Shown: positions 1-63,291 of the stretch, piece by piece
How the letters are laid out: every line of letters starts with the position of its first letter
Position numbering within the stretch: position 1 is the stretch's first letter
Assembly: GCA_046482435.1 (NCBI GenBank)
Contig: JAWOEZ010000023.1
Span: forward strand, 1-63,291
Source: Halanaerobiales bacterium
GTDB taxonomy: Bacteria; Bacillota; Halanaerobiia; Halanaerobiales; M55B127
Length of the DNA stretch: 63,291 nt
Direction of reading: 5' to 3'
Program-made: the position numbers and the translations under genes
Notes under the pieces: model-generated
What the model saw: only the letters and a program-made list of their open reading frames with translations
Databases searched by the model: none
Told to the model about the DNA's origin: nothing

Positions 1-595
1 TCTTGGAATAAAGATATATTTGTAGCTTAAAATATAAACTAAAAGTATCTCCGAGTCTGTAAAAGGATAGGAGTAGTGGGTATGGACTACCCGAATAGGT
101 AACTTGATCGATGTTACGGGTGAAATTCATCTTATGTCCCATAAGATCAAGCGACTATGAAGCTCGGTATTTCAATGCCGAGTAGTTCACGAAGGCAATA
201 TTAACGACAATAATGCAGAAGCAATGCTTAAAATATTAATATTAAAGTATAATGATGAATTAAAAGAACGGTTAGAAGATAAATATTACAAAATTAATAA
301 TCCAGTCAAACAATTAAAATAAAGAACGCGTAAATTTGAAAGAAATTGAGAAGGATGGTTACAGGCAAAAGCTTTAGCTATAGTGGGACCTTTTAGCGGT
401 AGGGGTTGGCTTAAAGGTTTAAAATCAATAGTAACAGTTTAATAATATAATATGAGGTTTCTATATTTCCTACCTTTTTTTGACAGAAACCTCTAAGTAA
501 TACTTTTTGACAATTAAGACAAGTATATATATAATAATTTTAAAAGTAATAAAATAAGTAATTTTTATACATTTTCAAGGAGGTGAAGTATATTT

Positions 596-766
596 ATGGC
601 ATATGTTATTTCAGATGGATGTATTATGTGCGGAGCATGTGAACCTGAATGCCCTGTAGATGCTATAAGCGAAGGGGAAACTCAATATGTAATTGATGCT
701 GACCTCTGTATTGATTGTGCAGCTTGTGCTGAAGTATGTCCGGTAGATGTTATTAGTCCTGAATAA
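596..766 (+). CDS. 2x[4Fe-4S] ferredoxin (56 aa, below the ORF-track size cut-off)
   Basis: Own translation MAYVISDGCIMCGACEPECPVDAISEGETQYVIDADLCIDCAACAEVCPVDVISPE has two CxxCxxCxxxCP motifs. AAGGAGG at 577-583. A hairpin terminator follows. Confidence 0.85.
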   Translation: MAYVISDGCIMCGACEPECPVDAISEGETQYVIDADLCIDCAACAEVCPVDVISPE

Positions 767-791
767 AAAACATAACTTTTAATATACACGA

Positions 792-825
792 CCGGAGCTC
801 GGCCAAAAAGCTCCGGTTTTTATTT
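792..825 (+). terminator. Rho-independent terminator after ferredoxin
   Basis: ccggagct (792-799) pairs with agctccgg (809-816), followed by a T-run. Confidence 0.7.
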
Positions 826-967
826 TATAACTCAATTAATTAAAATTTAAAATATTAAAATGAGATTTAAATATAATAAATATCGAAGCAGGATTTAATT
901 CATACATAGAGAATAAATAAATGTAATAGAGGTTAGTCATTTATAATAACTAAGGAGTTGATATATC

Positions 968-2197
968 TTGAGTACAGTTAAAGAAGTAGACCCTAAAATT
1001 GCAGAATTTATTAAAAAAGAAGAAGAAAGACAGGCCAAACATATTGAACTAATTGCATCAGAAAATTTTGTTAGTGAGGCTGTGTTAGAAGCAGCCGGAT
1101 CGGTCTTAACTAACAAATATGCGGAAGGATATCCCCATAAAAGATATTACGGCGGCTGTGAAGAAGTGGATAAAGTTGAAGATTTAGCTATTGATAGAGC
1201 CAAAAAGATTTTTGGTGCTGAACATGCTAATGTTCAACCGCATTCTGGTTCACAGGCTAATCAAGCTGTATATTTTGCTAAAGTACCTTTAGGGGATACC
1301 ATATTGGCTATGGATTTAAACCATGGTGGACACCTTACTCACGGTAATCCCGTTAATATGTCAGGCAAGTACTTTGATTTTGTACATTATGGTGTTACAA
1401 AAGATGAAGAAATTATCGATTACGACCAGGTGGAAAAATTGGCTAAAAAGTATGAACCAACCCTTATTGTAGCTGGAGCCAGTGCCTATCCGAGGGTTAT
1501 TAATTTTAAAAGGTTTAAACAAATTGCAGATCAAGTTGGAGCCTACTTAATGGTTGATATGGCTCATATTGCTGGTTTAGTGGCAGCAGGCTACCATCCT
1601 AACCCAGTTGAACATGCTGATTTTGTAACCACAACTACTCATAAAACACTGAGAGGTACCCGTGGGGGGATGATTCTATGTAAAGAAGAAGATGCCAAAG
1701 ATATCGATAAAGCTATTTTCCCGGGTATCCAGGGTGGACCCTTAATGCATATAATTGCTGCAAAAGCAGTTGGTTTTAAAGAAGTAATGACAGATGATTT
1801 TAAAGAATACCAAAAACAGATTATAGATAATGCTCAAGCTCTGGCTAAGAAATTGAAGAGTTATGGTTTAAGGCTTGTCTCGGGCGGTACTGATAACCAT
1901 CTGATGTTAGTGGACTTAAATAACACCGATATTACAGGAAAAGAAGCAGAAAATGCTTTAAATAGTGTTGGAATTACAGTAAACAAAAACACCATTCCTT
2001 TTGAAACCCGAAGTCCTTTTGTAACCAGTGGAATTAGAATAGGTACTCCAGCTGTAACAACCCGAGGTATGGAGGAAAAAGAGATGGAATTAATTGGCGA
2101 GTATATATTTGAATGTCTAAAAAATATTGATAATGAAGAAGCATTAAGTAAATTACAAGAAAAAGTATATAAATTATCCGCTAAATTTTTTGGCTAA
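968..2197 (+). CDS. glyA: serine hydroxymethyltransferase
   Basis: 409 aa, TTG start with AAGGAG upstream. Family hallmarks: [29 protein letters not shown] (PLP lysine region). Confidence 0.97.
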
Positions 2198-2310
2198 ATT
2201 GTTGAAATATGTAAGAGAATCAATTAAAATTATATTAGAAAAAGTTTACGATATTGTGGGGAACTCCCCTCAATACGTTTATACACCTATATAGAACAGG
2301 AGAAATTATT

Positions 2311-3108
2311 TTGTATAAATTGATAGTGATTGATTTAGACAACACGCTGTTAAATGGTGAACATAAAATAAGTGAAAGAAACAAAGAAATCGTAAAGAAG
2401 GTCAGGTCAAAAGGACTAGAAGTTATTATAGCAACCGGCCGGATGTATGTTTCAGCTAAACCTTATTTAAAGGATCTATCTCTCAAAAATTCTGCAATAG
2501 TATATAACGGTGCTATGGTAAAAGATATAGAAACTAATAGAACTCTTTACCATAAACCTATTAACAAAAAACATGCGAAAGAAATTATTAGAGATATAAA
2601 AGAAGAAGGACTTCATATAAATTTGTATCAAGATGATAAACTATATGTGGATACAGACAATAAATATAAGCGAAGATATGAAGAGATATCTGGTATAAAG
2701 GCAAATCAAGTAAAGGACTTGACCGAACTAGACTTAGTTGAGCCCACCAAAGTACTTATCATAGAAGATAATCCAGAGCTGCACAAATATTATATAAACT
2801 ATTTAGAACAAAAATACGGCGATAAAATAAATGTTACCGAATCAAAACAATACTTTATTGAAATAGGAGCTCAAGGTGTAAATAAAGGCCATACCCTCCA
2901 ACAGCTAGTTAAGGAAAAAGATATTAAGAGAAAAGAAGTTCTCGCAATTGGTGATAGTTATAATGATATAGAAATGCTCTCATATGCAGGTACAGGTATC
3001 GCGATGGAAAATGCTCCTGAAGATGTTAAGAAAAAAGCTGATATGGTTGCTCCACACCATGAGGATGATGGAGTAGCAATGATACTTGATAAGTTAATAA
3101 TGAATTGA
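2311..3108 (+). CDS. Cof-type HAD-IIB family hydrolase
   Basis: IDLDNTLL and GDSYNDIEML HAD motifs. The track ORF opens at 2254, but TTG 2311 has AGGAG 8 nt upstream and gives the typical N-terminus LYKLIVIDLD. Confidence 0.85.
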   Translation: MYKLIVIDLDNTLLNGEHKISERNKEIVKKVRSKGLEVIIATGRMYVSAKPYLKDLSLKNSAIVYNGAMVKDIETNRTLYHKPINKKHAKEIIRDIKEEGLHINLYQDDKLYVDTDNKYKRRYEEISGIKANQVKDLTELDLVEPTKVLIIEDNPELHKYYINYLEQKYGDKINVTESKQYFIEIGAQGVNKGHTLQQLVKEKDIKRKEVLAIGDSYNDIEMLSYAGTGIAMENAPEDVKKKADMVAPHHEDDGVAMILDKLIMN

Positions 3109-3197
3109 AACTCATTTTAAAAAGAGCTATCATAATAAATAGAAATGGATGTAACTAACTAGTCAGTGTTGTTAAGATAATATTAGGAGGGATTAAG

Positions 3198-4553
3198 ATG
3201 AGTAATTTTAATTTTGCTAAAAAATTTGCTGCAGACAAATTGGTGGAAAAGGCTCTAGATTATGTAAAAAAAGATCCAGAGAACAACTTTCTTAAAATTT
3301 TAAATCTCGCTGATAAATTAGCCAGCCGAGATAAAAACCATAGACAGATTGAAGTAATCAGAGAGAACTTTAAGAAAAACCCTGTGATTGAACAGTATCT
3401 AAAAAAACTTGATCATATAGCTCCCAGTTATATAGAAGGACTTTTAATGAACTTTTTTGTCAATTCTGCTTTATTAGGTTTACCCTATCAACAAAAAATG
3501 GCAGAGAAATTAGGATTCGGTATTCCCTGGGCTATTCTGATGGATCCCACTAGTGCTTGTAATTTAAACTGTAAAGGCTGCTGGGCCGGTAAATATGATA
3601 AAAGTGATACCCTGGGTTTTGAAACTATGGACCGTATAATTAATGAAGCAAAAGAACTGGGCATTTATTTCATTATCTTTTCAGGTGGAGAACCAACCGT
3701 ATATCCTCGTTTATTAGAACTTGTTGAAAAACATCCTGACGTAGGTTTTATGATGTATACTAATGGAACCTTGATTGATAACGAAATGGCTGATAAAATG
3801 CTCGAATTAGGTAATATTACTCCCGCAATTAGTATGGAAGGTGGTAAAAAACACACAGACCGGCGTAGAGGTAAAGGTGTTTATGATAAAATTATGGAAA
3901 CTATGGATCGTTTACAGGAACGGGGTATAATATTTGGAACAAGTCTTACCGCTACCCGCGAAAATGTATATGACCTGTTCGAATCTGATGAATTTTATGA
4001 TATGTTAATTGAAAAAGGTGCTGTATATAGTTGGATTTTTCACTATATGCCGATCGGTAAAGACCCTAATTTAGACATGATGTTAACCCCTGAGCAGAGG
4101 GCTTTTATGGCTGAGAGAATTAATGAACTAAGAGCAAATAAGCCTCTCTTTTCTATAGACTTCTGGAATGACGGAACCTATAGTGGAGGTTGTATTGCCG
4201 GGGGTAGAAGGTATTTTCATATCAATGCAAAAGGTGATGTAGAACCTTGTGCTTTTGTCCACTTTTCAACTGATAACATAAAAGAAATCTCTATAAAAGA
4301 GGCCTTAAATAATCCTTTATTTAAAGAATATCAAAAAAGACAACCCTTTAATGAAAACTCACTTAGACCTTGTCCTATAATCGATAATAATCCAGCCTTA
4401 CGAGAAATAGTTAAAGAATCAGGAGCTGATCCTACTCATAAAGGGGCAGAGGATGTAGTAAGTGAAGAAGTCGGGAAAGAACTTGAAGCATTAGCTAAAC
4501 GTTGGGAAAAAATATCTCGGCCAATTCATGATAAGAGGGTTAGTGATGATTAA
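3198..4553 (+). CDS. radical SAM protein with C-terminal Cys-rich (SPASM-like) region
   Basis: CNLNCKGC (CX3CX2C) after a roughly 110-aa N-terminal extension. GGEPT motif. C-terminal GGCIAGG...EPCAFVHF...RPCPI. Confidence 0.85.
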   Translation: MSNFNFAKKFAADKLVEKALDYVKKDPENNFLKILNLADKLASRDKNHRQIEVIRENFKKNPVIEQYLKKLDHIAPSYIEGLLMNFFVNSALLGLPYQQKMAEKLGFGIPWAILMDPTSACNLNCKGCWAGKYDKSDTLGFETMDRIINEAKELGIYFIIFSGGEPTVYPRLLELVEKHPDVGFMMYTNGTLIDNEMADKMLELGNITPAISMEGGKKHTDRRRGKGVYDKIMETMDRLQERGIIFGTSLTATRENVYDLFESDEFYDMLIEKGAVYSWIFHYMPIGKDPNLDMMLTPEQRAFMAERINELRANKPLFSIDFWNDGTYSGGCIAGGRRYFHINAKGDVEPCAFVHFSTDNIKEISIKEALNNPLFKEYQKRQPFNENSLRPCPIIDNNPALREIVKESGADPTHKGAEDVVSEEVGKELEALAKRWEKISRPIHDKRVSDD

Positions 4554-4583
4554 ATAAAATATTTAAAAATATAGAGAATCATA

Positions 4584-4610
4584 AGCCCCTTTAATGGGGC
4601 TTTTCCTTTT
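4584..4610 (+). terminator. Rho-independent terminator
   Basis: agcccc / ggggct stem followed by a T-rich run. Confidence 0.65.
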
Positions 4611-4679
4611 CTTTACATTAAAATTTATTAGTGATATAATAAGTTTGAATTTTTAACGATTATAAGAGGGGGCATTATA

Positions 4680-5378
4680 GTGAAAATTTGGCAGGTACTC
4701 AAGGATTCAACAGCTCAGACATATGATAAACTATTTAAATTTGCAATTCTAAATATTATTTGGTTTTTCATTTCTGCTGCCGTTATTTTTACGGGATATT
4801 CCGGTCTACTTACTGGTTTTTATCCACTTTTAATTGTACCCCTTATTTTTTTAGGCCCTTTTTTCATGGCAGGACTGATGATTGGTATAGATTATATTAA
4901 TTATAAGGATTTTTCTATCAAAAATTATTTTATTTATATTAAGGAAAATTTCAAGAGAGGCCTCCTAGGTTTTCTCTTTACTTTTTTTATATACCTACTT
5001 TTAATACTTGATTTCATCTTCTTTTTAAGAAAAGGTGCCGATAGCTTATTTATGTTAATTTTAGCAGTATTGGTACTCTATATAATTATCTTTTTTTCCA
5101 TGATGCAGTCTTATTTCTGGGGATTTTTATCAATGGACCGACAAAAAAAGATCAGACATATTATCAAAAATTCTTTTCTAGTAGTAATCGATAATGTAGT
5201 TTTTTCCTTCCTTTGGGTTTTGGTTGTATTTATTCTAACTGCAATTTTGGTAGTAACTGGATTTGGAATGGCTATTTTATTGATGAACTTCCTTGTACTA
5301 ATGATTTTAAATGGAACCATTAGTATTGCTTCGGAGTATGATAAATTACAGATAAAGGAGCTGAATACTGATGAGTGA
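4680..5378 (+). CDS. multi-pass membrane protein (DUF624/YesL-like)
   Basis: 232 aa, GTG start, about 6 hydrophobic spans. N-terminal FKFAILNIIWFF pattern is typical of YesL-like proteins. Confidence 0.6.
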   Translation: MKIWQVLKDSTAQTYDKLFKFAILNIIWFFISAAVIFTGYSGLLTGFYPLLIVPLIFLGPFFMAGLMIGIDYINYKDFSIKNYFIYIKENFKRGLLGFLFTFFIYLLLILDFIFFLRKGADSLFMLILAVLVLYIIIFFSMMQSYFWGFLSMDRQKKIRHIIKNSFLVVIDNVVFSFLWVLVVFILTAILVVTGFGMAILLMNFLVLMILNGTISIASEYDKLQIKELNTDE

Positions 5379-6342
5379 AGATTATTATATCGGAATTGAT
5401 ATCGGTGGTACAAAAATTTTGACAGCCCTTGCTGACGAAAAGGGCCTAATTTTAAATAAAGCTCAGAAGCAGACCGAGTCCGATAAAGGAGAAAAAACGA
5501 TAATCTCTAATATTAAAGACAGTATAGACCGCGTGATTAATAATAGTTCTATAAAAAAGAAAGATGTAAAAAGAATTGGAGTAGGTAGTCCCGGCCCTTT
5601 AGACCTTGAAAAAGGTTTAATAATTGAAAACTCTAATCTTTCATGGACAAATGTTCCAATTGTAAAAATACTGGAGGATATGACGGGAATCCCTGTCATT
5701 CTAGAAAATGATGCAAATGCTGCTGCCCTGGGAGAAAAGCATTTTGGGGCAGGCCGAGAGGCCGATAACATTGTTTACCTTACGATTAGTACCGGGATCG
5801 GGGGCGGTATTATAATTGATAAGAAAATATTTCATGGAGGTAAAGGAAATGCAGGTGAAGTTGGCCATATGACTTTGATTCCCGACAGTAATTATCAATG
5901 TGGCTGTGGGAATTATGGCTGTTTTGAAGCAGTTGCTTCTGGAACTGCTATTGCCCGAAGAGGGCGAGAAGTACTGAAAAAAGAGGCAGATAGTTTAATT
6001 AAAGAATACAGTGAGAATAATCCTGATCGGGTTGATGCTCCTTTGATTGCAGCAGCAGCCAGAGCAGGCGATAAACAGGCTGTTGAAATATTTAAATTAA
6101 CCGGTTGCTTATTGGGAGTTGGAATTTCTAACGTCGTTAATCTCTTCGATCCAGAGATTGTTGTATTAGGTGGGGGAGTTATGCATGCCCAAGAACTTTT
6201 CATAGATGAATTGAGAGCTACTTTGCAGGAAAGGGCATTGACATCAAATCTTGAAAATCTGCAGGTAAAGGAAGTAGGGTTAGGTAAAGATACAGGAGTA
6301 ATGGGAGCAGTTGCTGTTGCTATGGGAGACTGTCTTTATTAA
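5371..6342 (+). CDS. glcK: ROK family glucokinase
   Basis: IGIDIGGTK, ENDANAAALGE and the CGCGNYGCFE zinc motif. ATGA overlap with the upstream ORF. Confidence 0.92.
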   Translation: MSEDYYIGIDIGGTKILTALADEKGLILNKAQKQTESDKGEKTIISNIKDSIDRVINNSSIKKKDVKRIGVGSPGPLDLEKGLIIENSNLSWTNVPIVKILEDMTGIPVILENDANAAALGEKHFGAGREADNIVYLTISTGIGGGIIIDKKIFHGGKGNAGEVGHMTLIPDSNYQCGCGNYGCFEAVASGTAIARRGREVLKKEADSLIKEYSENNPDRVDAPLIAAAARAGDKQAVEIFKLTGCLLGVGISNVVNLFDPEIVVLGGGVMHAQELFIDELRATLQERALTSNLENLQVKEVGLGKDTGVMGAVAVAMGDCLY

Positions 6343-6363
6343 ACCGTAATGATTGGGGGAGTA

Positions 6364-7314
6364 ATGATGAAAAAAGGCCATAAATATATAGTGGGAATTT
6401 TTATTTTAATTTTTCTCACTTCATTTAATATGGTTATCCAGGCAGAAGATGATGTGTTATTTAGTAGAATAGATCCGACTGGAGATGATTATGGGCCGGG
6501 GCATTATAGATACCCTCAACACCCGGTCTTTCAAAATTATGATGGATTGTTCGATATTATAGAATTCAAAGTACTTGAATTAGAAAAGAAGTATGAATTT
6601 CAGTTTAAGTTCACGAAATTGGTTGATGTCTGGAATTCCCGTTATGGATTTAGTTTACCTTTAATTGAAATATACATAGATAATGAGAAAGGTGGTTCAA
6701 CCGAATTATTAGAAAAAGGGGCAAATGTAAGATTAAATCCCGAGTATCCCTGGAACAAACTCCTAACGATTAATGGCTGGTGGATTAGTTTATATTCACC
6801 CGATGACCGGGAAAAAGATGTGGTTGATTTCTCAGTAACGGGTGATGATGTTCCCTGGGTAATTAAGAACCCAGAGATTAGTGTGGAAGAAAACCAAATA
6901 AAATTAAAAATCGAGAAAGAAAAGATCGGTTCACTTAAAAATGCTTACTTATATATATTAGTAGGAGGTTTCGATCCTTTTGGATATGGTCATTACCGAG
7001 AGGTTAGGGGAGAAGTTAATACCTGGTTTTTTTCTACAGAGGGTAAAGCTAATAGTGAATATGCCCCCCGAGTAATTGATCTGATAGTTCCACCTGAAAA
7101 CAGTCAGACTGAACTATTGAGTGATTACGAAGAGGACTATCCACAGGTAGAGCCTGTTTATACTGGAGATAAAAAAGGGTTTATAAAAAGTGGTTATTAT
7201 ATATATCTTATATTGTTACTATTATTGAGTTTGATCGTATATGTGTTTGAAAAAATAATTATAAAAAGGTCTGGTGTTAAGGAAGATGCTGAAAAAGAAC
7301 AAGAAAGCGATTAA
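6364..7314 (+). CDS. membrane-anchored protein with glucodextranase-C-like (SLH-like binding module) domain
   Basis: N-terminal signal/TM segment, DPTGDDYGPGHYRYP...FDIIEFKV signature, C-terminal TM plus an acidic tail. ATG 6364 is preferred over 6349 because GGGGGA lies upstream. Confidence 0.6.
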   Translation: MMKKGHKYIVGIFILIFLTSFNMVIQAEDDVLFSRIDPTGDDYGPGHYRYPQHPVFQNYDGLFDIIEFKVLELEKKYEFQFKFTKLVDVWNSRYGFSLPLIEIYIDNEKGGSTELLEKGANVRLNPEYPWNKLLTINGWWISLYSPDDREKDVVDFSVTGDDVPWVIKNPEISVEENQIKLKIEKEKIGSLKNAYLYILVGGFDPFGYGHYREVRGEVNTWFFSTEGKANSEYAPRVIDLIVPPENSQTELLSDYEEDYPQVEPVYTGDKKGFIKSGYYIYLILLLLLSLIVYVFEKIIIKRSGVKEDAEKEQESD

Positions 7315-8263
7315 CTTTTGTAGGGCTATCATGCAGAAAGTTTCAAGGAGTTTTGCTCTTACTATTCCATTACTTGATGAAAGAATCCGGGTACCTGTCA
7401 TGATTACTTATCTCCAGGATAGATTACTCGATAGTTTTGAGGATGAAGGTGATCTTGACAATAAACTGAGAAGAGAATATATGGATGAAGTTGTAAAACT
7501 ATTTAATTCAGAACTAAACAATGAAAAACAAGTAATCTCAAAAATAGAAGGAATGGATGGTAACTTTACAGGCTCAATTAAAAAACTGGTTGAAAACACG
7601 GATAAATTAAAAATATGTTTTGATTCTCTTGAACCTGAAATCCAGGAGATTTCTTTTAGATGGTTAAAAGAGATGAACGCAGGCATGAAATATTATTTAG
7701 ATGAAGAGGTCAATACCTTCTCTCAATTAGATGAATACTGTTATTATGTGGCCGGTACTGTAGGAGGATTTTTAACTGACCTTTTAATAGAAGTAGGGGA
7801 TATTACAGGGGAAAATAAAAATATTTTAGAGAAAAATTTTGTGGAAGCCGGCCTATTTTTACAGAAAGTTAATATAATAAGGGATATAAAGCTCGATATA
7901 ATGAATCATAGAAAACATTATTGGCCGTTACAAGAACTTGGTATAACCGAAACAGAAATTATTGACCCGTCTTTTGAAGAAAAATCATTAGATGCACTAT
8001 CTAAAATGGTAAAAGATGTGAAGCGGCATTCGGGGGCTTTGTTGGATTACTATCACGCAATACCCCAGGAATGGAGCGGTTATAGAAAGTTTTACTCAGT
8101 TAATAATGCGATGGGATATGCCACCCTAGAGTTAGTGGAAGGCAATACTGATCTCTTTTATGGAGCTAAAAAGCTGAAAATTAAAAAGACAAATGTTTTA
8201 AAGATATTAGCAGTATCAGAAGAATTCTTTTTGAAAAAAGCACAAACAGTTTTAAATCAGTAG
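7286..8263 (+). CDS. squalene/phytoene synthase family protein
   Basis: VSRSFALTI, the Asp-rich LLDSFEDEGD, and NIIRDIKLD...HYWP. Overlaps the upstream gene. The track start is 7274 (GTG); ATG 7286 follows AAGGAAG. Confidence 0.8.
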   Translation: MLKKNKKAINFCRAIMQKVSRSFALTIPLLDERIRVPVMITYLQDRLLDSFEDEGDLDNKLRREYMDEVVKLFNSELNNEKQVISKIEGMDGNFTGSIKKLVENTDKLKICFDSLEPEIQEISFRWLKEMNAGMKYYLDEEVNTFSQLDEYCYYVAGTVGGFLTDLLIEVGDITGENKNILEKNFVEAGLFLQKVNIIRDIKLDIMNHRKHYWPLQELGITETEIIDPSFEEKSLDALSKMVKDVKRHSGALLDYYHAIPQEWSGYRKFYSVNNAMGYATLELVEGNTDLFYGAKKLKIKKTNVLKILAVSEEFFLKKAQTVLNQ

Positions 8264-8290
8264 CCACCTGAGAGAGGTGGTTTTTCCTTT
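8264..8290 (+). terminator. Rho-independent terminator
   Basis: ccacct / aggtgg stem followed by tttttcc. Confidence 0.65.
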
Positions 8291-8355
8291 TTATAAGTAT
8301 AATAATAGAGGATAATAAGTAATTAGAAAGAAATTATAAATATAGGTGATTAATT

Positions 8356-9312
8356 TTGCAAAAAAATAATCAAGCAGACTTAAAGCCAAAAGAAAATATT
8401 ATATATACAATAGTAAATCCGATGTCTTCAAATGGGAAAACCGGTAAAAGGTGGCCCCGATATCGGCAAAAATTCAAAGAAGCCGGGCTGGACCTTCATA
8501 TAAAAGAAACCCACTATCCCGGCCATGCTGTTAACTTAACTAAAAATGGTTTGAATAAAGGATATAAGACCATAATGGCAGTCGGTGGGGATGGCACGGT
8601 AAATGAGATCGTAAATGGATTTTTTGATAATGGGCAGCTCATCGAAGAGGATGCGGTACTTTTAATATTTTCACAGGGTACTGGTTCAGATTATGTGAAA
8701 AGCCTGGGATTAGATAAAAAGATAGAAACAGTGATAGATGTTTACAACCGGTATCAAAAAAAATGGGTGGATTTAGGTAAAATAAAATACAATAATTTTG
8801 ATCAGAAAAAAACCGAAAGATATTTTGTGAATACAGCTGATGTCGGAATTGGAGGAGAAACAGTAGAATATGTAAATCGCGCTTCCAAATTAATGGGGGG
8901 CGTACTAACCTATCTATTCGGGGCTATCCGGACCTTAATTAGATATGAAAACAAGGTAATGAAACTTGATGTAGATCAGAAATTAGTAAAAAACAATTTA
9001 ACAAATAGTGTGATGGTAAGTTTGGGTAAATACTTTGCTGGAGGGATGCCGATCGCCCCTGAAGCAGAGATCGATGATGGTTTTTTTGATATCCTCATCC
9101 TCGGGGACTTAACTAAAGCAGAAACACTTTTGAACCTTTATAAAGCTTACCAGGGTACTCATCTAGATTACCCGAAAATAGATTATCTAAAAGGGAAAGA
9201 TGTGAAAATAGAATCTGAAGAGAGGGTTTTAATAGATATAGACGGTGAAAGTGCCGGAATGTTACCTGCAGAGTTCACGATTCTTAAAGAAAGGTTTCCT
9301 GTCTTAGCTTAA
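8356..9312 (+). CDS. diacylglycerol/lipid kinase family protein (YegS/BmrU type)
   Basis: MAVGGDGTVNEIVNG motif, 318 aa, TTG start. Confidence 0.88.
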   Translation: MQKNNQADLKPKENIIYTIVNPMSSNGKTGKRWPRYRQKFKEAGLDLHIKETHYPGHAVNLTKNGLNKGYKTIMAVGGDGTVNEIVNGFFDNGQLIEEDAVLLIFSQGTGSDYVKSLGLDKKIETVIDVYNRYQKKWVDLGKIKYNNFDQKKTERYFVNTADVGIGGETVEYVNRASKLMGGVLTYLFGAIRTLIRYENKVMKLDVDQKLVKNNLTNSVMVSLGKYFAGGMPIAPEAEIDDGFFDILILGDLTKAETLLNLYKAYQGTHLDYPKIDYLKGKDVKIESEERVLIDIDGESAGMLPAEFTILKERFPVLA

Positions 9313-9381
9313 TAATATTTTACAAGTTATATATAATGTTATAAAATTGAACTGGAGAAGATTATAGGAGTGTATAAAACT

Positions 9382-10233
9382 ATGAAATTTATCTTAATAA
9401 CTGGAATGTCGGGAGCAGGTAAATCTACTGCACTTAACTTTTTTGAAGATAGTGGCTATTTCTGTGTTGATAACCTTCCTCCTGATTTGATTTCTAAATT
9501 TGCAGAACTATGCCTTCACTCTGAAATGAATAAGATTGCCGTGGTCAGCGATATCAGGGGTGGTAAATTCTTCGAGGACTTAACTGAAAAATTAAACTAC
9601 CTGGAAGAAAACCAAATCGCTCATGAAATATTATTTTTAGAAGCTTCTGACAAAGCACTTGTCGATAGATATAAAGAAACCAGACGTAGGCACCCCCTCG
9701 AAAAAGAGGGACGGGTCTTAGACGCTATCCGGGAAGAGAGAAAGAAGCTAGAACAGCTGCGCGGTAAAGCGAATAATGTCATAGACACAACCAGTATTTC
9801 AATAAAAGACTTTATACAGAAATTAAAACGGGATTATTCCGGTGAAGATAAAGATTTACAGGGTCTAACTATAAATGTAATTTCTTTTGGTTTTAAATAT
9901 GGTATTCCCTTGGATGCAGATATGGTATTTGATGTAAGGTTTTTAGCTAACCCCTATTATGTGGATTCTTTAAAGGAATTAACCGGTAAAGATAAAGAAG
10001 TTAAGGATTATATTTTAAAATGGCCGATTACAAAACGTTTTTATGATAAATTTTTAGATTTAATTGACTTCTTAATACCCGAATATGAAAAAGAAGGCAA
10101 AAGTCATTTGAGTATAGCAATCGGTTGTACAGGTGGTCATCACCGTTCAGTTACAACCGTTCTCAAACTCAAGGAATTTTTAGACGCGAAAGGATATGAA
10201 GTTACCATTAATCACAGGGATATAAATAAATAA
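9382..10233 (+). CDS. rapZ: RNase adapter protein RapZ (YvcJ)
   Basis: P-loop GMSGAGKS near the N-terminus and the C-terminal GCTGGHHRSV motif. ATG 9382 preferred over GTG 9370, which overlaps the RBS. Confidence 0.92.
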   Translation: MKFILITGMSGAGKSTALNFFEDSGYFCVDNLPPDLISKFAELCLHSEMNKIAVVSDIRGGKFFEDLTEKLNYLEENQIAHEILFLEASDKALVDRYKETRRRHPLEKEGRVLDAIREERKKLEQLRGKANNVIDTTSISIKDFIQKLKRDYSGEDKDLQGLTINVISFGFKYGIPLDADMVFDVRFLANPYYVDSLKELTGKDKEVKDYILKWPITKRFYDKFLDLIDFLIPEYEKEGKSHLSIAIGCTGGHHRSVTTVLKLKEFLDAKGYEVTINHRDINK

Positions 10234-10248
10234 TTTGGAAGTGGTAGG

Positions 10249-11514
10249 ATGAAGTTTTTAAAGTGGCTCTATCCGGGTTTAGGTATTAAAAGATGGTTTC
10301 TGATTGGGATTATAGGATTAATACTTTTAAGTACTGGAATTGCTCTATTATTACATGTGAATATAGTAGATTATACGATCAAATTGATTTATGAGACAGC
10401 CTATAATGTGAGTGGGACTTTACCCTATTATACAAATATAATAGTTGGGGTATTTTTAATCATCTTTTCACTGGCGATGATTATTTATGCCGGTAATAGA
10501 TTTATAAATAAATTGAACAGTGAAATATATAGAGATGATGATTTTGTAAATGTACTCTACAAAAAGAATCAACTTCAAAAAGGTCCAAAAGTTGTTGCTA
10601 TCGGTGGTGGAACAGGCCTTTCTAACTTATTAAGGGGTCTTAAAGAATTTACTGGAAACATTACTGCGGTTGTGACAGTTGCTGACAATGGAGGTAGTTC
10701 CGGTAAATTAAGAGAAGAACTTGATATCTTACCACCGGGAGATATTAGAAACTGTTTGGTTGCATTAGCAGACCAGGAGCCTTTAATGGAAGACTTATTT
10801 CAATATCGTTTTTATAAAGAAGGTGACTTAAGAGGTCATAGTTTCGGAAATCTTTTTATCGCAGCGATGTCAGAGGTATTAGGTGATTTTGAAGAAGCAG
10901 TAGAAGAGTCTTCAAAAGTTCTTGCGATTAGGGGTAGGGTTCTTCCCTCAACCAATCAAAAAGTTAACTTAGGTGCTATATACGAAGACGGTAGTAAAAT
11001 GATAGGTGAATCCGAAATACCGGATAAAAATAAGACAATTAATGGGGTTTATCTGAAACCTAATTCGGTAAGGATCACAGAAAATGTTAAAAACGCTCTT
11101 TTAGAAGCCGACTATATCCTAGTAGGACCGGGCAGTCTCTATACAAGCTTGATCCCTAATCTTATGATTAAAGGGATGGTAGAAACTATCAAAAAAAGTG
11201 GGGCACAAAAGGTATTTATCACAAATGTGATGACCCAACCGGGTGAAACAACGGGCTATACTGCCCACGATCATATTAAAGCAGTTTATGACCATATCGG
11301 TAGTCAGATATTTGATTATATCATAGTTAATCAGAATGGAACCAAAAGAGATCTACTGGAAAAGTATGCCAAAGAAGGTGCTTATCCTGTTGAGGATGAT
11401 ATAGACAAATTAAATAAATTGAATATAGATATAGTGGAAGGAAAATTAATTCAGGCCGAAAATTATATTAGACATGATCCCCACAAGTTAGCAGAAGTAT
11501 TAGTTGAACTATAA
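10249..11514 (+). CDS. yvcK: YvcK-family gluconeogenesis factor (CofD-like, UPF0052) with N-terminal TM segments
   Basis: VAIGGGTGLSNLLRGLK and VADNGGSSG motifs. Conserved position between rapZ and whiA. Confidence 0.9.
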   Translation: MKFLKWLYPGLGIKRWFLIGIIGLILLSTGIALLLHVNIVDYTIKLIYETAYNVSGTLPYYTNIIVGVFLIIFSLAMIIYAGNRFINKLNSEIYRDDDFVNVLYKKNQLQKGPKVVAIGGGTGLSNLLRGLKEFTGNITAVVTVADNGGSSGKLREELDILPPGDIRNCLVALADQEPLMEDLFQYRFYKEGDLRGHSFGNLFIAAMSEVLGDFEEAVEESSKVLAIRGRVLPSTNQKVNLGAIYEDGSKMIGESEIPDKNKTINGVYLKPNSVRITENVKNALLEADYILVGPGSLYTSLIPNLMIKGMVETIKKSGAQKVFITNVMTQPGETTGYTAHDHIKAVYDHIGSQIFDYIIVNQNGTKRDLLEKYAKEGAYPVEDDIDKLNKLNIDIVEGKLIQAENYIRHDPHKLAEVLVEL

Positions 11515-11536
11515 TTAAAGTTGGTGATTAAATCAA

Positions 11537-12487
11537 ATGTCTTTTTCAGATCACGTAAAACACGAGTTAGCACATCTTGAAGTAGAGAAAAAAGGAGTTC
11601 ATCAGGCTGAAGTAGCTGCAATTATTAGAATGAATGGTTCGATTTTGATTTCTTCAGGTGATCTTGCGGTTAAAATTGGTGTTTACCACGGGGATTTAGC
11701 CCGCCGAGTATATAAATATATTAAAGAAGAATATGAATTTGATAGTGAAATTAGAGTTAAGCAGAATAACTTGATAAACCGGAAAAAATACGAGCTCTTT
11801 ATCACTCCTCAAAAAGGAGTCTATGATTTACTAGAAAACCTTGGAATTTTAGACAAATCACACAGTATATTATTTACTGTAGCAGACTGGATTAAAGAAA
11901 ACCGCGACTATCAGAGAGCGTATTTACGGGGTGTCTTTTTAGCAAGCGGTTCTGTAAATAAACCGAAAGCAGCATACCATTTAGAAATAAGATGTGAACA
12001 TATAACACATGCCGAAGATATAATGAGGTTGATGAAGAATTTTGACCTCGACCCTCATCAAACAGAACACAAAAAGAAGTATGTAGTTTATCTTAAAAAA
12101 TATGATGATGTTGCAACAATGTTAAATGTAATGGGAGCATATAATTCTCTTTTAGAATTAGAGAATGTTCAGGTTTTTAAAGAAATTAAAAATAATGTTA
12201 ATAGGAGAGTCAATTTCGAAACAGCAAATTTGGATAAAACCGTTAAGGCAGCCATGGAGCAGATTGACGATATAGAATTAATTGAAAAAGAAAAAGGATT
12301 AGAAAACATTACTGAAAGTTTAAGAGAGATTGCCCTGTTAAGAAAAGAAAATCCCTATGCCAGTTTAAAAGAACTAGGAGAGATCTTAAAACCTACCTTG
12401 AGTAAATCTGGTGTATATAATAGGATTAGGCGTTTAAAAAAAATTGCTGATAAGATAAGGAGTGGGAAAAATGGATCTAGCTCTTAA
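11537..12487 (+). CDS. whiA: sporulation/cell-division regulator WhiA
   Basis: MSFSDHVKHEL start, YLRGVFLASGSV (LAGLIDADG-like) and a C-terminal HTH SKSGVYNRIRRL. Confidence 0.92.
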   Translation: MSFSDHVKHELAHLEVEKKGVHQAEVAAIIRMNGSILISSGDLAVKIGVYHGDLARRVYKYIKEEYEFDSEIRVKQNNLINRKKYELFITPQKGVYDLLENLGILDKSHSILFTVADWIKENRDYQRAYLRGVFLASGSVNKPKAAYHLEIRCEHITHAEDIMRLMKNFDLDPHQTEHKKKYVVYLKKYDDVATMLNVMGAYNSLLELENVQVFKEIKNNVNRRVNFETANLDKTVKAAMEQIDDIELIEKEKGLENITESLREIALLRKENPYASLKELGEILKPTLSKSGVYNRIRRLKKIADKIRSGKNGSSS

Positions 12488-13805
12488 TTTAAGTGTAGAT
12501 CTAGAACAGAAGCAGGAACTGGTGATGACTCCTAAACTCCAGATGGCTATCAAGCTACTGCAGTATTCCAGTATGGAGTTAAAAGAATATATAGAAGAGG
12601 AGATGAGGGATAACCCTCTCCTGGAAAAGCATGAAGAAAATGAAAACCATCTTGATGATAGGATTAAAAACCAATATCAGAGTTACCGTTACGGCAGTAA
12701 CTATAACCAGGAAGATTTCAATTATGAAAATATGGTAACCTATCAACCCAACTTACTTGAATACTTAGAAAAACAGCTCTATGAGGTTCTTGATAATGAG
12801 GAGATAGAAACTGGTGAATATATACTGGGTAATTTAGATGAGCGGGGACTATTATCTACTTCACTTTCTGAAATAGCAGAAGAATTAGATGTTGATATTG
12901 AATATGTAAAGAATATTATAAAGAAGATTCAGCAGCTAGAACCCGCCGGTATAGCTGCTACCAATGTCAAAGAATGTTATCTAACCCAGTTAAAACAGAT
13001 GGAGCTGGATACAAAGGATGCCGAATTATTAATCGGTAAATATTTAGATTCTATTGTAACTGAAGATCATAAAGAAATTTTGGATGCTACCAGTTGGAGG
13101 GAAGAGAGATTAAGTAAAGCCCTTCAGATAATTGATAAACTTACTTCAAAACCGGCCTCACTGGTTGCAGACCATAAAAAGACCCAGTATATAATGCCCG
13201 ATATTGTAATTAAAAAGGTAAATGATGAATATGTGATAATACTCAACGATAAAGCCTCACCCTTGCTTCGAATTAATCCCTATTACTATGAAGTGATGCA
13301 AAAGTGCAAAAAAGACGATACCTATGACTACTTAGAAAAGAAATTTAAATCAGCGCTCTGGATAATAAAGAGTATCGAACAGCGCAGAATGACAGTCTAT
13401 AGAATTGCTAAAAAGATAGCTGATAAACAAAAGAACTTTTTAGATGAGGGGGTAAAATATTTAAAACCGCTTACCATGCAAGAGATAGCTGATGAAATTG
13501 AAATGCATGAATCGACCGTAAGTAGGGCAACAGATAATAAATTTATTCAGACCCCACGCGGTATATTTGATTTTAAGTTCTTTTTTAGTGGTGGAGTAAA
13601 TGATATTTCTACAGTCAGTATAAAAGCCATAATTATAGAATTAATTAAAAACGAAGACAGTAATTCACCATTGAGTGATAGTGCAATTGTTGAACTTTTA
13701 AGGACTAAAAAGAATTTAAAATTATCTAGAAGAACGATAGCCAAATATAGAAATGAACTGGGAATTCCTTCTTCGATTAAGAGGAAGAAAAAATATAAAT
13801 TCTAA
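12471..13805 (+). CDS. rpoN: RNA polymerase sigma-54 factor
   Basis: QELVMTPKLQMAIKLLQ region I, HESTVSRA HTH and the RpoN box region ARRTIAKYR. AAGGAG lies 8 nt before ATG 12471. Confidence 0.93.
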   Translation: MDLALNLSVDLEQKQELVMTPKLQMAIKLLQYSSMELKEYIEEEMRDNPLLEKHEENENHLDDRIKNQYQSYRYGSNYNQEDFNYENMVTYQPNLLEYLEKQLYEVLDNEEIETGEYILGNLDERGLLSTSLSEIAEELDVDIEYVKNIIKKIQQLEPAGIAATNVKECYLTQLKQMELDTKDAELLIGKYLDSIVTEDHKEILDATSWREERLSKALQIIDKLTSKPASLVADHKKTQYIMPDIVIKKVNDEYVIILNDKASPLLRINPYYYEVMQKCKKDDTYDYLEKKFKSALWIIKSIEQRRMTVYRIAKKIADKQKNFLDEGVKYLKPLTMQEIADEIEMHESTVSRATDNKFIQTPRGIFDFKFFFSGGVNDISTVSIKAIIIELIKNEDSNSPLSDSAIVELLRTKKNLKLSRRTIAKYRNELGIPSSIKRKKKYKF

Positions 13806-13875
13806 AGCAGGATTTTAAGCTAAAATATTTAATATATGATATGGAAAAAATAAAGTTTCTTTTCTTTAGAAATAT

Positions 13876-13911
13876 TGGGACAAAAATGTTCCGCAAGGAC
13901 AAAATAATCCC
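13876..13911 (+). promoter_or_regulatory. putative CggR operator (tandem GGGAC/AGGAC half-sites)
   Basis: TGGGAC-aaaaa-TGT...AAGGAC-aaaata-ATC has half-site starts 19 nt apart. It resembles the B. subtilis CGGGAC-N6-TGTC direct-repeat operator. It lies 19 nt upstream of cggR. Confidence 0.4.
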
Positions 13912-13929
13912 GAAGGTAGGTGGGCTTAG

Positions 13930-14970
13930 ATGAATTATTTGTTAAAAATACAAAAAAAGCTTGTCCCAGAATTGATAAAAGTTGCGGAAATAAGATATAA
14001 TATATTAAAAGAAGTCTTTAATCACCAACCGATTGGGAGACGGACTTTAGCCCGGAAACTGGACTTAAGTATCAGGAGTGTAAGAAAACATCTCGATTTT
14101 CTGTATGATAAAAGGTATATAAAGATAACTAAAAGTGGTACAGTTATTACAGAAAATGGGGAGGATTTTTTACACGAACTTGATAGATATATGAAAGAAA
14201 TAAAAGACATTGCTAATCTTGAAGATAAAATTGAAAGTATTTTAGGTATTAATAAGGTAATGATAGTTCCGGAGGAGAAAGACTCAGAGATAATAAATAA
14301 AGAAATTGGTAGATTTACTTCCCGTTTTTTAAAAGAACTGATCAAAGATGATGATATTATTGCAGTTACAGGGGGTTCTACTTTAGCTCAGGTAGCTGAA
14401 ACTATGTTGTTTACAGAAGAACCACGTGAGGTAACTGTAATTCCGGGACGTGGTGGGCTGGGAGAAAAAGTAGAAATTCAGGCCAATACCATTGCTTCCA
14501 AAATAGCCAAAAAATTGGGGGGCAAATATAAATTATTACATATCCCAGATGATATCACGCAGGAGAGCCTTACGATGATTACAAATGAGCCTTCGGTTAA
14601 AAAGACATTGGACCAACTTCAGCAGTCCAATATATTAATTCACGGGATCGGAACTGCTGAGCTGATGTCTTCCCGTCGGGATATGGATGAAAGTGAGATT
14701 AAAAAGTTAAAAGATAAAGGGGCAATTGCAGAAGCATTTGGACTATACTTTAATGAAGAGGGTCAAGTTGTTTATTCTACGGCTAGTGTTGGTTTAAGTA
14801 TGACCGACTTGAAAAATATTGATAAGGTAATTGCTGTAGCCGGGGGAGTAGATAAAGCCCGGGCAATTATTTCTGTAGTTTCATCCCGATATCATGATAT
14901 ATTAATTACTGATGAAATAACCGCAAGGGAAATTATATCAATAAAGGGAGGTGGGAAATCTCAAATTTAA
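13930..14970 (+). CDS. cggR: SorC/CggR-family central glycolytic genes regulator
   Basis: N-terminal wHTH plus a sugar-phosphate-binding domain. Sits immediately upstream of gap-pgk-tpiA-gpmI-eno. Confidence 0.9.
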   Translation: MNYLLKIQKKLVPELIKVAEIRYNILKEVFNHQPIGRRTLARKLDLSIRSVRKHLDFLYDKRYIKITKSGTVITENGEDFLHELDRYMKEIKDIANLEDKIESILGINKVMIVPEEKDSEIINKEIGRFTSRFLKELIKDDDIIAVTGGSTLAQVAETMLFTEEPREVTVIPGRGGLGEKVEIQANTIASKIAKKLGGKYKLLHIPDDITQESLTMITNEPSVKKTLDQLQQSNILIHGIGTAELMSSRRDMDESEIKKLKDKGAIAEAFGLYFNEEGQVVYSTASVGLSMTDLKNIDKVIAVAGGVDKARAIISVVSSRYHDILITDEITAREIISIKGGGKSQI

Positions 14971-15042
14971 ATAGGTTGTGTTTGCCAATTAACACAAAAG
15001 TAAATTAATTAAAAATATAATTATAAATAAGGAGGAATAAAG

Positions 15043-16056
15043 ATGAAAGTAAAAGTAGCTATTAATGGTTTTGGAGCAATCGGTAGAAAGGCTTTAAGGG
15101 GTGCTATTGATAATCCCGAAATTGAATTTGTAGCAATTAATGACCTGGTGGAGCCAAAGATATTGGCGTATTTACTAAAATATGATTCTAATCACGGCAC
15201 ATTCGATGGTCAGGTTGACCATACTGATAAGTCGATCATTGTTAACGGAAAAGAAATTAAAATATTCAACAAAAAGGACCCTGCAGAACTTCCCTGGGGT
15301 GATTTAGGAGTAGAAGTAGTATATGAATCAACCGGCCTCTTTACAGATGCTAATGATGCTAAAAAGCACCTAGAAGCAGGTGCTAAGAAAGTTATAATCT
15401 CTGCTCCTGCATCCAATGAAGATCTCACAGTTGTATTAGGTGTAAATGGTAATCAATACAATCCAGACAAAGATGACATTATTTCCAATGCTTCCTGTAC
15501 AACGAACTGTTTATCACCGATAGCGAAGATTCTTAACGATGAATTTGGGATTGAAAAAGGTCTTATGACCACAATTCACTCCTATACATCATCTCAAAAT
15601 ATTTTAGATGGCCCATATAAATGGAAGAAAATCACCCGCGGCCGGGCTGCAGGAGAAAATATTGTTCCCACAACTACTGGAGCAGCAGTTGCTACTACCG
15701 ATGTACTTCCTGAACTTGAAGGTAAGCTAGATGGGATGGCAGTTAGAACACAAACTCCTACTGGTTCTCTAGTAGACTTAGTTGTTACTCTAGAGCAGGA
15801 TGTAACTGTTGAAGAAATTAATAAAGTTATGAAAAAATATGCTAATGGAGATATGAAAGGTATTTTAGAGTACAATGAAGATCCTATTGTTTCCAGAGAT
15901 ATAATTGGTAACCCACATTCTTCAATCTATGATGCAAATTATACAAAAGTCGTCCAGGGCAATATGGTCAAATTATTATCCTGGTATGACAACGAATGGG
16001 GCTATGCTCAGAGGTTGAATGATTTTGCTGTAAAAATGAAAGAATTGGGTATATAA
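15043..16056 (+). CDS. gap: type I glyceraldehyde-3-phosphate dehydrogenase
   Basis: INGFGAIGR and the SNASCTTNCL active site. Confidence 0.97.
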   Translation: MKVKVAINGFGAIGRKALRGAIDNPEIEFVAINDLVEPKILAYLLKYDSNHGTFDGQVDHTDKSIIVNGKEIKIFNKKDPAELPWGDLGVEVVYESTGLFTDANDAKKHLEAGAKKVIISAPASNEDLTVVLGVNGNQYNPDKDDIISNASCTTNCLSPIAKILNDEFGIEKGLMTTIHSYTSSQNILDGPYKWKKITRGRAAGENIVPTTTGAAVATTDVLPELEGKLDGMAVRTQTPTGSLVDLVVTLEQDVTVEEINKVMKKYANGDMKGILEYNEDPIVSRDIIGNPHSSIYDANYTKVVQGNMVKLLSWYDNEWGYAQRLNDFAVKMKELGI

Positions 16057-16077
16057 ATAATACAATATAAAATTCAA

Positions 16078-16110
16078 GGGGGTTAAAGCTTTCATACTTT
16101 AACCCCTTTT
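16078..16110 (+). terminator. intra-operon hairpin/partial terminator between gap and pgk
   Basis: ggggttaaag (16078-16087) pairs with ctttaacccc (16097-16106), followed by tttt. Confidence 0.6.
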
Positions 16111-16136
16111 GATACCTATATTGGAGGTGGATAAGA

Positions 16137-17321
16137 GTGAAAAAAACATTAAAAGACTATAATTTTAAAGGTAAAAGAGTTTTAGTAAGAGTAGATTTTA
16201 ATGTACCAATCGAAGCGGGAGAAGTTACAGATTTAAACCGGATTGAAGCGGCTTTACCGACTATAAAATTCCTCGCAAATGAAGACGCAAAAGTAATCTT
16301 AATGTCACACCTGGGAAGACCTAAGGGTGAAGTTAAAGAAGAGTTTAAATTAGATCCAGTCGGCAAAGAATTAGCAAACCTTTTAAATAAAAAGGTAGTT
16401 AAGGTAGACGACTGTATCGGAAATGAAGTAAAGAAAGCGGTTAGTTATATGGAAAATGGAGATGTATTACTCCTTGAAAATACCCGTTTTCATCAAGGAG
16501 AAAAGGAAAACGATCCAGAATTTTCAAAGCAACTTGCAGAAAATGCAGATATATTTGTACTTGATGCTTTTGGTACTGCTCACCGCGCCCATGCTTCAAC
16601 AGTTGGTGTAACTAAATATTTACCATCAGCTGCTGGTTTTCTACTGATGAGAGAACTTAATGCACTGGGGGATGTTATGGAAAATCCTGAATCTCCTTTC
16701 GTTGCAATTATGGGGGGAGCAAAGATATCCGGTAAGATTTCTGTTATTGAAAATTTATTAGATAAGGTAGATTATATTTTAACCGGTGGTGGAATAGCCA
16801 ATACCTTCTTAAAAGCACAGGGTTTTGAAGTTGGTAACTCTCTAGTTGAAGATAACAAGCTTCAGGTAGCCCGTGATTTAATCAGTAAAGCACAAAAGAA
16901 GAATGTAATATTACTTTTACCAAAAGATGTAATAATCGCAGATAAATTTGATAAGGAAGCAGAGTCTAAAGAAGTTTCTGTAGATGAAATTCCAAAAGAC
17001 TGGGAGATCCTGGACAGTGGAGGTGGCGAAACACTAAAGGAATACACCACGATTATAAAGAACGCCCAAACTGTGATCTGGAACGGTCCAATCGGGGTTT
17101 TTGAATTTGAAAAGTTCGCTAATGGTACCAATCAAATCGCTAAGGCTTTAGCTGAAACCGAGGCTAAAACAGTAATCGGTGGTGGAGAATCTGCAGCGGC
17201 TGTAAAAAAAGCCGGTTTGATGGATAAGATGACACATGTCTCAACAGGTGGTGGGGCTTCTTTAAGATTTTTCGAAGGTAAGCCACTACCCGCTGTAGAT
17301 GCAATTGATGACCTTAAATAA
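16137..17321 (+). CDS. pgk: phosphoglycerate kinase
   Basis: RVDFNVP and SHLGRP motifs. GTG start with GGAGGTGG upstream. Confidence 0.97.
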   Translation: MKKTLKDYNFKGKRVLVRVDFNVPIEAGEVTDLNRIEAALPTIKFLANEDAKVILMSHLGRPKGEVKEEFKLDPVGKELANLLNKKVVKVDDCIGNEVKKAVSYMENGDVLLLENTRFHQGEKENDPEFSKQLAENADIFVLDAFGTAHRAHASTVGVTKYLPSAAGFLLMRELNALGDVMENPESPFVAIMGGAKISGKISVIENLLDKVDYILTGGGIANTFLKAQGFEVGNSLVEDNKLQVARDLISKAQKKNVILLLPKDVIIADKFDKEAESKEVSVDEIPKDWEILDSGGGETLKEYTTIIKNAQTVIWNGPIGVFEFEKFANGTNQIAKALAETEAKTVIGGGESAAAVKKAGLMDKMTHVSTGGGASLRFFEGKPLPAVDAIDDLK

Positions 17322-17338
17322 AGGGGAGGTATTAAAAG

Positions 17339-18094
17339 ATGCGAAAACCATTTATTGCTGGTAACTGGAAGATGAATAAAACTATTTCAGAAGCAAAAGA
17401 ACTTGTAAGTTCTTTAAAATTAAAAGTAGCCGGAATCGATAATGTAGAAATTGGAGTTTGTCCCCCGGATATCGACTTACCTGCGGTTGTAGATATAGCA
17501 AAAGATAGTAATATAAAAGTAGGTGGACAGAATATGCATTGGGAAGAAAGTGGGGCCTTTACTGGTGATACTTCTCCTCTCATGTTGAAAGAACTTGGAG
17601 TTCAGTACATTATAGTAGGACATTCAGAACGAAGAGAATACTATCAGGAAACAGATCAAGAGGTAAATAAGAAAGTGAAAGCGGCCTTTGAACACGGCTT
17701 GAAACCTATTATATGTGTAGGTGAAACCCTTGAGGAAAGAAAAGCAGGCAATACAAGAGAAAAAGTAGAACAACAAGTGAAAACTTCTTTAAAAGGATTA
17801 AATCAAAGACAAGTTAGCCAAACTGTTATTGCTTATGAACCGATCTGGGCGATCGGTACTGGAGAATCTGCAAACGCCAAACAGGCCAATGAAGTAATAA
17901 GTTATATCAGAGATGTTATAGAAAATAAGTATTTAGATGCTGCTGAAGATGTCAGAATTCAATATGGTGGCAGCGTTAAACCACATAATATAGAAGAATT
18001 CATGCTTCAAAGTGATATTGATGGAGCTTTAGTAGGGGGAGCAAGCCTAGAAGCAAAATCATTTGCCCAAATTGTAAAAAAGACAGCTAAATGA
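17339..18094 (+). CDS. tpiA: triose-phosphate isomerase
   Basis: IAGNWKMN, VGHSERR and AYEPIWAIGTG. Confidence 0.97.
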   Translation: MRKPFIAGNWKMNKTISEAKELVSSLKLKVAGIDNVEIGVCPPDIDLPAVVDIAKDSNIKVGGQNMHWEESGAFTGDTSPLMLKELGVQYIIVGHSERREYYQETDQEVNKKVKAAFEHGLKPIICVGETLEERKAGNTREKVEQQVKTSLKGLNQRQVSQTVIAYEPIWAIGTGESANAKQANEVISYIRDVIENKYLDAAEDVRIQYGGSVKPHNIEEFMLQSDIDGALVGGASLEAKSFAQIVKKTAK

Positions 18095-18135
18095 TAATCG
18101 AGTCCAGTTAATGATATAGAACAGGAGGTGTTCAA

Positions 18136-20983
<2,848 letters not shown>

Positions 20984-21011
20984 AAAAGTGTTCAAAAGAA
21001 TACTATTCTAT

Positions 21012-21046
21012 AAAAGTGGTGGGGCTGAAGTCCTTACCACTTTTTC
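21012..21046 (+). terminator. Rho-independent terminator after eno
   Basis: aaaagtggt / accactttt stem followed by a T-run. Confidence 0.7.
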
Positions 21047-21322
21047 ATATAGAGCAAGAGTGGTTTATAAATTATTGGGATTAATATTTTGTCCTAAGAA
21101 CTGTACCTATGGGATAATAAGCGATAATTTTGTTTTATAAATTTAAATTGAGATAAAAATTTAATGCAGGAATTTTCAAATAATTATACAACTAATTAAA
21201 TTATAGAATATTTATAAAAACCATATTCATACTTTTAATATATATCCAGCTTTAATTTTTCTATCTTTATTAAACTTGCCAATTTTAAAGTATTTGGCTA
21301 AATATAGGAAGGGGGGATATTA

Positions 21323-21607
21323 TTGGAGATAGATAAGGCATATAATAATAATTTTTATTACCGAGTAGATAATTGGAATTGTATAAACTGTCAAAATAGT
21401 AATATGAACTTATCTAAATTTGAAAGTAGGAGTAGTTTGAATAAGGCAGTTTTACTCCAATATGAGAATAATACCGATTTTCGTATTAAAGGAGTAAATT
21501 ATTTCGAATGTCCAGATTGTGGTAAGAAAGTTGTAGTTGCTTCGGGTTTTAATACAACTAGTGAGGATATTCATACTAAGGAAGTTACAGACCTGACAGT
21601 CCAATAA
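21323..21607 (+). CDS. small zinc-ribbon-like hypothetical protein
   Basis: 94 aa, TTG start after GGAAGGGGGG. Two CxxC pairs (CINC...CPDC). No family recognised. Confidence 0.45.
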   Translation: MEIDKAYNNNFYYRVDNWNCINCQNSNMNLSKFESRSSLNKAVLLQYENNTDFRIKGVNYFECPDCGKKVVVASGFNTTSEDIHTKEVTDLTVQ

Positions 21608-21703
21608 AAAACGTATTTTACATAGAAAAATGTATTTCAAATCCTTTTTGGTCAAACAATGGGTTTTACTTTGTGGTGCCAACAGTTGAATAAGTAAGAT
21701 ATC

Positions 21704-21744
21704 AAGCGTGTGGTTTGAGATAATAGCTCACACGCTTTCTTTGT
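21704..21744 (+). terminator. Rho-independent terminator
   Basis: aagcgtgtg (21704-21712) pairs with cacacgctt (21729-21737), followed by tctttgtt. Confidence 0.55.
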
Positions 21745-22087
21745 TGGTAAGGTGTTAAATAATTTGAAAGTTAAATAAGGTCCGAAAATAATTGATATTG
21801 ACAGTTTTGTATTAGAGACCCGTTCCCTTGGTTCTAAAAGGGGAATTTTTTTATTTTCACCTTTTATATGTTAATTGTTTTAAAAATTAAAAAAGAGGTT
21901 TCTTTGATAAGTTAAAAAAAATTGAAAACTTAGTATGATTACAAAATAGAATGTTAGCACTATCTCTAGAAAGATTAAGAGAGTATATATTCTTTCCTAA
22001 TAATTATTTGCTGAAGAACTAATAGATTTCTTAATATTTACTGAGAGGGGTATTAAAATATTAGAAGTTTCATAAATTAATTTAGTA

Positions 22088-22116
22088 TTGACAGGAGTAA
22101 CAATTTCTGTTACTAT
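22088..22116 (+). promoter_or_regulatory. putative promoter with overlapping TetR-type operator
   Basis: TTGACA (22088-22093), 17 nt, then TACTAT (22111-22116). A perfect 7-bp inverted repeat AGTAACA-atttc-TGTTACT (22097-22115) spans the spacer and -10. Confidence 0.45.
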
Positions 22117-22163
22117 TGATACACTAAACTGAACGGTCGGTCGATAAAATAGGAGTTGATTAA

Positions 22164-22751
22164 ATGAAGGTAGATACAAGAAGAACAATCATGAAAACTG
22201 CGGTAAATCTATTCGCAGAACAAGGGTTTAAAGACACGTCGATATCTAATATAGCCAAAGAGGCAGATGTAGGTAAAGGAACTATTTACTGGCATTTTGA
22301 TAGTAAAGAGGATTTATTCTTTTCAATAATTGAAGAAAAGGGGAAAATATATTTTGATAAAGTATTACAATTAGATAGAAGTGATCTTTCACCTGAAAAG
22401 ATAATTTATCAGTATATTAAAGGCAGGATAGAATTTATTGATAAGAATTATAAATTAGCAGAAATGCTTATCAATAATAATGACGTAATAAATAGAGAAT
22501 TCAAAGAAATGATGGAGAAAAAACATCGCCAGAGTGTTGCAGTATTGGAAAAAGCTATACAAAGAGGTATAGACGGTGGTAAATTTAGAGAAGGCCCTAG
22601 TAATGAAATTGCTTTAATGATAATCAATGCCACTAATAGTGCTCATAATAATTTCAGCTGTAGCTTAGAAGGCAATACTGAAGAAAGAACCAAAAAAATA
22701 TTTGATTTTATAATGAACGGATTAGCTGGGGGTAAAAGTAATGATAAATAA
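22164..22751 (+). CDS. TetR/AcrR family transcriptional regulator
   Basis: N-terminal HTH TAVNLFAEQGFKDTSISNIAKEADVGKGTIYWHF. Confidence 0.92.
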   Translation: MKVDTRRTIMKTAVNLFAEQGFKDTSISNIAKEADVGKGTIYWHFDSKEDLFFSIIEEKGKIYFDKVLQLDRSDLSPEKIIYQYIKGRIEFIDKNYKLAEMLINNNDVINREFKEMMEKKHRQSVAVLEKAIQRGIDGGKFREGPSNEIALMIINATNSAHNNFSCSLEGNTEERTKKIFDFIMNGLAGGKSNDK

Positions 22752-24120
22752 GAAGTTTGTTATCATGTTATTAATGTTAGTATTAGTGACTGGTCTAACT
22801 GTAAATATAAGGGCAGCCGAAATGTCTTTAGAAGAAACTGTTAAGCATTTCATACAGAACAGCTCACAACTGGAAAATGCCCAACGGGATACGAAAGTTT
22901 CAGAAATTGATGTGGAGGTATCTAAAAAAGGGTTGGCCCCGGAAGTTACTTTACAGTCTTCTTATACCAGACTGGGAGAAGCGCCTTTAAGTCCTTCTAA
23001 ATATCTATTTCAAGGGGCACCTGACCCTACACAACCTGGAACATTTGTAGGTGAAATGATTCCAATTGAATTTCAAGAACAGTCCCAGGATAATTACAGT
23101 ACCACACTAACTATAGATAAACCGCTTTATCTAGGCGGACAAGTTAAAAACGGTACCAAGTTAAGTAAGAAAGCCGTTCAACTGAATGAATTTAAATATG
23201 AACAGACCTTAAATAATAATTTAAATTCAGTTGTCCAGGCCTATTTCAATGTCTTAATAAAAGAAGGGCTCTTAGAGATACAAAACAATTCACTTAAACT
23301 AGTTGAAAACCATCTGCAAAATGTTCAGAATAATTATGAAGCAGGTCTTGTTGTTAAAAGTGATGTAAACGAAGTTAAGATCGAGGTAAATAAAACAAAA
23401 CAGGCGATATTAACGGCCGAAAACGATTTAAGGATTGCCAAAAAACGGTTGGCAGATCTTTTGGAAATAGAGGATACTGATTTTACATTAAAACAGCCTG
23501 AAATTCCAGAGCTTGAAGAAGATCTCCAGACTCAACTTGATAAAGCTTATAAAAACAAGTTTGAATTAAATAGCTTAGAATTGAATCAGGAAATGAAAGA
23601 TATAAATAAGGAAATGGAAGATAATCTATATAAACCGTCTTTTTTCTTGAGAGGTAATTACAGTTTTGAGGGAGATTCACTTGATTTTAATGATGGTAAT
23701 TTTTCTATAACTCTGAGCGGTTCAGTTACCCTTTATGACGGTAATAAGTCTGAACTTAATCAAAAGAAAGTTGAACTGGAAAAAGAGAACTTAGAAAATA
23801 ATGAAAAACAGGTCAAAAAGAATATTGAAACAGAAATTATGTCAGCCCTGTATAAGATAGAAGAAAACAGGAAGAGTTTAAAAATAGATAATCAAAATGA
23901 AGAACAGGCCCAGGAAAACTACCAGCAGGCCATTAATAGATTCGAAAATGGGGTTGGTACCAGTTTAGAAGTATTAAGGGCAGAAACCAATCTCAATCAG
24001 ACCCAAATTAGTAAAAACCAGACTCATTATCAATATATAATGAGTTTATATAACCTGATGTATCAAACAGGAACTTTAAATAATTATTTTGAGGATGTGA
24101 TTCAAAATGAAATTAAATAA
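22741..24120 (+). CDS. TolC family outer-membrane efflux protein
   Basis: Signal peptide and two repeated coiled-coil/beta-barrel halves, 459 aa. Overlaps the TetR gene by 11 nt. Confidence 0.85.
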   Translation: MINKKFVIMLLMLVLVTGLTVNIRAAEMSLEETVKHFIQNSSQLENAQRDTKVSEIDVEVSKKGLAPEVTLQSSYTRLGEAPLSPSKYLFQGAPDPTQPGTFVGEMIPIEFQEQSQDNYSTTLTIDKPLYLGGQVKNGTKLSKKAVQLNEFKYEQTLNNNLNSVVQAYFNVLIKEGLLEIQNNSLKLVENHLQNVQNNYEAGLVVKSDVNEVKIEVNKTKQAILTAENDLRIAKKRLADLLEIEDTDFTLKQPEIPELEEDLQTQLDKAYKNKFELNSLELNQEMKDINKEMEDNLYKPSFFLRGNYSFEGDSLDFNDGNFSITLSGSVTLYDGNKSELNQKKVELEKENLENNEKQVKKNIETEIMSALYKIEENRKSLKIDNQNEEQAQENYQQAINRFENGVGTSLEVLRAETNLNQTQISKNQTHYQYIMSLYNLMYQTGTLNNYFEDVIQNEIK

Positions 24121-25705
24121 AATATTATATATTACTTTAGTCTTAGTGTTATCTTTTTCTCTTTTAGCTGGTGCCCAAAAATCGGTCAAGACCGTACAAC
24201 CTAGTAGGGGAGATATAACAATTACTGAACTTCTTTCAGGAAAGGTTATTCCGGAGAAGACAGTAAATTTACCTGCAGAAATTAACGGTGTTGTTGAAAA
24301 GTTACATGTTTCTGTTGGTGATCAGGTTAAGAAGGGTGATAAAATATTAGAATTTGATAAGAGCCAACTATTAATTCAAAAGAAACAGTCTGAAGCCGGT
24401 TTAGAAGCAGCTCAGGCTAATTTAGATCAACTTCTAAAAGGTGCTTCTGAAGAAGATATAAAGAGTGCAGAAGCCAATCAAGAACAGGCTCAAATTTCTC
24501 TAGAAAGTGCGAAAGAAAGTCTAGAGTTAATTGAAGAGATCTATCAAGATAAGACAAGCCTTAGACAGCAGCTAGTAAACGCTGAATCACAGTTTAAAAA
24601 TGCTGAGAAACAATTAGAATCAGCAGAAGAAAGAGTCAATCAGGCCCAAAAATCATTAGAACAGGCCGAGGTAGGAGTTAAACAGTCTGAAAACAACTTA
24701 AAGCAGGCTAAAAATGATTATGAAAGAATGCAAAAACTATATGATGATAATGTAATCAGTGAAAAAGAGCTAGAAGGAGCCCAGCTGCAGTTGGAAAATG
24801 CACGTTCTTCTTATCAAAATTCTCAACTACAGGTCGAGAATGCCCTGGTTTCAATTGAAAGTGCTCGAATAGCAAAAGAACAAGCTGAGTTATCATTAAA
24901 TACCTCTGAAAAATTATATGAAATTGCAAAAGAAAACTATGACAATCCTACTCAATTAAAACAGCAACTGCAGTCAGCAAAGAATCAGGTTAATGTTTCC
25001 ACTGTTAATAAAAAAATTGCAAAGATAAATGTTGATAAGGTTAAAAAAGGTGTAGATGAAGATCAAATAAAAGCCAGTAAAGCTAATGTAAAACAGGCGG
25101 AAGCCGGCTTAGACCAGATTAATTATCAACTTTCCAAAGCCACTCTTACCGCTCCTATCAGTTCTCAGATTGCTTCTGTAGATACAGAGGAAAATGAAAT
25201 GATTAGTCAGGGGACCCCGGTGGTAAGACTGGTTGTAACAGACACCTTAAATATAAATACTACGGTTACTTCCGAGCTAAGGCCATATATTGATAAAGGA
25301 GATAAAGTGGATGTTTTAGTTAAAAACGGACAGACCAGAGTACTAGAAGGAAAAATTAAGACAATTTCACCAATAATTGACCCTCAAAATGAGGCCTATC
25401 CTGTTGTTGTTGAATTGACGGGAGATCCCAAGAATGTATATCCGGGAATGTTTGTAGATGTTAGGATTAGTAAAGATAGTGCTCGGGGAGCAGTAACATT
25501 ACCAATAGATGCAGTAGTTGATTTAGATAGTTTCCCGCATGTCTATGTTGTAAAGAACGGCGAAGCAGTTAAAATCAATGTAAGTGTCGGAATTATTTAT
25601 GATGATAAAGTGGAAATTACAGACGGACTCCAAGAAGATGATCAGGTAATTATAAAGGGGCAGCAGGATCTTACAGAAGGTCAGTCCGTTGAGGTGATTG
25701 AGTAA
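24107..25705 (+). CDS. efflux RND periplasmic adaptor (MFP/HlyD family) with an unusually long coiled-coil hairpin
   Basis: Signal/anchor, lipoyl-like GDQVKKGDKILEF, about 250 aa of Q/E/K/A-rich coiled coil, then a beta-barrel C-terminus. 532 aa. Confidence 0.88.
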   Translation: MKLNKILYITLVLVLSFSLLAGAQKSVKTVQPSRGDITITELLSGKVIPEKTVNLPAEINGVVEKLHVSVGDQVKKGDKILEFDKSQLLIQKKQSEAGLEAAQANLDQLLKGASEEDIKSAEANQEQAQISLESAKESLELIEEIYQDKTSLRQQLVNAESQFKNAEKQLESAEERVNQAQKSLEQAEVGVKQSENNLKQAKNDYERMQKLYDDNVISEKELEGAQLQLENARSSYQNSQLQVENALVSIESARIAKEQAELSLNTSEKLYEIAKENYDNPTQLKQQLQSAKNQVNVSTVNKKIAKINVDKVKKGVDEDQIKASKANVKQAEAGLDQINYQLSKATLTAPISSQIASVDTEENEMISQGTPVVRLVVTDTLNINTTVTSELRPYIDKGDKVDVLVKNGQTRVLEGKIKTISPIIDPQNEAYPVVVELTGDPKNVYPGMFVDVRISKDSARGAVTLPIDAVVDLDSFPHVYVVKNGEAVKINVSVGIIYDDKVEITDGLQEDDQVIIKGQQDLTEGQSVEVIE

Positions 25706-28700
25706 TGAAGTTATCAGATTTTTCGATAAAGCGGCCTGTAACCACTGTAATGCTGATTCTTTTGATAGTTATTTTAGGTTTTATCTCACTTGATAGACTT
25801 AATATAGACCTATTACCTGAAATTAACTTTCCGGGGGCAGCAGTTATTACATCTTATGGAGAAGCGGGTCCCGAAGAAATAGAGTCTTTAGTAACAAAAC
25901 CGTTAGAAAATTCGTTGGCTACAGTAACGAATGTTAAATCGATAAACTCGACCTCTGATGCCGGCCAATCGACAATTGTTATGGAATTCAATTATGGGAC
26001 TGACATGGACTTTGCTGCTCTGGATATGAGGGAGCAAACGGATATGGTTTCAGAGGTCTTACCGGATGATGCCCAGGATCCTTTGATCGTACAGTTCGAT
26101 CCATCCATGATCCCAGTTTTACAGCTTGGGGTCTCCAGTGGCCAGAACTTAGCCGATCTTAAAACTCAGGTAGAAGATAATGTTATTCCTAGAATAGAAA
26201 GACTTCAGGGAGTAGCCTCTGTAGACTTAACGGGAGGCTTAGACCGGGAAATTTTAATTGAATTGGATAGAAATAAGATGGAAAACTATGGGGTTGAATT
26301 TAATTCGGTTACCCAGAACTTATTATTGGAGAACTTTAATTTATCGGGTGGTAAAATTAACCGGGGTAATGTAGAATATATAGTTAGAGTAACCGGTAAA
26401 TTTGAAAATATTGACGAAATCAGAGAAGTATTAATACCGACCGGTTCTGGTAGGGGCTTTGTTAAACTAAGTGAGATCGGAACTGTAAAAGATACCTTTA
26501 AAGAAGTAAATAGTGTTGCACGAGTAAATGGTGAAGACAGTATCGGTTTAACAATTCAGAAACAGACCGATGCTAATACAGTGACAGTAGCAAATAGAGT
26601 TCGGGATGAAGTTGAGGAATTAAAAAATGATTACCCGAACCTAAGCATGGTGCCCATTGCGGACCAGGCAGAATATATCGAGCAGTCGATTAGTAGTGTT
26701 TACCGGAATGCAATAATCGGTGGTTTACTTGCAATTTTAGTATTATTTCTCTTCTTAAGAAATATTAGGAGTACTATTATAATCGGTCTTACAATACCGA
26801 TCTCTATTGTGGCCACTTTCCTTTTGATTTACTTCGGTGGATTAACAATTAATATAGTATCATTAGGTGGACTTGCCCTCGGGATTGGGATGCTGGTCGA
26901 TAACTCGATCGTGGTTCTTGAAAACATTTTCCGATATAAACAGTACGGTTTAGACCGGCTAGAGGCGGCCAGCCGTGGTAGTGAAGAAGTCGGGATGGCG
27001 ATTGCAGCTTCTACTTTTACAACAATAGTTGTGTTTTTACCTGTAATTTTTGTACAGGGTTTAACAGCTCAAATATTTAGAGAGTTAGCTTTAACGGTTA
27101 GTTTCTCATTGTTTGCTTCTTTAATTGTTGCGCTTACTTTAATACCAATGCTTTCTTCAAAAATATTAAAGTTAAGTAAAAAACAGATGAACTTTGATAC
27201 AGAAACGAACCTGGGCATTATTAAATCCAATTACCAGAATTCACTATCCTGGTTTTTAAATCACCGCTGGGTTATAGGTATATTAATTGTCGTATTAATA
27301 GCTGCCGGTGGATTTGTGGGAACCAAACTTGGTACAGAGTTCTTACCCGAGTTTGACCAGGGGCAGTTAACAGTGGATTATAGTTTACCTGTTGGGACAG
27401 TATTAGATGAAACTCAGCAGGTTGCTGAAGATATAGAGGATGAGATAGGTGAAATACCAGAAGTTGAAACAATATTTACGAATATCGGTGTTGGGGATAT
27501 AATGAGTGGATCGTCAGCTACTGAAGCAGGTTCTTTTACCGTAATTTTAAAGGATCTGGCAGAAAGAGATCGTTCCACCAGTCAGGTAATGGAAGAATTA
27601 AGGAACAAGATTAAAATTCCGGGTGCAGATATAAATATAGAGTCACAGAGTGGATTTTTTGGACCAGGTGGTGGCCAGCCGATTAATATCAAAGTAGTTG
27701 GTGATGACCTGGAAGAATTAGAAAGGCTATCAGCCCTAGTAATGGAAGAAATGAATCAGGTAGAAGGAGTCAGAGAAGTTGAAGACTCCTTTGAAGAGGG
27801 TAGGCCTGAATATTCAATAAGTATTGATAGGTCATTAGCGGCTCGCTTAGGTTTAAGGGTCAGAAGTGTAGCAAATACAGTTAAAACAGTTATCTCCGGT
27901 GATGTGGCTACTAGATATGAAGTAGCCGGAGCTGAATATGATGTTAGAGTTACTTTAGATGAAAGTGACAAACAGAACATCGAACAGCTCAAAAATATCA
28001 TGTTGCCTTCTCCAACCGGAGCGAAGGTACCTTTAGCACGGGTAGCTAATATTGAGTTAACTGAAGGGCCTAAACAGATTTTGAGATTAAATCAGGAACG
28101 ATACTCAGAAATTACAGCTTCCCTTTACCAGACTGATTTGGGAACAGCTGTTAATCAAATTCAAGAGAGGGTTGACGAAAACGTAGAACTAACTGAAGGG
28201 TACGATATTGTATATGGTGGGCAGTTTGAAGATTTACAGCAGTCATTTTCAGATCTATTTTTTGCATTCTTATTAGCGATAGTGCTAGTATATATGGTAA
28301 TGGCTTCACAATTTGAATCATTAGTCCATCCCCTAGTAATAATGTTTACAGTACCACTAGCACTTGTTGGAGTTGTATTTGGACTATATATTACTGATTC
28401 AACGATTTCTGTGCCTGCTTTAATTGGTATAATAACCCTGGCAGGTATTGTGGTTAATAATGCTATCGTTCTTGTAGACTATATTAATAGAATGAGAGAT
28501 GAAGGCCGTACTAAACGAGATGCTATCTTAGAAGCCGGTCCAATTAGGTTAAGGCCGATCATGATGACTGCCTTGACAACAATCCTGGCCTTGATCCCAC
28601 TATCATTAGGTATAGGAGAAGGTTCTGAACTGGAACAACCATTAGCAATTGTTGTGATTAGTGGATTACTATTTTCTACCTTCTTAACACTGTATGTAAT

Positions 28701-28770
28701 ACCAGTACTTTATTCTTCATTTACAGATCTAAGTGACAAATTGAAGAGGATCTTAAGAAAAGTTGTGTAG
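25705..28770 (+). CDS. efflux RND transporter permease (AcrB/HAE1 family)
   Basis: 1021 aa, 12-TM architecture with two large periplasmic loops. The start ATG shares one base with the upstream TAA stop (TAATG). Confidence 0.95.
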   Translation: MKLSDFSIKRPVTTVMLILLIVILGFISLDRLNIDLLPEINFPGAAVITSYGEAGPEEIESLVTKPLENSLATVTNVKSINSTSDAGQSTIVMEFNYGTDMDFAALDMREQTDMVSEVLPDDAQDPLIVQFDPSMIPVLQLGVSSGQNLADLKTQVEDNVIPRIERLQGVASVDLTGGLDREILIELDRNKMENYGVEFNSVTQNLLLENFNLSGGKINRGNVEYIVRVTGKFENIDEIREVLIPTGSGRGFVKLSEIGTVKDTFKEVNSVARVNGEDSIGLTIQKQTDANTVTVANRVRDEVEELKNDYPNLSMVPIADQAEYIEQSISSVYRNAIIGGLLAILVLFLFLRNIRSTIIIGLTIPISIVATFLLIYFGGLTINIVSLGGLALGIGMLVDNSIVVLENIFRYKQYGLDRLEAASRGSEEVGMAIAASTFTTIVVFLPVIFVQGLTAQIFRELALTVSFSLFASLIVALTLIPMLSSKILKLSKKQMNFDTETNLGIIKSNYQNSLSWFLNHRWVIGILIVVLIAAGGFVGTKLGTEFLPEFDQGQLTVDYSLPVGTVLDETQQVAEDIEDEIGEIPEVETIFTNIGVGDIMSGSSATEAGSFTVILKDLAERDRSTSQVMEELRNKIKIPGADINIESQSGFFGPGGGQPINIKVVGDDLEELERLSALVMEEMNQVEGVREVEDSFEEGRPEYSISIDRSLAARLGLRVRSVANTVKTVISGDVATRYEVAGAEYDVRVTLDESDKQNIEQLKNIMLPSPTGAKVPLARVANIELTEGPKQILRLNQERYSEITASLYQTDLGTAVNQIQERVDENVELTEGYDIVYGGQFEDLQQSFSDLFFAFLLAIVLVYMVMASQFESLVHPLVIMFTVPLALVGVVFGLYITDSTISVPALIGIITLAGIVVNNAIVLVDYINRMRDEGRTKRDAILEAGPIRLRPIMMTALTTILALIPLSLGIGEGSELEQPLAIVVISGLLFSTFLTLYVIPVLYSSFTDLSDKLKRILRKVV

Positions 28771-29029
28771 TAAATAATAGAAATATTTATTAAATTATAA
28801 CAAATGAGGAATTGATGGTTTACTCAACCATTCCTGTTCTAATTTAAGATTTTGCAAGCTGATCCCTCCTAAAATGTTATATTATTTTCTGGAAAGGTAT
28901 TATAATATAGTTAGACAAATTTGTAAATATAGTTAAAAAATTATCAAAACCGATCAATTCTTATTGGAATAGATCATCATTATTGGATGCAAAAAATTCT
29001 ATTAAACTGGCGTCTGTGATATAATCAGA

Positions 29030-29503
29030 ATGAACTTTGCTTGTAAAGAAGCTGAGTTTCATTCCAGATATTTCAATGAAAATTCAATTTATCAGCCTCA
29101 GGCCTCAGTCGGAATCAGCAGAAGACGCTTTAGAGAAATAGAATCAGACGATCGTTTTCATCTCTACTACCGTTTAGATAAAGAATTAGCAGAATATTAT
29201 GGAGAAAAAAATGTAATTCAAACTCAAGCAGCAGTTTTAAAAGTTCAACTTGAACTGGCATCATTACATTGAAACTGAAGAATTATAGACGATTATAAGT
29301 CAAATAAGCCAACTCTTCTAGCAGGTGAAGGAACAGTTCCACCTTAAGATGTAGGAGGACCTGATGGTTTCAATGAATTTATACACATTATTTCCAATCC
29401 GAAAAATGAAGATTATGAAATGATGACTGAATGGGCAAAAGGCCAGGGCTTTAAAGAGTATGATCCGGAAAAGATAAAATCTGAGCTAAAATCATACTTT
29501 TAG
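29030..29503 (+). pseudogene. decayed pRiA4b ORF-3-like gene (internal deletion, frameshift, premature stop)
   Basis: Aligns to residues about 128-200 of the 31870-33024 product, then jumps to ...IETEE.IDDYKSNKP...PP*DVGG...KEYDPEKIK. TAA replaces the Glu of PPEDVGG and there is a 1-nt deletion in gaagaaatt. Confidence 0.8.
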
Positions 29504-29529
29504 TTGAAAAAATAATCTGCTATAAATAT

Positions 29530-29560
29530 ATTAGATAAAACAATGACATCTGTTAAATAT
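29530..29560 (+). repeat. copy 1 of 31-nt motif ATTAGATAA..GAC.TCTG.TAAATAT
   Basis: attagataaaacaatgacatctgttaaatat, followed by a second CCGACAT box at 29572-29578. Lies upstream of the 5' gene stub. Confidence 0.7.
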
Positions 29561-29601
29561 CAGGTTAAATTCCGACATATAAAGTGTTTGTCTTAAAAAC
29601 C

Positions 29602-29681
29602 ATGAAGAAAGGATTGATAAGTATGCTGATTAAGGCAACAACTAAACTAAGAAAAGGATTGAATTTGGAAGAATTATTATA
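29602..29681 (+). pseudogene. 5' stub (26 codons) of a pRiA4b ORF-3-like paralogue
   Basis: 29591-29673 versus 31838-31920: 71 of 83 positions identical by hand count. Homology then stops and a TAA follows. Confidence 0.75.
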
Positions 29682-29697
29682 AATCTGTTATAATATT

Positions 29698-29728
29698 ATT
29701 AGATAATAAACCGACTTCTGATAAATAT
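29698..29728 (+). repeat. copy 2 of 31-nt motif
   Basis: attagataataaaccgacttctgataaatat is 25/31 identical to copy 1 (hand count). Second box CCGACAG at 29740-29746. Lies directly upstream of the DUF3307 gene. Confidence 0.7.
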
Positions 29729-29758
29729 TACAAAAAATACCGACAGAGGAGACTGCTT

Positions 29759-30523
29759 ATGCTTTATTCTTTATTAATTCTGGCACATATTCTTTCAGAT
29801 TTTACTTTTCAAAGTAAAAATACAAGTGAAAATAAAAGAAAGTCTAATTTTTCTTTATTGAAACATGGAATAATAGTATTTGTTATCTCCTATATTTTAA
29901 CAATTTATTATTTTAGTTTATCTCATTTTTTTATGATATTTTTATTATCTCTGCTGCATGTAGCTGTTGATTATATTAAGATCAGGCTAACTGATAAATT
30001 TAGCACTTATAATTTGGAATTGTTTATTTTTGATCAGCTGCTTCATTTTTTAGTTATTTTTATGATAATTCCACTTTTTAATCCTGCTCCCACCCAGGAA
30101 CTGTTCTCATTTTTAAAAGAACTAACTGATATTTATCAACCATTAAAATTTTTAACAGAAGCAAAAATTAGTTTTTTATTGATTACTTTATCTGTTATTA
30201 TTTTTAATTTTAAAGCTGCCACTATCCTGGTCAGAAAAACACTGAGCAAATATAAAAGCAATATAAGCCGGGAGGGAGACAAAGGGGAGGCAATTGGGAA
30301 TTTAGAAAGATTACTAATTATTATCTTTATAGTTTTTGAATATTATTCACTAATTGGTTTAATGTTTACGGCTAAATCACTGATCAGGTTTAAAGAAATA
30401 GAGGTTAAAGCTGAAAAAAATTCTTCTTTTGTAGAATACTATTTAATAGGATCCTTTACCAGTATTTTGATTGCAATTTCTACCGGTAGTTTAATTAATA
30501 TATTTTCATATTTATGGAATTAG
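29759..30523 (+). CDS. DUF3307 (SatE-like) integral membrane protein
   Basis: 254 aa, about 7 TM spans, N-terminal LLILAHILSDFTFQS pattern. Paired with a SatD-family gene, as in the S. mutans sat locus. Confidence 0.7.
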   Translation: MLYSLLILAHILSDFTFQSKNTSENKRKSNFSLLKHGIIVFVISYILTIYYFSLSHFFMIFLLSLLHVAVDYIKIRLTDKFSTYNLELFIFDQLLHFLVIFMIIPLFNPAPTQELFSFLKELTDIYQPLKFLTEAKISFLLITLSVIIFNFKAATILVRKTLSKYKSNISREGDKGEAIGNLERLLIIIFIVFEYYSLIGLMFTAKSLIRFKEIEVKAEKNSSFVEYYLIGSFTSILIAISTGSLINIFSYLWN

Positions 30524-30535
30524 GAGGTGACTCTG

Positions 30536-31810
30536 ATGAGTAATAATTCAATTGTTGTAATTGGAGATATCATTGAGTCTAAAAAGATAAATAACCGAAA
30601 AAATGTGCAAAATAAACTGGCTGAATTATTGGATAATATAAACCAGGACTATCAGAAATATATAGAGTCACCTTTTAAAATTACTCTGGGAGATGAATTT
30701 TATGGTGTACTCAATAACTTTTATCCAGTAATTGATATTCTTCAGATATTAGAAGTTGAATTTAAGGAAATTGATTTTAGATTTGGGATTGGTCAGGGGA
30801 AATTTAATGATAATAATCAGGGGATTGCCTATGAAAAGGCTCTTAAAGCAGTAAAAATTGTTAAAAATAAAAAATTTAATATCCACTTAATTAGTACTAA
30901 TAACAATAATTATTTTCAAATAATAAGTTTAATTTTACATTTATATTTTAGTATTTTTAATAAATTTACCTTCAATCAGAAATATATAATTCACAGTTTG
31001 AACAGAGGTAAAAAACAGCAAGAAATTGCAGCTGATTTAGGCAGCTCTCAGTCAAGTGTTAGTCAATCACTATCCAATATCAACTGGAAGCTTTTAGTTA
31101 AAACTGCAGATTTTTTTAAAGAATTTAACAGCCAGTATTCTAAAATAGAAATTAATTTAAGAGGGAATCATTTAGCTTTAATAGGAGCTTATTCTCGCAG
31201 ATTAAATGAGAAAAATGATATCAGAAATACATTGATAAAAATTAATGATGATTATAAAAATCTAATTAGATCTAAATTTGTTTTAGCTACCCTGTCTGAT
31301 GAAGCTGAAGATTATTTTGAGTTTCAGGCATTATTTAAAAAAGAAATTGAGGATTATCAAAAATTATTATATTTACTGGTAGACATTTATTATGAAATTG
31401 ATGAATTATATGTGGGGCTTGGTTCAGGCAAAATATCGACAGAGATTAAAGAGCAGGCCTTAGGGATGGATGGACCAGCTTTTTATAATGCAAGAGAGGC
31501 ACTAAATAAATCTTTTGCAGATGGAATATCATTAAATTTAATTTCAGGAAAGAAAATAGCAGATACCAGTTTGTCAATAATTTTTTCACTGCTTATTGAA
31601 TTCATAAAAAAATGGACAGCTCAGCAGAAAAAAGCTGTAGATTATAGAGCAGCAGGATTAAGTCAAAATAAAATCAAGGTAAAAATGGGCTTGTCAGCCC
31701 GCTCAACATTAGTAGAACATTTACAGAGAGCTGGCTGGAAGGAATATGATTATATCATAAAGAATCTTGCTGAATTATTAGCTAAAAACCCGACATTATT
31801 AAAATATTAG
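30536..31810 (+). CDS. SatD-family protein, tandemly duplicated (two SatD+HTH modules)
   Basis: Module 1: VVIGDIIESKK...ITLGDEFYGV...FRFGIGQG...HTH QQEIAADLGSSQSSVSQSL. Module 2 (from about 31145): LALIGAYSRR...LYVGLGSGKI...DGPAFYNAREAL...HTH LSQNKIKVKMGLSARSTLVEHL. AGGAGG lies 8 nt before ATG 30536. Confidence 0.7.
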   Translation: MSNNSIVVIGDIIESKKINNRKNVQNKLAELLDNINQDYQKYIESPFKITLGDEFYGVLNNFYPVIDILQILEVEFKEIDFRFGIGQGKFNDNNQGIAYEKALKAVKIVKNKKFNIHLISTNNNNYFQIISLILHLYFSIFNKFTFNQKYIIHSLNRGKKQQEIAADLGSSQSSVSQSLSNINWKLLVKTADFFKEFNSQYSKIEINLRGNHLALIGAYSRRLNEKNDIRNTLIKINDDYKNLIRSKFVLATLSDEAEDYFEFQALFKKEIEDYQKLLYLLVDIYYEIDELYVGLGSGKISTEIKEQALGMDGPAFYNAREALNKSFADGISLNLISGKKIADTSLSIIFSLLIEFIKKWTAQQKKAVDYRAAGLSQNKIKVKMGLSARSTLVEHLQRAGWKEYDYIIKNLAELLAKNPTLLKY

Positions 31811-31829
31811 ATAAATAACCGACAAATAT
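31806..31829 (+). repeat. copy 3 (shortened) of the ATTAGATAA...CCGAC motif
   Basis: attagataaataaccgacaaatat equals copy 1 with the segment between its two CCGAC boxes missing. Lies upstream of the intact pRiA4b-like gene. Confidence 0.65.
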
Positions 31830-31869
31830 AGTGATTATCTTAAAAATCATGACGAAAGGATTGATTAGT

Positions 31870-33024
31870 ATGCTAATCCAGGCAACAACTAAGTTAAGAA
31901 ATGAATTAAATCTGGAAGAACTAGATCAAAAAGAAAGAGCTGCTTTATTTTCCTGGCACGCCAATTTCAAAAGGATTAATCGACGTAAAACAGTTATCTT
32001 AGTTAATGATGCTTGTGCTTATACTGTAGTCTTATATGGTCTGAAAAAAGATGATTTTCTAAATTTTCCGGAGCGGATCAAAGAGGGGATTAGACAAGCA
32101 TTTGAAATGGAAGGAATTAAAGATAGTTTAATTGAAAAATATTTGAGTGAATTTGAAGATTTTACTTTTCAAAAAACAAAAAACAGAAAATATGTTGGTA
32201 GATTAACTCAGGCCTGCAAAGATATAGAGTTTTATGCAGATGAATTCAATGAAAATGAAATTTATCAGGCTGAAAGCTCAAAAAATATCAGTCATATGCT
32301 TTTTAAAGAAATAGATAGTGATAATTATTTCACTGCTAATGAACGTTTAAGAGAAAAATTAACCGAATATTATGAGGAAAAAGATATAATCCAGACTAAA
32401 GCAGCAGTTTTAAAAGTTGAGCTTGAGCTAGGTGAATATGAAGCCTGGCGGAAAGTTATTGTACCTTTAAATTATAATTTTAGGGAGCTGCACAGGATTA
32501 TTCAGGAACTTTATAACTGGCAGCATTATCACCTGCATGAATTCTTTGTTTACAGTGAGGACAAAGATGATACAAAAAATTGGAACCATGGTGAATATCA
32601 CCGAGATGGATACAGGGCAATTTTAAATCTGGTTGTGGATCAGGAAAATCTTGAATATAATAAATATGAACTAAACTATGAAACTGAAGATTTTAAGCTG
32701 GCAGTGGAAAATGAAGTTAAACTGAAGGAAATTCTGCCGGCCAGAATAAAATATATTTATGATTATGGTGATAACTGGCAGCATTACATTGAAACTGAAG
32801 AAATTATAGATGATTATAAGTCAAATAAGCCTACTTTTCTAGAAAGTGAAGGAACAGCTCCCCCGGAAGATGTAGGTGGAATAGGCGGTTTTAGTGAATT
32901 TATGCGAATTATCTCCAATCCAGATGATGAAGAATATGAGTCTATGCTTGAATGGGCTGAAAGTCAGAGATTTAAAGAGTATGATCCGGAAGAGATTAAA
33001 ACTAGGCTTGAGCGTTATTTTTAA
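31870..33024 (+). CDS. plasmid pRiA4b ORF-3-like (MM3350-like) family protein with N-terminal extension
   Basis: LHRIIQELYNWQHYHLHEF, YIYDYGDNWQHYIE and APPEDVGGIGGF signatures. Alternative in-frame starts at 31831 (GTG) and 31849 (ATG). 31870 has AAAGGA 9 nt upstream. Confidence 0.8.
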   Translation: MLIQATTKLRNELNLEELDQKERAALFSWHANFKRINRRKTVILVNDACAYTVVLYGLKKDDFLNFPERIKEGIRQAFEMEGIKDSLIEKYLSEFEDFTFQKTKNRKYVGRLTQACKDIEFYADEFNENEIYQAESSKNISHMLFKEIDSDNYFTANERLREKLTEYYEEKDIIQTKAAVLKVELELGEYEAWRKVIVPLNYNFRELHRIIQELYNWQHYHLHEFFVYSEDKDDTKNWNHGEYHRDGYRAILNLVVDQENLEYNKYELNYETEDFKLAVENEVKLKEILPARIKYIYDYGDNWQHYIETEEIIDDYKSNKPTFLESEGTAPPEDVGGIGGFSEFMRIISNPDDEEYESMLEWAESQRFKEYDPEEIKTRLERYF

Positions 33025-33094
33025 TAGTAACTTTAAAAATAATTTGGAGTTTGTGCTTATTCTGGCAGTTAATAAAAAAGAAGGATACTAAAAT

Positions 33095-33590
33095 ATGGAT
33101 AACTTAAAGAAAATTTTAGATGATTTCTTATCAGATCAGGATGAAAGGTTAAGTAAGAGAACATATAATGAAGTACAGTAATGTGATAGAGCTTTTTGAA
33201 GATTGTTTAAATAGTTATGCTTACATGTTTTTGCCTGAGGAAGAGCAGCAAAATTTTGAAGAAAAAGATATTTTCGGAGAAGATAGTTACTGTGAGATCT
33301 ATTCTATTGATAAGCTTAGCAGTATGCAGATAGATGACTTTATGATTAGGAAATTAATGGCTGAGAAACACCTAATGAAAAAGACAGTTACAGTTATGCG
33401 CCGCTTCAGTAAATGGCTGAAAAATAATGAATATATTACTAAGGAAAAGTTTGATATCATTTATTCTACAATCAATGAAAAAAAAGATGTTTTGCCTAAA
33501 GCAGCTGAATTATCTGATTTAATTTATCTGAAACAGCCAAAAAAACTCCATCCAAGCTATGCATTGGGGGGAGATGAATTGGTTATTTAA
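33095..33590 (+). pseudogene. frameshifted, C-terminally truncated paralogue of the 51489-52178 gene
   Basis: MDNLKKILDDFLSDQDERLSKRTYN (frame a) continues as KYSNVIELFEDCLNSY... (frame b, track ORF 33168). This matches MENLKQTLEKFLKEQKERLAKSTYNKYDDVITLFEHYLNGY. A single extra nt lies in acatataatGaagtac. Confidence 0.8.
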
Positions 33591-33609
33591 AATTTAATTA
33601 AATGTTAAA

Positions 33610-33678
33610 TTAATCTTTAACTTGATTTTCAATATACTTTTTAATTGTCTCAATAGTAGCGCTACCAATAGATACCAT
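33610..33678 (-). pseudogene. remnant of IS200/IS605-type TnpA C-terminus
   Basis: The minus strand reads MVSIGSATIETIKKYIENQVKD*. The I-K-K-Y-I-E-N-Q ending is typical of Y1 (IS200-like) transposases. No upstream ORF remains. Confidence 0.4.
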
Positions 33679-33697
33679 ACAGTAACTTCTAGATTAA

Positions 33698-33721
33698 AAA
33701 CCGTGCATTAAACCGTGCAAT
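33698..33721. repeat. tandem 12-nt repeat aaaccgtgcaNt x2
   Basis: aaaccgtgcatt followed by aaaccgtgcaat, next to the IS200-like remnant. Confidence 0.6.
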
Positions 33722-33844
33722 CTAAACTCTTACAAAAAAGCTATTAAATCTACTTAATATATTGTATTTCTATCATGATTATGTTAAAATATAAAAGTGT
33801 TGAGGAATGAATAGCGAAACAATAATAGGTGGGGGTGACCGCTA

Positions 33845-34066
33845 GTGTTTTATTTAAAAATATTTCATTTAATTATTGCAGTTTCGGTAATAGTAGGTGT
33901 TCTACTTCAATCTGGCAAAAGTGCTGGTATGTCAGGTGTTATTGATGGTGGAGCCAGTCAATTTCTAGGCAAGAAGAGTAAAGGTTTAGATAAAAAATTA
34001 AGTAAATTTACAACAGTAGCTGCTGTAGTATTTATGGTAACTTCTTTAATCCTAGCATTTATTTAA
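33845..34066 (+). CDS. secG: preprotein translocase subunit SecG
   Basis: 73 aa, two TM segments flanking LLQSGKSAGMSG. GTG start after GGTGGGGG. Confidence 0.9.
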   Translation: MFYLKIFHLIIAVSVIVGVLLQSGKSAGMSGVIDGGASQFLGKKSKGLDKKLSKFTTVAAVVFMVTSLILAFI

Positions 34067-34097
34067 AAAGCAAATATAGAGCCGGAGGTGTTCGACG

Positions 34098-36050
34098 ATG
34101 ATATTTTATACTCCTATTGCAGGAGTAATTGCACTACTATTTGCACTATACATGGCTAAGAAAGTTAAAAAAGCCGAGATGGGTAATGATAAAATGAAAG
34201 AACTATCAAAATCCATTAATGAAGGTGCTATGGCTTTTTTAGGTCGTGAATATAGAATATTAGTGTTTTTCGTATTGATTGTAGCAATAATTATGACTTT
34301 TACTAGTAGTTTAGGCTGGCAGACTGCCGTTTCATTTATATTAGGTGCAATATTTTCTGGTCTTGCAGGATTTATCGGAATGCAGATTGCTACTCAGGCA
34401 AACTCGCGAACTACCCAGGCTGCCCGAAGCAGTTTGAATGAAGCTCTCCAAGTAGCTTTTTCAGGTGGTTCCGTAATGGGGATGTCAGTTGTGGGATTAG
34501 GTACACTTGGACTTGGAATTTTATATATCTTTTTCACAAAAAATATTGATTATATTAGAGGTTTTGCCTTTGGAGCCAGCTCGATAGCTCTTTTTGCACG
34601 TGTAGGTGGTGGAATTTATACAAAAGCTGCCGATGTAGGAGCTGACCTGGTAGGTAAAGTAGAAGCTGGTATTCCGGAAGATGATCCCAGGAACCCAGCA
34701 GTTATCGCTGATAATGTAGGTGATAATGTAGGTGATGTTGCGGGCATGGGGGCAGACCTTTTTGAATCATATGTTGGTTCTATAGTGGCGGCTATGACAC
34801 TAGGAACTATCATGAGTGTATACCACGTATTAACTCCATTATTACTTGCATCAGTAGGTATTATTGCAGCAATTATAGGAAGTCAGTTTATTAAAGCTAA
34901 AGAAGGGGGAAACCCCGCTAAAGCACTAGAAAAAGGAACCATTTCTAGTGGTATACTTACAATTATTGGTGCTTTCTTTTTAATTAGGTTTATGATTGGA
35001 GATATGGGCGTATTTTATGCTGTATTAGCAGGATTACTTGCCGGTATTTTGATCGGTAGGATTACAGAATACTATACATCTGAAGAGTTTGGCCCGGTTA
35101 AATACATAGCAGAACAATCTAAATCTGGTGCTGCTACTAATATTATCAGTGGGCTTTCAGTAGGCATGAAAAGTACTCTCTTCCCGATTTTAGTAATTGC
35201 AGTAGTAATCTACATTGCATATCATTTTGCTGGTCTTTACGGGATTGCAATGTCTGCAGTGGGTATGTTGTCTACTACAGGTGTAACTTTATCGATTGAT
35301 GCTTACGGCCCGATTGCTGATAATGCAGGTGGAATTGCCGAAATGGCAGAACTACCGCCTGAAGTGCGGGAAGTAACTGATAAATTAGATTCAGTTGGTA
35401 ACACAACAGCTGCGATCGGTAAAGGTTTTGCGATTGGTTCAGCTGCCTTAACAGCTTTATCTTTATTTGCAGCTTTTTCTTCAGCAGTAAATTTAGAGGT
35501 TATTAGTCTCACAAATCCTAATGTTATTATTGGGCTATTCATTGGTGCTATGTTACCATTCCTTTTTTCATCATTAACAATGAAAGCTGTAGGGAAAGCG
35601 GCTTTTAAGATGATTGCCGAAGTAAGAAGACAGTTTAAAGAGATACCAGGGATTATGGAAGGTACAGGTACTCCTGACTATAAAAAATGTGTAGATATTT
35701 CTACAGCAGCAGCCTTAAAGCAGATGGTAATACCGGGTCTGTTAGCTGTAATTGTGCCAATAGTAGTTGGATTATGGAACGTACAGGCCCTTGGGGGTCT
35801 TCTAGCAGGTTCCTTAAGCACTGGTGTCCTACTAGCTATTATGATGGCAAATGCAGGTGGAGCCTGGGACAACGCAAAAAAATATATAGAATCCGGACAT
35901 TTAGGTGGAAAAGGTACAGATACACATTCTGCCTCAGTTGTCGGTGATACAGTCGGTGATCCTTTTAAAGATACTGCCGGACCATCACTTAATATATTAA
36001 TTAAGTTAATGACTATAGTTTCCCTAGTATTTGCTCCATTATTTCTATAA
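34098..36050 (+). CDS. hppA: membrane-bound pyrophosphate-energised cation pump (V-type PPase)
   Basis: 650 aa. [27 protein letters not shown] and [11 protein letters not shown] motifs. Confidence 0.96.
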
Positions 36051-36090
36051 TTAAAATAGAATTAAATGAGATTATAATATTAAGATATGA

Positions 36091-36137
36091 AAAAGGCAAT
36101 TATCTTCTGTGAGGGGGATTTTTGCCTTTTTTTAATT
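36091..36137 (+). terminator. Rho-independent terminator after hppA
   Basis: aaaaggcaa (36091-36099) pairs with ttgcctttt (36122-36130), followed by a T-run. Confidence 0.65.
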
Positions 36138-36160
36138 TTTATAACTGAGGTGATATAATA

Positions 36161-36559
36161 ATGTTAGGAAATGACAATATGTGCTTTGCCTGTGGAGAAG
36201 ATAACCCGATATCACTGGGACTGAAATTCGAAAAAACGGGAGAGAAAACGGTTAAAGCCGAGTTTGAACCAAAACCAGTACACCAGGGATATACAGATAT
36301 AATGCACGGAGGCCTAATTTCAACATTACTGGATGAAGCGATGGCTAAAGTTTTATCTTTAAATGATATTCCAGCCCTTACCGCAAAGATGAATATTAGA
36401 TTTAAAAACCCGGTTCCGATCGGTAAAAGGTTAGTAATAAGTGCAGAAATAGAGAATAACAAAAAAGGATTATATTTTACTAAAGCAGAATTAAAAGATA
36501 TAAAGGGTGAGCTTTTTGCAAGCGCAGAAGCTAAATTTATGAAAGTAGAGGAGGAATAA
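36161..36559 (+). CDS. PaaI-family hotdog-fold thioesterase
   Basis: 132 aa. CFACGEDNP, HGGLISTLLDEAM and a hotdog-fold pattern. Confidence 0.85.
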   Translation: MLGNDNMCFACGEDNPISLGLKFEKTGEKTVKAEFEPKPVHQGYTDIMHGGLISTLLDEAMAKVLSLNDIPALTAKMNIRFKNPVPIGKRLVISAEIENNKKGLYFTKAELKDIKGELFASAEAKFMKVEEE

Positions 36560-36562
36560 AGA

Positions 36563-37114
36563 ATGGAAAGAGAAGAAGCATATCAGTTAATTAAAGAAAA
36601 TATTAAACAGGAGAACTTGGTAAAACACTGCCTGGCAGTGGAAGCTGTCATGGAAAGGTTAGCAGAATATTTTGATAAAGATAAAGAAAAATGGGGATTA
36701 ACTGGTTTACTTCATGATATTGATTATGAGGAAACTGCTGATGAGCCTGGTAAACATAGTCTAGTTGGGGCTGAAATGTTAGACGAAATGGGTCTTGCTA
36801 ATGATATTGTTCATGCTGTTAAGGTCCATAACCATGAACACGGACTTGAAAGAGAATCTCTGATGGATAAAGCTCTTTATGCAAGTGACCCTTTGACAGG
36901 CTTAATAGTGGCATCAGCCTTAATCCATCCCGATAAAAGTCTGGAAGCTGTTGACACCGAGTTCGTAATGAACAGATATTCGGAAAGTTCGTTTGCAAAG
37001 GGAGCAGATCGTGATGTAATAGCTTCCTGTAAAGAAATGGGTTTGAGTTTAGAAGAATTCATTAGCCTAGCCCTTGAAGGTATGAAATCAATCGCTGATG
37101 AGTTAGGTCTTTAA
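36563..37114 (+). CDS. HD/HDIG domain phosphohydrolase
   Basis: VKHCLAVE...LLHDIDYE is an H...HD metal motif. 183 aa. Confidence 0.85.
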   Translation: MEREEAYQLIKENIKQENLVKHCLAVEAVMERLAEYFDKDKEKWGLTGLLHDIDYEETADEPGKHSLVGAEMLDEMGLANDIVHAVKVHNHEHGLERESLMDKALYASDPLTGLIVASALIHPDKSLEAVDTEFVMNRYSESSFAKGADRDVIASCKEMGLSLEEFISLALEGMKSIADELGL

Positions 37115-37202
37115 ATAAAAGTTTTAAATATCTGCAAGTATTCTTTGAATTGAGAAAAGCGTATAAAAGCAGCATGGCTTAACCTATGAGGAGGTTGTAT
37201 TT

Positions 37203-39323
37203 ATGAGTGCAAGAAAGAAGCTATTAGAATTTTTAAAGGAAGAAGCGTATCATCCAATGACAAAAGAGGAGTTGATGAAAGAGTTCGAGATAGCTCCTCA
37301 ACAGAAACAACATTTTGAAGGTATTCTTAAACAATTAGAAGAAGATGGTAAGATCTATAAGAACAAAAAAGAAAGGTACGGATTGCCTGAAAAGTTTGAT
37401 CTCGTGGCAGGTCGGGTAGATAAAAACCCCCGCGGATTTGGTTTTTTAATCCCTGATGAACCTGGGCACGAGGATATATTTATTAACCCCTCTAACCTAA
37501 ATGGAGCCATGCATAATGATAAGGTTTTTGTTAAAAAAGTCCCCGGTGGCCGCGGGAAAAAAGCAGAAGGTGAAGTTGTAGATATCATCGAAAGGGTTAA
37601 CAACCAGATTGTTGGCAAATTCGAAAAAGTTAAAAATTATGGATTTGTAGTACCGGATAATAAGAGGATCAACTTCGATATATTTGTGCCGGGGAGTGCT
37701 ATCAAGGATGCTAAAAACAATCAGAAGGTTGTAGCCCAAATAACTGAATGGCCGAAAAAGAATAGAAACCCGGAGGGTAAAATAATAGAAATTCTGGGTT
37801 ATCAGGATGAAAAAGGTGTCGATATAGAAGCCATAATTAGACAGTTGGAACTACCGGGCGACTTCCCGGGACCTGTTAAAAATGAAGTGGTTAGAATTAG
37901 TGAAGAAATACCGGGAGAAGAAATTAAAAGGAGAAAAGATTTAAGAGACTTACCGATGGTAACAATTGATGGTGAGGACGCCAAGGATTTTGATGACGCA
38001 GTTTCGATTGAAAAACTTTCGGATAACAAGGTAAGGTTGGGTGTCCATATAGCTGATGTAACATATTATGTACAGGAAGACAGCAACTTAGATCAGGAAG
38101 CACTTCACCGGGGGACCAGTATCTATCTAGTAGATCGTGTAATACCGATGCTTCCCCAGCAACTTTCTAATAATTTATGTAGTTTAAGGCCTAATCAAGA
38201 CCGACTAGCAATGACAGTATTCATGGACTTTAACTTAAAGCCTCTTTCCCTGGAAGACTATGAAATAATGGAGTCAGTCATAAGATCAAATCACAGGATG
38301 ACATATAATGAGGTCAACGGAATACTGGCCCATGAGAACCGCGAGCTAAGAGAATTGTACGGTGATTTTAGCGAGGAATTAGAATTAATGAATAAATTGC
38401 GGGATAAACTTCGAACCAGACGCTTTAACGAAGGTAGTATTAATTTTGAAAGACAGGAAGTTAAAGTTATTCTGGATAGTAAAGGTAAACCGGTCGATAT
38501 CCAGGAAGAAAAACACGGTGTAGGTGAACAATTGATAGAAGAGTTTATGATTATGGCAAACAACATTGTGGCTGAAGATATGTACTGGCGAGAAGAACCT
38601 TTTATCTATAGAATCCATGAACAGCCTGATGAAGAACGATTAAAAGAATTTAATGAGTTTATCCATAACTTTGGGTATCATGTCAAAGGTATTGAAAATG
38701 AAGTACATTCCAGTGCCCTCCAGGATATCCTTAATCAGGTTGCGGGAGAACCAGAAGAACATTTAATTAATACAGTACTACTACGTACTATGAAAAAAGC
38801 GATTTACAGCCGTCATAATATTGGCCATTATGGTTTAGGAATAGAACATTACTGCCATTTTACTTCCCCGATCAGGAGATATCCTGATCTAATGATTCAC
38901 AGAATTATCAAGGAAGTAATAAAGAAAGGCAAGTTAAGTGAAAACAGAAGAGAATATCTAGAAGAAGAGATTGCAAGTATTGCAGACCATAGTTCCTTAC
39001 AGGAGAGAAGGGCAATGGAAGCAGAACGAGATTCAGTAGCTCTTAAAAAGATCGAATACATGCAAGATAAACTCGGAGAAGAATTTACCGGTATTATCAG
39101 TGGTATTACAAATTTTGGTTTTTTTGTGGAACTAGAAAATACAGTTGAGGGTTTAGTTCACGTCGAAGATTTAAAAGATGATTACTATCACATCAGACAG
39201 GATATACATGCTTTAGTAGGAGAAAGAACCAATCGTAGATTTACTCTTGGAGATAAAGTAGAGGTTGAATTAATAAAGGTTAATCCAGAAGAAAGAGAGA
39301 TCGACTTTGTTCTGGCTGAATGA
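37203..39323 (+). CDS. rnr: ribonuclease R
   Basis: 706 aa. Cold-shock/OB N-terminal domains, RNB domain (TIDGEDAKDFDDAVS, HFTSPIRRYPDL) and a C-terminal S1 domain. Confidence 0.96.
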   Translation: MSARKKLLEFLKEEAYHPMTKEELMKEFEIAPQQKQHFEGILKQLEEDGKIYKNKKERYGLPEKFDLVAGRVDKNPRGFGFLIPDEPGHEDIFINPSNLNGAMHNDKVFVKKVPGGRGKKAEGEVVDIIERVNNQIVGKFEKVKNYGFVVPDNKRINFDIFVPGSAIKDAKNNQKVVAQITEWPKKNRNPEGKIIEILGYQDEKGVDIEAIIRQLELPGDFPGPVKNEVVRISEEIPGEEIKRRKDLRDLPMVTIDGEDAKDFDDAVSIEKLSDNKVRLGVHIADVTYYVQEDSNLDQEALHRGTSIYLVDRVIPMLPQQLSNNLCSLRPNQDRLAMTVFMDFNLKPLSLEDYEIMESVIRSNHRMTYNEVNGILAHENRELRELYGDFSEELELMNKLRDKLRTRRFNEGSINFERQEVKVILDSKGKPVDIQEEKHGVGEQLIEEFMIMANNIVAEDMYWREEPFIYRIHEQPDEERLKEFNEFIHNFGYHVKGIENEVHSSALQDILNQVAGEPEEHLINTVLLRTMKKAIYSRHNIGHYGLGIEHYCHFTSPIRRYPDLMIHRIIKEVIKKGKLSENRREYLEEEIASIADHSSLQERRAMEAERDSVALKKIEYMQDKLGEEFTGIISGITNFGFFVELENTVEGLVHVEDLKDDYYHIRQDIHALVGERTNRRFTLGDKVEVELIKVNPEEREIDFVLAE

Positions 39324-39341
39324 TTTAAGGAGTGTTAAGAT

Positions 39342-39815
39342 ATGAGTGATGATCTTAAGGTTATAGCAAGGAATAAAAAGGCAAAACACGATTATAATAT
39401 TGAAGAAACTTATGAGGCTGGGATTATCCTTCAGGGTACTGAGATAAAATCAATTAGAGCCCGTAATGTACATCTAAAAGACAGCTTTGCCATGGTAGAA
39501 AATGGTGAAGTATTTCTATATAATATGCATATAAGCCCTTACAAGGAAGGCAATCGATACAACCATGATCCAGAACGTAAAAGAAAACTTCTCTTACACA
39601 AAAATGAGATCAGAAAGCTAATTGGTTATACCAAGCAGAAAGGTTATACCCTTGTACCACTTAGCATTTACCTTAGAAACAATTTGGCCAAAGTAGAACT
39701 AGCATTGGCAAAAGGTAAAAATGTACGTGATAAGCGCCGTGATATAGCTGAAGAAACTGCTAAACAGGATATAGAAAGAGCTTTTAGAAGAAGACTAAAA
39801 GGTAAAGACTATTAA
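39342..39815 (+). CDS. smpB: SsrA-binding protein
   Basis: 157 aa. [19 protein letters not shown] and KLLLHKNEI. Confidence 0.96.
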
Positions 39816-39872
39816 TAATAGATGGGCTTTCCCGATTATTATTATATAAAAGATTAAAGGGGGTTTTTATAG

Positions 39873-41348
39873 ATGCCTCAAGAGGTGGACTATTCTCAAA
39901 AGCTAAGACCCCAGATTCATTTTTCTCCTCCTAAAAACTGGATGAATGATCCGAATGGACTTGTCTACTATAAAGGTGAATATCATTTATTTTATCAACA
40001 CAATCCTACGGCCAGTATATGGGGCAATATCCACTGGGGCCATGCGGTGAGTAAAGATCTATTAAACTGGGAACATTTAGATACTGCTTTAAAACCAGAT
40101 CAATATGGTTTAATCTTTACTGGGAGTGCAGTTGTGGACTACAACGATACGAGCGGTTTTTTCAAGGGGGGAGAAGGTTTAGTAGCTATTTATACTTCCG
40201 CTTTACCCCAGAAAACCAAAGGTTTCTATCTTCAACAGCAATGTATAGCCTATAGTAAGGATAAAGGGAGAACCTGGATTAAGTATAAAGATAATCCAGT
40301 GATTGAAAATAAGAGGTGGAAAGATTTTCGGGACCCCAAGGTATTCTGGCATGAGGAAACAGAAAGCTGGATAATGCTTGTTACTAATGGAAAAAAAGTT
40401 AATTTCTATAGATCTGCTGACTTAAAAAACTGGGAATTTACCAGCGATTTTTCATGTAATGCCTTTCAATTTGAAGGGGTCTGGGAATGTCCGGACTTAA
40501 TAAAATTACCTGTTGAAAACAAAGAAGGAGAAAAAAGATGGCTGCTCCAGACCGGTGTACAGGATAACAGTTTGGCCGGAGGTTCTGGCAGCCAGTATTT
40601 TGTCGGTGAGTTTAACGGCTATAAATTTAAGAACTTGAATCCTGACCAAAAGACCTTTTGGGTTGACTACGGCCAGGATTTTTATGCGGTACAGTCCTGG
40701 GCTAACTTACCTACAAGCCAGGACAGGGAGGTTTGGATTGCCTGGATGAATAACCTAGCCTATTCGGATACCCTGCCCACTAATGACTGGCGGGGAGTAC
40801 TTTCTATCCCCCGCGAGATCACTTTAGCAGAGTACAATAAAGAATACTATCTAAAGCAGAAACCGATCAGTGAATTAAATACCTTAAGAGAATACGATTA
40901 TTCTGTTGCTGAATATGATCTCAAAGATGACTTCGATTATAAGATAAACTTTGATCCCTTTGAAGTTAAATTTGTAGCAGAACTTGCTCCCAGAGAGAAA
41001 ATGGATATAAATTTAATTAGGGGAAGTAACTTAAGGATTAGTCTTTTTATTGATAAAAAGAACCAGGAAATTGTTTTAAGAAGATCATTTAGTATTGAAC
41101 CCAAAATTGGAAAAGTATTTAATGATACTCACGGTGCCCAGATTTATGAAGCATGCGATAAAATTGAGGTCCAATTTATAGTTGACCGTTCTACTTTAGA
41201 GATATTCATAAATGATGGTGAAATAGTCTTCAGTGATTTAATATTTCCCGATCATATTGAAAATACAATTTTATCAGTAGAAACTAACAGTGAAAAAGGT
41301 AAGTTACATGATATAGAAATCAATAAGCTGAAGAGTGTTTGGGATTAA
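39873..41348 (+). CDS. glycoside hydrolase family 32 (beta-fructofuranosidase / sucrose-6-phosphate hydrolase type)
   Basis: WMNDPNG nucleophile motif, FRDPKV and WECPD. No signal peptide. Confidence 0.92.
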   Translation: MPQEVDYSQKLRPQIHFSPPKNWMNDPNGLVYYKGEYHLFYQHNPTASIWGNIHWGHAVSKDLLNWEHLDTALKPDQYGLIFTGSAVVDYNDTSGFFKGGEGLVAIYTSALPQKTKGFYLQQQCIAYSKDKGRTWIKYKDNPVIENKRWKDFRDPKVFWHEETESWIMLVTNGKKVNFYRSADLKNWEFTSDFSCNAFQFEGVWECPDLIKLPVENKEGEKRWLLQTGVQDNSLAGGSGSQYFVGEFNGYKFKNLNPDQKTFWVDYGQDFYAVQSWANLPTSQDREVWIAWMNNLAYSDTLPTNDWRGVLSIPREITLAEYNKEYYLKQKPISELNTLREYDYSVAEYDLKDDFDYKINFDPFEVKFVAELAPREKMDINLIRGSNLRISLFIDKKNQEIVLRRSFSIEPKIGKVFNDTHGAQIYEACDKIEVQFIVDRSTLEIFINDGEIVFSDLIFPDHIENTILSVETNSEKGKLHDIEINKLKSVWD

Positions 41349-41367
41349 GAACTAGAAGGGGGCCAAA

Positions 41368-41910
41368 ATGAAAATTTATACAAGGAGCGGAGATCAAGGT
41401 AATACAAGTCTTTTTGATAATTCAAGAGTGCCAAAGGATTCTGCCCGAGTGGAAAGTTACGGAACCTTAGATGAATTAAACTCCTATTTAGGGATGGCCA
41501 GAAGTTTAATTGATGATGAAAAGATAGTAGAAATAATAAAAAGAATACAAAGAGAATTATTTGATGTGGCTGGTGAATTAGCAACTCCGGATGGTAATGA
41601 TTTCCCGGAAAAAATTGAACAAAAAAAGATAGAAGGATTAGAAGAAATAATCGACAACCTTTTGGAGAAGATGAATAAAGAACAGCTTTCTAAGTTTATT
41701 ATCCCGGGTAGTAACAGATGTTCAGCTGCTCTCCATATTGCTCGTACAATCTGTAGAAGGGCTGAAAGAAGGATCATTACACTTGCACGCCAAGAAGAAA
41801 TTAGAGAAGTACTTCTAAAATACGTAAACAGGTTATCTGATGTAATCTATTCTCTTGCTAGGTATGTAGAAACAGAACTTGATTATGTTGATTTTAAAAT
41901 TGAAGAATAA
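41368..41910 (+). CDS. PduO-type ATP:cob(I)alamin adenosyltransferase
   Basis: MKIYTRSGDQGNTSL N-terminus and ESYGTLDELNS, 180 aa. Confidence 0.9.
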   Translation: MKIYTRSGDQGNTSLFDNSRVPKDSARVESYGTLDELNSYLGMARSLIDDEKIVEIIKRIQRELFDVAGELATPDGNDFPEKIEQKKIEGLEEIIDNLLEKMNKEQLSKFIIPGSNRCSAALHIARTICRRAERRIITLARQEEIREVLLKYVNRLSDVIYSLARYVETELDYVDFKIEE

Positions 41911-41930
41911 TAACAAAAAGGGTTGATAAT

Positions 41931-42986
41931 ATGAGATTTGATGAAAGAGATATCATGTTTGCCCGGAGCAACTATGAAGCGGGCACAAAAATATATGAAG
42001 AATATTATAAAAGAAACCCCGAAAAAAAGGAGATGGATGATTTTTTGAGGTCCTTGCCGGGCTTTATGGTTGAGGAAGCTTTTTCTTTTGATCCCCTTAA
42101 TTCTGGTTTGGTAAATGGGACCTATAGATTTCTTGGTGATTTAAAGCAAAATGCCGAAGGAGAATCAAGCAAAGAAAAATTTGAGGTTGATAAAGATACT
42201 ATAAGCAGTAAGTTAAAACATATCGCCAAATATTATGGAGCTGACCTAATAGGTATAACAGAGATGAAAGATGTATTTTACTATACCCACCGCGGACGTG
42301 AAAAAGAACACCACGGAGAAAAAGTAGAAAACACACATCAGTATGGGATCGTATTTGCAGTAGAACTTGAAAAAGATATGGTAAATAGAGCTCCCAAATT
42401 AGGACAAAGTCTAGAAACTTCCCGGGGATATGTTAAAGCAGGTATGATAGGCATGATATTAAGCTATTACCTCAGAGAATTAGGTTATGATGCACGTAAC
42501 CATATGGATGGTAATTACCTCCTTACAGCCCCCTTTACAGCCGAAGCGGCTGGTTTGGGTGAAATTGGACGAATGGGAATATTAATAACTAAAGAATATG
42601 GCCCTCGGGTAAGATTGGGAGTAGTAACCACTGATTTAGAATTAAATACAGATCGTCGAGAAAACTTTGGGATGAAAGAGTTCTGTAAGATATGTAATAA
42701 GTGTGCTGAAAACTGTCCTTCAGGTGCAATTGACAAAGAAGCCCCCGGTCAATTAAATGGAGAAGAACGCTGGAAGACTGATGTTCAAAAATGTTTCAAA
42801 GTTTGGCAGATGTCAGGCACGGACTGTGGAATCTGTATTTCCAGTTGTCCCTTTGCTCAAAATCTGGATATAGATAAAATAAATAAAATGAAGGATAATC
42901 CAAAAGTTATGAGAGATATTTTAAGAGAGCACAATAAAGAAAATAAAGAAAGACCATATAATGAGAGTGAACATGAGTGGCTGTAA
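41931..42986 (+). CDS. reductive dehalogenase-like / QueG-like 2x[4Fe-4S] protein, cytoplasmic
   Basis: CKICNKCAENCP and CGICISSCPF cluster motifs at the C-terminus of an RdhA-like fold. No twin-arginine signal. Confidence 0.7.
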   Translation: MRFDERDIMFARSNYEAGTKIYEEYYKRNPEKKEMDDFLRSLPGFMVEEAFSFDPLNSGLVNGTYRFLGDLKQNAEGESSKEKFEVDKDTISSKLKHIAKYYGADLIGITEMKDVFYYTHRGREKEHHGEKVENTHQYGIVFAVELEKDMVNRAPKLGQSLETSRGYVKAGMIGMILSYYLRELGYDARNHMDGNYLLTAPFTAEAAGLGEIGRMGILITKEYGPRVRLGVVTTDLELNTDRRENFGMKEFCKICNKCAENCPSGAIDKEAPGQLNGEERWKTDVQKCFKVWQMSGTDCGICISSCPFAQNLDIDKINKMKDNPKVMRDILREHNKENKERPYNESEHEWL

Positions 42987-43041
42987 CTAAAAAATTTTGT
43001 CTTTTAAAAAACAGAAATAATGATAATAGAGGTTGATAAAT

Positions 43042-44217
43042 ATGGAATCTGAATTAATTAAAGAATTGGAAAAAGAAATTGAAAATAATAATGAAACAAA
43101 TATAGTTGATACAATCGAAACAATTAAAGATAAAGGTTTACCCTTAATAGAAAAGAAAGAAGGCACTTATCTTTTGACTTTTTTATTTAAAGGTCAAGAT
43201 CTACAGAATGTTGCTGTGGTAGGTTCTTATCCCGGTTTCAATTTAAACAAACAAAAGTTAGAATTAATAGAAAATAGTAGTTATTGGTATAAAACATATC
43301 AATTAGATCAACCTATTAATTTCACCTATGGTTTTGTAAAAGATTTTAAAACAGATAAAAAAGATTTTGATATGATGGGGAATATTATAAAAGATCCCTT
43401 TAATGAAAAAGAATTTACTGTCCATCAATCTCAAGATCAGGTTTTAAACTTAGCAGTCTGTAAGATGGTTAAAAATAAGGCAGTAGATCAATACTTTCAA
43501 CAGGAATCAAAAGAGAAATTGCCGGTGACAGAGCATTACCTAGATAGTTCAGTACTAGAAGAAAAAAGAAAGTACTGGTTGTTAGAAAGCGAAGAGGATT
43601 CTAATTATGATGGTGTCTTTCTCTGTACTGATGGTTATACTTATATTAATGACCAAGAATTATTACAAGTATTACATAATTTAAGGAAGGAAAAATTGAT
43701 ACCCAACCTATTATTTCTGTTCATTGAAAACAAAGAACGAACCAGTGAACTTGCGGCTAATAGTAACTTTAAAAACTTTCTGACCAAGGAAATCATGGAA
43801 CAAGTTTTCCAAAAACATGGTATTAAACTAGATCCAACCCAAAATGTAATTTGTGGCAAAAGTCTGGGAGGTCTTAACGCCTTATATACTGCTGTGAGTT
43901 CTGATTTATTTAAAAATATAATTAGTCATTCCGGAACTTTTATTTGGAATTATCAATATAGTAGAGAACCGGACTATATTTTTGAAGAAATAGGAAATAG
44001 TGATTTTCAGGCTAAAAACATCTATTTAGATGTTGGAGTCCTAGAAGATCAATTTGTACCTAGTTGGTTTATGAGTCTAATAGGAGTTAACAAAAGGATG
44101 AAGGAAACGCTCAAAGAAAAGTCAGATAACTTTTATTTTAATATTTTTAAGGGAGGCCATGAATACTACTGTTGGCGCCAAAATATGATAGAAGCCTTAC
44201 TCGAGTTCTTTAATTAA
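43042..44217 (+). CDS. esterase family protein (enterochelin-esterase-like alpha/beta hydrolase)
   Basis: N-terminal Ig-like domain plus the GKSLGG nucleophile elbow and GGHEY near the C-terminus. ATG 43042 follows AGAGG. Confidence 0.75.
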   Translation: MESELIKELEKEIENNNETNIVDTIETIKDKGLPLIEKKEGTYLLTFLFKGQDLQNVAVVGSYPGFNLNKQKLELIENSSYWYKTYQLDQPINFTYGFVKDFKTDKKDFDMMGNIIKDPFNEKEFTVHQSQDQVLNLAVCKMVKNKAVDQYFQQESKEKLPVTEHYLDSSVLEEKRKYWLLESEEDSNYDGVFLCTDGYTYINDQELLQVLHNLRKEKLIPNLLFLFIENKERTSELAANSNFKNFLTKEIMEQVFQKHGIKLDPTQNVICGKSLGGLNALYTAVSSDLFKNIISHSGTFIWNYQYSREPDYIFEEIGNSDFQAKNIYLDVGVLEDQFVPSWFMSLIGVNKRMKETLKEKSDNFYFNIFKGGHEYYCWRQNMIEALLEFFN

Positions 44218-44236
44218 ATATTGTGGAGGCATAACA

Positions 44237-45040
44237 ATGATCAGAAAACTGAATAAAAAAGATGAAAAAAAGATAATGGAGTATTTAACTAAGGAACCCG
44301 CTCTCAATCTATTTATGATTGGAGATATTGAAAATTATGGTTTTAATAATGAAGAATTCCAGGAAATGTGGGGAGAGTTTGATAAGGCGGGAGATTTTAA
44401 AGCAGTTCTTTTAAGGTATTTTGATAATAATATTATTTATTCCCGTGGGCAATATGATGCTAAAGCAATAGCAGAGGTTATTAAAAATAACGACCCTAAA
44501 ATGGTGACAGGTAAAAAATGTTGTGTTGAAAAATTAGATTCCTATCTTGATATAGCAAAAAAGAGGGACACCTATTTTGCTAAACTAGATAAAGCTGGCG
44601 AACTCTATCAAGGAGAACTCCTAGATAAAATACATAAAACTAAATTAGAAGATGTTAAATTAATCTGGGATTTATACCAAAAAATTGATGAATTCAATAG
44701 TCTTGATACAATAGAAAGAAAAGAAAAGAAGTATAAAAATAATACGGGGCGAGGCTACCACATCTATAATAAAGATAAAGATAAGGTTATTAGCTGTGCA
44801 GAAACCACAGCCGAGAACAGTTTTTCTGCGATGATAGTTGGTGTAGCTACAGACCCAGAACATCGGGAAAAAGGATTAGCTTCAGCTGTGATGTCCAAAT
44901 TATGTAAAGAGGTTTTAGAGGAAGGAAAAGAGCTGTGTCTTTTTTATGATAATCCAGCTGCCGGTAAAATATATAAAAGGATCGGGTTTAAAGAGATCGG
45001 AACCTGGAGTATGTGGACTGTAGAGGATGCTACTAATTGA
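44237..45040 (+). CDS. GNAT family N-acetyltransferase (267 aa)
   Basis: C-terminal acetyl-CoA motif VATDPEHREKGLASAVMSKL...YKRIGFKEIG. Confidence 0.85.
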   Translation: MIRKLNKKDEKKIMEYLTKEPALNLFMIGDIENYGFNNEEFQEMWGEFDKAGDFKAVLLRYFDNNIIYSRGQYDAKAIAEVIKNNDPKMVTGKKCCVEKLDSYLDIAKKRDTYFAKLDKAGELYQGELLDKIHKTKLEDVKLIWDLYQKIDEFNSLDTIERKEKKYKNNTGRGYHIYNKDKDKVISCAETTAENSFSAMIVGVATDPEHREKGLASAVMSKLCKEVLEEGKELCLFYDNPAAGKIYKRIGFKEIGTWSMWTVEDATN

Positions 45041-45066
45041 TAAATTTTTATGTGAGGAGAAAGTAA

Positions 45067-45933
45067 ATGGAAGCTAAGAATGTTTTAATTACCGGAGCAA
45101 CCGGTAATGTGGGATATGAATTATTTAAAAAATTAAAAGCGATAGACAATATAAATATCTATGCAGCCGGACGAGATATATCTAAAGCCAAAGAGATTAT
45201 TGATGATGATAAAATAAATTATGTAAAGCTAGATCTTAAAGATGAAAGCACCTATACAAAAGCGCTCCAAGATATTGATACTGTATTTTTGATGAGACCG
45301 CCGGCAATTTCAAAAGTAAAGAAGTATATTCATCCTTTTTTGCTTAAAATGAAAGAAGCTAATATAAAGCAAGTTGTCTTTTTATCACTCCAGGGCGGGG
45401 ATAAAAATATTTTAGTACCCCACTATAGAATAGAAAGATATATTGAAAATCTAGATTTACCCCATACTTTTTTAAGACCTAGTTTTTTTATGCAGAATTT
45501 ATCGACCACACATTTAAAAGAAATCAAAGAAGACAATGAAATATTTATTCCAGCTGGTCAGGGTAAAACAAACTTTATTGATGTAAGGGATATTGCAGAA
45601 GTAGCTAAAAAAGTAATATTAGAGGAGAACCATCTAGAAAAAGGTTATGAACTAACAGGTCCTGATAACTTAGATTATAATCAAATAGCAGAAATTATGA
45701 GTGATATATTAGATGAGAAGATAGAATATAAGAATCCGTCCATTTTTCAATTCTATAAGCGAAAAAGAAGCGAAGGTTATTCTGTATTACATATCATAGT
45801 TATGATCGGACTCTATTCGGTTACTAAATTTGGTTTGGCTGCTAAAAAGACAGATAAATTAAAACAACTTTTAGACCGGGAGCCGATTAGTTTTGAAAAG
45901 TTTGTGAGAGATAATAAAGAAGTATGGTATTAA
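45067..45933 (+). CDS. NmrA-like / NAD(P)H-binding atypical SDR
   Basis: ITGATGNVG Rossmann motif, 288 aa. Confidence 0.85.
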   Translation: MEAKNVLITGATGNVGYELFKKLKAIDNINIYAAGRDISKAKEIIDDDKINYVKLDLKDESTYTKALQDIDTVFLMRPPAISKVKKYIHPFLLKMKEANIKQVVFLSLQGGDKNILVPHYRIERYIENLDLPHTFLRPSFFMQNLSTTHLKEIKEDNEIFIPAGQGKTNFIDVRDIAEVAKKVILEENHLEKGYELTGPDNLDYNQIAEIMSDILDEKIEYKNPSIFQFYKRKRSEGYSVLHIIVMIGLYSVTKFGLAAKKTDKLKQLLDREPISFEKFVRDNKEVWY

Positions 45934-45965
45934 AAACTTCTCTAAATTTTTTTGAGGTGAAAATT

Positions 45966-46469
45966 TTGAAAATTGAAAAAGTAGATGAAAATAATCTTAA
46001 CAAAAAAGAAGTAGCAAAGATGTTGATTAAATTCAGAACCTATCTGGCGAGTCTTAAGGATAGAGAAGATAATATGACAGTGGAAGATGGATTGGAAGAG
46101 ATTGAATATTATCTTGATAAAGGTTACCCTATCTATGCAGCCCGAGAGGATGAACAGTTTGCAGGATATTTTATCCTTAAATATGATGATGACACAGTAT
46201 GGCTAGAACACTTTTATGTTAAAGAAACTTACAGAAATCAGGGAATAGGATCCAAATTATTTCAAAAAGCTGAAGAGGTAGTTAATAAATTGGGTTATGT
46301 GAATTTATATAATTGGGTTCATCCCAACAATGATCGGATGATAAACTTCTTAAAAAAACAGGGTTATGATGTTTTAAACATGATAGAAGTTAGAAAGAAA
46401 TTCGATGATGAAGATTTGAAAAGTGAAATAATAGTAGGTAATAATAGGTTTAAGTATAATAAAGATTAA
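45966..46469 (+). CDS. GNAT family N-acetyltransferase
   Basis: YRNQGIGSKLFQKAEE motif A. The track ORF opens at 45924; TTG 45966 follows GAGG by 8 nt. Confidence 0.8.
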   Translation: MKIEKVDENNLNKKEVAKMLIKFRTYLASLKDREDNMTVEDGLEEIEYYLDKGYPIYAAREDEQFAGYFILKYDDDTVWLEHFYVKETYRNQGIGSKLFQKAEEVVNKLGYVNLYNWVHPNNDRMINFLKKQGYDVLNMIEVRKKFDDEDLKSEIIVGNNRFKYNKD

Positions 46470-46539
46470 ATTAAAAAGGGTTATTCGAGAAAATAAAGAA
46501 ATAAATAAATAAGATGTCATATAATAACAGGTGATAATT

Positions 46540-47034
46540 ATGGTTATAAGAGATGCTGAAGAAAAAGATATAGAAAAAATAAATAAAATCTATAATAAGG
46601 CTGTTAAAAATCTAACCGTTACTTTTGATACAGAACCTCTATCTCTTGCAGAACAAACTAAGTGGTATCAAAAACATAAAGAGGAAGGTTATCCTATTAT
46701 AGTGGCTGAAAATAAGGAAGAAGTATTAGGCTGGGCTTCTTTATCAAAATGGTCTGAAAAGGAAGGCTATAGATATACAGTAGAGAATTCAGTTTATGTG
46801 GATAATAAATACCGTAATAAAGGAATCGGTAAAAAGCTCTTAGAGGAACTTATTCAAAAAGCTAAAGAAAAAGAATTCAAAAATATCATAGCATTAATTA
46901 CAGAAGGCAATGAGGTAAGCATTATTTTACATGAAAAATATGGATTCGAAAAGGTGGGAACGTTACATAAAGTAGGATATAAATTTGATAAATTTATAGA
47001 TGTAGATCTTTTTCAACTTAGATTAGATGAATAA
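46540..47034 (+). CDS. GNAT N-acetyltransferase, phosphinothricin/methionine-sulfoximine acetyltransferase-like
   Basis: IRDAEEKDIEKINKIYN...FDTEP...YRNKGIGKKLLEELI...HEKYGFEKVG. Confidence 0.8.
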   Translation: MVIRDAEEKDIEKINKIYNKAVKNLTVTFDTEPLSLAEQTKWYQKHKEEGYPIIVAENKEEVLGWASLSKWSEKEGYRYTVENSVYVDNKYRNKGIGKKLLEELIQKAKEKEFKNIIALITEGNEVSIILHEKYGFEKVGTLHKVGYKFDKFIDVDLFQLRLDE

Positions 47035-47088
47035 ATAAAATAGAACTAAGTTAAGAATAAAACAAGCAAATTAGAGGAGGAATAATTA

Positions 47089-47880
47089 ATGGAAATACCT
47101 GCTGAAAAATGGTTTGAAGCTGTTAGAAAAAGAAGTTCGGTAAGAAGCTTTTTATCTGCCTCATTAAAAGATGAAGATGAAAAAAAGTTCACCGAATTTT
47201 TAGATGAATGGAGTGGAAAATATAAAGGCATAAGAATCGAATATGTGAGAGATGGTTTTCAGGAAGTTGCTAAAGGTTTTGTAGGCTCTTACGGTAAAAT
47301 AGAAGGAGCTCAATCCTATCTGGTAATCTTGGCTGAAAAGAACACACCATATAAGAACGAAAAGTCAGGCTATATGGGTGAAGGTGCAGTTCTAGAGGCA
47401 GTTTCCATGGGAGTATCTACCTGTTGGGTAACTGGGACATATAAAAAGAAAAATGTTTCCGAACAAGTAGAAATAAAAGATAATGAATTAATAAAATCAG
47501 TTATAGCCCTAGGATATGCCAAAGATAAAACAAAGCTTTCTGAAAAATTAGTTAAGACTATTGTTTCTAGTGAAAAAAGAAAACCATTAGAAAAACTATG
47601 TGAAAATGGTGTAGATGACAATTGGCCGGACGGGGTAAAAACAGCTTTAGAAACAGCCAGATTAGCCCCTTCTGCTATCAATAGACAACCTTGGAGGTTC
47701 AGGGTCGAAGATGATGGGATAGTTGTCTATCTTGCTAAATCTGATGACGAGAAAGGATCAAGAAAACTCGATTGTGGGATAGCAATGCTTCATCTGGAAG
47801 TTGGAGCACTTTATTCTGGTGTTAAAGGATCCTGGAAATTATCATTAGATCCCGAAGTAGCTAAATTTATCAAAGAATAG
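47089..47880 (+). CDS. nitroreductase family protein (TM1586-like)
   Basis: RKRSSVRSF at the N-terminus and a second APSAINRQPWRF motif. 263 aa. Confidence 0.8.
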   Translation: MEIPAEKWFEAVRKRSSVRSFLSASLKDEDEKKFTEFLDEWSGKYKGIRIEYVRDGFQEVAKGFVGSYGKIEGAQSYLVILAEKNTPYKNEKSGYMGEGAVLEAVSMGVSTCWVTGTYKKKNVSEQVEIKDNELIKSVIALGYAKDKTKLSEKLVKTIVSSEKRKPLEKLCENGVDDNWPDGVKTALETARLAPSAINRQPWRFRVEDDGIVVYLAKSDDEKGSRKLDCGIAMLHLEVGALYSGVKGSWKLSLDPEVAKFIKE

Positions 47881-47894
47881 ATGAGAGGTGTGAA

Positions 47895-48449
47895 ATGAAA
47901 AAGACATCTGAAATACTAAAAGAGTTAAGTACAGAGAGGTTGATATTAAAACCGATTTCAAGAGAATATACAGAAGCTCTCTTTAAACACCTATCTGACC
48001 CAGAAGTAACAAAATATATGGATATAGATACTATGGAAAACGTAAAAGAAGCGGAAGAAATAATTGATTATTATCTAGAAAAAGAAGATGACAGAACTTG
48101 TTATCGTTGGGCTATATTGAATAAAGAAAATAAAGAGTTTATGGGAACCTGTGGGTTTAACAGCTGGATAAGAAATAGAGCTAATAGAAGTGAAATAGGC
48201 TATGACCTTTCAAAGAAATACTGGGGTCAAGGTTATATGGCTGAAGCATTAGAAGTACTACTAAAACATGGATTTGAAGTTCTTGATGTTCACAGAATTG
48301 AAGCTATGGTTACAGAAGGAAATATATCAAGTTGTAAATTATTAGAGAAAATGAATTTTACAAAAGAAGGTCTATTAAGGGATTATAATTATTGGAAAGA
48401 TGGTTTTGTCAATGAATATATGTACTCACTTTTAGAAGAAGAATATTGA
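47895..48449 (+). CDS. GNAT N-acetyltransferase (RimJ/RimL-like, Acetyltransf_3)
   Basis: LSTERLILKPIS...PEVTKYM N-terminal pattern and YWGQGYMAEAL motif A. Confidence 0.85.
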   Translation: MKKTSEILKELSTERLILKPISREYTEALFKHLSDPEVTKYMDIDTMENVKEAEEIIDYYLEKEDDRTCYRWAILNKENKEFMGTCGFNSWIRNRANRSEIGYDLSKKYWGQGYMAEALEVLLKHGFEVLDVHRIEAMVTEGNISSCKLLEKMNFTKEGLLRDYNYWKDGFVNEYMYSLLEEEY

Positions 48450-48472
48450 AAATTATATATATAAGAAATACT

Positions 48473-48512
48473 ACCTCTTATGACTATTAAAATAGTTATA
48501 AGAGGTTTTTTG
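48473..48512 (+). terminator. strong Rho-independent terminator
   Basis: 16-nt arms acctcttatgactatt / aatagttataagaggt (15/16 paired) followed by tttttt. Confidence 0.8.
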
Positions 48513-48662
48513 TTTTAAAGAAGGGAAAATAGATATTTTAATTAAATATATATAGTAGTATTAAATAAATAATTGAGGGGTTATATAAGAAAAGAAAGAT
48601 TTAAAATTTCAGGTGGAAAATAAAATATATTTATTTAATTTGATCAAAAGGGGGGAACTTAG

Positions 48663-49571
48663 ATGGAAGTATATAATATTCAAGAAAAAGATTTGAATAA
48701 ATTTATATTATCAGCAAATGATAATCCTGATTTAAAAAGAACTGTAGAATCTTTGTGGAAAGACGGATTTTCTAAACCCGCTTGGTGTTTTGTTTTAGAA
48801 GAAGAAAAAATTATCGGCAGGATTGGATATTGGGCTTCCCCCGATAATAAAAGAGAAGTACGTATTTTTGGATTATTGTTACCCTGGGAAAGAGAAGATC
48901 TTCTGACAATAGGAGAAAAAATATTAACGGAAAGTTTGCAGAAAATGAAAAAGCAAGGAGCTAAGTACGTTAATTATCAAATACATACCGAGGAAGACAA
49001 ACCAGTAGATACACTTAAACAAATTTTTAAGCTTGCTGGAATGAAGCAAATTCAGGCAAAAAAGAGATACAAACTATCAAAGAAAACATATGAAAGTATA
49101 GCTAAAAATAGATTAAACTATAAATCTTTAAAAGAAGTTGGCAAAGATTTATTCATTGAAGTTATTAAGAAAGTTACGAGAGGTACATTAGATAAAGAAG
49201 ATGAATTGTCTGTTTCAAATTTAGGAGAGCAAAAAGATGCTAAAAATCATTTAAATAATTTAAAAGATATTGATTTTTCACCCCCAAATTGGTTCGTTGG
49301 CTATAAAAATAAAGAAATAGTTGGATTAGTTGTACCTCAAAAATTAAATAAAGAGTTAGGAACTATAAATTATATAGGAGTAGTTCCAGAGAAAAGAGGC
49401 CACGGTTATGTCATAGATTTATTAGATAAAGGAATAAAAAACTTATTTAATAGAAATATATTTAATATCATTGCTGATATAGATCGATCAAATTTTCCAA
49501 TGGAAAATGCTTTATTAAAATTGGGTTTTAAAGATGAGAAAGAGATATTTGTTAATAGATTGGTTTTGTGA
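48663..49571 (+). CDS. two-domain GNAT family acetyltransferase
   Basis: 302 aa. The C-terminal module has IGVVPEKRGHGYVIDLL...LKLGFK. Confidence 0.75.
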   Translation: MEVYNIQEKDLNKFILSANDNPDLKRTVESLWKDGFSKPAWCFVLEEEKIIGRIGYWASPDNKREVRIFGLLLPWEREDLLTIGEKILTESLQKMKKQGAKYVNYQIHTEEDKPVDTLKQIFKLAGMKQIQAKKRYKLSKKTYESIAKNRLNYKSLKEVGKDLFIEVIKKVTRGTLDKEDELSVSNLGEQKDAKNHLNNLKDIDFSPPNWFVGYKNKEIVGLVVPQKLNKELGTINYIGVVPEKRGHGYVIDLLDKGIKNLFNRNIFNIIADIDRSNFPMENALLKLGFKDEKEIFVNRLVL

Positions 49572-49773
49572 GACAAATTTAATAATTCATAGTGAAAATG
49601 TGAAAAGATTACGTATATAATATAAATATGAGTAAAAAATTAAAAATATTACACATGTTAAAATTCATTCTGTTCAGAAAAATTGAGTAAGATTCAAGTA
49701 GAATGAAAAAGTTATAACCCAAATCAAAAGTTAAGATATTTTTAAAAAATTTCTTTAATAAGGGAGAAAAACT

Positions 49774-50613
49774 ATGGATATAAAAACAATAATTAATTTA
49801 TCTAAAAAACCAAAATTATTTGAAAGAAGTGATCAAAAATTCTGGGATGATCCTCATATATCAAAAAAGATGTTAGAGGTTCATATTGATCCTGAATTTG
49901 ACGCTGCCAGTCGGTCTTATGAATTTATGGAAGAATCTATTGATTGGCTTGTTAATAGGGTATTAACCGAGGTAGATCAAAAAATACTAGATTTAGGCTG
50001 TGGACCCGGTTTTTATTCTCAGGGATTAGCAGAAAAGGGTTATTCAGTAACAGGAGTTGATCTATCTAAAAGGTCAATAGAATATGCTAAGGCACAAAAA
50101 GAAAGTGAAGAGTTGGATGTTGAATATAAGGTTCAGAACTTTTTAGAACTTGATTATGTCAAAAAATATGATGCGGTTATTATGATGTATTGTGAATTGG
50201 GGGCATTGACTAATCAGGAACGTGATAAGTTACTGGAGAAAGTTAATAATGCTTTAAAACCCGGTGGGCTATTTATATTTGATGTTTTTACTGCTAATAA
50301 ACGGGAAGAGCATGAACTTGATAAAAGCTGGGATGCTGTTAAACAAGGTTTTTGGGATGAGAACCCCTATTTATCTTTAACTGAGACATATTTTTATCCA
50401 GAAGCAGATACCTATTTAAATCAAACTATTGTTGTAAATGAAGATGACGAGATATCTTTATATAGGATCTATGAACATTACTATAATAAAGGAACAATAA
50501 CTAAAGTACTGGATAAATTCGGTTTTATAAATCATTCTTTTTATTCTGATTTAACTGGTAAAAAATATTCTCCTAACTCTAGGACTTTGGCAGTAGTAAC
50601 TGAAAAATTATAA
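49774..50613 (+). CDS. class I SAM-dependent methyltransferase
   Basis: ILDLGCGPGFYS motif I and LKPGGLFIFD. Confidence 0.88.
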   Translation: MDIKTIINLSKKPKLFERSDQKFWDDPHISKKMLEVHIDPEFDAASRSYEFMEESIDWLVNRVLTEVDQKILDLGCGPGFYSQGLAEKGYSVTGVDLSKRSIEYAKAQKESEELDVEYKVQNFLELDYVKKYDAVIMMYCELGALTNQERDKLLEKVNNALKPGGLFIFDVFTANKREEHELDKSWDAVKQGFWDENPYLSLTETYFYPEADTYLNQTIVVNEDDEISLYRIYEHYYNKGTITKVLDKFGFINHSFYSDLTGKKYSPNSRTLAVVTEKL

Positions 50614-50642
50614 TAAACGAAACTTAATAAAGGAGGGTTAAA

Positions 50643-51128
50643 ATGACAAAACTAACTGTTAAATTAGAAGATGTTATGGAGGCAATCGAACTGCAAACAA
50701 TGGAAAGCAATTATTTTTATTCTAAAAAAGATGGTAATGTTTACTTTATAACGGATGATGAATTAAGATCTGCAGAAGGTGATTATGATATAGAAGATTT
50801 TCCTGAATGGCAGCAAAAAAATATCAAACTTGCAGAAGATATTTTGTCAACAATGGATTATATTAGATTGCCTGATCGACTGGATATTGATGATTATAAA
50901 ATAATGGAAGCGTTTTGTCTTTCTATAGAAGATAAAGAGTTAAGAGATTTAATGTATAACTGTATAAAGGGCAGTGGGGCTTTTAGGAGGTTTAAAAATA
51001 ATATTCATAAGTACGGTATTGCTGACGATTGGTATGATTTTCAAGAAGAAATATATATTGAGATCGCCAAGGATTGGTGTAAAGAACATAATATAGAATA
51101 TATTGAAGGAGAGTACAATAATGACTAA
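50643..51128 (+). CDS. UPF0158 family protein
   Basis: GSGAFRRFKNNI...DDWYDF C-terminal signature, 161 aa. Confidence 0.75.
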   Translation: MTKLTVKLEDVMEAIELQTMESNYFYSKKDGNVYFITDDELRSAEGDYDIEDFPEWQQKNIKLAEDILSTMDYIRLPDRLDIDDYKIMEAFCLSIEDKELRDLMYNCIKGSGAFRRFKNNIHKYGIADDWYDFQEEIYIEIAKDWCKEHNIEYIEGEYNND

Positions 51129-51456
51129 AAAAGAAAAACTAAAAAATTACTCTGAGGAGGAGAGATTAGAGGATGCTGAAAAATGGATTTTTGACTATGA
51201 GGAGACTGATATAGAAAAAGCTTATTGTGATAGATATGGAGTAGATGTTTTTGCTGCCTCCCAAGAATTAAAATCCTTAGGATATTTTGAGACTGATGAG
51301 TCAGAGGATGATATATTTGACGGAGATGATAAACCGCAATCCTATATGGAAAGTCAATTTGAATTTATTTTGGGTTATACCTCAGGAGGAGTGCCCTATG
51401 GTATTAAAAAGGAAGATAATGATATAGATGATGGGGACCTGGAACTACCTTTTTAA
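51121..51456 (+). CDS. acidic hypothetical protein, translationally coupled to the UPF0158 gene
   Basis: 111 aa, D/E-rich. GAAGGAGAG precedes ATG 51121. Overlaps the upstream stop by 8 nt. Confidence 0.6.
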   Translation: MTKKEKLKNYSEEERLEDAEKWIFDYEETDIEKAYCDRYGVDVFAASQELKSLGYFETDESEDDIFDGDDKPQSYMESQFEFILGYTSGGVPYGIKKEDNDIDDGDLELPF

Positions 51457-51488
51457 ATAGAAAAAATATATGAGGGGGTATTTAGAAA

Positions 51489-52178
51489 TTGGAAAACTTA
51501 AAACAAACTTTAGAAAAGTTTTTAAAAGAACAAAAAGAAAGATTAGCAAAAAGTACTTATAATAAATATGATGATGTAATCACTTTATTTGAACATTATT
51601 TGAATGGATATGGTTATCAATATTTAGATGAAGAAAATCATGAAACATATGAAAAAATGATGTATAGCAAAAATAAGCAATATTGTGAAGTGTTTACTAT
51701 TGAACAAATAGGTCCGGGTGAGCTAGATGAATTCATGACTTATTTTATGATTAGAAAAGTAATGAGCAGTAAAGAATTATTGAAAAACACTGGTACTGTC
51801 CTGAGGAAATTTATAAAGTGGTTAAAAGAAAATTCATATATAGATGATAAAAAATTTGATATATTATATAGTGAGGTAAATGAAAATAAAGATGACTTAC
51901 CTAAAGTGGAAGAACTAGCTGATCTGTTCTTTGAGAATGGTAGAAGAAACAGTTTTTATGAATATGAGGAATATGAAGAAGATAATTTTCAAATTTCTAA
52001 AATTGGAAAAGGAAAACTTTGGTTGGAGTCATTTATGGAGGAAAATAAAAATGTTGGGCCTGTAAAAGTAACTGAAGAAATAAGTTCCTTAGCCCAGGAA
52101 GGTTGGTTAGTTTATCTTGTATTAGGTAAGTCAGGGAAGAACTGGTATATTATTGAAAGTGGCAATGTATATCCTTAG
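51489..52178 (+). CDS. hypothetical protein; N-terminal half reminiscent of the SAM-like core-binding domain of tyrosine recombinases, no catalytic domain
   Basis: 229 aa, TTG start after GAGGGGG. FLKEQKERLAKSTYNKY...EFMTYFMIRKV...VLRKFIKWLKENSYI pattern. A decayed paralogue lies at 33095-33590. Confidence 0.6.
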   Translation: MENLKQTLEKFLKEQKERLAKSTYNKYDDVITLFEHYLNGYGYQYLDEENHETYEKMMYSKNKQYCEVFTIEQIGPGELDEFMTYFMIRKVMSSKELLKNTGTVLRKFIKWLKENSYIDDKKFDILYSEVNENKDDLPKVEELADLFFENGRRNSFYEYEEYEEDNFQISKIGKGKLWLESFMEENKNVGPVKVTEEISSLAQEGWLVYLVLGKSGKNWYIIESGNVYP

Positions 52179-52505
52179 TAAATGATAAAATGATACTGTC
52201 AATAATCACCACTAAAGCATAGAGTGGGATGGTATTTTCTTGAGACAAAAAAGATAAAGAAACTGAATCAATTATTTAATAAAGGTGATAAGGGAGTATT
52301 AAAAAATAAACAAGATTAAAGGGTAAATAAACTAAGAGGAAAACTAATTTTAAATGGTACAGGAAAAAGCTAGTAAAGCATATATCTCTCAAATATAGCT
52401 TTTTAAAATATATAGCAATAAGGTTTTATTAAAGACTAACCCAAAAGAAATGAAGGATATTTGTCATGTGAAATAAGCTGTAAGGCATTTTAGGGAGGTG
52501 TTATT

Positions 52506-52922
52506 ATGGCTGGAATTATTTATAAACAGAATTCTTCTTTTACAGAAGATGATATATTATATTTATATGAAAATGTAGGATGGACTAATTATACGAAAAA
52601 TATAAAAAAACTAATGAGAGCTTTAAATAATTCCTTGTACATACTAACAGCGTGGGATGAAAATAAATTAGTTGGATTAATTCGAATTATTGGGGATGGA
52701 GAAACAATAATCTATATTCAGGATATTTTGGTCTTAAGTGAATATCAACGCCAGGGAATAGGTTCAAAATTATTGGAAACACTTCTTGATGAATATAAAA
52801 ATGTTAGACAGAAAGTTCTTTTAACTAATGAAACTGAAAAAACGAGATCATTTTATAAAGCAAATGGTTTTGAACCAGCTAATAAATCAAATCTTGTATC
52901 ATATGTACTAATTAATAATTGA
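52506..52922 (+). CDS. GNAT family N-acetyltransferase (138 aa)
   Basis: YQRQGIGSKLLETLL motif A and YKANGFE. Confidence 0.85.
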   Translation: MAGIIYKQNSSFTEDDILYLYENVGWTNYTKNIKKLMRALNNSLYILTAWDENKLVGLIRIIGDGETIIYIQDILVLSEYQRQGIGSKLLETLLDEYKNVRQKVLLTNETEKTRSFYKANGFEPANKSNLVSYVLINN

Positions 52923-52934
52923 AGGGGGATTATA

Positions 52935-53279
52935 ATGGCTTTAGATGAATTACAAAAGAAAAGAGTTAAGAAAATTTTAGATAAATTTTGTGAAGATCGT
53001 ATTCCAGATAGGGCTAAAGATCAAATTGAATTGGATTATAATATAAGAGGCAATTATGTGACCTTAATTGAAAAGCGTAGGTATTATAAAAATCCAAAAG
53101 AATGGATTAAACAGAAAATTGCTCAATTTAGATTTACACCAGAAGATAATAAATGGGCTTTATATTGGTGGAGACATACTGGGAAATGGTATAAATATAA
53201 GGAAGTTCAACCTAGTAATGATTTACAGGATTTAGTTAATGAAGTAGATAAAGATCCAACAGCCATTTTTTGGGGATAG
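52935..53279 (+). CDS. DUF3024-like protein
   Basis: 114 aa. KIAQFRFTPEDNKWALYWWRHTGKWYKY signature. Confidence 0.7.
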   Translation: MALDELQKKRVKKILDKFCEDRIPDRAKDQIELDYNIRGNYVTLIEKRRYYKNPKEWIKQKIAQFRFTPEDNKWALYWWRHTGKWYKYKEVQPSNDLQDLVNEVDKDPTAIFWG

Positions 53280-53280
53280 A

Positions 53281-53460
53281 CGTGGGCCAGCTTACTTTAC
53301 ATAATAAAGGATTCCCGTTATGCAAAAAACCGTGACTAATCTTCGAGACATACTCTCTGTCATAAAGTTTGTAATTACTTAGGTGAGTGTTTGGAAGCAA
53401 ACTTTGTGAAAGGCCTTGCGGCACTAGTAAGTCGGGAACCGTCGAGACGTTATTTGATAT
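53281..53460. repeat. post-ORF palindromic spacer, family 1 (element A)
   Basis: Starts 2 nt after the stop. Arms cataaagtttg (53361-53371) and caaactttgtg (53398-53408). Shares ctctgtcat..a..tttg with elements B and C. Ends with cgttatttga (53448-53457). Confidence 0.6.
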
Positions 53461-53511
53461 TTTACTGTAGAAGTTAAATGGAAAAAACTCCTGAAAATAT
53501 ATTTCAGAAGT

Positions 53512-53910
53512 TTAATCCGTCAATGGTGAGGTATTATGCTCTAACCATTTTACTAGTTGATTTTTATTTAATTTTTCTGCTGCAAGCTTAATCATTATTT
53601 TGTAAGTTTCTTTTTCTGAAGCAGTTATTTCAATACCATTTCTTTGCAGAAAAACATCCATAGCTACAAGAGCAATTCTTTTATTTCCATCTACAAAGGG
53701 ATGATTATTACACAGATGAAATCCATAAGCTGCAGCCATTTTAATTAGTGTATCATGCAAATATTTATCTTCGAAAGTGGTTTTAGGCAGTTTAAGTGCA
53801 GAATCAAGCAATTTTTTATCTCTAATTCCATACGTTCCACCATAAGTTTTGATTAGTTGGTTATGGAAAAATAAAATAATCTCTTTTGGAAGAAAGATTA
53901 TATTTTTCAA
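53512..53910 (-). CDS. doc: Doc (death-on-curing) Fic-fold toxin
   Basis: HPFVDGNKRIAL Doc-type motif, 132 aa. TTGA overlap with the upstream antitoxin gene. Confidence 0.9.
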   Translation of the reverse strand: MKNIIFLPKEIILFFHNQLIKTYGGTYGIRDKKLLDSALKLPKTTFEDKYLHDTLIKMAAAYGFHLCNNHPFVDGNKRIALVAMDVFLQRNGIEITASEKETYKIMIKLAAEKLNKNQLVKWLEHNTSPLTD

Positions 53911-54131
53911 TTTGATAATTCTTTCAAAGTATTTTTATATTTTTCATTTGTTTTATTAAATGACTTAGACCATTTTTCGAATTCGGGGTCATAAGGAGTT
54001 AATTTAAATCCGTCATTGTTTTCAATGACATGTAATTCTTCTCCTTCTTTTAGATTATATTTTTCCATAAGTTCTTTTGGTATTGTAAATCCGAAGCTAT
54101 TACCGACTTTACGGATTTTAATAGTTTTCAT
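53907..54131 (-). CDS. AbrB/MazE/SpoVT-type antitoxin
   Basis: IRKVGNSFGFTIPKELMEKYNLKEGEEL swapped-hairpin motif. ATG 54131 with GAGGTG 6 nt upstream (the track start GTG 54140 overlaps the RBS). Confidence 0.85.
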   Translation of the reverse strand: MKTIKIRKVGNSFGFTIPKELMEKYNLKEGEELHVIENNDGFKLTPYDPEFEKWSKSFNKTNEKYKNTLKELSN

Positions 54132-54216
54132 ATCAATCACCTCAATATTATTATAACATTTGTATTACATAATATGCAAGAAGAAAATAAAAGAAAAAAA
54201 CCACTTTTTAAGTAAG

Positions 54217-54369
54217 AGAGAAGACGGTACATAATACAGTGTTATCGTTACATCTGGAAACCAGCCTGCTTCGGATATCTTCTCTGTCATGACTTTTGCA
54301 TTTCTTTACAAAAGGCATGATAAAGAGCAAGTCAAGAATATTGGGGCCGTTATTTGAAATACGGTCAGC
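54217..54369. repeat. palindromic spacer, family 1 (element B)
   Basis: Arms tcatgacttttg (54287-54298) and caaaaggcatga (54309-54320), 11/12 paired. Outer agagaaga/tcttctct pair. Terminal ccgttatttgaaatacggtcagc (54347-54369). Confidence 0.6.
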
Positions 54370-54400
54370 ATTTTCATCTATGAAAGGGGTTTTAATATTA

Positions 54401-55330
54401 ATGAGTGCAGGTAGAAATGATCCTTGTCCTTGTGGTAGTGGTAAAAAATTTAAATATTGTTGTATAGATAAATTCAATTTTGAAAATAAGGAAAGAAAAG
54501 CTCATTGGTTTAAAAAAGAGATTGAGAACTATTCTATTGCAGAAATTATATTTAAACTGAGATATTTTGGTGTTGATGTTACTTATGATTCTTTTAAGGA
54601 AGAAATTAAATATTTTTATTCCGCTCAAGATTTATCTGAATATTGGTTTGATAAATATAATGTTAGTGCTACTGGTTTTGATGAAGATTTTATTTGGTTG
54701 GCAGCCTGGGTTCTTTGGGAAAGGATTCCAACTAAGATAATGTGTGATGAAGAGATAAGTAATATGATTAATAAAGGATATGATTTATCATCAGATGACA
54801 AATTATTTGATTGTTGTGATATATGGTTAAAAGCATGGAACGAGTTAAAAGCTCATTTTAAAGATGATAATATTAATTCTTTAAAAAAAGCGGATGAAAT
54901 TAATAAAGGAGACCAATATTTAAGCAATTGGTATCAATATTTAGATATGTATTTATCAAATGCTGGAATTAGAAATAAAGAATATTTTAAAAAGCGGATT
55001 AAATTTGTAAAAGATTTTCTTAATCTATTACCCGAAACAGAGGAAAAAAGAATAAAGGATATGCTAATAGCAGAAGCCGAGTCATATTTTGCAATAAAAA
55101 AGCTACAAAAAGGAGAAAAAAAGTTTAAAAATATAATAAGCAAATATCCAAATTGGGTATGGGGATATATAGGTTGGGGTGACATGTATGGACCATTTCG
55201 AATAAATAAAAATTTATCATCTGATTATAAAAAGGCAAAAAATATTTATGAAATGGCTTTTGATACAGATATAGATGATAAAGAAGAATTAGAGATATTA
55301 AATGAAAGGATAAATAGGCTTAAAAAGTAA
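54401..55330 (+). CDS. SEC-C motif domain protein
   Basis: MSAGRNDPCPCGSGKKFKYCC at the N-terminus. GAAAGGGG upstream of ATG 54401. The track ORF start 54296 runs through the spacer element. Confidence 0.8.
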   Translation: MSAGRNDPCPCGSGKKFKYCCIDKFNFENKERKAHWFKKEIENYSIAEIIFKLRYFGVDVTYDSFKEEIKYFYSAQDLSEYWFDKYNVSATGFDEDFIWLAAWVLWERIPTKIMCDEEISNMINKGYDLSSDDKLFDCCDIWLKAWNELKAHFKDDNINSLKKADEINKGDQYLSNWYQYLDMYLSNAGIRNKEYFKKRIKFVKDFLNLLPETEEKRIKDMLIAEAESYFAIKKLQKGEKKFKNIISKYPNWVWGYIGWGDMYGPFRINKNLSSDYKKAKNIYEMAFDTDIDDKEELEILNERINRLKK

Positions 55331-55470
55331 GCTGACCGTACGTTAGATGACATAGGATTGTCGTCATGACTTCTGTAATAAAGTTTGCAGGCAAACCAAT
55401 TATAGATATGGAAACGCAAGTTTTACGCCAGTTCCTGCGGAAACAAGCACGAGCGTGAATCCTGAGGATC
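55331..55470. repeat. post-ORF palindromic spacer, family 1 (element C)
   Basis: Begins at the first nt after the stop with gctgaccgta, the inverse of tacggtcagc at 54360-54369. Then cgttagatga, gtcgtcatgacttctgtaataaagtttgc, and gcaaac. Confidence 0.6.
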
Positions 55471-55514
55471 TTATATGAAATTAGTCCTTATTTAAATCCT
55501 CTTTAAAGAAAGGA

Positions 55515-56393
55515 ATGATTATGTTTTTAGAAGATATTTTAAAAAAGAAATTAGAAAATCGATGTAAAAACAATTTGAATAATTACGTTCAGTTGGTGGC
55601 TAATTGGTTTGCTTATGTAATCTTAAATAATAATAAACATGAAATAGATCATAGTCTTGATCCTCCTTGGGATAATTCAGGAATGATTACAGATATTGAC
55701 GAACAATTTGATTTAAATGATTATGCCACCTTTAATGATTTTATTGAAAGAGAATATACTGGTGAAAGTAATGCGAGTTATGTAAGTGGACACGGCATGT
55801 ATCATTATACTTATGAAGAACCATTTGAACAAATAACTCTAGAATGGTTAACCTCACAACTTTATTTAGTAATTAAAAGTTTAATTGAAAAAGAAAATAA
55901 GTATTTGGAAGAATGGGTTGAAAACAAAAATATTTCATTTAATATTAAAGCAGCTGATGACATAACAGATATTATTTTATTTGAAGATGTTGTTGGAGAC
56001 TTTTTTTATAGTTATGTTTGGGAAATAAAAGATAATGTATTAAATACACATCCTATTATTTTATTTAGCCGGGGGAAAGAAGAAGCAATAAATAAAATTA
56101 GAAAAGAAGAAATAAAACAGAAGGAGAGCCAAAAAGAGTTTCAAAAGAATAGAAAAAAAGCTGAATTTATATGGGAAAAGATTTTAAAAATGTATAAAAT
56201 AAAATATGGACATGAAATACCAAATAAAATTGAAAAGCCCTTATATGATAAGAAAGTAAAACAATTATTTATTGAATTATATAAAAATGGGGTTAATATT
56301 GAAGAAATTCAGAGTATAGGTAAGTTTTTAAGTTTTAGGTTTTCAAATTCCGTGAGTACATTAATCTCAAATTTCAATACACTTGAAGAGTGA
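55515..56393 (+). CDS. hypothetical protein (292 aa)
   Basis: Long ORF with an AAAGG RBS. No recognisable motif. Lys/Glu-rich helix near residue 200. Confidence 0.6.
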   Translation: MIMFLEDILKKKLENRCKNNLNNYVQLVANWFAYVILNNNKHEIDHSLDPPWDNSGMITDIDEQFDLNDYATFNDFIEREYTGESNASYVSGHGMYHYTYEEPFEQITLEWLTSQLYLVIKSLIEKENKYLEEWVENKNISFNIKAADDITDIILFEDVVGDFFYSYVWEIKDNVLNTHPIILFSRGKEEAINKIRKEEIKQKESQKEFQKNRKKAEFIWEKILKMYKIKYGHEIPNKIEKPLYDKKVKQLFIELYKNGVNIEEIQSIGKFLSFRFSNSVSTLISNFNTLEE

Positions 56394-56487
56394 AAAATGG
56401 GCTAATTTCATATAAAAGCAAGGTTTCAGTTTTCACTCCCTGTGGTCGCTTTATACAACATACTTAGTTTAAAAGGAGCTGAAGAAA

Positions 56488-57330
56488 GTGAGAAGACCAA
56501 AAGGTATTATGTTGATAGTTATATGTTTGTTTATTTTTTGGTCTGCTAGTATTATTGCTGAAAGTAAAATTATAAATAATAATACAATAGTATTTAAAAA
56601 TGTTAATATTATTCCTATGAATAAAAAAGGAATATTAAAAAATCGTTCAGTTATAATAAAAGATGAGATAATACAAAAAATTACTAGTAAGGGAAATTTA
56701 AATATTAATAAAGAAGCATATGTTATAGATGCTACTGGTAAGTATTTAATGCCTGGGTTATCAGATATGCATGTGCATATTAGAAACAAATCAGATTTAA
56801 AATTATTTTTAGCAAATGGAATTACAACTGTAAGGAATATGGCAGGACACAAAACACATTTAATATATAAAAAGAAAATAAATAATGGTGAAATTATAGG
56901 TCCAAATATTATTACTACTACTCCATTACTAGATGGTAATCCTCCTATTTATCCTCACGCAGATGTTTTATCAAATACTAAAGTAGCAAGAGAAACTGTG
57001 AGGGAATATAAAGAAAAGGGATATGACTATATTAAGGTATATGAAAAATTAAACAAAGAAGTTTATGATGCAATTATTGAAGAGGCTAAAAGACAAAATA
57101 TAGAAGTAGTTGGCCATGTACCAGACAAAGTTGGAATTAGAAATGTAATTTCATCAGGTCAAGTTTCAATAGAAGTTGGAAAGAAAACAGATATTGTTTT
57201 ATTAAACAAAAATCCTTTAAAAGATATAAAAAATACCAAAAGTATTGAGGGAGTATTAATAAGAGGAAAATGGTTGAATAAATCTTTTATTCAACATATG
57301 TTAGAAGAGATACCGCAAGACTGGTGGTAA
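56488..57330 (+). CDS. amidohydrolase-family protein carrying an apparent in-frame internal deletion
   Basis: Signal/TM, then LMPGLSDMHVHI metal motif...VVGHVPD...GQVSIE, joined directly to the C-terminal VGKKTDIVLLNKNPL motif. 280 aa, whereas such enzymes are typically about 400+ aa. Confidence 0.65.
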   Translation: MRRPKGIMLIVICLFIFWSASIIAESKIINNNTIVFKNVNIIPMNKKGILKNRSVIIKDEIIQKITSKGNLNINKEAYVIDATGKYLMPGLSDMHVHIRNKSDLKLFLANGITTVRNMAGHKTHLIYKKKINNGEIIGPNIITTTPLLDGNPPIYPHADVLSNTKVARETVREYKEKGYDYIKVYEKLNKEVYDAIIEEAKRQNIEVVGHVPDKVGIRNVISSGQVSIEVGKKTDIVLLNKNPLKDIKNTKSIEGVLIRGKWLNKSFIQHMLEEIPQDWW

Positions 57331-57440
57331 TATTGTCTAGGACGTCGTATAAAATAGGATTTTCGTTACGCTTAAGTTCGATCACTTTATTGGAAAGTAA
57401 CGTCGAAAATTCTAGAAACGTTTTTAGACATCCTAATATT
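57329..57440. repeat. post-ORF palindromic spacer, family 2
   Basis: Overlaps the stop codon. Paired segments: aatatt/aatatt, gtcta/tagac, acgt/acgt, attttc+gttac with gtaac+(gtc bulge)+gaaaat. Shares gtcgtataaaat and tttattggaaagtaac with the 58064-58179 element. Confidence 0.65.
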
Positions 57441-57486
57441 ATGTTTTTAATATAATTTTCATAAAAAAATGATAAGAGGGAATATA

Positions 57487-57954
57487 ATGGAGTATATTAA
57501 ATTCATCTTGTTTTTTATTTTGGCACATTCGGTTTCATACACAATAGCAGGTGCCATAGCCTTATCTATTAGTAAAGATATTTATGAAAGTAAAAGTAGG
57601 CATTGTGATTTTTTACGGGATATGTCAGATGAAGAAGAAAGCAAGTATGTTTCTATTTATTTTATACCTGCTCAAATTTTAAGAGGAGCATTAATGGCAA
57701 TGGTACTTTTCCCACTATTAAGTTCTATAGCAGCCCTTTCTTTTGGGATAAGTATTATTTTTTTTGGTAGTTTAATGTTTGTTTATACACATATAGCCGC
57801 TGCATCACCTTTTATTGATAATATTGAGGGCTATGTTTATTTTAAAAAGAATTATTTAATGAAAAAATATTTTATAAAATTCCAGTTAGAAATGGTTTTA
57901 TATAGTATTTTATTTGGTTTGTTTATGACTGTTCTTATGGGTTTTGTTTTCTAA
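57487..57954 (+). CDS. small integral membrane protein (4 TM)
   Basis: 155 aa from ATG 57487 (AGAGGG upstream). Four hydrophobic spans. No family recognised. Confidence 0.6.
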   Translation: MEYIKFILFFILAHSVSYTIAGAIALSISKDIYESKSRHCDFLRDMSDEEESKYVSIYFIPAQILRGALMAMVLFPLLSSIAALSFGISIIFFGSLMFVYTHIAAASPFIDNIEGYVYFKKNYLMKKYFIKFQLEMVLYSILFGLFMTVLMGFVF

Positions 57955-58063
57955 AAATAGTTTTTTGTATATTATAAAAATAGCTCTTAATTTTTAGATA
58001 ACTCATATTTTAAATTTATTTTCTAAAACATTATGTTCCATAATATTATGTTTTGAAAATGAC

Positions 58064-58179
58064 ACATGTCGTATAAAATTAGCTTAGCGACATATGAGTT
58101 TTACTAGAATGTTAGAAATGACTTACATCAGGTATTTACGAATAAGATTGATTTTATTGGAAGTAAACCCAGATGTCGC
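58064..58179. repeat. palindromic spacer, family 2
   Basis: Arms gcgacatatgagttttact (58087-58105) and agtaaacccagatgtcgc (58162-58179). A small hairpin atgtcg/cgacat lies upstream. Confidence 0.65.
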
Positions 58180-58210
58180 CAAGTGCAAGGACTTTACAAG
58201 ATATGATTCT

Positions 58211-58316
58211 ATAAACATGTTCATTAGATGGATGAATGAATATATTTATGGTAAAATGAATAGATTTATGGTATAATAAACATAGTCATAAACAAAGCAA
58301 ATGAATATGTTTATAG
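58211..58316 (+). promoter_or_regulatory. putative fic promoter flanked by four copies of a 15-16-nt motif ATGAATAKRTTTATRG
   Basis: Direct copies at 58236-58251, 58256-58271 and 58301-58316, plus an inverted copy at 58211-58225. Extended -10 TGGTATAAT at 58269-58277. Confidence 0.5.
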
Positions 58317-58332
58317 AGGAGTGAATACATTT

Positions 58333-59379
58333 ATGATGTCATTTAGAGATGAGAAACTTAAGACTGTAGCGATTCCTATGAATATAGTCAAACTAATTGG
58401 TAAGATAAATGAATATAAGGGAAAACAAAACTTATATTTAGACCAAGCACCACAGGTATTAGAGAAGTTAAAAGAAGCAGCGATTGTTCAAAGTACCAAA
58501 TCTTCTAATAGTATTGAGGGGATTGTTATTACTGATAAGCGATTAAAAGAAATAATGAAAGATGATACTATGCCTAATGATCGTTCTGAAGGTGAGATTG
58601 CAGGATATAGAGATGTATTAAATAGTATTCATACTTCTTATGATGCTATCCCTATAAATACAAGTATAATTTTACAATTTCATAAAAATTTATATAAGTT
58701 TGTTTCAGCTGAGGGTGGGAAATGGAAAAATCAAGATAATGTGATTGAAGAGATATTACCTAATGGTGAAAGATATGTTAGATTTAGGCCTTTATCTGCA
58801 GCTGAAACTCCAAGAGCTATGGAAGAATTATGTGATTATTTAAACCGAGCGATGAAAGAAGAGAATATTGAACCACTAATATTAATAGGAGCTTTTGTTT
58901 TAGACTTTTTGAGCATTCATCCTTTTAATGATGGAAACGGACGAATGGCAAGGTTATTGACTTTATTATTATTATATAAATATAATTATAAGGTTGGGAG
59001 ATATATAAGTTTAGAAAAAATCATTGAAGAGAGCAAATCAAATTATTATGAAGTATTAAAGAAATCTTCAGTAGGTTGGCATGAAGGCCACCATAATCTT
59101 TTTATTTGGTTAGATTATTTTTTAGGTACTATATTAGCCGCATATAAAGAATTTGAAGATAGAGTAGGATTAGTTAGAAACAAAAGAGGCAATAAAAGTT
59201 ATAGGGTTGAACAAGCTATAAAAAGCACATTAGGAACTTTTGAGAAGGAAGATATTAGAAATACATGTCCGGACGTTTCAGAATCTACAATTAATAGAGT
59301 TTTTAAAAAGTTAAAAGAAGAAGGAGTAATTGAGTTATTAGGTAAAGGTCGTAATGCAAAGTGGAAAAGATTAGAATAA
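58333..59379 (+). CDS. Fic family protein (Fic_N + Fic + C-terminal wHTH)
   Basis: HPFNDGNGRMARLL active-site motif. N-terminal SNSIEG fits the inhibitory (S/T)xxxE(G/N) helix. The track start is GTG 58321; the first in-frame ATG is 58333. Confidence 0.9.
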   Translation: MMSFRDEKLKTVAIPMNIVKLIGKINEYKGKQNLYLDQAPQVLEKLKEAAIVQSTKSSNSIEGIVITDKRLKEIMKDDTMPNDRSEGEIAGYRDVLNSIHTSYDAIPINTSIILQFHKNLYKFVSAEGGKWKNQDNVIEEILPNGERYVRFRPLSAAETPRAMEELCDYLNRAMKEENIEPLILIGAFVLDFLSIHPFNDGNGRMARLLTLLLLYKYNYKVGRYISLEKIIEESKSNYYEVLKKSSVGWHEGHHNLFIWLDYFLGTILAAYKEFEDRVGLVRNKRGNKSYRVEQAIKSTLGTFEKEDIRNTCPDVSESTINRVFKKLKEEGVIELLGKGRNAKWKRLE

Positions 59380-59380
59380 A

Positions 59381-59532
59381 GTTGAGGTACTTCGTCTAAT
59401 ACGACTTTAGCGACATCTAAGTTGTTGTAAGAAGCTGCCGAGAAGACTTATATTAACTGTATTATTTTCAAGGAAAAGATCTGTTTAATCAGAGTAAGCT
59501 CAGAAGTTGCTAAGTCCAGGGAGGTTAGCCAA
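59381..59532. repeat. post-ORF palindromic spacer, family 2
   Basis: Starts 2 nt after the stop with GTTGAGG and ends with AGCCAAC. Inner arms gactttagcgacatctaag (59403-59421) and ctcagaagttgctaagtc (59499-59516), about 15/18 paired with one bulge. Confidence 0.65.
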
Positions 59533-59567
59533 CAGGAACATATGAATTTTTGCTTAGGGGGAAAGAT

Positions 59568-60341
59568 ATGATTACTGATGCACATATGCATATTATATTT
59601 GATAAAGACAAGCATGGTAATTCAGAAGAGAATTTTTTTACCTTTGTTGAAAGTGTGATTCAAAAAATGAAAAACAATTCTATTTCTAGCGGTATTTTAG
59701 CCCAAGGAGTTCCTTTGAATTTATTAGATAAAACATTAAAAAGATATCCTAATTGGTTTAAAGGTTTATTACCGATAGGTAATGATTTAGAGTTAAATAA
59801 AAAGAACATTGAAAAGTTTTCAAAAAACCCAAATATCGTTGGGGTAAAAATATATCCAAATGTATTTAAAGATAGTGAAATCATAAAAAATATACAACCA
59901 ATAAAAAAGGATATTGAAAATAATAATTGGATAGTTCAAATTCATTCAAATCCTGTAGTTAAATCTGATATAGGAATACCTTTAGAAATAGTAGAACTAG
60001 CCACCAAAACCAATTTGCCAATAGTTATGGTTCATAGTGGTGGCCATCAATTTCAACAATTAAGCAGTTGGATTAATCATACTCCAGAAAATTTGTATTT
60101 TGATACATCGGCTATTCAAAATATATTTGAAGACAGCCCATATTTACCGCATTTAAAATGGTTTTTAAAGAAGATACCTGAAGGACGTTTGTTTTGGGGA
60201 AGTGATTTTCCTGATTATTCATTTGAAAAAGCACTAAATTCTTTTGAAAAAATAGAACTTGATGAGAATCTAAAGAATAATATTTTAGACTTTTTAAAGA
60301 AAAATACAGATACCAATGTGGAATTATTAATGAATAATTAA
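59568..60341 (+). CDS. TIM-barrel metal-dependent hydrolase (Amidohydro_2-like)
   Basis: MITDAHMHII start (HxH), VMVHSGG and GSDFPD. AGGGGG precedes ATG 59568. Confidence 0.8.
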   Translation: MITDAHMHIIFDKDKHGNSEENFFTFVESVIQKMKNNSISSGILAQGVPLNLLDKTLKRYPNWFKGLLPIGNDLELNKKNIEKFSKNPNIVGVKIYPNVFKDSEIIKNIQPIKKDIENNNWIVQIHSNPVVKSDIGIPLEIVELATKTNLPIVMVHSGGHQFQQLSSWINHTPENLYFDTSAIQNIFEDSPYLPHLKWFLKKIPEGRLFWGSDFPDYSFEKALNSFEKIELDENLKNNILDFLKKNTDTNVELLMNN

Positions 60342-60511
60342 TACACCAATTTTGTCTAAATTAGTATTTATGTTATGTCTAAAATATAGTTTACATATGG
60401 ACATAGCCATTGTCAGCTAGCAAGTAAGGAGTTATTGTTGCTTCCTTTATTGCAATGGCAATGTTGTATATACCAACAATATTATTAAACAATAGAATTG
60501 AGGGGTATATC

Positions 60512-61468
60512 TTGAGTATTAAATTCATTTTTGATCAAGTAGAAAATGCATTATATATTTTAGCAAAACAAAATAAAAACAAAACAATAAACAAGTCTGT
60601 TTGGGATAACTTATTTTCAAGTGAAGGGTATCAACTGTTAGTAAAAAGAGAGAAGGATATGGGAAATGAATTAAGTAAAAAAGATTTTAAATCATTCTTA
60701 CTTGATGAAAGACAGTTAAGTAATTATGAAAACTATATGAATACTTTGAAACTGTTGAAAGACCTTGAATTAGAGCAATTATTATCAAAAACAAAAAAGT
60801 ATCTTCCTAAAAAAGCTAAAATAAATACAACAATAATCCCAGTAATAAAACCACAAAATAATAGTTTTGTACATGAAATAAATGATAAATTAGTATTATT
60901 TATATATTTAGAACCCGGCATGTCTAGAGCTAAATTAGAAAATAAACTAATACACGAATTACACCATATTGGGTTTGATGATATATACAGTCCCGAAAAA
61001 TATAAATACTTATCACAACAGACTCAAAAAATGATTGAATGGACAAATGCATTTGGAGAAGGTTTTGCAATGTTAGCTGCAGCTGGAGGAGCAAATATTC
61101 ATCCCAATAAATTTGATGAAGGTTTAAAAGAGAAATGGGATTCTAATATTAAAAAGTTTAATAAAGATTTTGAATTGATAGAGAATTTCTTTGTAAAAAT
61201 TTTAAAAGATAAGTTTTCTAACGAAAAGGAATTATACAATAGGGGATATGAATTAATGGTTAACAATGGGGGCCAAGGTTCATGGTATACAGTCGGTTGG
61301 AAAATTGCAGTAGTTATTGAAAAAATAAAAGGAAAAGAAGTATTGTTTGGTTGTATGTCGGATTTAACTTATTTATATCCAAGATATAATGAAGCAGTAA
61401 AGGATTATAATAAAAAGTATAATGAAAATCTGAAAAGTTGGTCAGATAAAATAATAAATTCTTTTTAA
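60512..61468 (+). CDS. putative zinc-dependent peptidase (HExxH; DUF5700-like)
   Basis: LIHELHHIG motif. TTG 60512 follows GAGGGG; the track ATG 60455 lacks an RBS. Confidence 0.65.
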   Translation: MSIKFIFDQVENALYILAKQNKNKTINKSVWDNLFSSEGYQLLVKREKDMGNELSKKDFKSFLLDERQLSNYENYMNTLKLLKDLELEQLLSKTKKYLPKKAKINTTIIPVIKPQNNSFVHEINDKLVLFIYLEPGMSRAKLENKLIHELHHIGFDDIYSPEKYKYLSQQTQKMIEWTNAFGEGFAMLAAAGGANIHPNKFDEGLKEKWDSNIKKFNKDFELIENFFVKILKDKFSNEKELYNRGYELMVNNGGQGSWYTVGWKIAVVIEKIKGKEVLFGCMSDLTYLYPRYNEAVKDYNKKYNENLKSWSDKIINSF

Positions 61469-61653
61469 AAATGATATTGATTGAAAACATGGCATTTCCA
61501 AAAGGATTAAAGATCAGCTTACGTTTCGGGACAGTACTTTTTTACATGAATGGTGAAAGTAATATGAATACTAAAATCCTAACAATTTTTAAGGGGTAGG
61601 TGAGGATAATAGAGACTTTAGACAAAATCATTATAATATTTAAGGGTGATATA

Positions 61654-62301
61654 ATGGAAGAATTGTTTTTTGGTGTATATAAAATACCGTTAACAATAAA
61701 CGGAATAATTAATATTACAAAAGAACAATTAGAAAAGAAAATTAAAAGAGCTCAATTACGACTAAAAGAATTTTCTGTTAAATATGGTTGGGAAGATTAT
61801 ATTAAAGAACCCTTTTTAAAAAATGTTTTCATTTATGATAAACAATCAAAATTAATAAATAAATTAGTTGAAATCAGCAATTTAAATAAAGAAGATTTTC
61901 CTGAGAAGATTTCAGCTGTAATTAATAATAAGAACTTATATATTCTTTCTCCTGAAAACTATTTAAGAGTTTATCCTGAAGGTGAAGAAGTTAAATCTTA
62001 CGAGAAACTAATTACACATGAATTAGCACATGAACTTCATATGAGAATATTAGGTGGGAAAGAAGAATTAATGGGGCCTATATGGTTTTATGAAGGTTTT
62101 GCAGTATTTGCAGCTGATCAATTCAAAAATTATAAACTGGAAACATCAGAGATATGGGAAGTTATAAATTCTGAGAAAAGAATTACTTATAAATATTATG
62201 GAGCTATTATAAGGTTTCTTTTAAATAAGGTAACCTTAAACCAACTTGTAAAAAAGGCAAAAAAAGAAGATTTTGTAGATTGGGTAAAGAATTTGTATTA
62301 A
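61654..62301 (+). CDS. putative metallopeptidase-like protein (HExxH)
   Basis: ITHELAHELH motif followed by FYEGFA. Alternative GTG start at 61600. Confidence 0.6.
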   Translation: MEELFFGVYKIPLTINGIINITKEQLEKKIKRAQLRLKEFSVKYGWEDYIKEPFLKNVFIYDKQSKLINKLVEISNLNKEDFPEKISAVINNKNLYILSPENYLRVYPEGEEVKSYEKLITHELAHELHMRILGGKEELMGPIWFYEGFAVFAADQFKNYKLETSEIWEVINSEKRITYKYYGAIIRFLLNKVTLNQLVKKAKKEDFVDWVKNLY

Positions 62302-62424
62302 TATAATTAATAATAACAAAAACATCCTAACTTAAGGCTACTTAAGTAGAGTTAAACAAAAGTATAACTGTACATAAGTACTTATCATATTGATAAAAAT
62401 GAAAATTCATTGGGGGTTTCACAT

Positions 62425-62742
62425 ATGGAAATTTCTGAACTGCAAGGAGAAGTATCTGAATTTGTTAAAGAATAGGAACTAGAAAGAAAAATAGAAATTA
62501 GATTGCTTGATCTTATGTCCGAGTTAGGAGAGTTATCTAAAGAAAGTTTAAAAAGTTCTGATTATGGAAAAGCAAAATTTAAGCCGACCGATAAATGGGT
62601 TAATGAATTAGGAGATGTTTTATTTTCTTTGCTTTGTGTAGCAAATAATACTGAAGTTGATTTAGAAGTAGCTTTGAATAAGGCACTTAATAAATACAGA
62701 AAAAGATTTAATAAAAAAGGAAATATAGGTTCTGAAAAATAA
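62425..62742 (+). pseudogene. MazG-like nucleotide pyrophosphohydrolase interrupted by one in-frame TAG
   Basis: MEISELQGEVSEFVKE-TAG(62473-62475)-ELERKIEIRLLDLMSELGELSKE...ELGDVLFSLL. The stop sits where MazG proteins normally continue. Same frame as track ORF 62503-62742. Confidence 0.7.
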
Positions 62743-62747
62743 AAAGT

Positions 62748-62830
62748 GTTTAGGTAATAATTCGTATAACAATGTCTTAGTGTCATCTGATCTAATGGGA
62801 TGAATGAGATTCCTTATATTAGCCTTTAAC
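62748..62830. repeat. post-ORF spacer, family 2
   Basis: Starts with GTTTAGG and ends with CCTTTAAC. tcgtataacaatgtcttagtgtcatctga (62762-62790) is 22/29 identical by hand count to 58069-58097. Confidence 0.55.
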
Positions 62831-63032
62831 ATTTATATGAAAGTTTAGTTTTATAAGAGTAAGTTTAGAAATCCCATAGTTTAAAGATATTAGTTCAAAT
62901 ACAACAGAGAGACGAGCAATCCTTGTTCTAATTATTGATAGGATGAGTATTTGAAAGCTTAATACAAAATTGTTTAAATTGTAAAATGAAAAACTTTTAT
63001 AAAACAAACAGGAATTCAAGGAGGAAATTACG

Positions 63033-63116
63033 ATGAGTAAATCAATCAGAACAGATATTACAATACGTCCCAAAACCCATAAAGATTATAAAGATATTGT
63101 ATCTTGTAAGTGTTAA
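63033..63116 (+). pseudogene. 5' fragment of a GNAT-like gene (27 codons)
   Basis: AGGAGG RBS, then MSKSIRTDITIRPKTHKDYKDIVS (typical GNAT N-terminus), then CKC-stop. Possibly truncated by an insertion starting near 63105. Confidence 0.35.
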
Positions 63117-63233
63117 ACTGAAATGGAGAATAAATGTTCAACAAAAATGGAGAACTCATTTCCAAAAGATAGCCACTTTCTGGTATAATTATTAATTATC
63201 ATAATATAATATCAGAAAGGGAGGCTAACCCTA

Positions 63234-63291
63234 TTGAAAGGATGGAAAATGTACAGTAAAATACATCAATTAAAAGAAGATAAGTTAAGTA
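63234..63291 (+). CDS. partial CDS at window edge, possibly an IS21-type transposase N-terminus
   Basis: AAAGGGAGG RBS, TTG 63234, then LKGWKMYSKIHQLKEDKLS. This resembles the M..I..L...G.S HTH start of IstA-like proteins. Only 19 codons are visible. Confidence 0.3.
   Translation, partial: MKGWKMYSKIHQLKEDKLS

What the first reader, a model, noticed from the sequence alone, without database searches (positions are those of the whole stretch)
29030..33024. DUF3307-SatD pair bracketed by intact and decayed pRiA4b-ORF3-like genes and a thrice-repeated 31-nt motif
There is one intact pRiA4b ORF-3-like gene (31870-33024) and two wrecks of a paralogue. The first is a 3' portion with an internal deletion, a frameshift and a premature stop (29030-29503). 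The second is a promoter-proximal 26-codon stub (29602-29681); 71/83 nt are identical to the intact copy over 29591-29673 versus 31838-31920. The DUF3307 and SatD genes sit exactly between the stub and the intact copy.
The motif ATTAGATAA..(C)CGAC.TCTG.TAAATAT occurs at 29530-29560 and 29698-29728 (25/31 identical). A shortened form lies at 31806-31829. Each copy sits just upstream of a start codon. The first two are followed by a second CCGACA box, and copy 3 looks like copy 1 with the inter-box segment deleted.
This pattern fits either recombination between repeated sites that inserted or duplicated the cassette, or a shared operator. The HTH-bearing SatD protein is an obvious candidate binder.
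Basis: seen in the sequence. Interest (0 to 1): 0.65.

Follow-up and report, generated by a model that had tools for sequence, protein, structure and literature searches.

The report
SatD regulator cassette with phased operators
The repeated motif is most likely the private DNA-binding site of an unusual doubled SatD regulator. It sits in front of each gene unit of a 4.9-kb imported, partly decayed gene cassette, so this uncharacterised regulator family can now be tested directly.

Summary
All three motif copies are full length (29530, 29698, 31777). Each is half of an array of two 18-nt boxes (TTAGATAA-N5-CGACA) exactly 29 nt apart.

The region is a 4.9-kb insertion (~28858-33722) between acrB and secG. 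Nine genomes of the same genus have these genes ~200 nt apart.

The SatD gene is a rare tandem fusion of two palm+HTH modules. All 12 relatives examined end in the same box pair, whatever gene follows. In 74 ordinary SatD loci from many phyla, a palindromic box forms arrays with the same 28-29-bp phasing.

The boxes are therefore most likely SatD operators: symmetric for homodimers and asymmetric for the fused protein. They sit on or beside the promoters of DUF3307-SatD and the pRiA4b-like gene.

The wrecks are a decayed upstream paralogue (A) and a chimeric array plus stub, best explained by recombination between arrays. SatD-less tandem A-B loci exist in relatives.

The parts
28858..33722 (+). 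4.9-kb inserted accessory cassette between the acrB-type RND pump gene and secG (boundaries within about 15 nt)
   Evidence: Nine same-genus genomes have the acrB 3' end and secG about 200 nt apart. No terminal inverted repeats and no recombinase gene were found.
29017..29025 (+). Outer promoter Pout, an extended -10 (TGATATAAT). In relatives it drives the upstream pRiA4b-like paralogue A.
   Evidence: TCTGTGATATAAT is conserved in G036, L022, L023, L116 and L119 directly upstream of A-type genes or their remnants.
29026..29503 (+). Decayed pRiA4b-like paralogue A. It has lost its 5' ~110 codons and has an internal ~343-nt deletion, one frameshift and one premature stop.
   Evidence: It is 86.7% identical to the intact A-type gene of L116 (2310-2542) but only 71-73% to B-type genes.
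29531..29577 (+). Array 1 (boxes 29531-29548 and 29560-29577). It is chimeric: the left flank is TGcTATAAA (-10 type, 29518-29526) and the right flank is TATAAA plus a B-type leader.
29623..29681 (+). Dead 5' stub of a B-type pRiA4b-like gene: 19 codons from the conserved ATG, or 26 from ATG 29602
   Evidence: The stub-to-promoter junction TTGGMAGAATTA is also present in L023 and G036.
29665..29694 (+). Promoter P_in of the DUF3307-SatD operon: TTGGAA, 18 nt, TG-n-TATAAT
   Evidence: 10 of 12 positions, with TG. TGTTATAAT is conserved 4 nt before box 1 in G036, L022 and L023.
29699..29745 (+). Array 2 (boxes 29699-29716 and 29728-29745). It lies between P_in and the Shine-Dalgarno sequence GAGGAG (29746-29751).
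29759..30523 (+). DUF3307 membrane protein gene
   Evidence: Pfam 1.1e-17. It is 85-87% identical in Halanaerobium cassettes and 50-53% in Iocasia and L026.
30536..31810 (+). Doubled SatD gene (SatD2, 424 aa from ATG 30536; GTG 30527 is possible). It encodes two palm-like plus HTH modules in one chain.
   Evidence: Two SatD matches. The halves are 27% identical, E 5e-8. The N-terminal half of the model matches GGDEF, class III cyclase and mCpol palm domains. There are GerE and sigma-70 region 4-like HTH hits.
31778..31824 (+). Array 3 (boxes 31778-31795 and 31807-31824). Box 1 encodes the SatD2 C-terminus and box 2 overlaps the stop codon.
   Evidence: The same arrangement ends every doubled SatD gene examined.
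31825..31869 (+). Leader of the intact pRiA4b-like gene. It has a -10-like element directly after box 2 (TATAAA in most relatives, AATATA here) and the SD GAAAGGA at 31854-31860.
   Evidence: RNAalifold found no conserved RNA structure.
31870..33024 (+). Intact DUF6933 + PRiA4_ORF3 gene (paralogue B)
   Evidence: Pfam. PDB 2I1S by sequence and by fold, TM 0.81. ATG 31870 is the conserved start; ATG 31849 is not conserved.
33095..33590 (+). Frameshifted, truncated copy of a 230-aa accessory gene that follows the pRiA4b-like gene in relatives
   Evidence: 33044-33527 is 82.5% identical to L116 5128-5622, which holds an intact 230-aa ORF. A paralogue lies at window 51489-52178.

Best explanation
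**What it is.** The locus is a horizontally acquired 4.9-kb accessory cassette. Its core is a DUF3307-SatD2 operon. SatD2 is a single-chain fusion of two diverged SatD modules, each a cyclase/GGDEF-like palm domain plus an HTH. Only the first module keeps the GD and GDEF-like acidic motifs.

**The motif.** The 'thrice-repeated 31-nt motif' is half of a larger unit: an array of two asymmetric 18-21-bp boxes, (ATA)TTAGATAA-N5-CGACA, phased exactly 29 bp apart.

**Inferred mechanism.** I infer that SatD2 binds these boxes. One HTH would read TTAGATAA and the other CGACA, about one helical turn away.
- Array 2 lies between the operon's extended -10 promoter and its ribosome-binding site. Binding there would shut off DUF3307-SatD2 (autorepression).
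- Array 3 overlaps the SatD2 stop codon. It lies directly upstream of a -10-like element and the leader of the intact DUF6933/pRiA4b-like gene. The downstream 'cargo' gene would therefore be under the same control, either by promoter occlusion or activation, or by blocking read-through.
- The signal sensed by the palm domains is unknown. It is presumably a nucleotide, possibly relayed by the DUF3307 membrane partner.

**The wrecks are history, not function.**
- The ancestral island had two tandem pRiA4b-like paralogues (A behind Pout, then B), with the SatD2 module between them.
- A has decayed here.
- Array 1 plus the stub is a chimera left by recombination between an upstream-type and a downstream-type array, followed by deletion.

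**Shown:** the anatomy, the insertion, the conservation and phasing of the boxes, and their association with SatD genes.

**Inferred:** binding by SatD2, the direction of regulation, the ligand, and the order of rearrangements.
For: 1. **Specific to this locus.** Three arrays lie here and there is essentially nothing elsewhere in the genome.
2. **Travels with SatD2.** All 12 doubled-SatD loci examined end in a box pair or triplet with 28-29-nt phasing. This holds whatever follows: pRiA4b-like gene, DUF6155+UPF0158, nitroreductase, SIS, MoaE or a contig end.
   - In the distant relatives (L026, Iocasia L107, L114), which are 45-47% identical in protein where full length and about 64% in DNA for L026, the first eight boxes match 96 of 104 specified positions. 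Their flanks cannot be aligned.
   - L026 has three perfect 29-nt repeats upstream of DUF3307.
3. **Family-wide signature.** In 74 single-domain SatD loci from many phyla:
   - The palindromic box AACC-N5-GGTT occurs 154 times in the 330 nt before satD, against 6.6 in shuffles and 4 in control windows.
   - There are 80 neighbour spacings of 28-29 nt, against 0.01 in shuffles.
   - 47 of 74 loci have a phased pair.
   - Symmetric boxes go with presumed homodimers. The asymmetric box goes with the fused protein, whose two HTHs are both conserved but differ from each other.
4. **Fixed geometry.** TGtTATAAT ends 4 nt before box 1, and box 2 abuts the SD in five relatives. In downstream arrays, TATAAA follows box 2.
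5. **Not tied to the pRiA4b-like gene.** L115, L117 and L118 have such genes without boxes.
6. **No RNA explanation.** There was no Rfam match and no conserved fold.
7. **Insertion and horizontal transfer.** The site is empty in 9 congeners. The cassette is 85% identical to H. saccharolyticum DNA, while the conserved hppA gene is only 75%.
8. **History.** An intact A-type orthologue and SatD-less A-B loci exist. Array 1 has chimeric flanks.
Against: - There is no binding, footprint or expression evidence.
- The AlphaFold model of SatD2 is poor: mean pLDDT 56, and the second module is below 50. The two-HTH geometry is therefore untested.
- The Iocasia-type loci (G028, L107) have the terminal array but no array upstream of DUF3307. 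This is odd for simple autorepression.
- Two Halanaerobium contigs carry boxes with no SatD2 in view: one box before gene B in L116, and a pair before a small membrane ORF in L119. These could be scars or trans-regulated sites. They could also mean the boxes work as promoter elements independent of SatD2.
- Promoter-like hexamers are not enriched over shuffles in this AT-rich region.
- Box 1 of array 3 is also under coding constraint.
Confidence: 0.68

Rival explanations
1. The boxes are recombination sites. A dedicated recombinase or simple homologous exchange uses them to insert, excise and swap gene modules (DUF3307-SatD2, pRiA4b-like genes, small ORFs) within Halanaerobium accessory islands. 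This is comparable to attC sites of integrons.
For: - Arrays bracket the DUF3307-SatD2 pair.
- The gene behind the terminal array varies between relatives.
- L023 has an extra array-plus-leader unit and an inserted 80-aa ORF.
- L116 has a single box exactly where the SatD2 module sits elsewhere.
- Array 1 is chimeric.
- The DUF6933 domain model has a weak fold resemblance to integrase catalytic cores.
Against: - The boxes are direct repeats without dyad symmetry and have no attC-like structure.
- There is no recombinase gene in the insert.
- Most deletion junctions in relatives lie away from the boxes: the G036, G034 and L024 deletions.
- The tight geometry with -10 and SD elements, and the family-wide 28-29-bp phasing upstream of ordinary satD genes, are unexplained by this model.
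- The integrase-like fold match is weak (TM 0.3-0.5) and no DDE triad is conserved.
Confidence: 0.1
2. The arrays are themselves the promoters of the island genes. The -35-like CCGACA of box 1 and the -10-like TAAAAT inside box 2 lie 16 nt apart. Host RNA polymerase reads them with no role for SatD2, and their repetition simply reflects promoter duplication.
For: - The 29-nt period equals the span of a -35/-10 pair.
- Arrays precede several different genes, including two in contigs where no SatD2 is visible.
- Each copy lies just upstream of a start codon.
Against: - The -10 candidate inside box 2 is poor in the window's own arrays (TAAATA, AAAAAA).
- Separate, better -10 elements flank the arrays.
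- The terminal array persists in Iocasia and L026 with no cargo gene behind it.
- This model does not explain the palindromic 28-29-bp arrays of ordinary SatD loci.
Confidence: 0.1
3. The repeats have no present function. They are copies by descent, left by duplication of a pRiA4b-gene leader during assembly and decay of the cassette.
For: - The locus is visibly decaying, with pseudogenes, a stub and a frameshifted ORF.
- Array 1 precedes a dead stub.
- Close relatives are 77-86% identical in DNA, so conservation among them says little.
Against: - Boxes are about 92% conserved in relatives whose coding DNA is about 64% identical and whose flanks cannot be aligned.
- The phasing is exact in every locus.
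- Both HTHs of SatD2 are under clear purifying selection.
Confidence: 0.07
4. The boxes act in RNA, as a 5'-UTR element bound by a protein or forming a structure, rather than in DNA.
For: If transcription starts after the TGtTATAAT element, array 2 would make up nearly the whole 5' UTR of DUF3307.
Against: - There is no Rfam family.
- RNAalifold predicts no pairs in the leader alignment.
- In the palindromic relatives, C-A mismatches (AGTTGAA variants) are as common as G-U-compatible ones.
- The asymmetric box cannot form a hairpin.
Confidence: 0.05

Closest known systems
satD-satE type gene pair (Pfam SatD PF16264 + DUF3307 PF11750), named after the Streptococcus mutans sat locus
   Same: Both Pfam families match above their cut-offs. 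The genes are adjacent. The palm-like domain is fused to an HTH. Phased 28-29-bp box arrays lie next to the regulator gene.
   Different: - Here two SatD modules are fused in one 424-aa chain. Only 11 such protein clusters exist among 5.8 billion proteins, all in Halanaerobiales.
- The gene order is reversed: DUF3307 comes first.
- The box is asymmetric rather than palindromic.
- A second array sits at the 3' end of the regulator gene and faces a cargo gene.
MarA/Rob/SoxS-type monomeric regulators with two HTH motifs reading an asymmetric ~20-bp box (established knowledge)
   Same: One polypeptide with two different HTHs would read a two-part, non-palindromic site whose halves lie about one helical turn apart.
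   Different: The fold and origin are unrelated (AraC family versus duplicated palm+HTH modules). There is no phased array in the mar system. Binding by SatD2 is inferred, not shown.
Phage lambda CI with operator sets OL and OR bracketing cI-rexA-rexB
   Same: Multiple phased operators lie on both sides of the regulator's own operon. This gives autoregulation plus control of an outward-facing neighbour.
   Different: There are two boxes per array with 29-bp phasing. There is no evidence for looping or cooperativity. The regulator carries a nucleotide-cyclase-like domain, and the cassette is not a prophage.
pRiA4b ORF-3 / IS1096 'TnpR' / MM3350 family (PF07929; PDB 2I1S)
   Same: The C-terminal half of the intact gene matches by sequence (4.6e-19) and by fold (TM 0.81). 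The same genome also has the classical IS-passenger form on contig C56.
   Different: Here it is fused to DUF6933, occurs as tandem paralogues in accessory islands, and sits behind a SatD-type array. Its function is unknown in all cases.

Membership tests
SatD family (PF16264) | Match to the family HMM above the gathering score | tested here: met
   115.3 bits against a cut-off of 29. Two separate domain matches of 77.5 and 46.6 bits.
SatD family (PF16264) | Palm (cyclase/GGDEF-like) N-terminal domain followed by an HTH | tested here: met
   For module 1 the Foldseek top hits are GGDEF, class III cyclase and mCpol domains (E ~1e-3, TM 0.4-0.58 to target). HTH hits are GerE, sigma-70 r4 and ComA. 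Module 2 is modelled too poorly to judge.
SatD family (PF16264) | Adjacent DUF3307 membrane protein gene | tested here: met
   DUF3307 lies immediately upstream. 53 of 80 related loci have the pair by tblastn, though in the opposite order.
SatD phased operator arrays (a regularity seen in this scan, not a published family) | Two or more boxes phased 28-29 bp apart next to the satD gene | tested here: met
   Exactly 29 nt in all three arrays. 80 of 91 spacings in ordinary SatD loci are 28-29 nt.
SatD phased operator arrays (a regularity seen in this scan, not a published family) | Palindromic box (TTCAACC-N5-GGTTGAA type) | tested here: not met
   The box here is TTAGATAA-N5-CGACA, with no dyad symmetry.
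SatD phased operator arrays (a regularity seen in this scan, not a published family) | Bound by the SatD protein | not testable with these tools
   Needs EMSA or footprinting. The structure model is too poor for docking.
DUF3307 (PF11750) | HMM match above the gathering score | tested here: met
   64.7 bits against a cut-off of 23.
PRiA4_ORF3 / MM3350-like (PF07929) with DUF6933 (PF22016) | HMM matches above the gathering scores and the MM3350 fold | tested here: met
   167.7 and 159.1 bits. 2I1S at 4.6e-19. Model pLDDT 93 with TM 0.81 to 2I1S.
Integron gene cassette / attC site | Imperfect inverted-repeat recombination site at the cassette 3' end, with an integrase nearby | tested here: not met
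   The boxes are direct repeats. No inverted repeat or fold was found. There is no integrase in the insert.
Insertion sequence / transposon | Terminal inverted repeats, target-site duplication and a transposase gene | tested here: not met
   No terminal inverted repeats. There is only an imperfect ~15-nt similarity at the two junctions. There is no transposase gene.
PADLOC defence candidate PDC-S63 | Match to the PDC-S63 models | tested here: inconclusive
   The N-terminal DUF6933 domain matches PDLC05054 at 4.8e-18. Only that domain matches, and the defence function is itself only a candidate.

The most novel reading that the evidence does not exclude
SatD2 may be a natural single-chain version of a SatD dimer whose operator became asymmetric along with the protein. 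That would be direct comparative proof that SatD proteins read the 28-29-bp phased boxes.

In Halanaerobium islands the SatD2 module with its two arrays would then act as a ligand-gated switch. Different accessory or defence-like cargo genes have been slotted behind it and placed under one nucleotide-sensing regulator: DUF6933-pRiA4b-like, DUF6155-UPF0158, and a small membrane ORF.
Probability: 0.25. Interest if true: 0.7.

Novelty: new variant of a known kind. Interest (0 to 1): 0.55.

Why it matters
SatD and DUF3307 are widespread Pfam families. The full-text search returned two papers that only mention them in passing, and neither was opened.

This locus contributes three things.
- **A natural experiment.** Symmetric protein goes with a palindromic box, and the fused asymmetric protein goes with an asymmetric box, at the same 29-bp phasing. 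This ties the boxes to the protein and predicts which HTH reads which half-site.
- **A defined regulon.** It consists of the regulator's own operon plus one cargo gene, which makes the family's signal and output testable with simple reporters.
- **A worked example of dual roles.** Repeated operators also serve as recombination substrates that reshuffle and erode an accessory cassette.

It is not a new kind of system, and the decayed genes themselves are ordinary.

Tried and rejected
- **Known RNA families:** none in the region or in 14 related loci.
- **Conserved RNA structure in the leader:** none.
- **SatD2 structure for HTH spacing:** the model is too poor (pLDDT 56). Only the palm fold of module 1 could be read.
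- **Literature:**
  - The first search was swamped by 'satDNA'.
  - The pRiA4b search returned mainly Agrobacterium plasmid, hairy-root and genome-announcement papers.
  - 'SatD'/'SatE'/S. mutans returned nothing.
  - The SatD family/DUF3307/DUF6933/PDC-S63 search returned two incidental mentions.
- **pRiA4b-like gene as a general SatD partner:** rejected. Of the 80 related loci fetched, only the three Halanaerobium-type ones (L022-L024) have it by tblastn, though a single-sequence tblastn is not sensitive.
- **Mobile-element signatures at the insert ends:** none convincing. The tandem AAACCGTGCA at the right end is unique and unexplained.
- **Second array downstream of ordinary satD-DUF3307 operons:** not a general feature in this sample.
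- **Near-match to the motif on contig C79:** a single box with no partner, judged to be chance.
- **DUF6933 as an integrase-like catalytic core:** only weak fold matches and no conserved DDE triad. Kept as a lead only.

Full report
**1. Checking the observation**

- 29759-30523 is DUF3307.
- The next ORF is SatD.
- 31870-33024 is DUF6933 plus PRiA4_ORF3.

The decayed copy is real:
- 29054-29256 aligns with intact 32227-32429 (73%).
- 29253-29482 aligns with 32773-33003 (81%).
- About 343 nt are missing between the two blocks.
- There is a 1-nt deletion near 29283 and a GAA>TAA stop at 29346.

One correction is needed. A pattern search finds three full-length 31-mers, at 29530, 29698 and 31777, where none is expected by chance. 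The third lies inside the last codons of SatD.

Each motif region is a pair of 18-nt boxes, TTAGATAA-N5-CGACA, exactly 29 nt apart. In the whole 1.96-Mb assembly, such phased pairs occur only here, apart from one weak chance pair.

**2. The region is an insertion**

The 3' end of the RND pump gene and the start of secG flank the locus. In nine genomes of the same genus these lie about 200 nt apart. Here they are 5.1 kb apart.

Aligning the empty sites places the insert at about 28858-33722. It has no terminal inverted repeats, no clear target duplication and no recombinase gene.

The cassette is 85% identical in DNA to one in Halanaerobium saccharolyticum, which belongs to another family of the order. 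The conserved hppA gene next door is only 75% identical to that genome. A same-genus genome carries only a SatD pseudogene, at an unrelated site. The cassette therefore moves horizontally among Halanaerobiales and decays after arrival.

**3. The SatD gene is unusual**

It contains two SatD modules in one chain. The halves are 27% identical.
- The first half keeps the IGD and LGDEF-like acidic motifs. The second has lost them.
- Each half ends in a different, well-conserved HTH.
- A search of 5.8 billion proteins found only 11 clusters of this doubled form. All named ones are from Halanaerobiales.
- The AlphaFold model is poor overall (pLDDT 56). Its N-terminal half matches GGDEF, class III cyclase and mCpol palm domains.
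- The gene order (DUF3307 first) is the reverse of the usual satD-then-DUF3307 order.

**4. The boxes travel with the doubled SatD gene**

I examined every doubled-SatD locus I could fetch: four Halanaerobium-type cassettes, three metagenome contigs, Iocasia, two distant Halanaerobiales MAGs, and the two pseudogene remnants.

In all of them the gene ends in a box pair (once a triplet) with 28-29-nt phasing. The first box lies in the last codons and the second lies after the stop.

This holds whatever lies downstream:
- the pRiA4b-like gene
- a DUF6155-UPF0158 pair
- a nitroreductase with its own promoter
- SIS or MoaE genes
- a contig end

In three of the most distant relatives (L026, L107, L114), which are 45-47% identical in protein where full length, the first eight boxes match 96 of 104 specified positions, while flanking non-coding DNA cannot be aligned.

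L026 also has three perfect 29-nt repeats upstream of DUF3307.

In the Halanaerobium-type cassettes the upstream array has a fixed geometry. TGtTATAAT ends 4 nt before box 1, and box 2 abuts the Shine-Dalgarno sequence. In downstream arrays, box 2 is followed at once by TATAAA and a conserved leader.

**5. The same phasing marks the whole SatD family**

I looked for direct repeats upstream of 74 ordinary, single-domain SatD genes. These come from Gammaproteobacteria, Bacteroidota/Ignavibacteria, Calditrichia, Spirochaetes, Chloroflexi and others. A palindromic box, TTCAACC-N5-GGTTGAA, recurs at 28-29-nt intervals.

The counts are as follows:

| Measure | Observed | Shuffles | Control windows |
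|---|---|---|---|
| Core matches in the 330 nt before satD | 154 | 6.6 | 4 |
| Neighbour spacings of 28-29 nt | 80 of 91 | 0.01 | 0 |
| Loci with at least one phased pair | 47 of 74 | 0.01 | 0 |

So phased arrays are a signature of SatD loci.
- The ordinary proteins, presumably homodimers as palm-domain cyclases are, go with symmetric boxes.
- The fused protein, with two different HTHs, goes with an asymmetric two-part box of the same length and phasing.
- This correspondence is the strongest argument that SatD proteins read the boxes as DNA.
- No Rfam family covers the arrays.
- The leader has no conserved RNA fold.

Earlier AI notes in this scan report the same 29-bp arrays in other genomes. 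I treated them as leads and derived the pattern independently here.

**6. The pRiA4b-like genes and the wrecks**

The intact protein models with high confidence (pLDDT 93). Its C-terminal half is the MM3350 fold (TM 0.81 to 2I1S). The DUF6933 half has only weak resemblance to integrase-type cores, with no conserved DDE triad. DUF6933 matches the PADLOC defence candidate PDC-S63.

The family is large (512 hits) and common in Halanaerobium.

Four findings bear on the history:
- Such genes without boxes are seen in H. praevalens and two other loci (L115, L117, L118), which also lack SatD2. The boxes therefore belong to SatD2 and not to the pRiA4b-like gene.
- Tandem A-B pairs without SatD2 exist (L116, L119).
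  - L116's first gene is the intact orthologue of the window's decayed copy (86.7% against 71% for B-type genes).
  - L116 has a single perfect box, flanked by a -10 element on the left and a B-type leader on the right, exactly where the SatD2 module sits elsewhere.
  - L119 has a box pair in front of a small membrane ORF.
- The window's array 1 has the same chimeric flanks.
- The stub-to-promoter junction is shared with L023 and G036, so it is old.

The simplest history has four steps:
- An island with paralogues A and B carried the SatD2 module between them.
- Exchange between an upstream-type and a downstream-type array produced a chimeric array plus a B 5' end.
- Deletions then removed most of that copy and eroded A.
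- Other lineages lost B instead (G036 by a deletion into the next gene, G034 and L024 by internal deletions) or lost SatD2 (G004).

The order of these events is inferred.

**7. Mechanism and caveats**

I conclude that the boxes are SatD2 operators.
- Array 2 sits between promoter and ribosome-binding site, the classic place for a repressor.
- Array 3 couples the cargo gene to the same switch.

Whether SatD2 represses or activates at array 3, and what ligand the palm domains sense, is unknown.

Points against:
- There are no experimental data.
- Iocasia lacks an upstream array.
- Boxes occur in two contigs where no SatD2 is visible.
- Promoter-like hexamers are not enriched in this AT-rich DNA.

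Rivals considered: recombination site, self-contained promoter, functionless duplicate, and RNA element. Each explains some features. None explains the association with SatD2 across distant relatives together with the family-wide phasing.

**8. Verdict**

This is a new variant (fused regulator, asymmetric operator, cargo gene under control) of an uncharacterised but recurrent module. Interest is moderate: it makes a neglected family testable but does not reveal a new kind of system.

Noticed in passing
window 33095-33590; paralogue at window 51489-52178; L116 5179-5871: The ORF after the pRiA4b-like gene is a frameshifted, truncated copy of a 230-aa protein with no family match. That protein follows pRiA4b-like genes in relatives (intact in L116). 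A second copy lies 18 kb downstream in the window.
   Followed up: partly
genome contig C56:450-2717: A 540-aa transposase-like ORF is followed at the contig end by a short PRiA4_ORF3-only gene. This is the classical IS-passenger form of the family and is unrelated in sequence to the cassette copies.
   Followed up: partly
window 33698-33719: A tandem AAACCGTGCA-TT-AAACCGTGCA lies directly at the right junction of the 4.9-kb insert. It is unique in the window and its role is unknown.
   Followed up: partly
window 28893-28958: A possible degenerate fourth promoter-plus-box remnant lies near the left end of the insert. It reads TATTATAAT, then TTAGACAA, and about 30 nt later TTATCAAAACCGATCA. 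It is too diverged to call.
   Followed up: no
window 25705-28770 versus same-genus genomes: The RND pump gene is adjacent to secG in nine congeners. At least its 3' end is therefore ancestral at this site and not part of the accessory insertion, contrary to an earlier first-reader note of a 12.8-kb accessory block.
   Followed up: partly
L117 and L118 (Halanaerobium contigs): pRiA4b-like genes there sit beside a DUF2357/PDDEXK_7 gene. In L117 they also sit beside a restriction-modification pair and a transposase, which is a defence-island-like setting.
   Followed up: no
L114: A truncated doubled-SatD gene with three perfect boxes lies next to a large serine recombinase gene and an MNT/HEPN-type toxin-antitoxin pair.
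   Followed up: no
L023 3661-3903; L116 3163-3405; L119 6254-6487: A conserved ~80-aa, two-helix membrane ORF moves around within these islands. In L023 and L119 it sits directly behind a box pair.
   Followed up: partly
model of window 31870-33021 (residues 1-170): The confidently modelled DUF6933 domain gives weak Foldseek matches to retroviral integrase catalytic cores (E about 1e-3, TM 0.3-0.5). No conserved DDE triad is visible in a 40-sequence alignment.
   Followed up: partly

Follow-up and report, generated by a model that had tools for sequence, protein, structure and literature searches.

A probable decayed gene-cassette array of an integron-like system, headed by an integrase pseudogene, in a Halanaerobiales bacterium

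The region from 52.2 to 63.1 kb of contig JAWOEZ010000023.1 (assembly GCA_046482435.1, Halanaerobiales bacterium), of which the full 63,291 nt analysed are referred to here as the window, is very likely a decayed sedentary gene-cassette array belonging to an integron-like system, the equivalent of a CALIN headed by an integrase pseudogene. This reading rests on comparative sequence evidence only, and no recombination has been observed. The window alone is insufficient to prove a cassette reading, since its site boxes are mutated and the junction rule described below is kept at two junctions only. A first-pass annotation made without database searches had proposed an integron-type cassette array with a likely non-canonical site or recombinase, and this core reading is supported by the architecture of the sites, their link to an integrase, exchange between strains, and the junction rule.

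The modules of the array and their Pfam assignments are as that annotation described, and all lie on the + strand except the second. Module 1 (52506-53279) combines a GNAT acetyltransferase (52506-52922) with a DUF3024 gene (52935-53279), and module 2 (53512-54140, - strand) is an inverted toxin-antitoxin (TA) pair of a Doc toxin (53512-53910) and a MazE/AbrB-type antitoxin (53907-54140), bordered by sites S1 and S2, each in + orientation. These are followed by a SEC-C motif protein (module 3, 54401-55330), of which an exact copy is present on Logan contig L003; a hypothetical 292-aa protein with no significant family (module 4, 55515-56393); an amidohydrolase with an internal deletion and partial matches to Amidohydro_1 and Amidohydro_3 (module 5, 56488-57330); and a small membrane protein without a Pfam match (module 6, 57487-57954). 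Module 7 (58208-59379) is a Fic-HTH gene (58333-59379) with its own 54-nt inverted repeat upstream (58208-58317). It is shared at 83-88% nucleotide identity by four other contexts (L004, L006, L008, and L009), with the homology beginning at 58207-58235 (58207-58212 in L006, L008, and L009), just 3' of site S6. Three modules are each followed by a spacer without a site: an Amidohydro_2 protein (module 8, 59568-60341, spacer S8), a DUF5700 putative zinc peptidase (module 9, 60512-61468, spacer S9), and an HExxH protein (module 10, 61654-62301, spacer S10). Module 11 (62425-62742) is a MazG pseudogene with an in-frame TAG at 62473-62475, whereas sibling contig L001 has TAT (Tyr) at this codon and an intact 105-aa gene. 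Comparison with the same contig, which is 99.86% identical to the window up to 63104 and unrelated thereafter, indicates that the final GNAT stub (63034-63104) is cut off at 63104/63105. The cargo (GNATs, an inverted TA pair, Fic/Doc, MazG, and DUFs) is consistent with a sedentary array. GC skew in the region is positive, so that the complement of the coding strand is the leading-strand template, the same placement as in most sedentary chromosomal integrons (PMC5371416). Certain modules differ from typical promoterless cassettes in consisting of two genes or, for Fic, in having their own regulatory repeat; a promoter scan of the region found no enrichment.

Seven spacers between 53.3 and 62.9 kb, together with a borderline eighth, contain a single family of imperfect hairpins of 80-160 nt with conserved 5' and 3' boxes in alignment. 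Searches of the window with a sequence profile and a covariance model (CM) place every family site on the + strand, and find no copy in positions 1-52 kb despite the many intergenic regions there. The best-scoring attC-like sites are S1 (53293-53462; R'' TACATAAT at 53298-53305, R' GTTATTTG at 53449-53456; CM 91.7 bits), S2 (54223-54362; R'' at 54228-54235, R' GTTATTTG at 54349-54356; 69.2 bits), S3 (55339-55483; R'' TAGATGAC at 55344-55351, R' CTTATATG at 55470-55477; 69.2 bits), S5 (57341-57433; R'' CGTATAAA at 57346-57353, R' GTTTTTAG at 57420-57427; 46.5 bits), S6 (58065-58206; R'' CGTATAAA at 58070-58077, R' CTTTACAA at 58192-58199; 89.9 bits), and S7 (59388-59537; R'' CGTCTAAT at 59393-59400, R' GTTAGCCA at 59524-59531; 98.3 bits), the last being homologous to the post-Fic site of L009 and L006. 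S11 (62758-62902; 19.1 bits, E 0.03), which was outside the CM training set, has an intact R'' (CGTATAAC at 62763-62770) and a degenerate 3' half, while S4 (56404-56463; R'' CATATAAA, R' TTTATACA) is a short, degenerate, borderline site (13.7 bits, E 0.7). Neither the sequence profile nor the CM detects a site in spacers S8, S9, or S10. With the exceptions of S6 and S11, the sites begin 0-14 nt past a stop codon and end about 25-50 nt ahead of the next start. The first-pass annotation was thus correct in recognizing seven spacers with related long palindromes lacking a U-tract, and partly correct in dividing them into two families, since both are subfamilies of a single family and are distinguished mainly by their centre; the four spacers that it considered weak or partial resolve into one borderline site (S4) and three spacers with none. 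Its mirrored GTT...AAC boxes are incidental, as the real boxes lie in canonical order and are mutated in the window.

The order of boxes within a site is R'' (ending in TAAC), L'' stem, variable centre, L' stem, an unpaired GGGAC, and R' (beginning with GTTA). In live sites, R'' reads YRYATAAC and is separated from the L'' stem by 1-2 nt, and the unpaired 5-nt GGGAC precedes R', which reads GTTAnnnn. This spacer geometry is kept from Halanaerobiales to Desulfitobacterium, and the alignment has conserved mismatches at columns 22/160 and 30/154, together with a spacer of 1 nt on one side and 5 nt on the other. Folding whole spacers as ssDNA, a check suggested with the initial annotation, gave only a modest gain over shuffled sequences (z about +1.7 to -3 for ten spacers, S10 excluded), and these scores are weak; structural support is drawn from covariation instead. 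Pairing is seen in 80.9% of cells for the 17 training sites, compared with 71.6% in shuffles (0/500) and 31-42% when the partners are slid. In 33 independent sites from other genomes, 85.5% pair versus 69.4% (27-51% when slid), with compensatory changes in 19 of 23 pairs. CM training used one lineage, and matches inside one array are not independent. In relatives, TAAC and GTTA are near-invariant (30-32 of 33 sites) and covariation is present in the L helix; the sites there satisfy the definition of attC, in which RYYYAAC (inverse core) and GTTRRRY (core) flank an imperfect palindrome containing L boxes, with the window boxes being degenerate. The family CM gives no score to the canonical attC sites of a class 2 integron, and for this reason the canonical geometry of extrahelical bases and central spacer is probably not shared by the family sites.

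Decay is evident in both the sites and the genes of the window: the AAC of R'' is lost in six of seven sites, the G is lost from two R' boxes, the site is gone from three or four spacers, and several genes are broken. The statement in the initial annotation that no integrase lies in the window does not hold, since a 217-nt pseudogene remnant of the tyrosine recombinase gene of the array is present just upstream of it (52247-52463, + strand). This remnant has 78% nucleotide identity to L009:5435-5654, inside a 331-aa recombinase gene, and in a tblastn search with an intact 343-aa integrase, 52248-52367, which contains an internal stop, aligned at 47.5% identity with residues 46-85. The intact 343-aa gene occupies the same locus in related Halanaerobiales contigs. 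The recombinase gene follows the same methyltransferase gene in L009 and L010, and in L014-L021 it comes after the same neighbourhood of rnr-smpB and nitroreductase/GNAT genes. Because the integrase is reduced to about 217 nt, the R'' and R' boxes are mutated, sites have been lost, and genes are broken, the array in the window is probably frozen, unless an integrase copy elsewhere acts in trans.

Live arrays are headed by a tyrosine recombinase of 343-360 aa from an XerA/IntI-like group, transcribed towards the array, and integrase and arrays were found together in Desulfitobacterium, Clostridium, Paenibacillus, Cohnella, and a Chryseobacterium plasmid. Examination of 80 integrase-centred loci yielded 45 CM matches, 41 of which lie downstream and on the integrase strand, a compartment representing 13% of the search space. 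The integrase scores 244 bits against NF040815 (XerA/integron integrase; cut-off 220) and 199.5 bits against the IntI profile TIGR02249, under the cut-off of 265 and with the match split in two. Its catalytic residues (R..K..HxxR..H..Y) are conserved in 63 homologues, as required for membership of the Xer/IntI lineage, and in structure it is closest to XerA and IntI4. It does not have the additional domain that is specific to integrases of the IntI type (I2 helix region): structural alignment to IntI4 (2a3v) skips chain residues 183-238, opposite 14 query residues. The integrase also has a family-specific extra N-terminal domain of about 60 aa (beta-beta-alpha-beta-beta-alpha). The suggestion of a non-canonical recombinase thus held, and a specific tyrosine recombinase is located directly upstream of co-oriented arrays in many genomes. 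The IntI-specific domain is held to have enabled single-strand recombination (PMC7790495), and since it is absent here, recombination of hairpins cannot be assumed.

Close relatives of IntI without the IntI insertion are also found in the 'Integron-like' subgroup of simple tyrosine recombinases, which are linked to IS91 and IS3 elements and for which no cassette function was described (Smyshlyaev et al., 10.1101/542381). The array integrase differs from this subgroup in having the N-terminal domain, in lacking a Y2 transposase partner, and in heading cassette arrays. Alternatively, the sites could represent IS91-family ends or targets, with the array built by rolling-circle one-ended transposition. 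In favour of this explanation, IS91 transposase genes occur inside related arrays, some with a short paralogous integrase (e.g., in L008, a paralogue 44% identical to the array integrase and without the N-terminal domain). However, IS91 genes are absent from most integrase-headed arrays and from the window, and a Sporohalobacter IS91 gene sits like a cassette between two sites, its 5' end matching its own R'' at 7/8 positions, making this explanation very unlikely.

In live arrays, an attI-like site is located 60-140 nt past the integrase stop codon (about 85 nt in Halanaerobiales relatives) and contains two or three short repeats, either palindromic or direct, ahead of a purine-rich spacer that leads to GTTA. 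The repeat motifs resemble the L-box motif of sites from the same lineage. Seven contigs are identical through GAGAGTTAT and diverge after it, and two assembly unitigs end exactly there. Comparison of the locus among strains, another of the checks originally proposed, shows that near-identical strains agree in sequence as far as GAGAGTTAT and differ by whole cassettes beyond it, the change falling exactly at the attI-like GTTA. For example, L018 and L014 have 99.95% identity up to attI, beyond which their first cassettes differ, and they diverge again at an attC GTTA, such that the unit swapped at GTTA comprises an entire gene with its site and not the hairpin alone. Five sets of sister genomes from other genera likewise diverge right after GTTA. 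The site thus satisfies the definition of attI (adjoining the integrase gene, with insertion at GTT), in a position 3' of the gene that is unlike the classical one.

The relationship between neighbouring boxes provides further evidence for cassettes. At 20 of 30 junctions, the four variable bases of R' pair perfectly with the R'' of the next site, versus 1 of 34 for the R'' of the same site (permutation p<5e-5). This junction rule is illustrated by Desulfitobacterium sp. Sab5, where 10 of the 11 junctions in an array of attI plus 11 sites are perfect. The reverse complement of the attI GTTAnnnn is found within 4 kb downstream in 29 of 37 loci (4 of 37 in the upstream control), and cassettes have at their 5' ends a sequence complementary to R'' in the site that closes them. 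Pairing of the bases after GTTA with the next R'' and not with their own is the signature of integron cassettes. The window keeps the rule only at S3 to S4, where the R'' of S4 (CATATAAA) is the complement of the S3 R' at 7/8 positions, and at S4 to S5, where the R' of S4 (TTTATACA) matches the S5 R'' at 7/8. It is inferred from the rule that cassettes would be inserted and excised as circles, with crossover at or beside GTT, so that each would begin, at the 5' end, with the distal portion of its own R' box.

These observations bear on three explanations that do not involve cassettes, each of which is all but excluded. REP/BIME-like palindromes spread by a RAYT-type transposase, raised as an alternative in the first-pass annotation, would also be intergenic, imperfect, and without a U-tract. 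However, the sites are absent from the 52 kb of upstream flank, which comprises both core and accessory DNA, occur in a single orientation, measure 80-160 nt with a variable centre, and are confined to the downstream side of the integrase; the called genes of loci whose gene lists were examined include no RAYT or IS200 gene, and the junction rule would be left unexplained. MITE debris, the other alternative raised there, would involve repeated insertion between genes and is suggested by hairpin-forming repeats with conserved ends and by IS element and group II intron genes in related arrays. Against this, the alignments examined, which were not a dedicated search, show neither target-site duplications nor terminal inverted repeats where the sites begin and end; the sites keep one orientation with respect to the array and a regular position (from the stop codon to about 30 nt ahead of the next start), and gene and site are exchanged at GTTA as a unit. 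Finally, conserved hairpins just past stop codons could be transcription terminators, attenuators, or a structured RNA element common to these genes. However, the sites contain no T-tract (the region has 5 terminator-like sites versus 2.9 expected) and have no Rfam match even at E<0.1; S1 and S2 are both + on either side of the inverted TA pair, and the invariant TAAC/GTTA, the attI counterpart, and the junction rule are features of DNA recombination.

It is also possible that the region is an ordinary CALIN of a canonical integron, with standard attC sites, a classical IntI elsewhere, and a coincidental Xer-like recombinase nearby. The R boxes of AAC/GTT type, the lengths of 81-157 nt (inside the attC range), and the few CALINs that IntegronFinder 2 reports in Firmicutes (PMC9024848) are compatible with this explanation. 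The presence of 7-8 sites in 9.6 kb also meets the definition of a CALIN (at least two clustered attC sites with no integrase nearby), albeit only under a broad reading of 'attC' and with the 217-nt integrase remnant present. However, no IntI-type gene was found in any of about 100 loci, arrays of many genera are headed by an Xer-like gene with a conserved attI at its 3' end, exactly where strains diverge, and the attI repeats are like the L-box motif of same-lineage sites. Additionally, site geometry is shared from Halanaerobiales to Desulfitobacterium and class 2 attC sites go unscored by the family model, so that a canonical CALIN is very unlikely. The decayed array resembles CALINs in being an attC-like cluster without a functional integrase, with sites and genes degraded as proposed for CALINs, and differs in that its sites belong to a non-IntI system and an integrase remnant is still visible at its head.

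The integron-like system is most similar to sedentary chromosomal integrons, in which a tyrosine recombinase likewise heads a co-oriented array of mostly single-gene cassettes, each ending in an imperfect hairpin site with ..AAC at its 5' and GTT.. at its 3' side. Also in common are crossover at GTT in attI and sites (inferred for the system described here), cassette 5' ends complementary to their own R'', TA pairs and GNATs as cargo, and cassette content that varies by strain. 'Inverted integrase' integrons such as that of Treponema denticola are an especially close comparison. The differences are the absence of the IntI-specific domain of ~42 aa and the presence of the N-terminal domain, an attI just 3' of the integrase gene, an asymmetric R/L spacer (1-2 nt versus the conserved unpaired GGGAC), L boxes with lineage-specific sequence conservation, and hosts belonging to the Bacillota. 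Xer-type recombinases also move discrete gene modules in the pdif modules of Acinetobacter plasmids and in Xer-dependent integrating elements such as CTX phage, the CTX substrate being a folded single-stranded hairpin that requires no IntI-type domain. The pdif and CTX systems rely on host XerC/D and 28-bp dif-like sites, and are not known to have a dedicated integrase with its own attI or long co-oriented arrays of hairpin sites.

No published description of this integrase and array system was found in the literature searched. A bolder reading, which on present evidence could as readily prove wrong as right, is that the window represents an undescribed integron family that spans the phylum Bacillota and is present in at least one copy on a plasmid of the Bacteroidota. 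The integrase of this family would branch off the Xer/IntI stem without the I2 domain and with an N-terminal DNA-binding domain instead, its attI would lie at the 3' end of the integrase gene, and its attC-like sites would have a geometry of their own. Integrons are thought to be almost absent from Firmicute-type bacteria, where intact versions of this system occur, and the bolder reading, if true, would overturn the view of Gram-positive bacteria as essentially without integrons.

The segment from 52.5 to 63.1 kb consists of short modules in series, all on the + strand except for a Doc/MazE-type toxin-antitoxin pair, as the first-pass annotation had described it. The 40 kb upstream represent core chromosome (SHMT, RND pump, Na+-pyrophosphatase, RNase R, and SmpB), followed by co-oriented accessory genes. 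This accessory block (39873-52178, between smpB and an integrase remnant; 12 kb including five GNATs, a nitroreductase, a methyltransferase, and others) lacks attC-like sites and shows partial synteny with relatives, three of its genes (50643-52178) being missing in L009, a contig from a relative. Halanaerobiales are Firmicutes with an outer membrane. The Fic protein of the window is 91% identical to a Halarsenatibacter copy and 88% identical to a Sporohalobacter copy, which points to a member of the Halanaerobiales as the most likely source of the window; exact-protein look-ups of window proteins gave matches only on 2-kb Logan contigs from sibling strains, and a relative of the HExxH cassette protein was found in 0 of 185,579 species in a genome scan. 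Upstream of the Fic gene (58208-58317) lies a 54-nt inverted repeat with TAAACAT/ATGAATA motifs that accompanies the gene across four genera (L004, L006, L009, and the window), and because of this conservation it is probably an operator or promoter that belongs to Fic itself.

When aligned, the seven palindromic spacers (amongst S1-S11, which follow modules 1-11) form a single family in which both the 5' box and the 3' box are conserved, and a sequence profile run over the 63-kb window recovers seven copies, all on the + strand, and nothing more. The mirrored box order reported in the first-pass annotation did not stand: the true order is the canonical AAC...GTT, and the outer boxes GTTGAGG...AGCCAAC were dropped because they are unconserved in alignments. 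That annotation had also proposed folding the spacers; as ssDNA, whole spacers fold only slightly better than shuffled controls, which is weak and not decisive. The copies are too divergent for consensus pattern searches (≤3 mismatches). Clean copies from relatives read, from 5' to 3', R'' (e.g., CATATAAC), one base (A), the L'' stem, a variable centre, the L' stem, an unpaired GGGAC, and R' (GTTATACG), with a span from R'' to R' of 81-157 nt. Across 17 copies, both helices are paired in 80.9% of cells versus 71.6% in column shuffles (0 of 500 as high), pairing falls to 31-42% of cells when the partners are slid, and two-sided changes occur in 12 pairs. The covariance model built from these 17 Halanaerobiales copies recovers six training copies in the window together with S11 (E 0.03) and S4 (E 0.7), and no others. 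Amongst the 33 best independent matches, from integrase loci of other genomes, 85.5% of cells pair (69.4% shuffled, 27-51% slid), with compensatory changes in 19 of 23 pairs and TAAC/GTTA almost invariant. The site model gave no match on a canonical class 2 integron, and therefore provides no bridge to classical attC sites. One alignment (A7) separates two site subfamilies (window S1-S3 with L014b/c versus window S6 and S7 with L006, L014a, and L018a) whose conserved central segments are distinct (GACTTATGAAA... versus GTCATGACTTCTGTCATAAAGTTTGCA...CGCCAGTTCCTG); since both segments are common to several genera, the "variable" centre is under constraint.

The first-pass annotation had reported no integrase in the window, which proved partly wrong: there is no intact gene, but a remnant is present in the "empty" spacer before the first module (52247-52463). 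Contigs L009 and L010 were found via the contexts of close Fic homologues and are 86-89% identical to window 45.5-50.6 kb. In both, the methyltransferase gene (window equivalent 49774-50613) is immediately followed by a gene for a 331-aa tyrosine recombinase, oriented with the array; three more recombinase genes and then the Fic cassette with its repeat come next. The spacer is 78% identical to part of this recombinase gene and translates to integrase residues 46-85, with a stop codon; the window integrase is a pseudogene remnant. A 229-aa ORF (51489-52178) considered as the N-terminal half of the integrase was rejected, having neither Pfam/NCBIfam support nor a tblastn match to the integrase. 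The three additional genes of L009 (6414-9602; also in L008 and L010-L013) encode tyrosine recombinases of 412, 330, and 288 aa, lie in tandem with some overlap, and resemble a recombinase-in-trio element. They interrupt the 3' end of the array integrase gene, and the displaced gene end and attI lie at L009:~9740-9860, just ahead of the Fic cassette.

In other relatives (L014-L021), the gene is intact, encodes 343 aa, and has the same neighbours (rnr-smpB and nitroreductase/GNAT), with differing cassettes behind it. This integrase passes the NCBIfam "site-specific tyrosine recombinase/integron integrase" model (XerA type), fails the IntI model (199.5 bits versus a cut-off of 265), and lacks the ~42-residue IntI-specific insertion when aligned to the Vibrio IntI4 structure. 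The best structural matches of the integrase model are XerA and IntI4. Its N-terminal domain (~60 residues) is conserved, with a predicted beta-beta-alpha-beta-beta-alpha fold, and full-length lambda integrase aligned across almost the whole integrase model, a weak hint that this domain may be an arm-type DNA-binding domain.

In seven contigs with the intact gene, the sequence is identical for ~85 nt past the stop, up to ...AGATAAGAGAGTTAT; from there it continues in two unrelated ways, and this is also the exact end point of two assembly unitigs. Contigs L018 and L014 share 99.95% identity over 4 kb up to this attI point and differ in their first cassettes beyond it; past those cassettes they share a common repeat at 90% identity and diverge again at the GTTA of the repeat. 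This difference is a cassette replacement at a fixed site. Sister genomes in five sets likewise diverge immediately past GTTA. In nearly all of 80 integrase loci, two or three short repeats are located 60-140 nt past the integrase stop, followed by sequence such as AGACGTTAT or AGTAGTTAG. The attI repeat motif resembles the L'' box of the same lineage (e.g., Paenibacillus TTCACGAAGTTCGTGAA with ATTCACGC; Halonatronum/Orenia repeats AACGACAT..ATGTCGTT with L'' box TTAGCGACATC). From this sequence likeness alone, it seems that both may be read by one protein surface.

Cassettes of a classical integron begin with the bases that follow G|TT, and these bases therefore pair with R'' of the cassette they begin. 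These arrays obey the same rule: at 20 of 30 junctions, R' is a perfect complement of the following site's R'' at all four variable bases, against only 1 of 34 for R'' of the same site (permutation p<5e-5). In the array of Desulfitobacterium sp. Sab5, attI and 10 of 11 junctions follow the rule, and the two contigs with exchanged first cassettes show it at attI (L014, attI GTTATATG and first site CATATAAC; L018, attI GTTATGTG and first site CACATAAC). In 29 of 37 loci, a reverse-complement copy of the attI GTTAnnnn, with L''-like sequence after it, is present no more than 4 kb downstream (upstream control, 4), so that arrays are visible even in loci missed by the site model.

The 80 loci came from scanning genomes with the integrase's N-terminal half as the query, and include Clostridia, Halanaerobiales, Desulfitobacterium, Paenibacillus, Cohnella, and others. 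The Halanaerobiales-trained site model gave 45 matches in these loci, 41 of them downstream of the integrase on the same strand, which represents 13% of the search space; Desulfitobacterium sp. Sab5 (NZ_CP172056, around 2.392-2.403 Mb) contains 11 sites within 9 kb, with a short ORF before each. Examples of strains whose system is intact come from Desulfitobacterium, Paenibacillus, and Marinisporobacter balticus. A Chryseobacterium sp. plasmid (NZ_CP041688; L102:8968-11507) encodes a full-length integrase homologue that is 44% identical and includes the N-terminal domain. Small genes in the same orientation lie downstream, with a single attC-like site (40.8 bits) after a RidA gene, and therefore the system occurs on a Bacteroidota plasmid too. 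In a Halobacteroidaceae MAG (L047), sites at 5398-5545, 9246-9393, and 11049-11194 (- strand) include some upstream of the integrase as well and one inverted copy right past the integrase stop; the integrase gene may be inside an array or inverted. In Sporohalobacter salinus (L006:6553-7997), an IS91-family transposase gene lies cassette-like between two attC-like sites, its 5' end (TTGTACA) matching R'' CGTACAAC of the next site. Four Sporohalobacter sites (L006:3665-, 9226-, 11197-, and 14025-) are each followed by GTTGCATGTCCAGCG(AAGCTGGACAT...), possibly an element targeting the GTT of those sites.

Explanations of the sites as REP/BIME repeats, MITEs, terminators or other RNA elements, or IS91-related sequences are very unlikely, as the clustering and orientation of the sites, the attI evidence, and the junction rule speak against each of them. 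Within the array, Rfam (gathering thresholds, and also E<0.1) and ARAGORN gave no match, and a promoter and terminator scan gave no enrichment. Not every genome allows a classical IntI acting from another location to be ruled out, yet such an enzyme is unneeded and highly improbable, with an IntI-type gene present in no examined locus. Comparative sequence evidence, from which recombination is inferred, strongly favors the view that the system is an integron in functional terms. The system nevertheless falls outside the accepted definition of an integron, for which an IntI carrying the additional domain is required. The "Integron-like" subgroup of Smyshlyaev et al. comprises recombinases without the IntI insertion that are linked to IS91/IS3, and no cassette arrays are described there. 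No description of this cassette system was found in the literature searched, and, given the incomplete coverage, the system is probably undescribed.

Within the window itself, R'' has lost its AAC (to AAT or AAA) in S1, S2, S5, S6, and S7 and reads TGAC in S3, the G of R' is lost in S3 and S6, S11 has no recognisable 3' half, and S8-S10 contain no site. Only the S3 to S4 and S4 to S5 junctions still follow the junction rule (7 of 8 positions each), and these matches support S4 as a real, shrunken site. Amongst the genes, the amidohydrolase has an internal deletion, MazG contains an in-frame TAG where the sibling strain has TAT, and the GNAT stub is cut at 63104. Taken together, the eroded boxes, the integrase remnant, and the broken genes indicate that the window array is likely a fossil. 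In a related clade (L008-L013), the integrase is split by the three-recombinase element or frameshifted, presumably representing earlier stages of the same decay. The invariant AAC is missing from R'' in 6 of 7 sites (53298-53305, 54228-54235, 55344-55351, 57346-57353, 58070-58077, and 59393-59400; C to T three times, C to A twice, and A to G once), seemingly above expectation from the ~12% divergence from relatives; selection for fixed cassettes, hairpin-associated mutation, or changed specificity could each be responsible. Over 2.2 kb, the window and the sibling-strain contig L001 differ at only three positions (62475, 62486, and 62491), which cluster in a 17-nt stretch of the MazG gene; one of these differences produces the TAG. 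In both strains the GNAT stub breaks off at an identical position (63104/63105) and the sequence that follows is unrelated between them, making this right edge of the array a likely rearrangement or insertion hot spot. Positions 1-28 of L001 are identical to window 163-190 and then join window 60894 (break 60893/60894), inside the DUF5700 gene. Window 1-200 resembles the 3' end of a structured multi-copy element, perhaps a group II intron, with only a weak sub-threshold Rfam match (sot0042, 34 bits).

Surveys based on the IntI-specific domain find integrons nearly absent from Firmicutes, and an IntegronFinder survey found one complete integron in all Firmicutes, a gap left unexplained by its authors (PMC9024848). 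The evidence suggests that this gap is partly definitional, in that IntI-based tools miss a sister-type integrase that lies at the head of cassette arrays in Halanaerobiales, Clostridia, Desulfitobacterium, Paenibacillus, and Cohnella. The window documents the fate of such an array after loss of the integrase, when both sites and genes erode. If this interpretation is true, Gram-positive bacteria would contain a large unexplored pool of mobile cassettes, the system would offer a natural test of the need for the IntI I2 domain in hairpin-site recombination, and a second, independent toolkit for cassette shuffling would become available in organisms where classical integrons do not establish.

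Follow-up and report, generated by a model that had tools for sequence, protein, structure and literature searches.

Remains of a probable gene-cassette array in a Halanaerobiales genome point to an integron-like system associated with a XerA-like recombinase

The stretch from 53281 to 55480 of a Halanaerobiales contig very probably belongs to an orphan array of gene cassettes, now in decay, from an integron-like system native to the Halanaerobiales. It lies in a window of 63,291 nucleotides (contig JAWOEZ010000023.1 of assembly GCA_046482435.1). The system is not a canonical integron: an IntI was not found, and the recombinase associated with it in related genomes is XerA-like. For the window itself the message is more modest. 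Its G+C-rich spacers, a toxin-antitoxin (TA) pair in reverse orientation and a pair of inverted 10-mers can be read as the remains of cassette ends.

Three spacers of this stretch, here called A, B and C, are diverged and partly decayed members of one family of attC-like sites of 135-165 nt. They align end to end with 46 copies of a C-type and 14 copies of an A-type subfamily. Sites were called with a covariance model of our own (R1), not with the attC model of IntegronFinder. By this model the family is present in 36 of 72 genomes and 14 of 22 genera of the Halanaerobiales. This order of salt-loving anaerobes includes Halanaerobium. Hundreds of homologous copies occur in relatives, at least 40 matches in one of them. 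All copies are found in co-oriented arrays, one per gene boundary. The consensus reads C-N-N-ATAAC (R'') ... AC-GTTAT-N-N-G (R') and thereby has terminal boxes of the attC type; the part between them has a side hairpin and an asymmetric internal loop that is conserved. In the window, A, B, C and three weaker R1 sites span 53295-59534, and R1 also picks up the spacers that a preliminary description had called "Family-2", all on one strand. Elsewhere in the same genome just two weak matches on small contigs were detected. Two attCs seem to be combined in some sites (G020b_7250 and, by comparison with G003, the 3' arm of A), which suggests homologous exchange between the repeats besides site-specific events.

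Site A (53295..53459, plus strand) belongs to the long A-type subfamily, of which 13 copies in five other genomes align with it; it ends a cassette with a DUF3024 gene. R1 finds it with 85.7 bits (E = 6e-20) on the minus strand, which is the predicted folding (bottom) strand. Its R'' equivalent, ACATAAT at 53299-53305, has AAC mutated to AAT; its R' box is GTTATTTG at 53449-53456, with a presumed crossover at 53449|53450. Site B (54225..54359, plus strand; 27.2 bits, E = 6e-5) is strongly decayed and has a shortened centre. It shows the same R'' equivalent, ACATAAT, at 54229-54235 and the same R' box, GTTATTTG, at 54349-54356, the crossover presumably being 54349|54350. Site C (55341..55480, plus strand; 112 bits, E = 1e-26) is of the C-type, the commonest subfamily in Halanaerobium-like genomes, and aligns with 45 copies from G013, G020, G029 and G036. 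Here the R'' equivalent is TAGATGAC at 55344-55351, AAC being mutated to GAC, and the R' equivalent is CTTATATG at 55470-55477, where GTT has become CTT. The triplets are mutated in the R'' of all three sites and in the R' of C.

Much of what the preliminary description had seen in these spacers stands. Its quoted strings are all in place, and the block ctctgtcat(a/g)a..tttg, which it had noticed in A, B and C, occurs in all three and is one arm of the central stem of the family. The hairpins drawn for A (10 of 11 pairs plus one G.T) and for B (54287-54298 with 54309-54320; 11 of 12) are as described. The local hairpin proposed for C, 55383-55388 with 55391-55396, exists, but the pairing that is conserved in the family is that of 55375-55388 with 55416-55428 around a loop of about 27 nt. 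The 10-mer CGTTAKWTGA is found three times in the window, as compared to 0.39 expected, a number reached by 2 of 100 shuffles. Its copies in A and B are homologous. The third, CGTTAGATGA at 55341-55350, is situated on the opposite, R'' arm of C and had been mistaken for their positional homologue, which is TCTTATATGA at 55469-55478.

The common structure of the family is well conserved. In the family alignment 94.7% of the cells are paired, and compensatory changes are seen in 17 of 42 pairs; none of 500 shuffles reached this level, and slid controls paired to 31-44%. In silico, the hairpin displays an asymmetric 5x1 internal loop and single-base bulges. With DNA parameters the bottom strand is computed to be the more stable one in 51 of 56 sites (-29.3 versus -24.7 kcal/mol); it contains conserved G.T pairs and is antisense to the genes.

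The arrays of the relatives obey a simple rule: the bases that follow G|TTAT in one site correspond, as reverse complement, to those that precede ..ATAAC in the next. Among 50 adjacent pairs, 56% show perfect complementarity of the three variable core bases of R'(n) to R''(n+1); the figure is 17% for random pairs and 19% when a site is compared with its own R''. In the 14-nt extension at least nine matches are seen in 38% of adjacent pairs in relatives and in 2% of random ones, and all 24 cognate junctions have A/G at position 11. As judged from sequence, this end complementarity is the footprint of integron cassettes.

Cassettes also turn up in differing neighbourhoods. G020 has three copies of a cassette of 460 nt, which adjoin two different neighbours on the upstream side and three on the downstream side; on the left side the identity of the copies begins at GTTAT, and on the right side two copies with the same attC diverge just past GTTAT. 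In G003, which belongs to the same genus as the window's genome, site A and the TA cassette are separated by one extra cassette. Because the 3' arm of A looks like a mixture of the two G003 sites, the exact crossover of this indel cannot be placed.

In the window, the TA cassette (53450..54349, minus strand) is reverse-oriented and closes with site B. It encodes a Doc/Fic toxin (53512-53910, minus strand; Pfam Fic, 2.8e-18) and an AbrB/MazE-type antitoxin (53907-54140, minus strand; Pfam MazE_antitoxin, 2e-11), preceded by the pair's own promoter region (54141-54224, minus strand). The same module, 75-80% identical, is found between attC-like sites in G018, G033, G036, G024 and G013. In the window its ends, as compared across the A-to-B junction, lack complementarity (core 1/3, extension 3/14). 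The motifs ACCGTC and GACGGT, once considered as possible flanks of the TA pair, match by chance: ACCGTC falls upstream of the crossover, within site A itself.

The SEC-C cassette (54350..55470, plus strand) comprises 1121 nt, the 3' part being site C. Its gene (54401-55330, plus strand) encodes 309 amino acids with an N-terminal SEC-C zinc motif (Pfam SEC-C, 1.6e-9). The cassette starts with TTATTTGAAA, followed by TACGGTCAGC (54360..54369, plus strand). The latter is the exact reverse complement of GCTGACCGTA (55331..55340, plus strand), just 5' of the R'' box of C; these inverted 10-mers, already recognized in the preliminary description, are the two arms of an outer stem. A perfect 10-mer inverted repeat within 40 x 40 nt was obtained in 0.09% of shuffles. 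Read in register, the cassette ends match at 11 of 14 positions, the family-invariant A/G position 11 included, which is reached by 2.5e-5 of shuffles; in the core box 1 of 3 matches.

The early idea of an excisable SEC-C module proved right in kind. The sites are of the integron type, the crossover would be at G|TTA, and the 10-mers would pair upon circularisation, as borne out by the rule from 50 junctions, the breaks at GTTAT and the attI-like site (see below). The geometry had to be revised. The cassette extends from 54350 to 55470 instead of 54349 to 55342, and its 3' junction is 55470|55471, where GTT is mutated to CTT. Nor would the 10-mers form a small hairpin with GTTA in the loop; they would close the entire attC hairpin of about 150 nt. 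A check proposed at that stage was to look for the SEC-C module elsewhere with the same termini. In the same-genus genomes examined no other copy in cassette form was found; the homologues in G007 (79%), G005 and G008 (66-67%) reside in ordinary contexts free of attC-like sites.

The next cassette (55471..56416, plus strand) contains a gene for 292 amino acids (55515-56393). TTATATGAAATTAGTCC at its 5' end complements 56395-56416, directly ahead of a short site that has decayed. The inverted repeat I13 pairs 55471-55501 with 56385-56415 (81%); read in register by eye, 18 of 22 positions match.

In at least six genomes (G036, G047, G050, G049, G013 and G020) a recombinase gene stands directly upstream of the array and is co-oriented with it; in G020 an insertion with a transposase-like ORF interrupts it. 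Every one of the 10 genomes that reach 15 sites has the gene or a remnant; it is missing from four genomes in the range of 5-10 sites. Its occurrence goes along with that of at least five sites (Fisher p = 2e-5). The link between recombinase and array is one of association. Behind the stop codon of the recombinase, about 90 conserved nucleotides end at A-GTTAT in 10 genomes. There the sequences diverge into different first cassettes, as would be expected for an attI.

By sequence, the enzyme of about 360 amino acids is XerA-like. That of G036 scores 226.3 bits with the XerA-like family NF040815, i.e. above the curated cut-off of 220. The IntI model TIGR02249 yields 194.6 bits in two pieces, its cut-off being 265, and profile positions 181-230 remain unmatched. 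Aligned to VchIntIA (2a3v), the enzyme has 18 residues in place of 56, which means that the IntI-specific insertion is absent; its alignment to XerA (4a8e) is contiguous. An additional N-terminal region of about 85 residues has no Pfam match. Related recombinases also head attC-like arrays in Desulfitobacterium sp. Sab5 and in an Ignavibacteriota MAG; Bacteroidota, too, have related proteins.

The window's genome, which is 92% complete, contains neither an orthologue of the array recombinase nor, by nhmmer, an attI-like sequence, and contig C64 is devoid of any tyrosine recombinase. Its array is therefore considered an orphan relic. With recombinase and attI missing from the assembly and mutations in the core triplets, the cassettes with the TA pair and with SEC-C have probably become fixed. 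The "core-binding-like" ORF at 51489-52178 was considered as an IntI remnant and discarded; it matches no integrase family.

Could the array be the relic of a canonical integron, a CALIN in the strict sense, with a true IntI unassembled or acting in trans and the XerA-like neighbour being incidental? Classical attCs have the same AAC/GTT core, hairpin architecture and cassette rule, the incomplete genome leaves room for a missing gene, and a few Firmicutes are reported to contain CALINs (Neron 2022). However, no protein scores above the TIGR02249 cut-off either in the window's genome or in 10 array-bearing relatives, among them four single-contig genomes of 99% completeness. Moreover, the XerA-like gene repeatedly heads the array and is followed by the attI-like site that ends at GTTAT. 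We consider a canonical relic very unlikely.

Alternatively, the spacers might be structured RNAs, such as 3'-UTR stabilisers, terminators or sRNAs, or self-spreading REP/MITE-like repeats that have nothing to do with gene mobility. Indeed, they are richer in G+C (0.32-0.39) than the genes (about 0.27), sit just after stop codons and form hairpins. Yet Rfam yields no family match across the window at gathering thresholds, and the stabler strand, on which the conserved G.T pairs occur, runs antisense to the genes. The complementarity connects the end of one site with the start of the next about 1 kb away, which a self-contained RNA or MITE does not need. Terminal inverted repeats and target duplications, as looked for in MITE or REP elements, were not seen, and the copies are confined to co-oriented arrays at gene boundaries. 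This explanation is very unlikely.

Mere chance in AT-rich intergenic DNA, to which one might ascribe the likeness of A, B and C and the inverted 10-mers because BLASTN against the window's genome retrieves each element only by itself and whole-spacer folding is weak (MFE z-scores of -0.6 to -1.7 against mononucleotide shuffles), can be dismissed: the copies are too diverged for BLASTN, the folding signal emerges only with the family alignment, and the R1 E-values, the many copies in relatives and the shuffle tests of the 10-mers (p = 2.5e-5 and 9e-4) already refute it.

If the decayed array is read as integron-like, the mechanism may be pictured as follows. Each site, 135-165 nt long, is an imperfect hairpin, of which the bottom, i.e. 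non-coding, strand is predicted to fold best, and a cassette would start with the TT of an R' box and end with the G of the R' box that follows. Upon excision the cassette ends would be joined, whereby R'' could pair with the cassette's own R', and in the excised circle a further 10-14 bp could form outside the core pair; in the SEC-C cassette these would be the inverted 10-mers. In relatives with intact arrays, cassettes would enter at the attI-like site, about 90 nt downstream of the co-oriented XerA-like recombinase. The array-head recombinase presumably catalyses these reactions. It may act on the folded bottom strand, and cleavage probably occurs exactly between G and TT.

From here one may go a step further. 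The Halanaerobiales could carry a second kind of integron, characterized by a XerA-like integrase without the insertion but with a novel N-terminal region, by G|TTAT and by sites folded from the bottom strand; where IntI recognizes extrahelical bases through its I2 helix, this system would rely on fixed mismatches and on a long outer stem formed in the circle only. Perhaps other lineages, such as those of Desulfitobacterium sp. Sab5 and the Ignavibacteriota MAG, have it too. We regard the case for and against this proposal as evenly balanced. If it holds true, it would account in part for the reports that Firmicutes-like lineages have next to no integrons, and it would be relevant to the origin of integrons from Xer systems. 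The arrays obey the classical G|TT rule, yet stand behind a recombinase without the IntI-specific domain. Such arrays exist in halophilic anaerobes that can be cultured, for instance Halanaerobium, so the question is directly testable with isolates and standard recombination assays. In the literature on integrons in Halanaerobium or attC in Halanaerobiales we found nothing relevant.

Sedentary chromosomal integrons are among the closest known systems. Like the superintegron of Vibrio cholerae with its VCR attCs of about 125 nt, the Halanaerobiales have long, co-oriented arrays of single-gene cassettes, reverse-oriented TA cassettes that bring their own promoters, and long, branched, highly similar attC hairpins with an AAC/GTT core and an apparent crossover at G|TT. 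In both, the bases at the 5' end of a cassette complement the R'' box of the attC that belongs to it, folding favours the bottom strand, and attI adjoins the recombinase gene. There are also differences. The Halanaerobiales recombinase lacks the IntI-specific insertion (18 residues against 56 in VchIntIA), its gene is co-oriented with the cassettes and placed upstream of them, the R box is GTTAT-N-N-G instead of GTTRRRY, and the stem continues for 10-14 bp past the R boxes with an invariant position that is A.C in the top and G.T in the bottom strand.

By sequence, the enzyme resembles those of the Xer systems, among them XerCD with the attP of the CTX phage and archaeal XerA/dif; the action of a Xer enzyme on a folded single-stranded substrate has a precedent. 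A dif-like site of 28 bp was not identified, and the Halanaerobiales sites are attC-type hairpins that bound cassettes in arrays.

The direction of the recombinase gene is not without parallel. In the "inverted-integrase" integrons of Treponema, Chlorobi and Planctomycetes the integrase gene is transcribed the same way as the cassettes. Archaeal integrons, too, have an integrase co-directional with the cassettes and a putative attI immediately downstream of intI (Ghaly et al. 2022, PMC9668308). The Halanaerobiales thus share the direction with both groups and the position of attI with the archaeal one, whereas the integrases of both are reported to have the IntI-specific additional domain (PMC9668308) that is absent here. 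According to the papers that cite Messier and Roy 2001 (PMC4889954, PMC9668308), this domain is described as necessary for activity. Integron surveys define the system by it and report almost no integrons in Firmicutes-like bacteria (Neron 2022; PMC4889954); in the supplementary tables of IntegronFinder 2.0, Acetohalobium appears with 0 elements.

The window itself, with at least three attC-type sites about 1 kb apart on an integrase-less contig of an integrase-less assembly, looks like a CALIN (Cury et al. 2016, PMC4889954), defined as at least two attC within 4 kb and no integrase nearby, with the sites being those of our own model rather than IntegronFinder's. Tyrosine recombinases without intI_Cterm were seen by the same authors next to fewer than three attC sites and were judged not to be IntI (PMC4889954). 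In contrast, the domain-less recombinase of the Halanaerobiales heads arrays of 15 to at least 40 sites, which suggests that surveys keyed on intI_Cterm undercount the systems of cassette capture.

The rightmost quarter of the 63-kb contig is made up of small genes of unrelated function, almost all on the plus strand. They include those for a GNAT acetyltransferase, DUF3024, a SEC-C-motif protein, amidohydrolases, a Fic protein and a reverse-oriented Doc/AbrB toxin-antitoxin (TA) pair. Spacer A (53295-53459) follows the DUF3024 gene, B (54225-54359) the TA pair and C (55341-55480) the SEC-C gene. The G+C content of these spacers is 0.32-0.39, versus about 0.27 in the genes. All strings quoted in the preliminary description are present in the sequence and correctly placed.

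BLAST within the window's own genome revealed no link between A, B and C, and Rfam has no family for them. Comparison of the 2.2-kb region with 40 related genomes yielded numerous copies of C with about 80% identity and a length of about 135 nt, clustered as arrays; copies of A were also found there, in other arrays. A, B and C are members of one large family, of which 46 C-type and 14 A-type copies were aligned. The shared architecture, from 5' to 3', comprises a variable outer stem, C-N-N-ATAAC (the inverse-core box R''), a conserved arm ..GGGATTGGCGTCATGCCTTCTGTCATAAAGCTTGC, a variable loop, a return arm with a side hairpin, and ..AATCCCAGGGAC-GTTAT-N-N-G-A-M-A-T with the 3' core box R'. 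In the C-type and A-type alignments the block ctctgtcat..tttg, described earlier as a hairpin arm, is an arm of the family's central stem; in A and B, the CGTTATTTGA box is R'. The supposed third box, CGTTAGATGA at 55341, is not R'; it aligns to the R'' arm (TAGATGAC versus the consensus CATATAAC). C has its true R' at 55469-55478, TCTTATATGA, in which GTT has become CTT by mutation.

The structure of the sites is real and strand-biased. A 42-pair structure was specified on a bottom-strand alignment of 48 sequences: 94.7% of the cells are paired, 17 of the 42 pairs show compensatory changes, and none of 500 shuffles reached the observed values. With slid partners, pairing falls to 31-44%. Under DNA energy parameters, 51 of 56 sites fold more stably as the bottom strand than as the top strand. 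Two of the pairs are conserved G.T wobbles on the bottom strand, which on the top strand become A.C mismatches.

A covariance model of the family gives A 86, B 27 and C 112 bits. The weaker "Family-2" sites at 57343-57430, 58067-58203 and 59390-59534 score 24, 20 and 16 bits with the same attC-like model. Because these spacers match the model and all lie on the strand of A, B and C, the stretch from 53.3 to 59.5 kb reads as a single array of decayed sites of one superfamily. Beyond the window, the model finds just two weak matches in the same genome, about 27 bits each and both on small contigs (G000:C62:518-657 and G000:C67:882-994; loci L128 and L129). These may be pieces either of this array or of a second array. 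Contig C62 also has a short tyrosine-recombinase fragment with a TGA stop.

Integron crossover occurs at G|TT, so the bases after GTT are already part of the next cassette and hence complement the R'' box in the attC which that cassette carries. This rule was tested on 50 adjacent site pairs against random pairs and the site's own R''. The three variable core bases were perfectly complementary in 56% of adjacent pairs, 17% of random pairs and 19% of own-R'' comparisons; at least 9 matches in the 14-nt outward extension were seen in 38%, 2% and 3%, respectively. Even rare core variants pair exactly (GTTAGCCG with CGGCTAAC, GTTATCGG with CCGATAAC). At position 11 of the extension, 24 of 24 cognate junctions read A on one side and G on the other, which makes a G.T pair in the bottom strand alone, like the conserved wobbles. 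A 460-nt cassette is present three times in the related genome G020, with differing neighbours. On its left, identity begins exactly at GTTAT; on its right, two copies with the same attC diverge directly after GTTAT.

The inverted 10-mers around the SEC-C gene had been proposed as paired cassette ends. In the SEC-C cassette (54350-55470) they indeed make up the extension of the outer stem, 11/14 in register, the invariant position-11 mismatch included; shuffling gave p = 2.5e-5 for the in-register match, and 9e-4 when a perfect 10-mer anywhere in 40 x 40 nt was counted. The following cassette also obeys the rule: from 55471 on, its first bases complement 56395-56416 (18/22, read by eye), and the inverted repeat I13 spans the same arms. 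The TA cassette (53450-54349) differs. In-register comparison of its ends in the window showed no pairing, and the 6-mers flanking the TA pair are due to chance. In G013, G018, G024, G033 and G036 the same module forms a normal cassette flanked by attC sites; in G003, of the same genus, one additional cassette separates an A-like site from the identical TA cassette start. The SEC-C module was not met elsewhere in the genus with the same termini; its homologues in the genus (G007:C67:3604-4557, G005:C116:1143-2010, G008:C42:14425-15305) sit in ordinary contexts. These are conserved, AT-rich and without attC-like sites. Homology to the window copy extends from the ribosome-binding region (54376) to the stop codon (55331), with the cassette termini outside. 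A resident gene could have given rise to the cassette, or the cassette to the resident gene.

Canonical IntI was found neither in the window's genome nor in 10 array-bearing relatives. The gene immediately upstream of the arrays, and co-oriented with them, encodes a tyrosine recombinase of some 360 aa in G036, G047, G050, G049, G013 and G020. The gene or a remnant occurs in 10/10 genomes with at least 15 sites (with the threshold at 5 sites, Fisher p = 2e-5); by this association the recombinase has a putative role in the system. In the single-contig G020 it is split by an insertion with a transposase-like HTH ORF (L033, G020:C1:1188391-1190730); despite this, G020 has the most sites (at least 40) and duplicated cassette blocks. 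Past the recombinase stop codon, some 90 nt are conserved up to A-GTTAT in 10 genomes; from there on the sequences diverge into differing first cassettes, some of them internal to other arrays. The conserved region is an attI-like site. Very short cassettes of 458-467 nt with near-identical starts TTAT..GCAATAATAAC..CATCAGCAAATAAGAGAAAAAGATAA.. (L034 and L032, G020:C1:1518000-1536000 and 1165000-1185000) recur many times, both inside single genomes and from one genome to another; they are attI-proximal in G036, G047 and G029.

In the 92%-complete assembly of the window's genome, neither an orthologue of the recombinase nor the attI-like sequence was found, and several window sites have mutated AAC and GTT triplets. 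The decay to AAT in A is old, since G003 has the same variant. We conclude that the window's array is an orphan and decaying. The body of A matches the first G003 site (L037:1461-1625) by 91%; its last 15 nt or so before GTT are closer to the second (L037:2367-2530), a pattern that departs from clean G|TT exchange. A similar hybrid attC is seen in G020. Such hybrid-looking sites suggest homologous exchange between repeats, besides site-specific events.

A recombinase match titled Halanaerobium congolense is 86% identical. Downstream of recombinases with 47-48% identity to the Halanaerobiales enzyme, in Desulfitobacterium sp. Sab5 (L043:11900-20960) and an Ignavibacteriota MAG (L053:11100-20190), lie arrays whose sites are 55-130 nt long and of the type ..C-N-N-ATAAC...ACGTTAT-N-N-G; these enzymes, too, apparently lack the IntI insertion. 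The platform may thus reach well beyond Halanaerobiales.

A literature search on integrons in Halanaerobiales found no paper. According to Cury et al. 2016 (PMC4889954) and Neron et al. 2022, Firmicutes are essentially without complete integrons, and recombinases without intI_Cterm near attC sites, which adjoined fewer than 3 of them, were classed as not IntI. Ghaly et al. 2022 (PMC9668308) stressed the additional domain as defining. The first 85 or so residues of the array-head recombinase match no Pfam family. The enzyme passes the XerA-like NCBIfam model but fails the integron-integrase model; its alignment to XerA structures is contiguous, and 18 of its residues stand in place of the 56 that form the IntI-specific region in VchIntIA.
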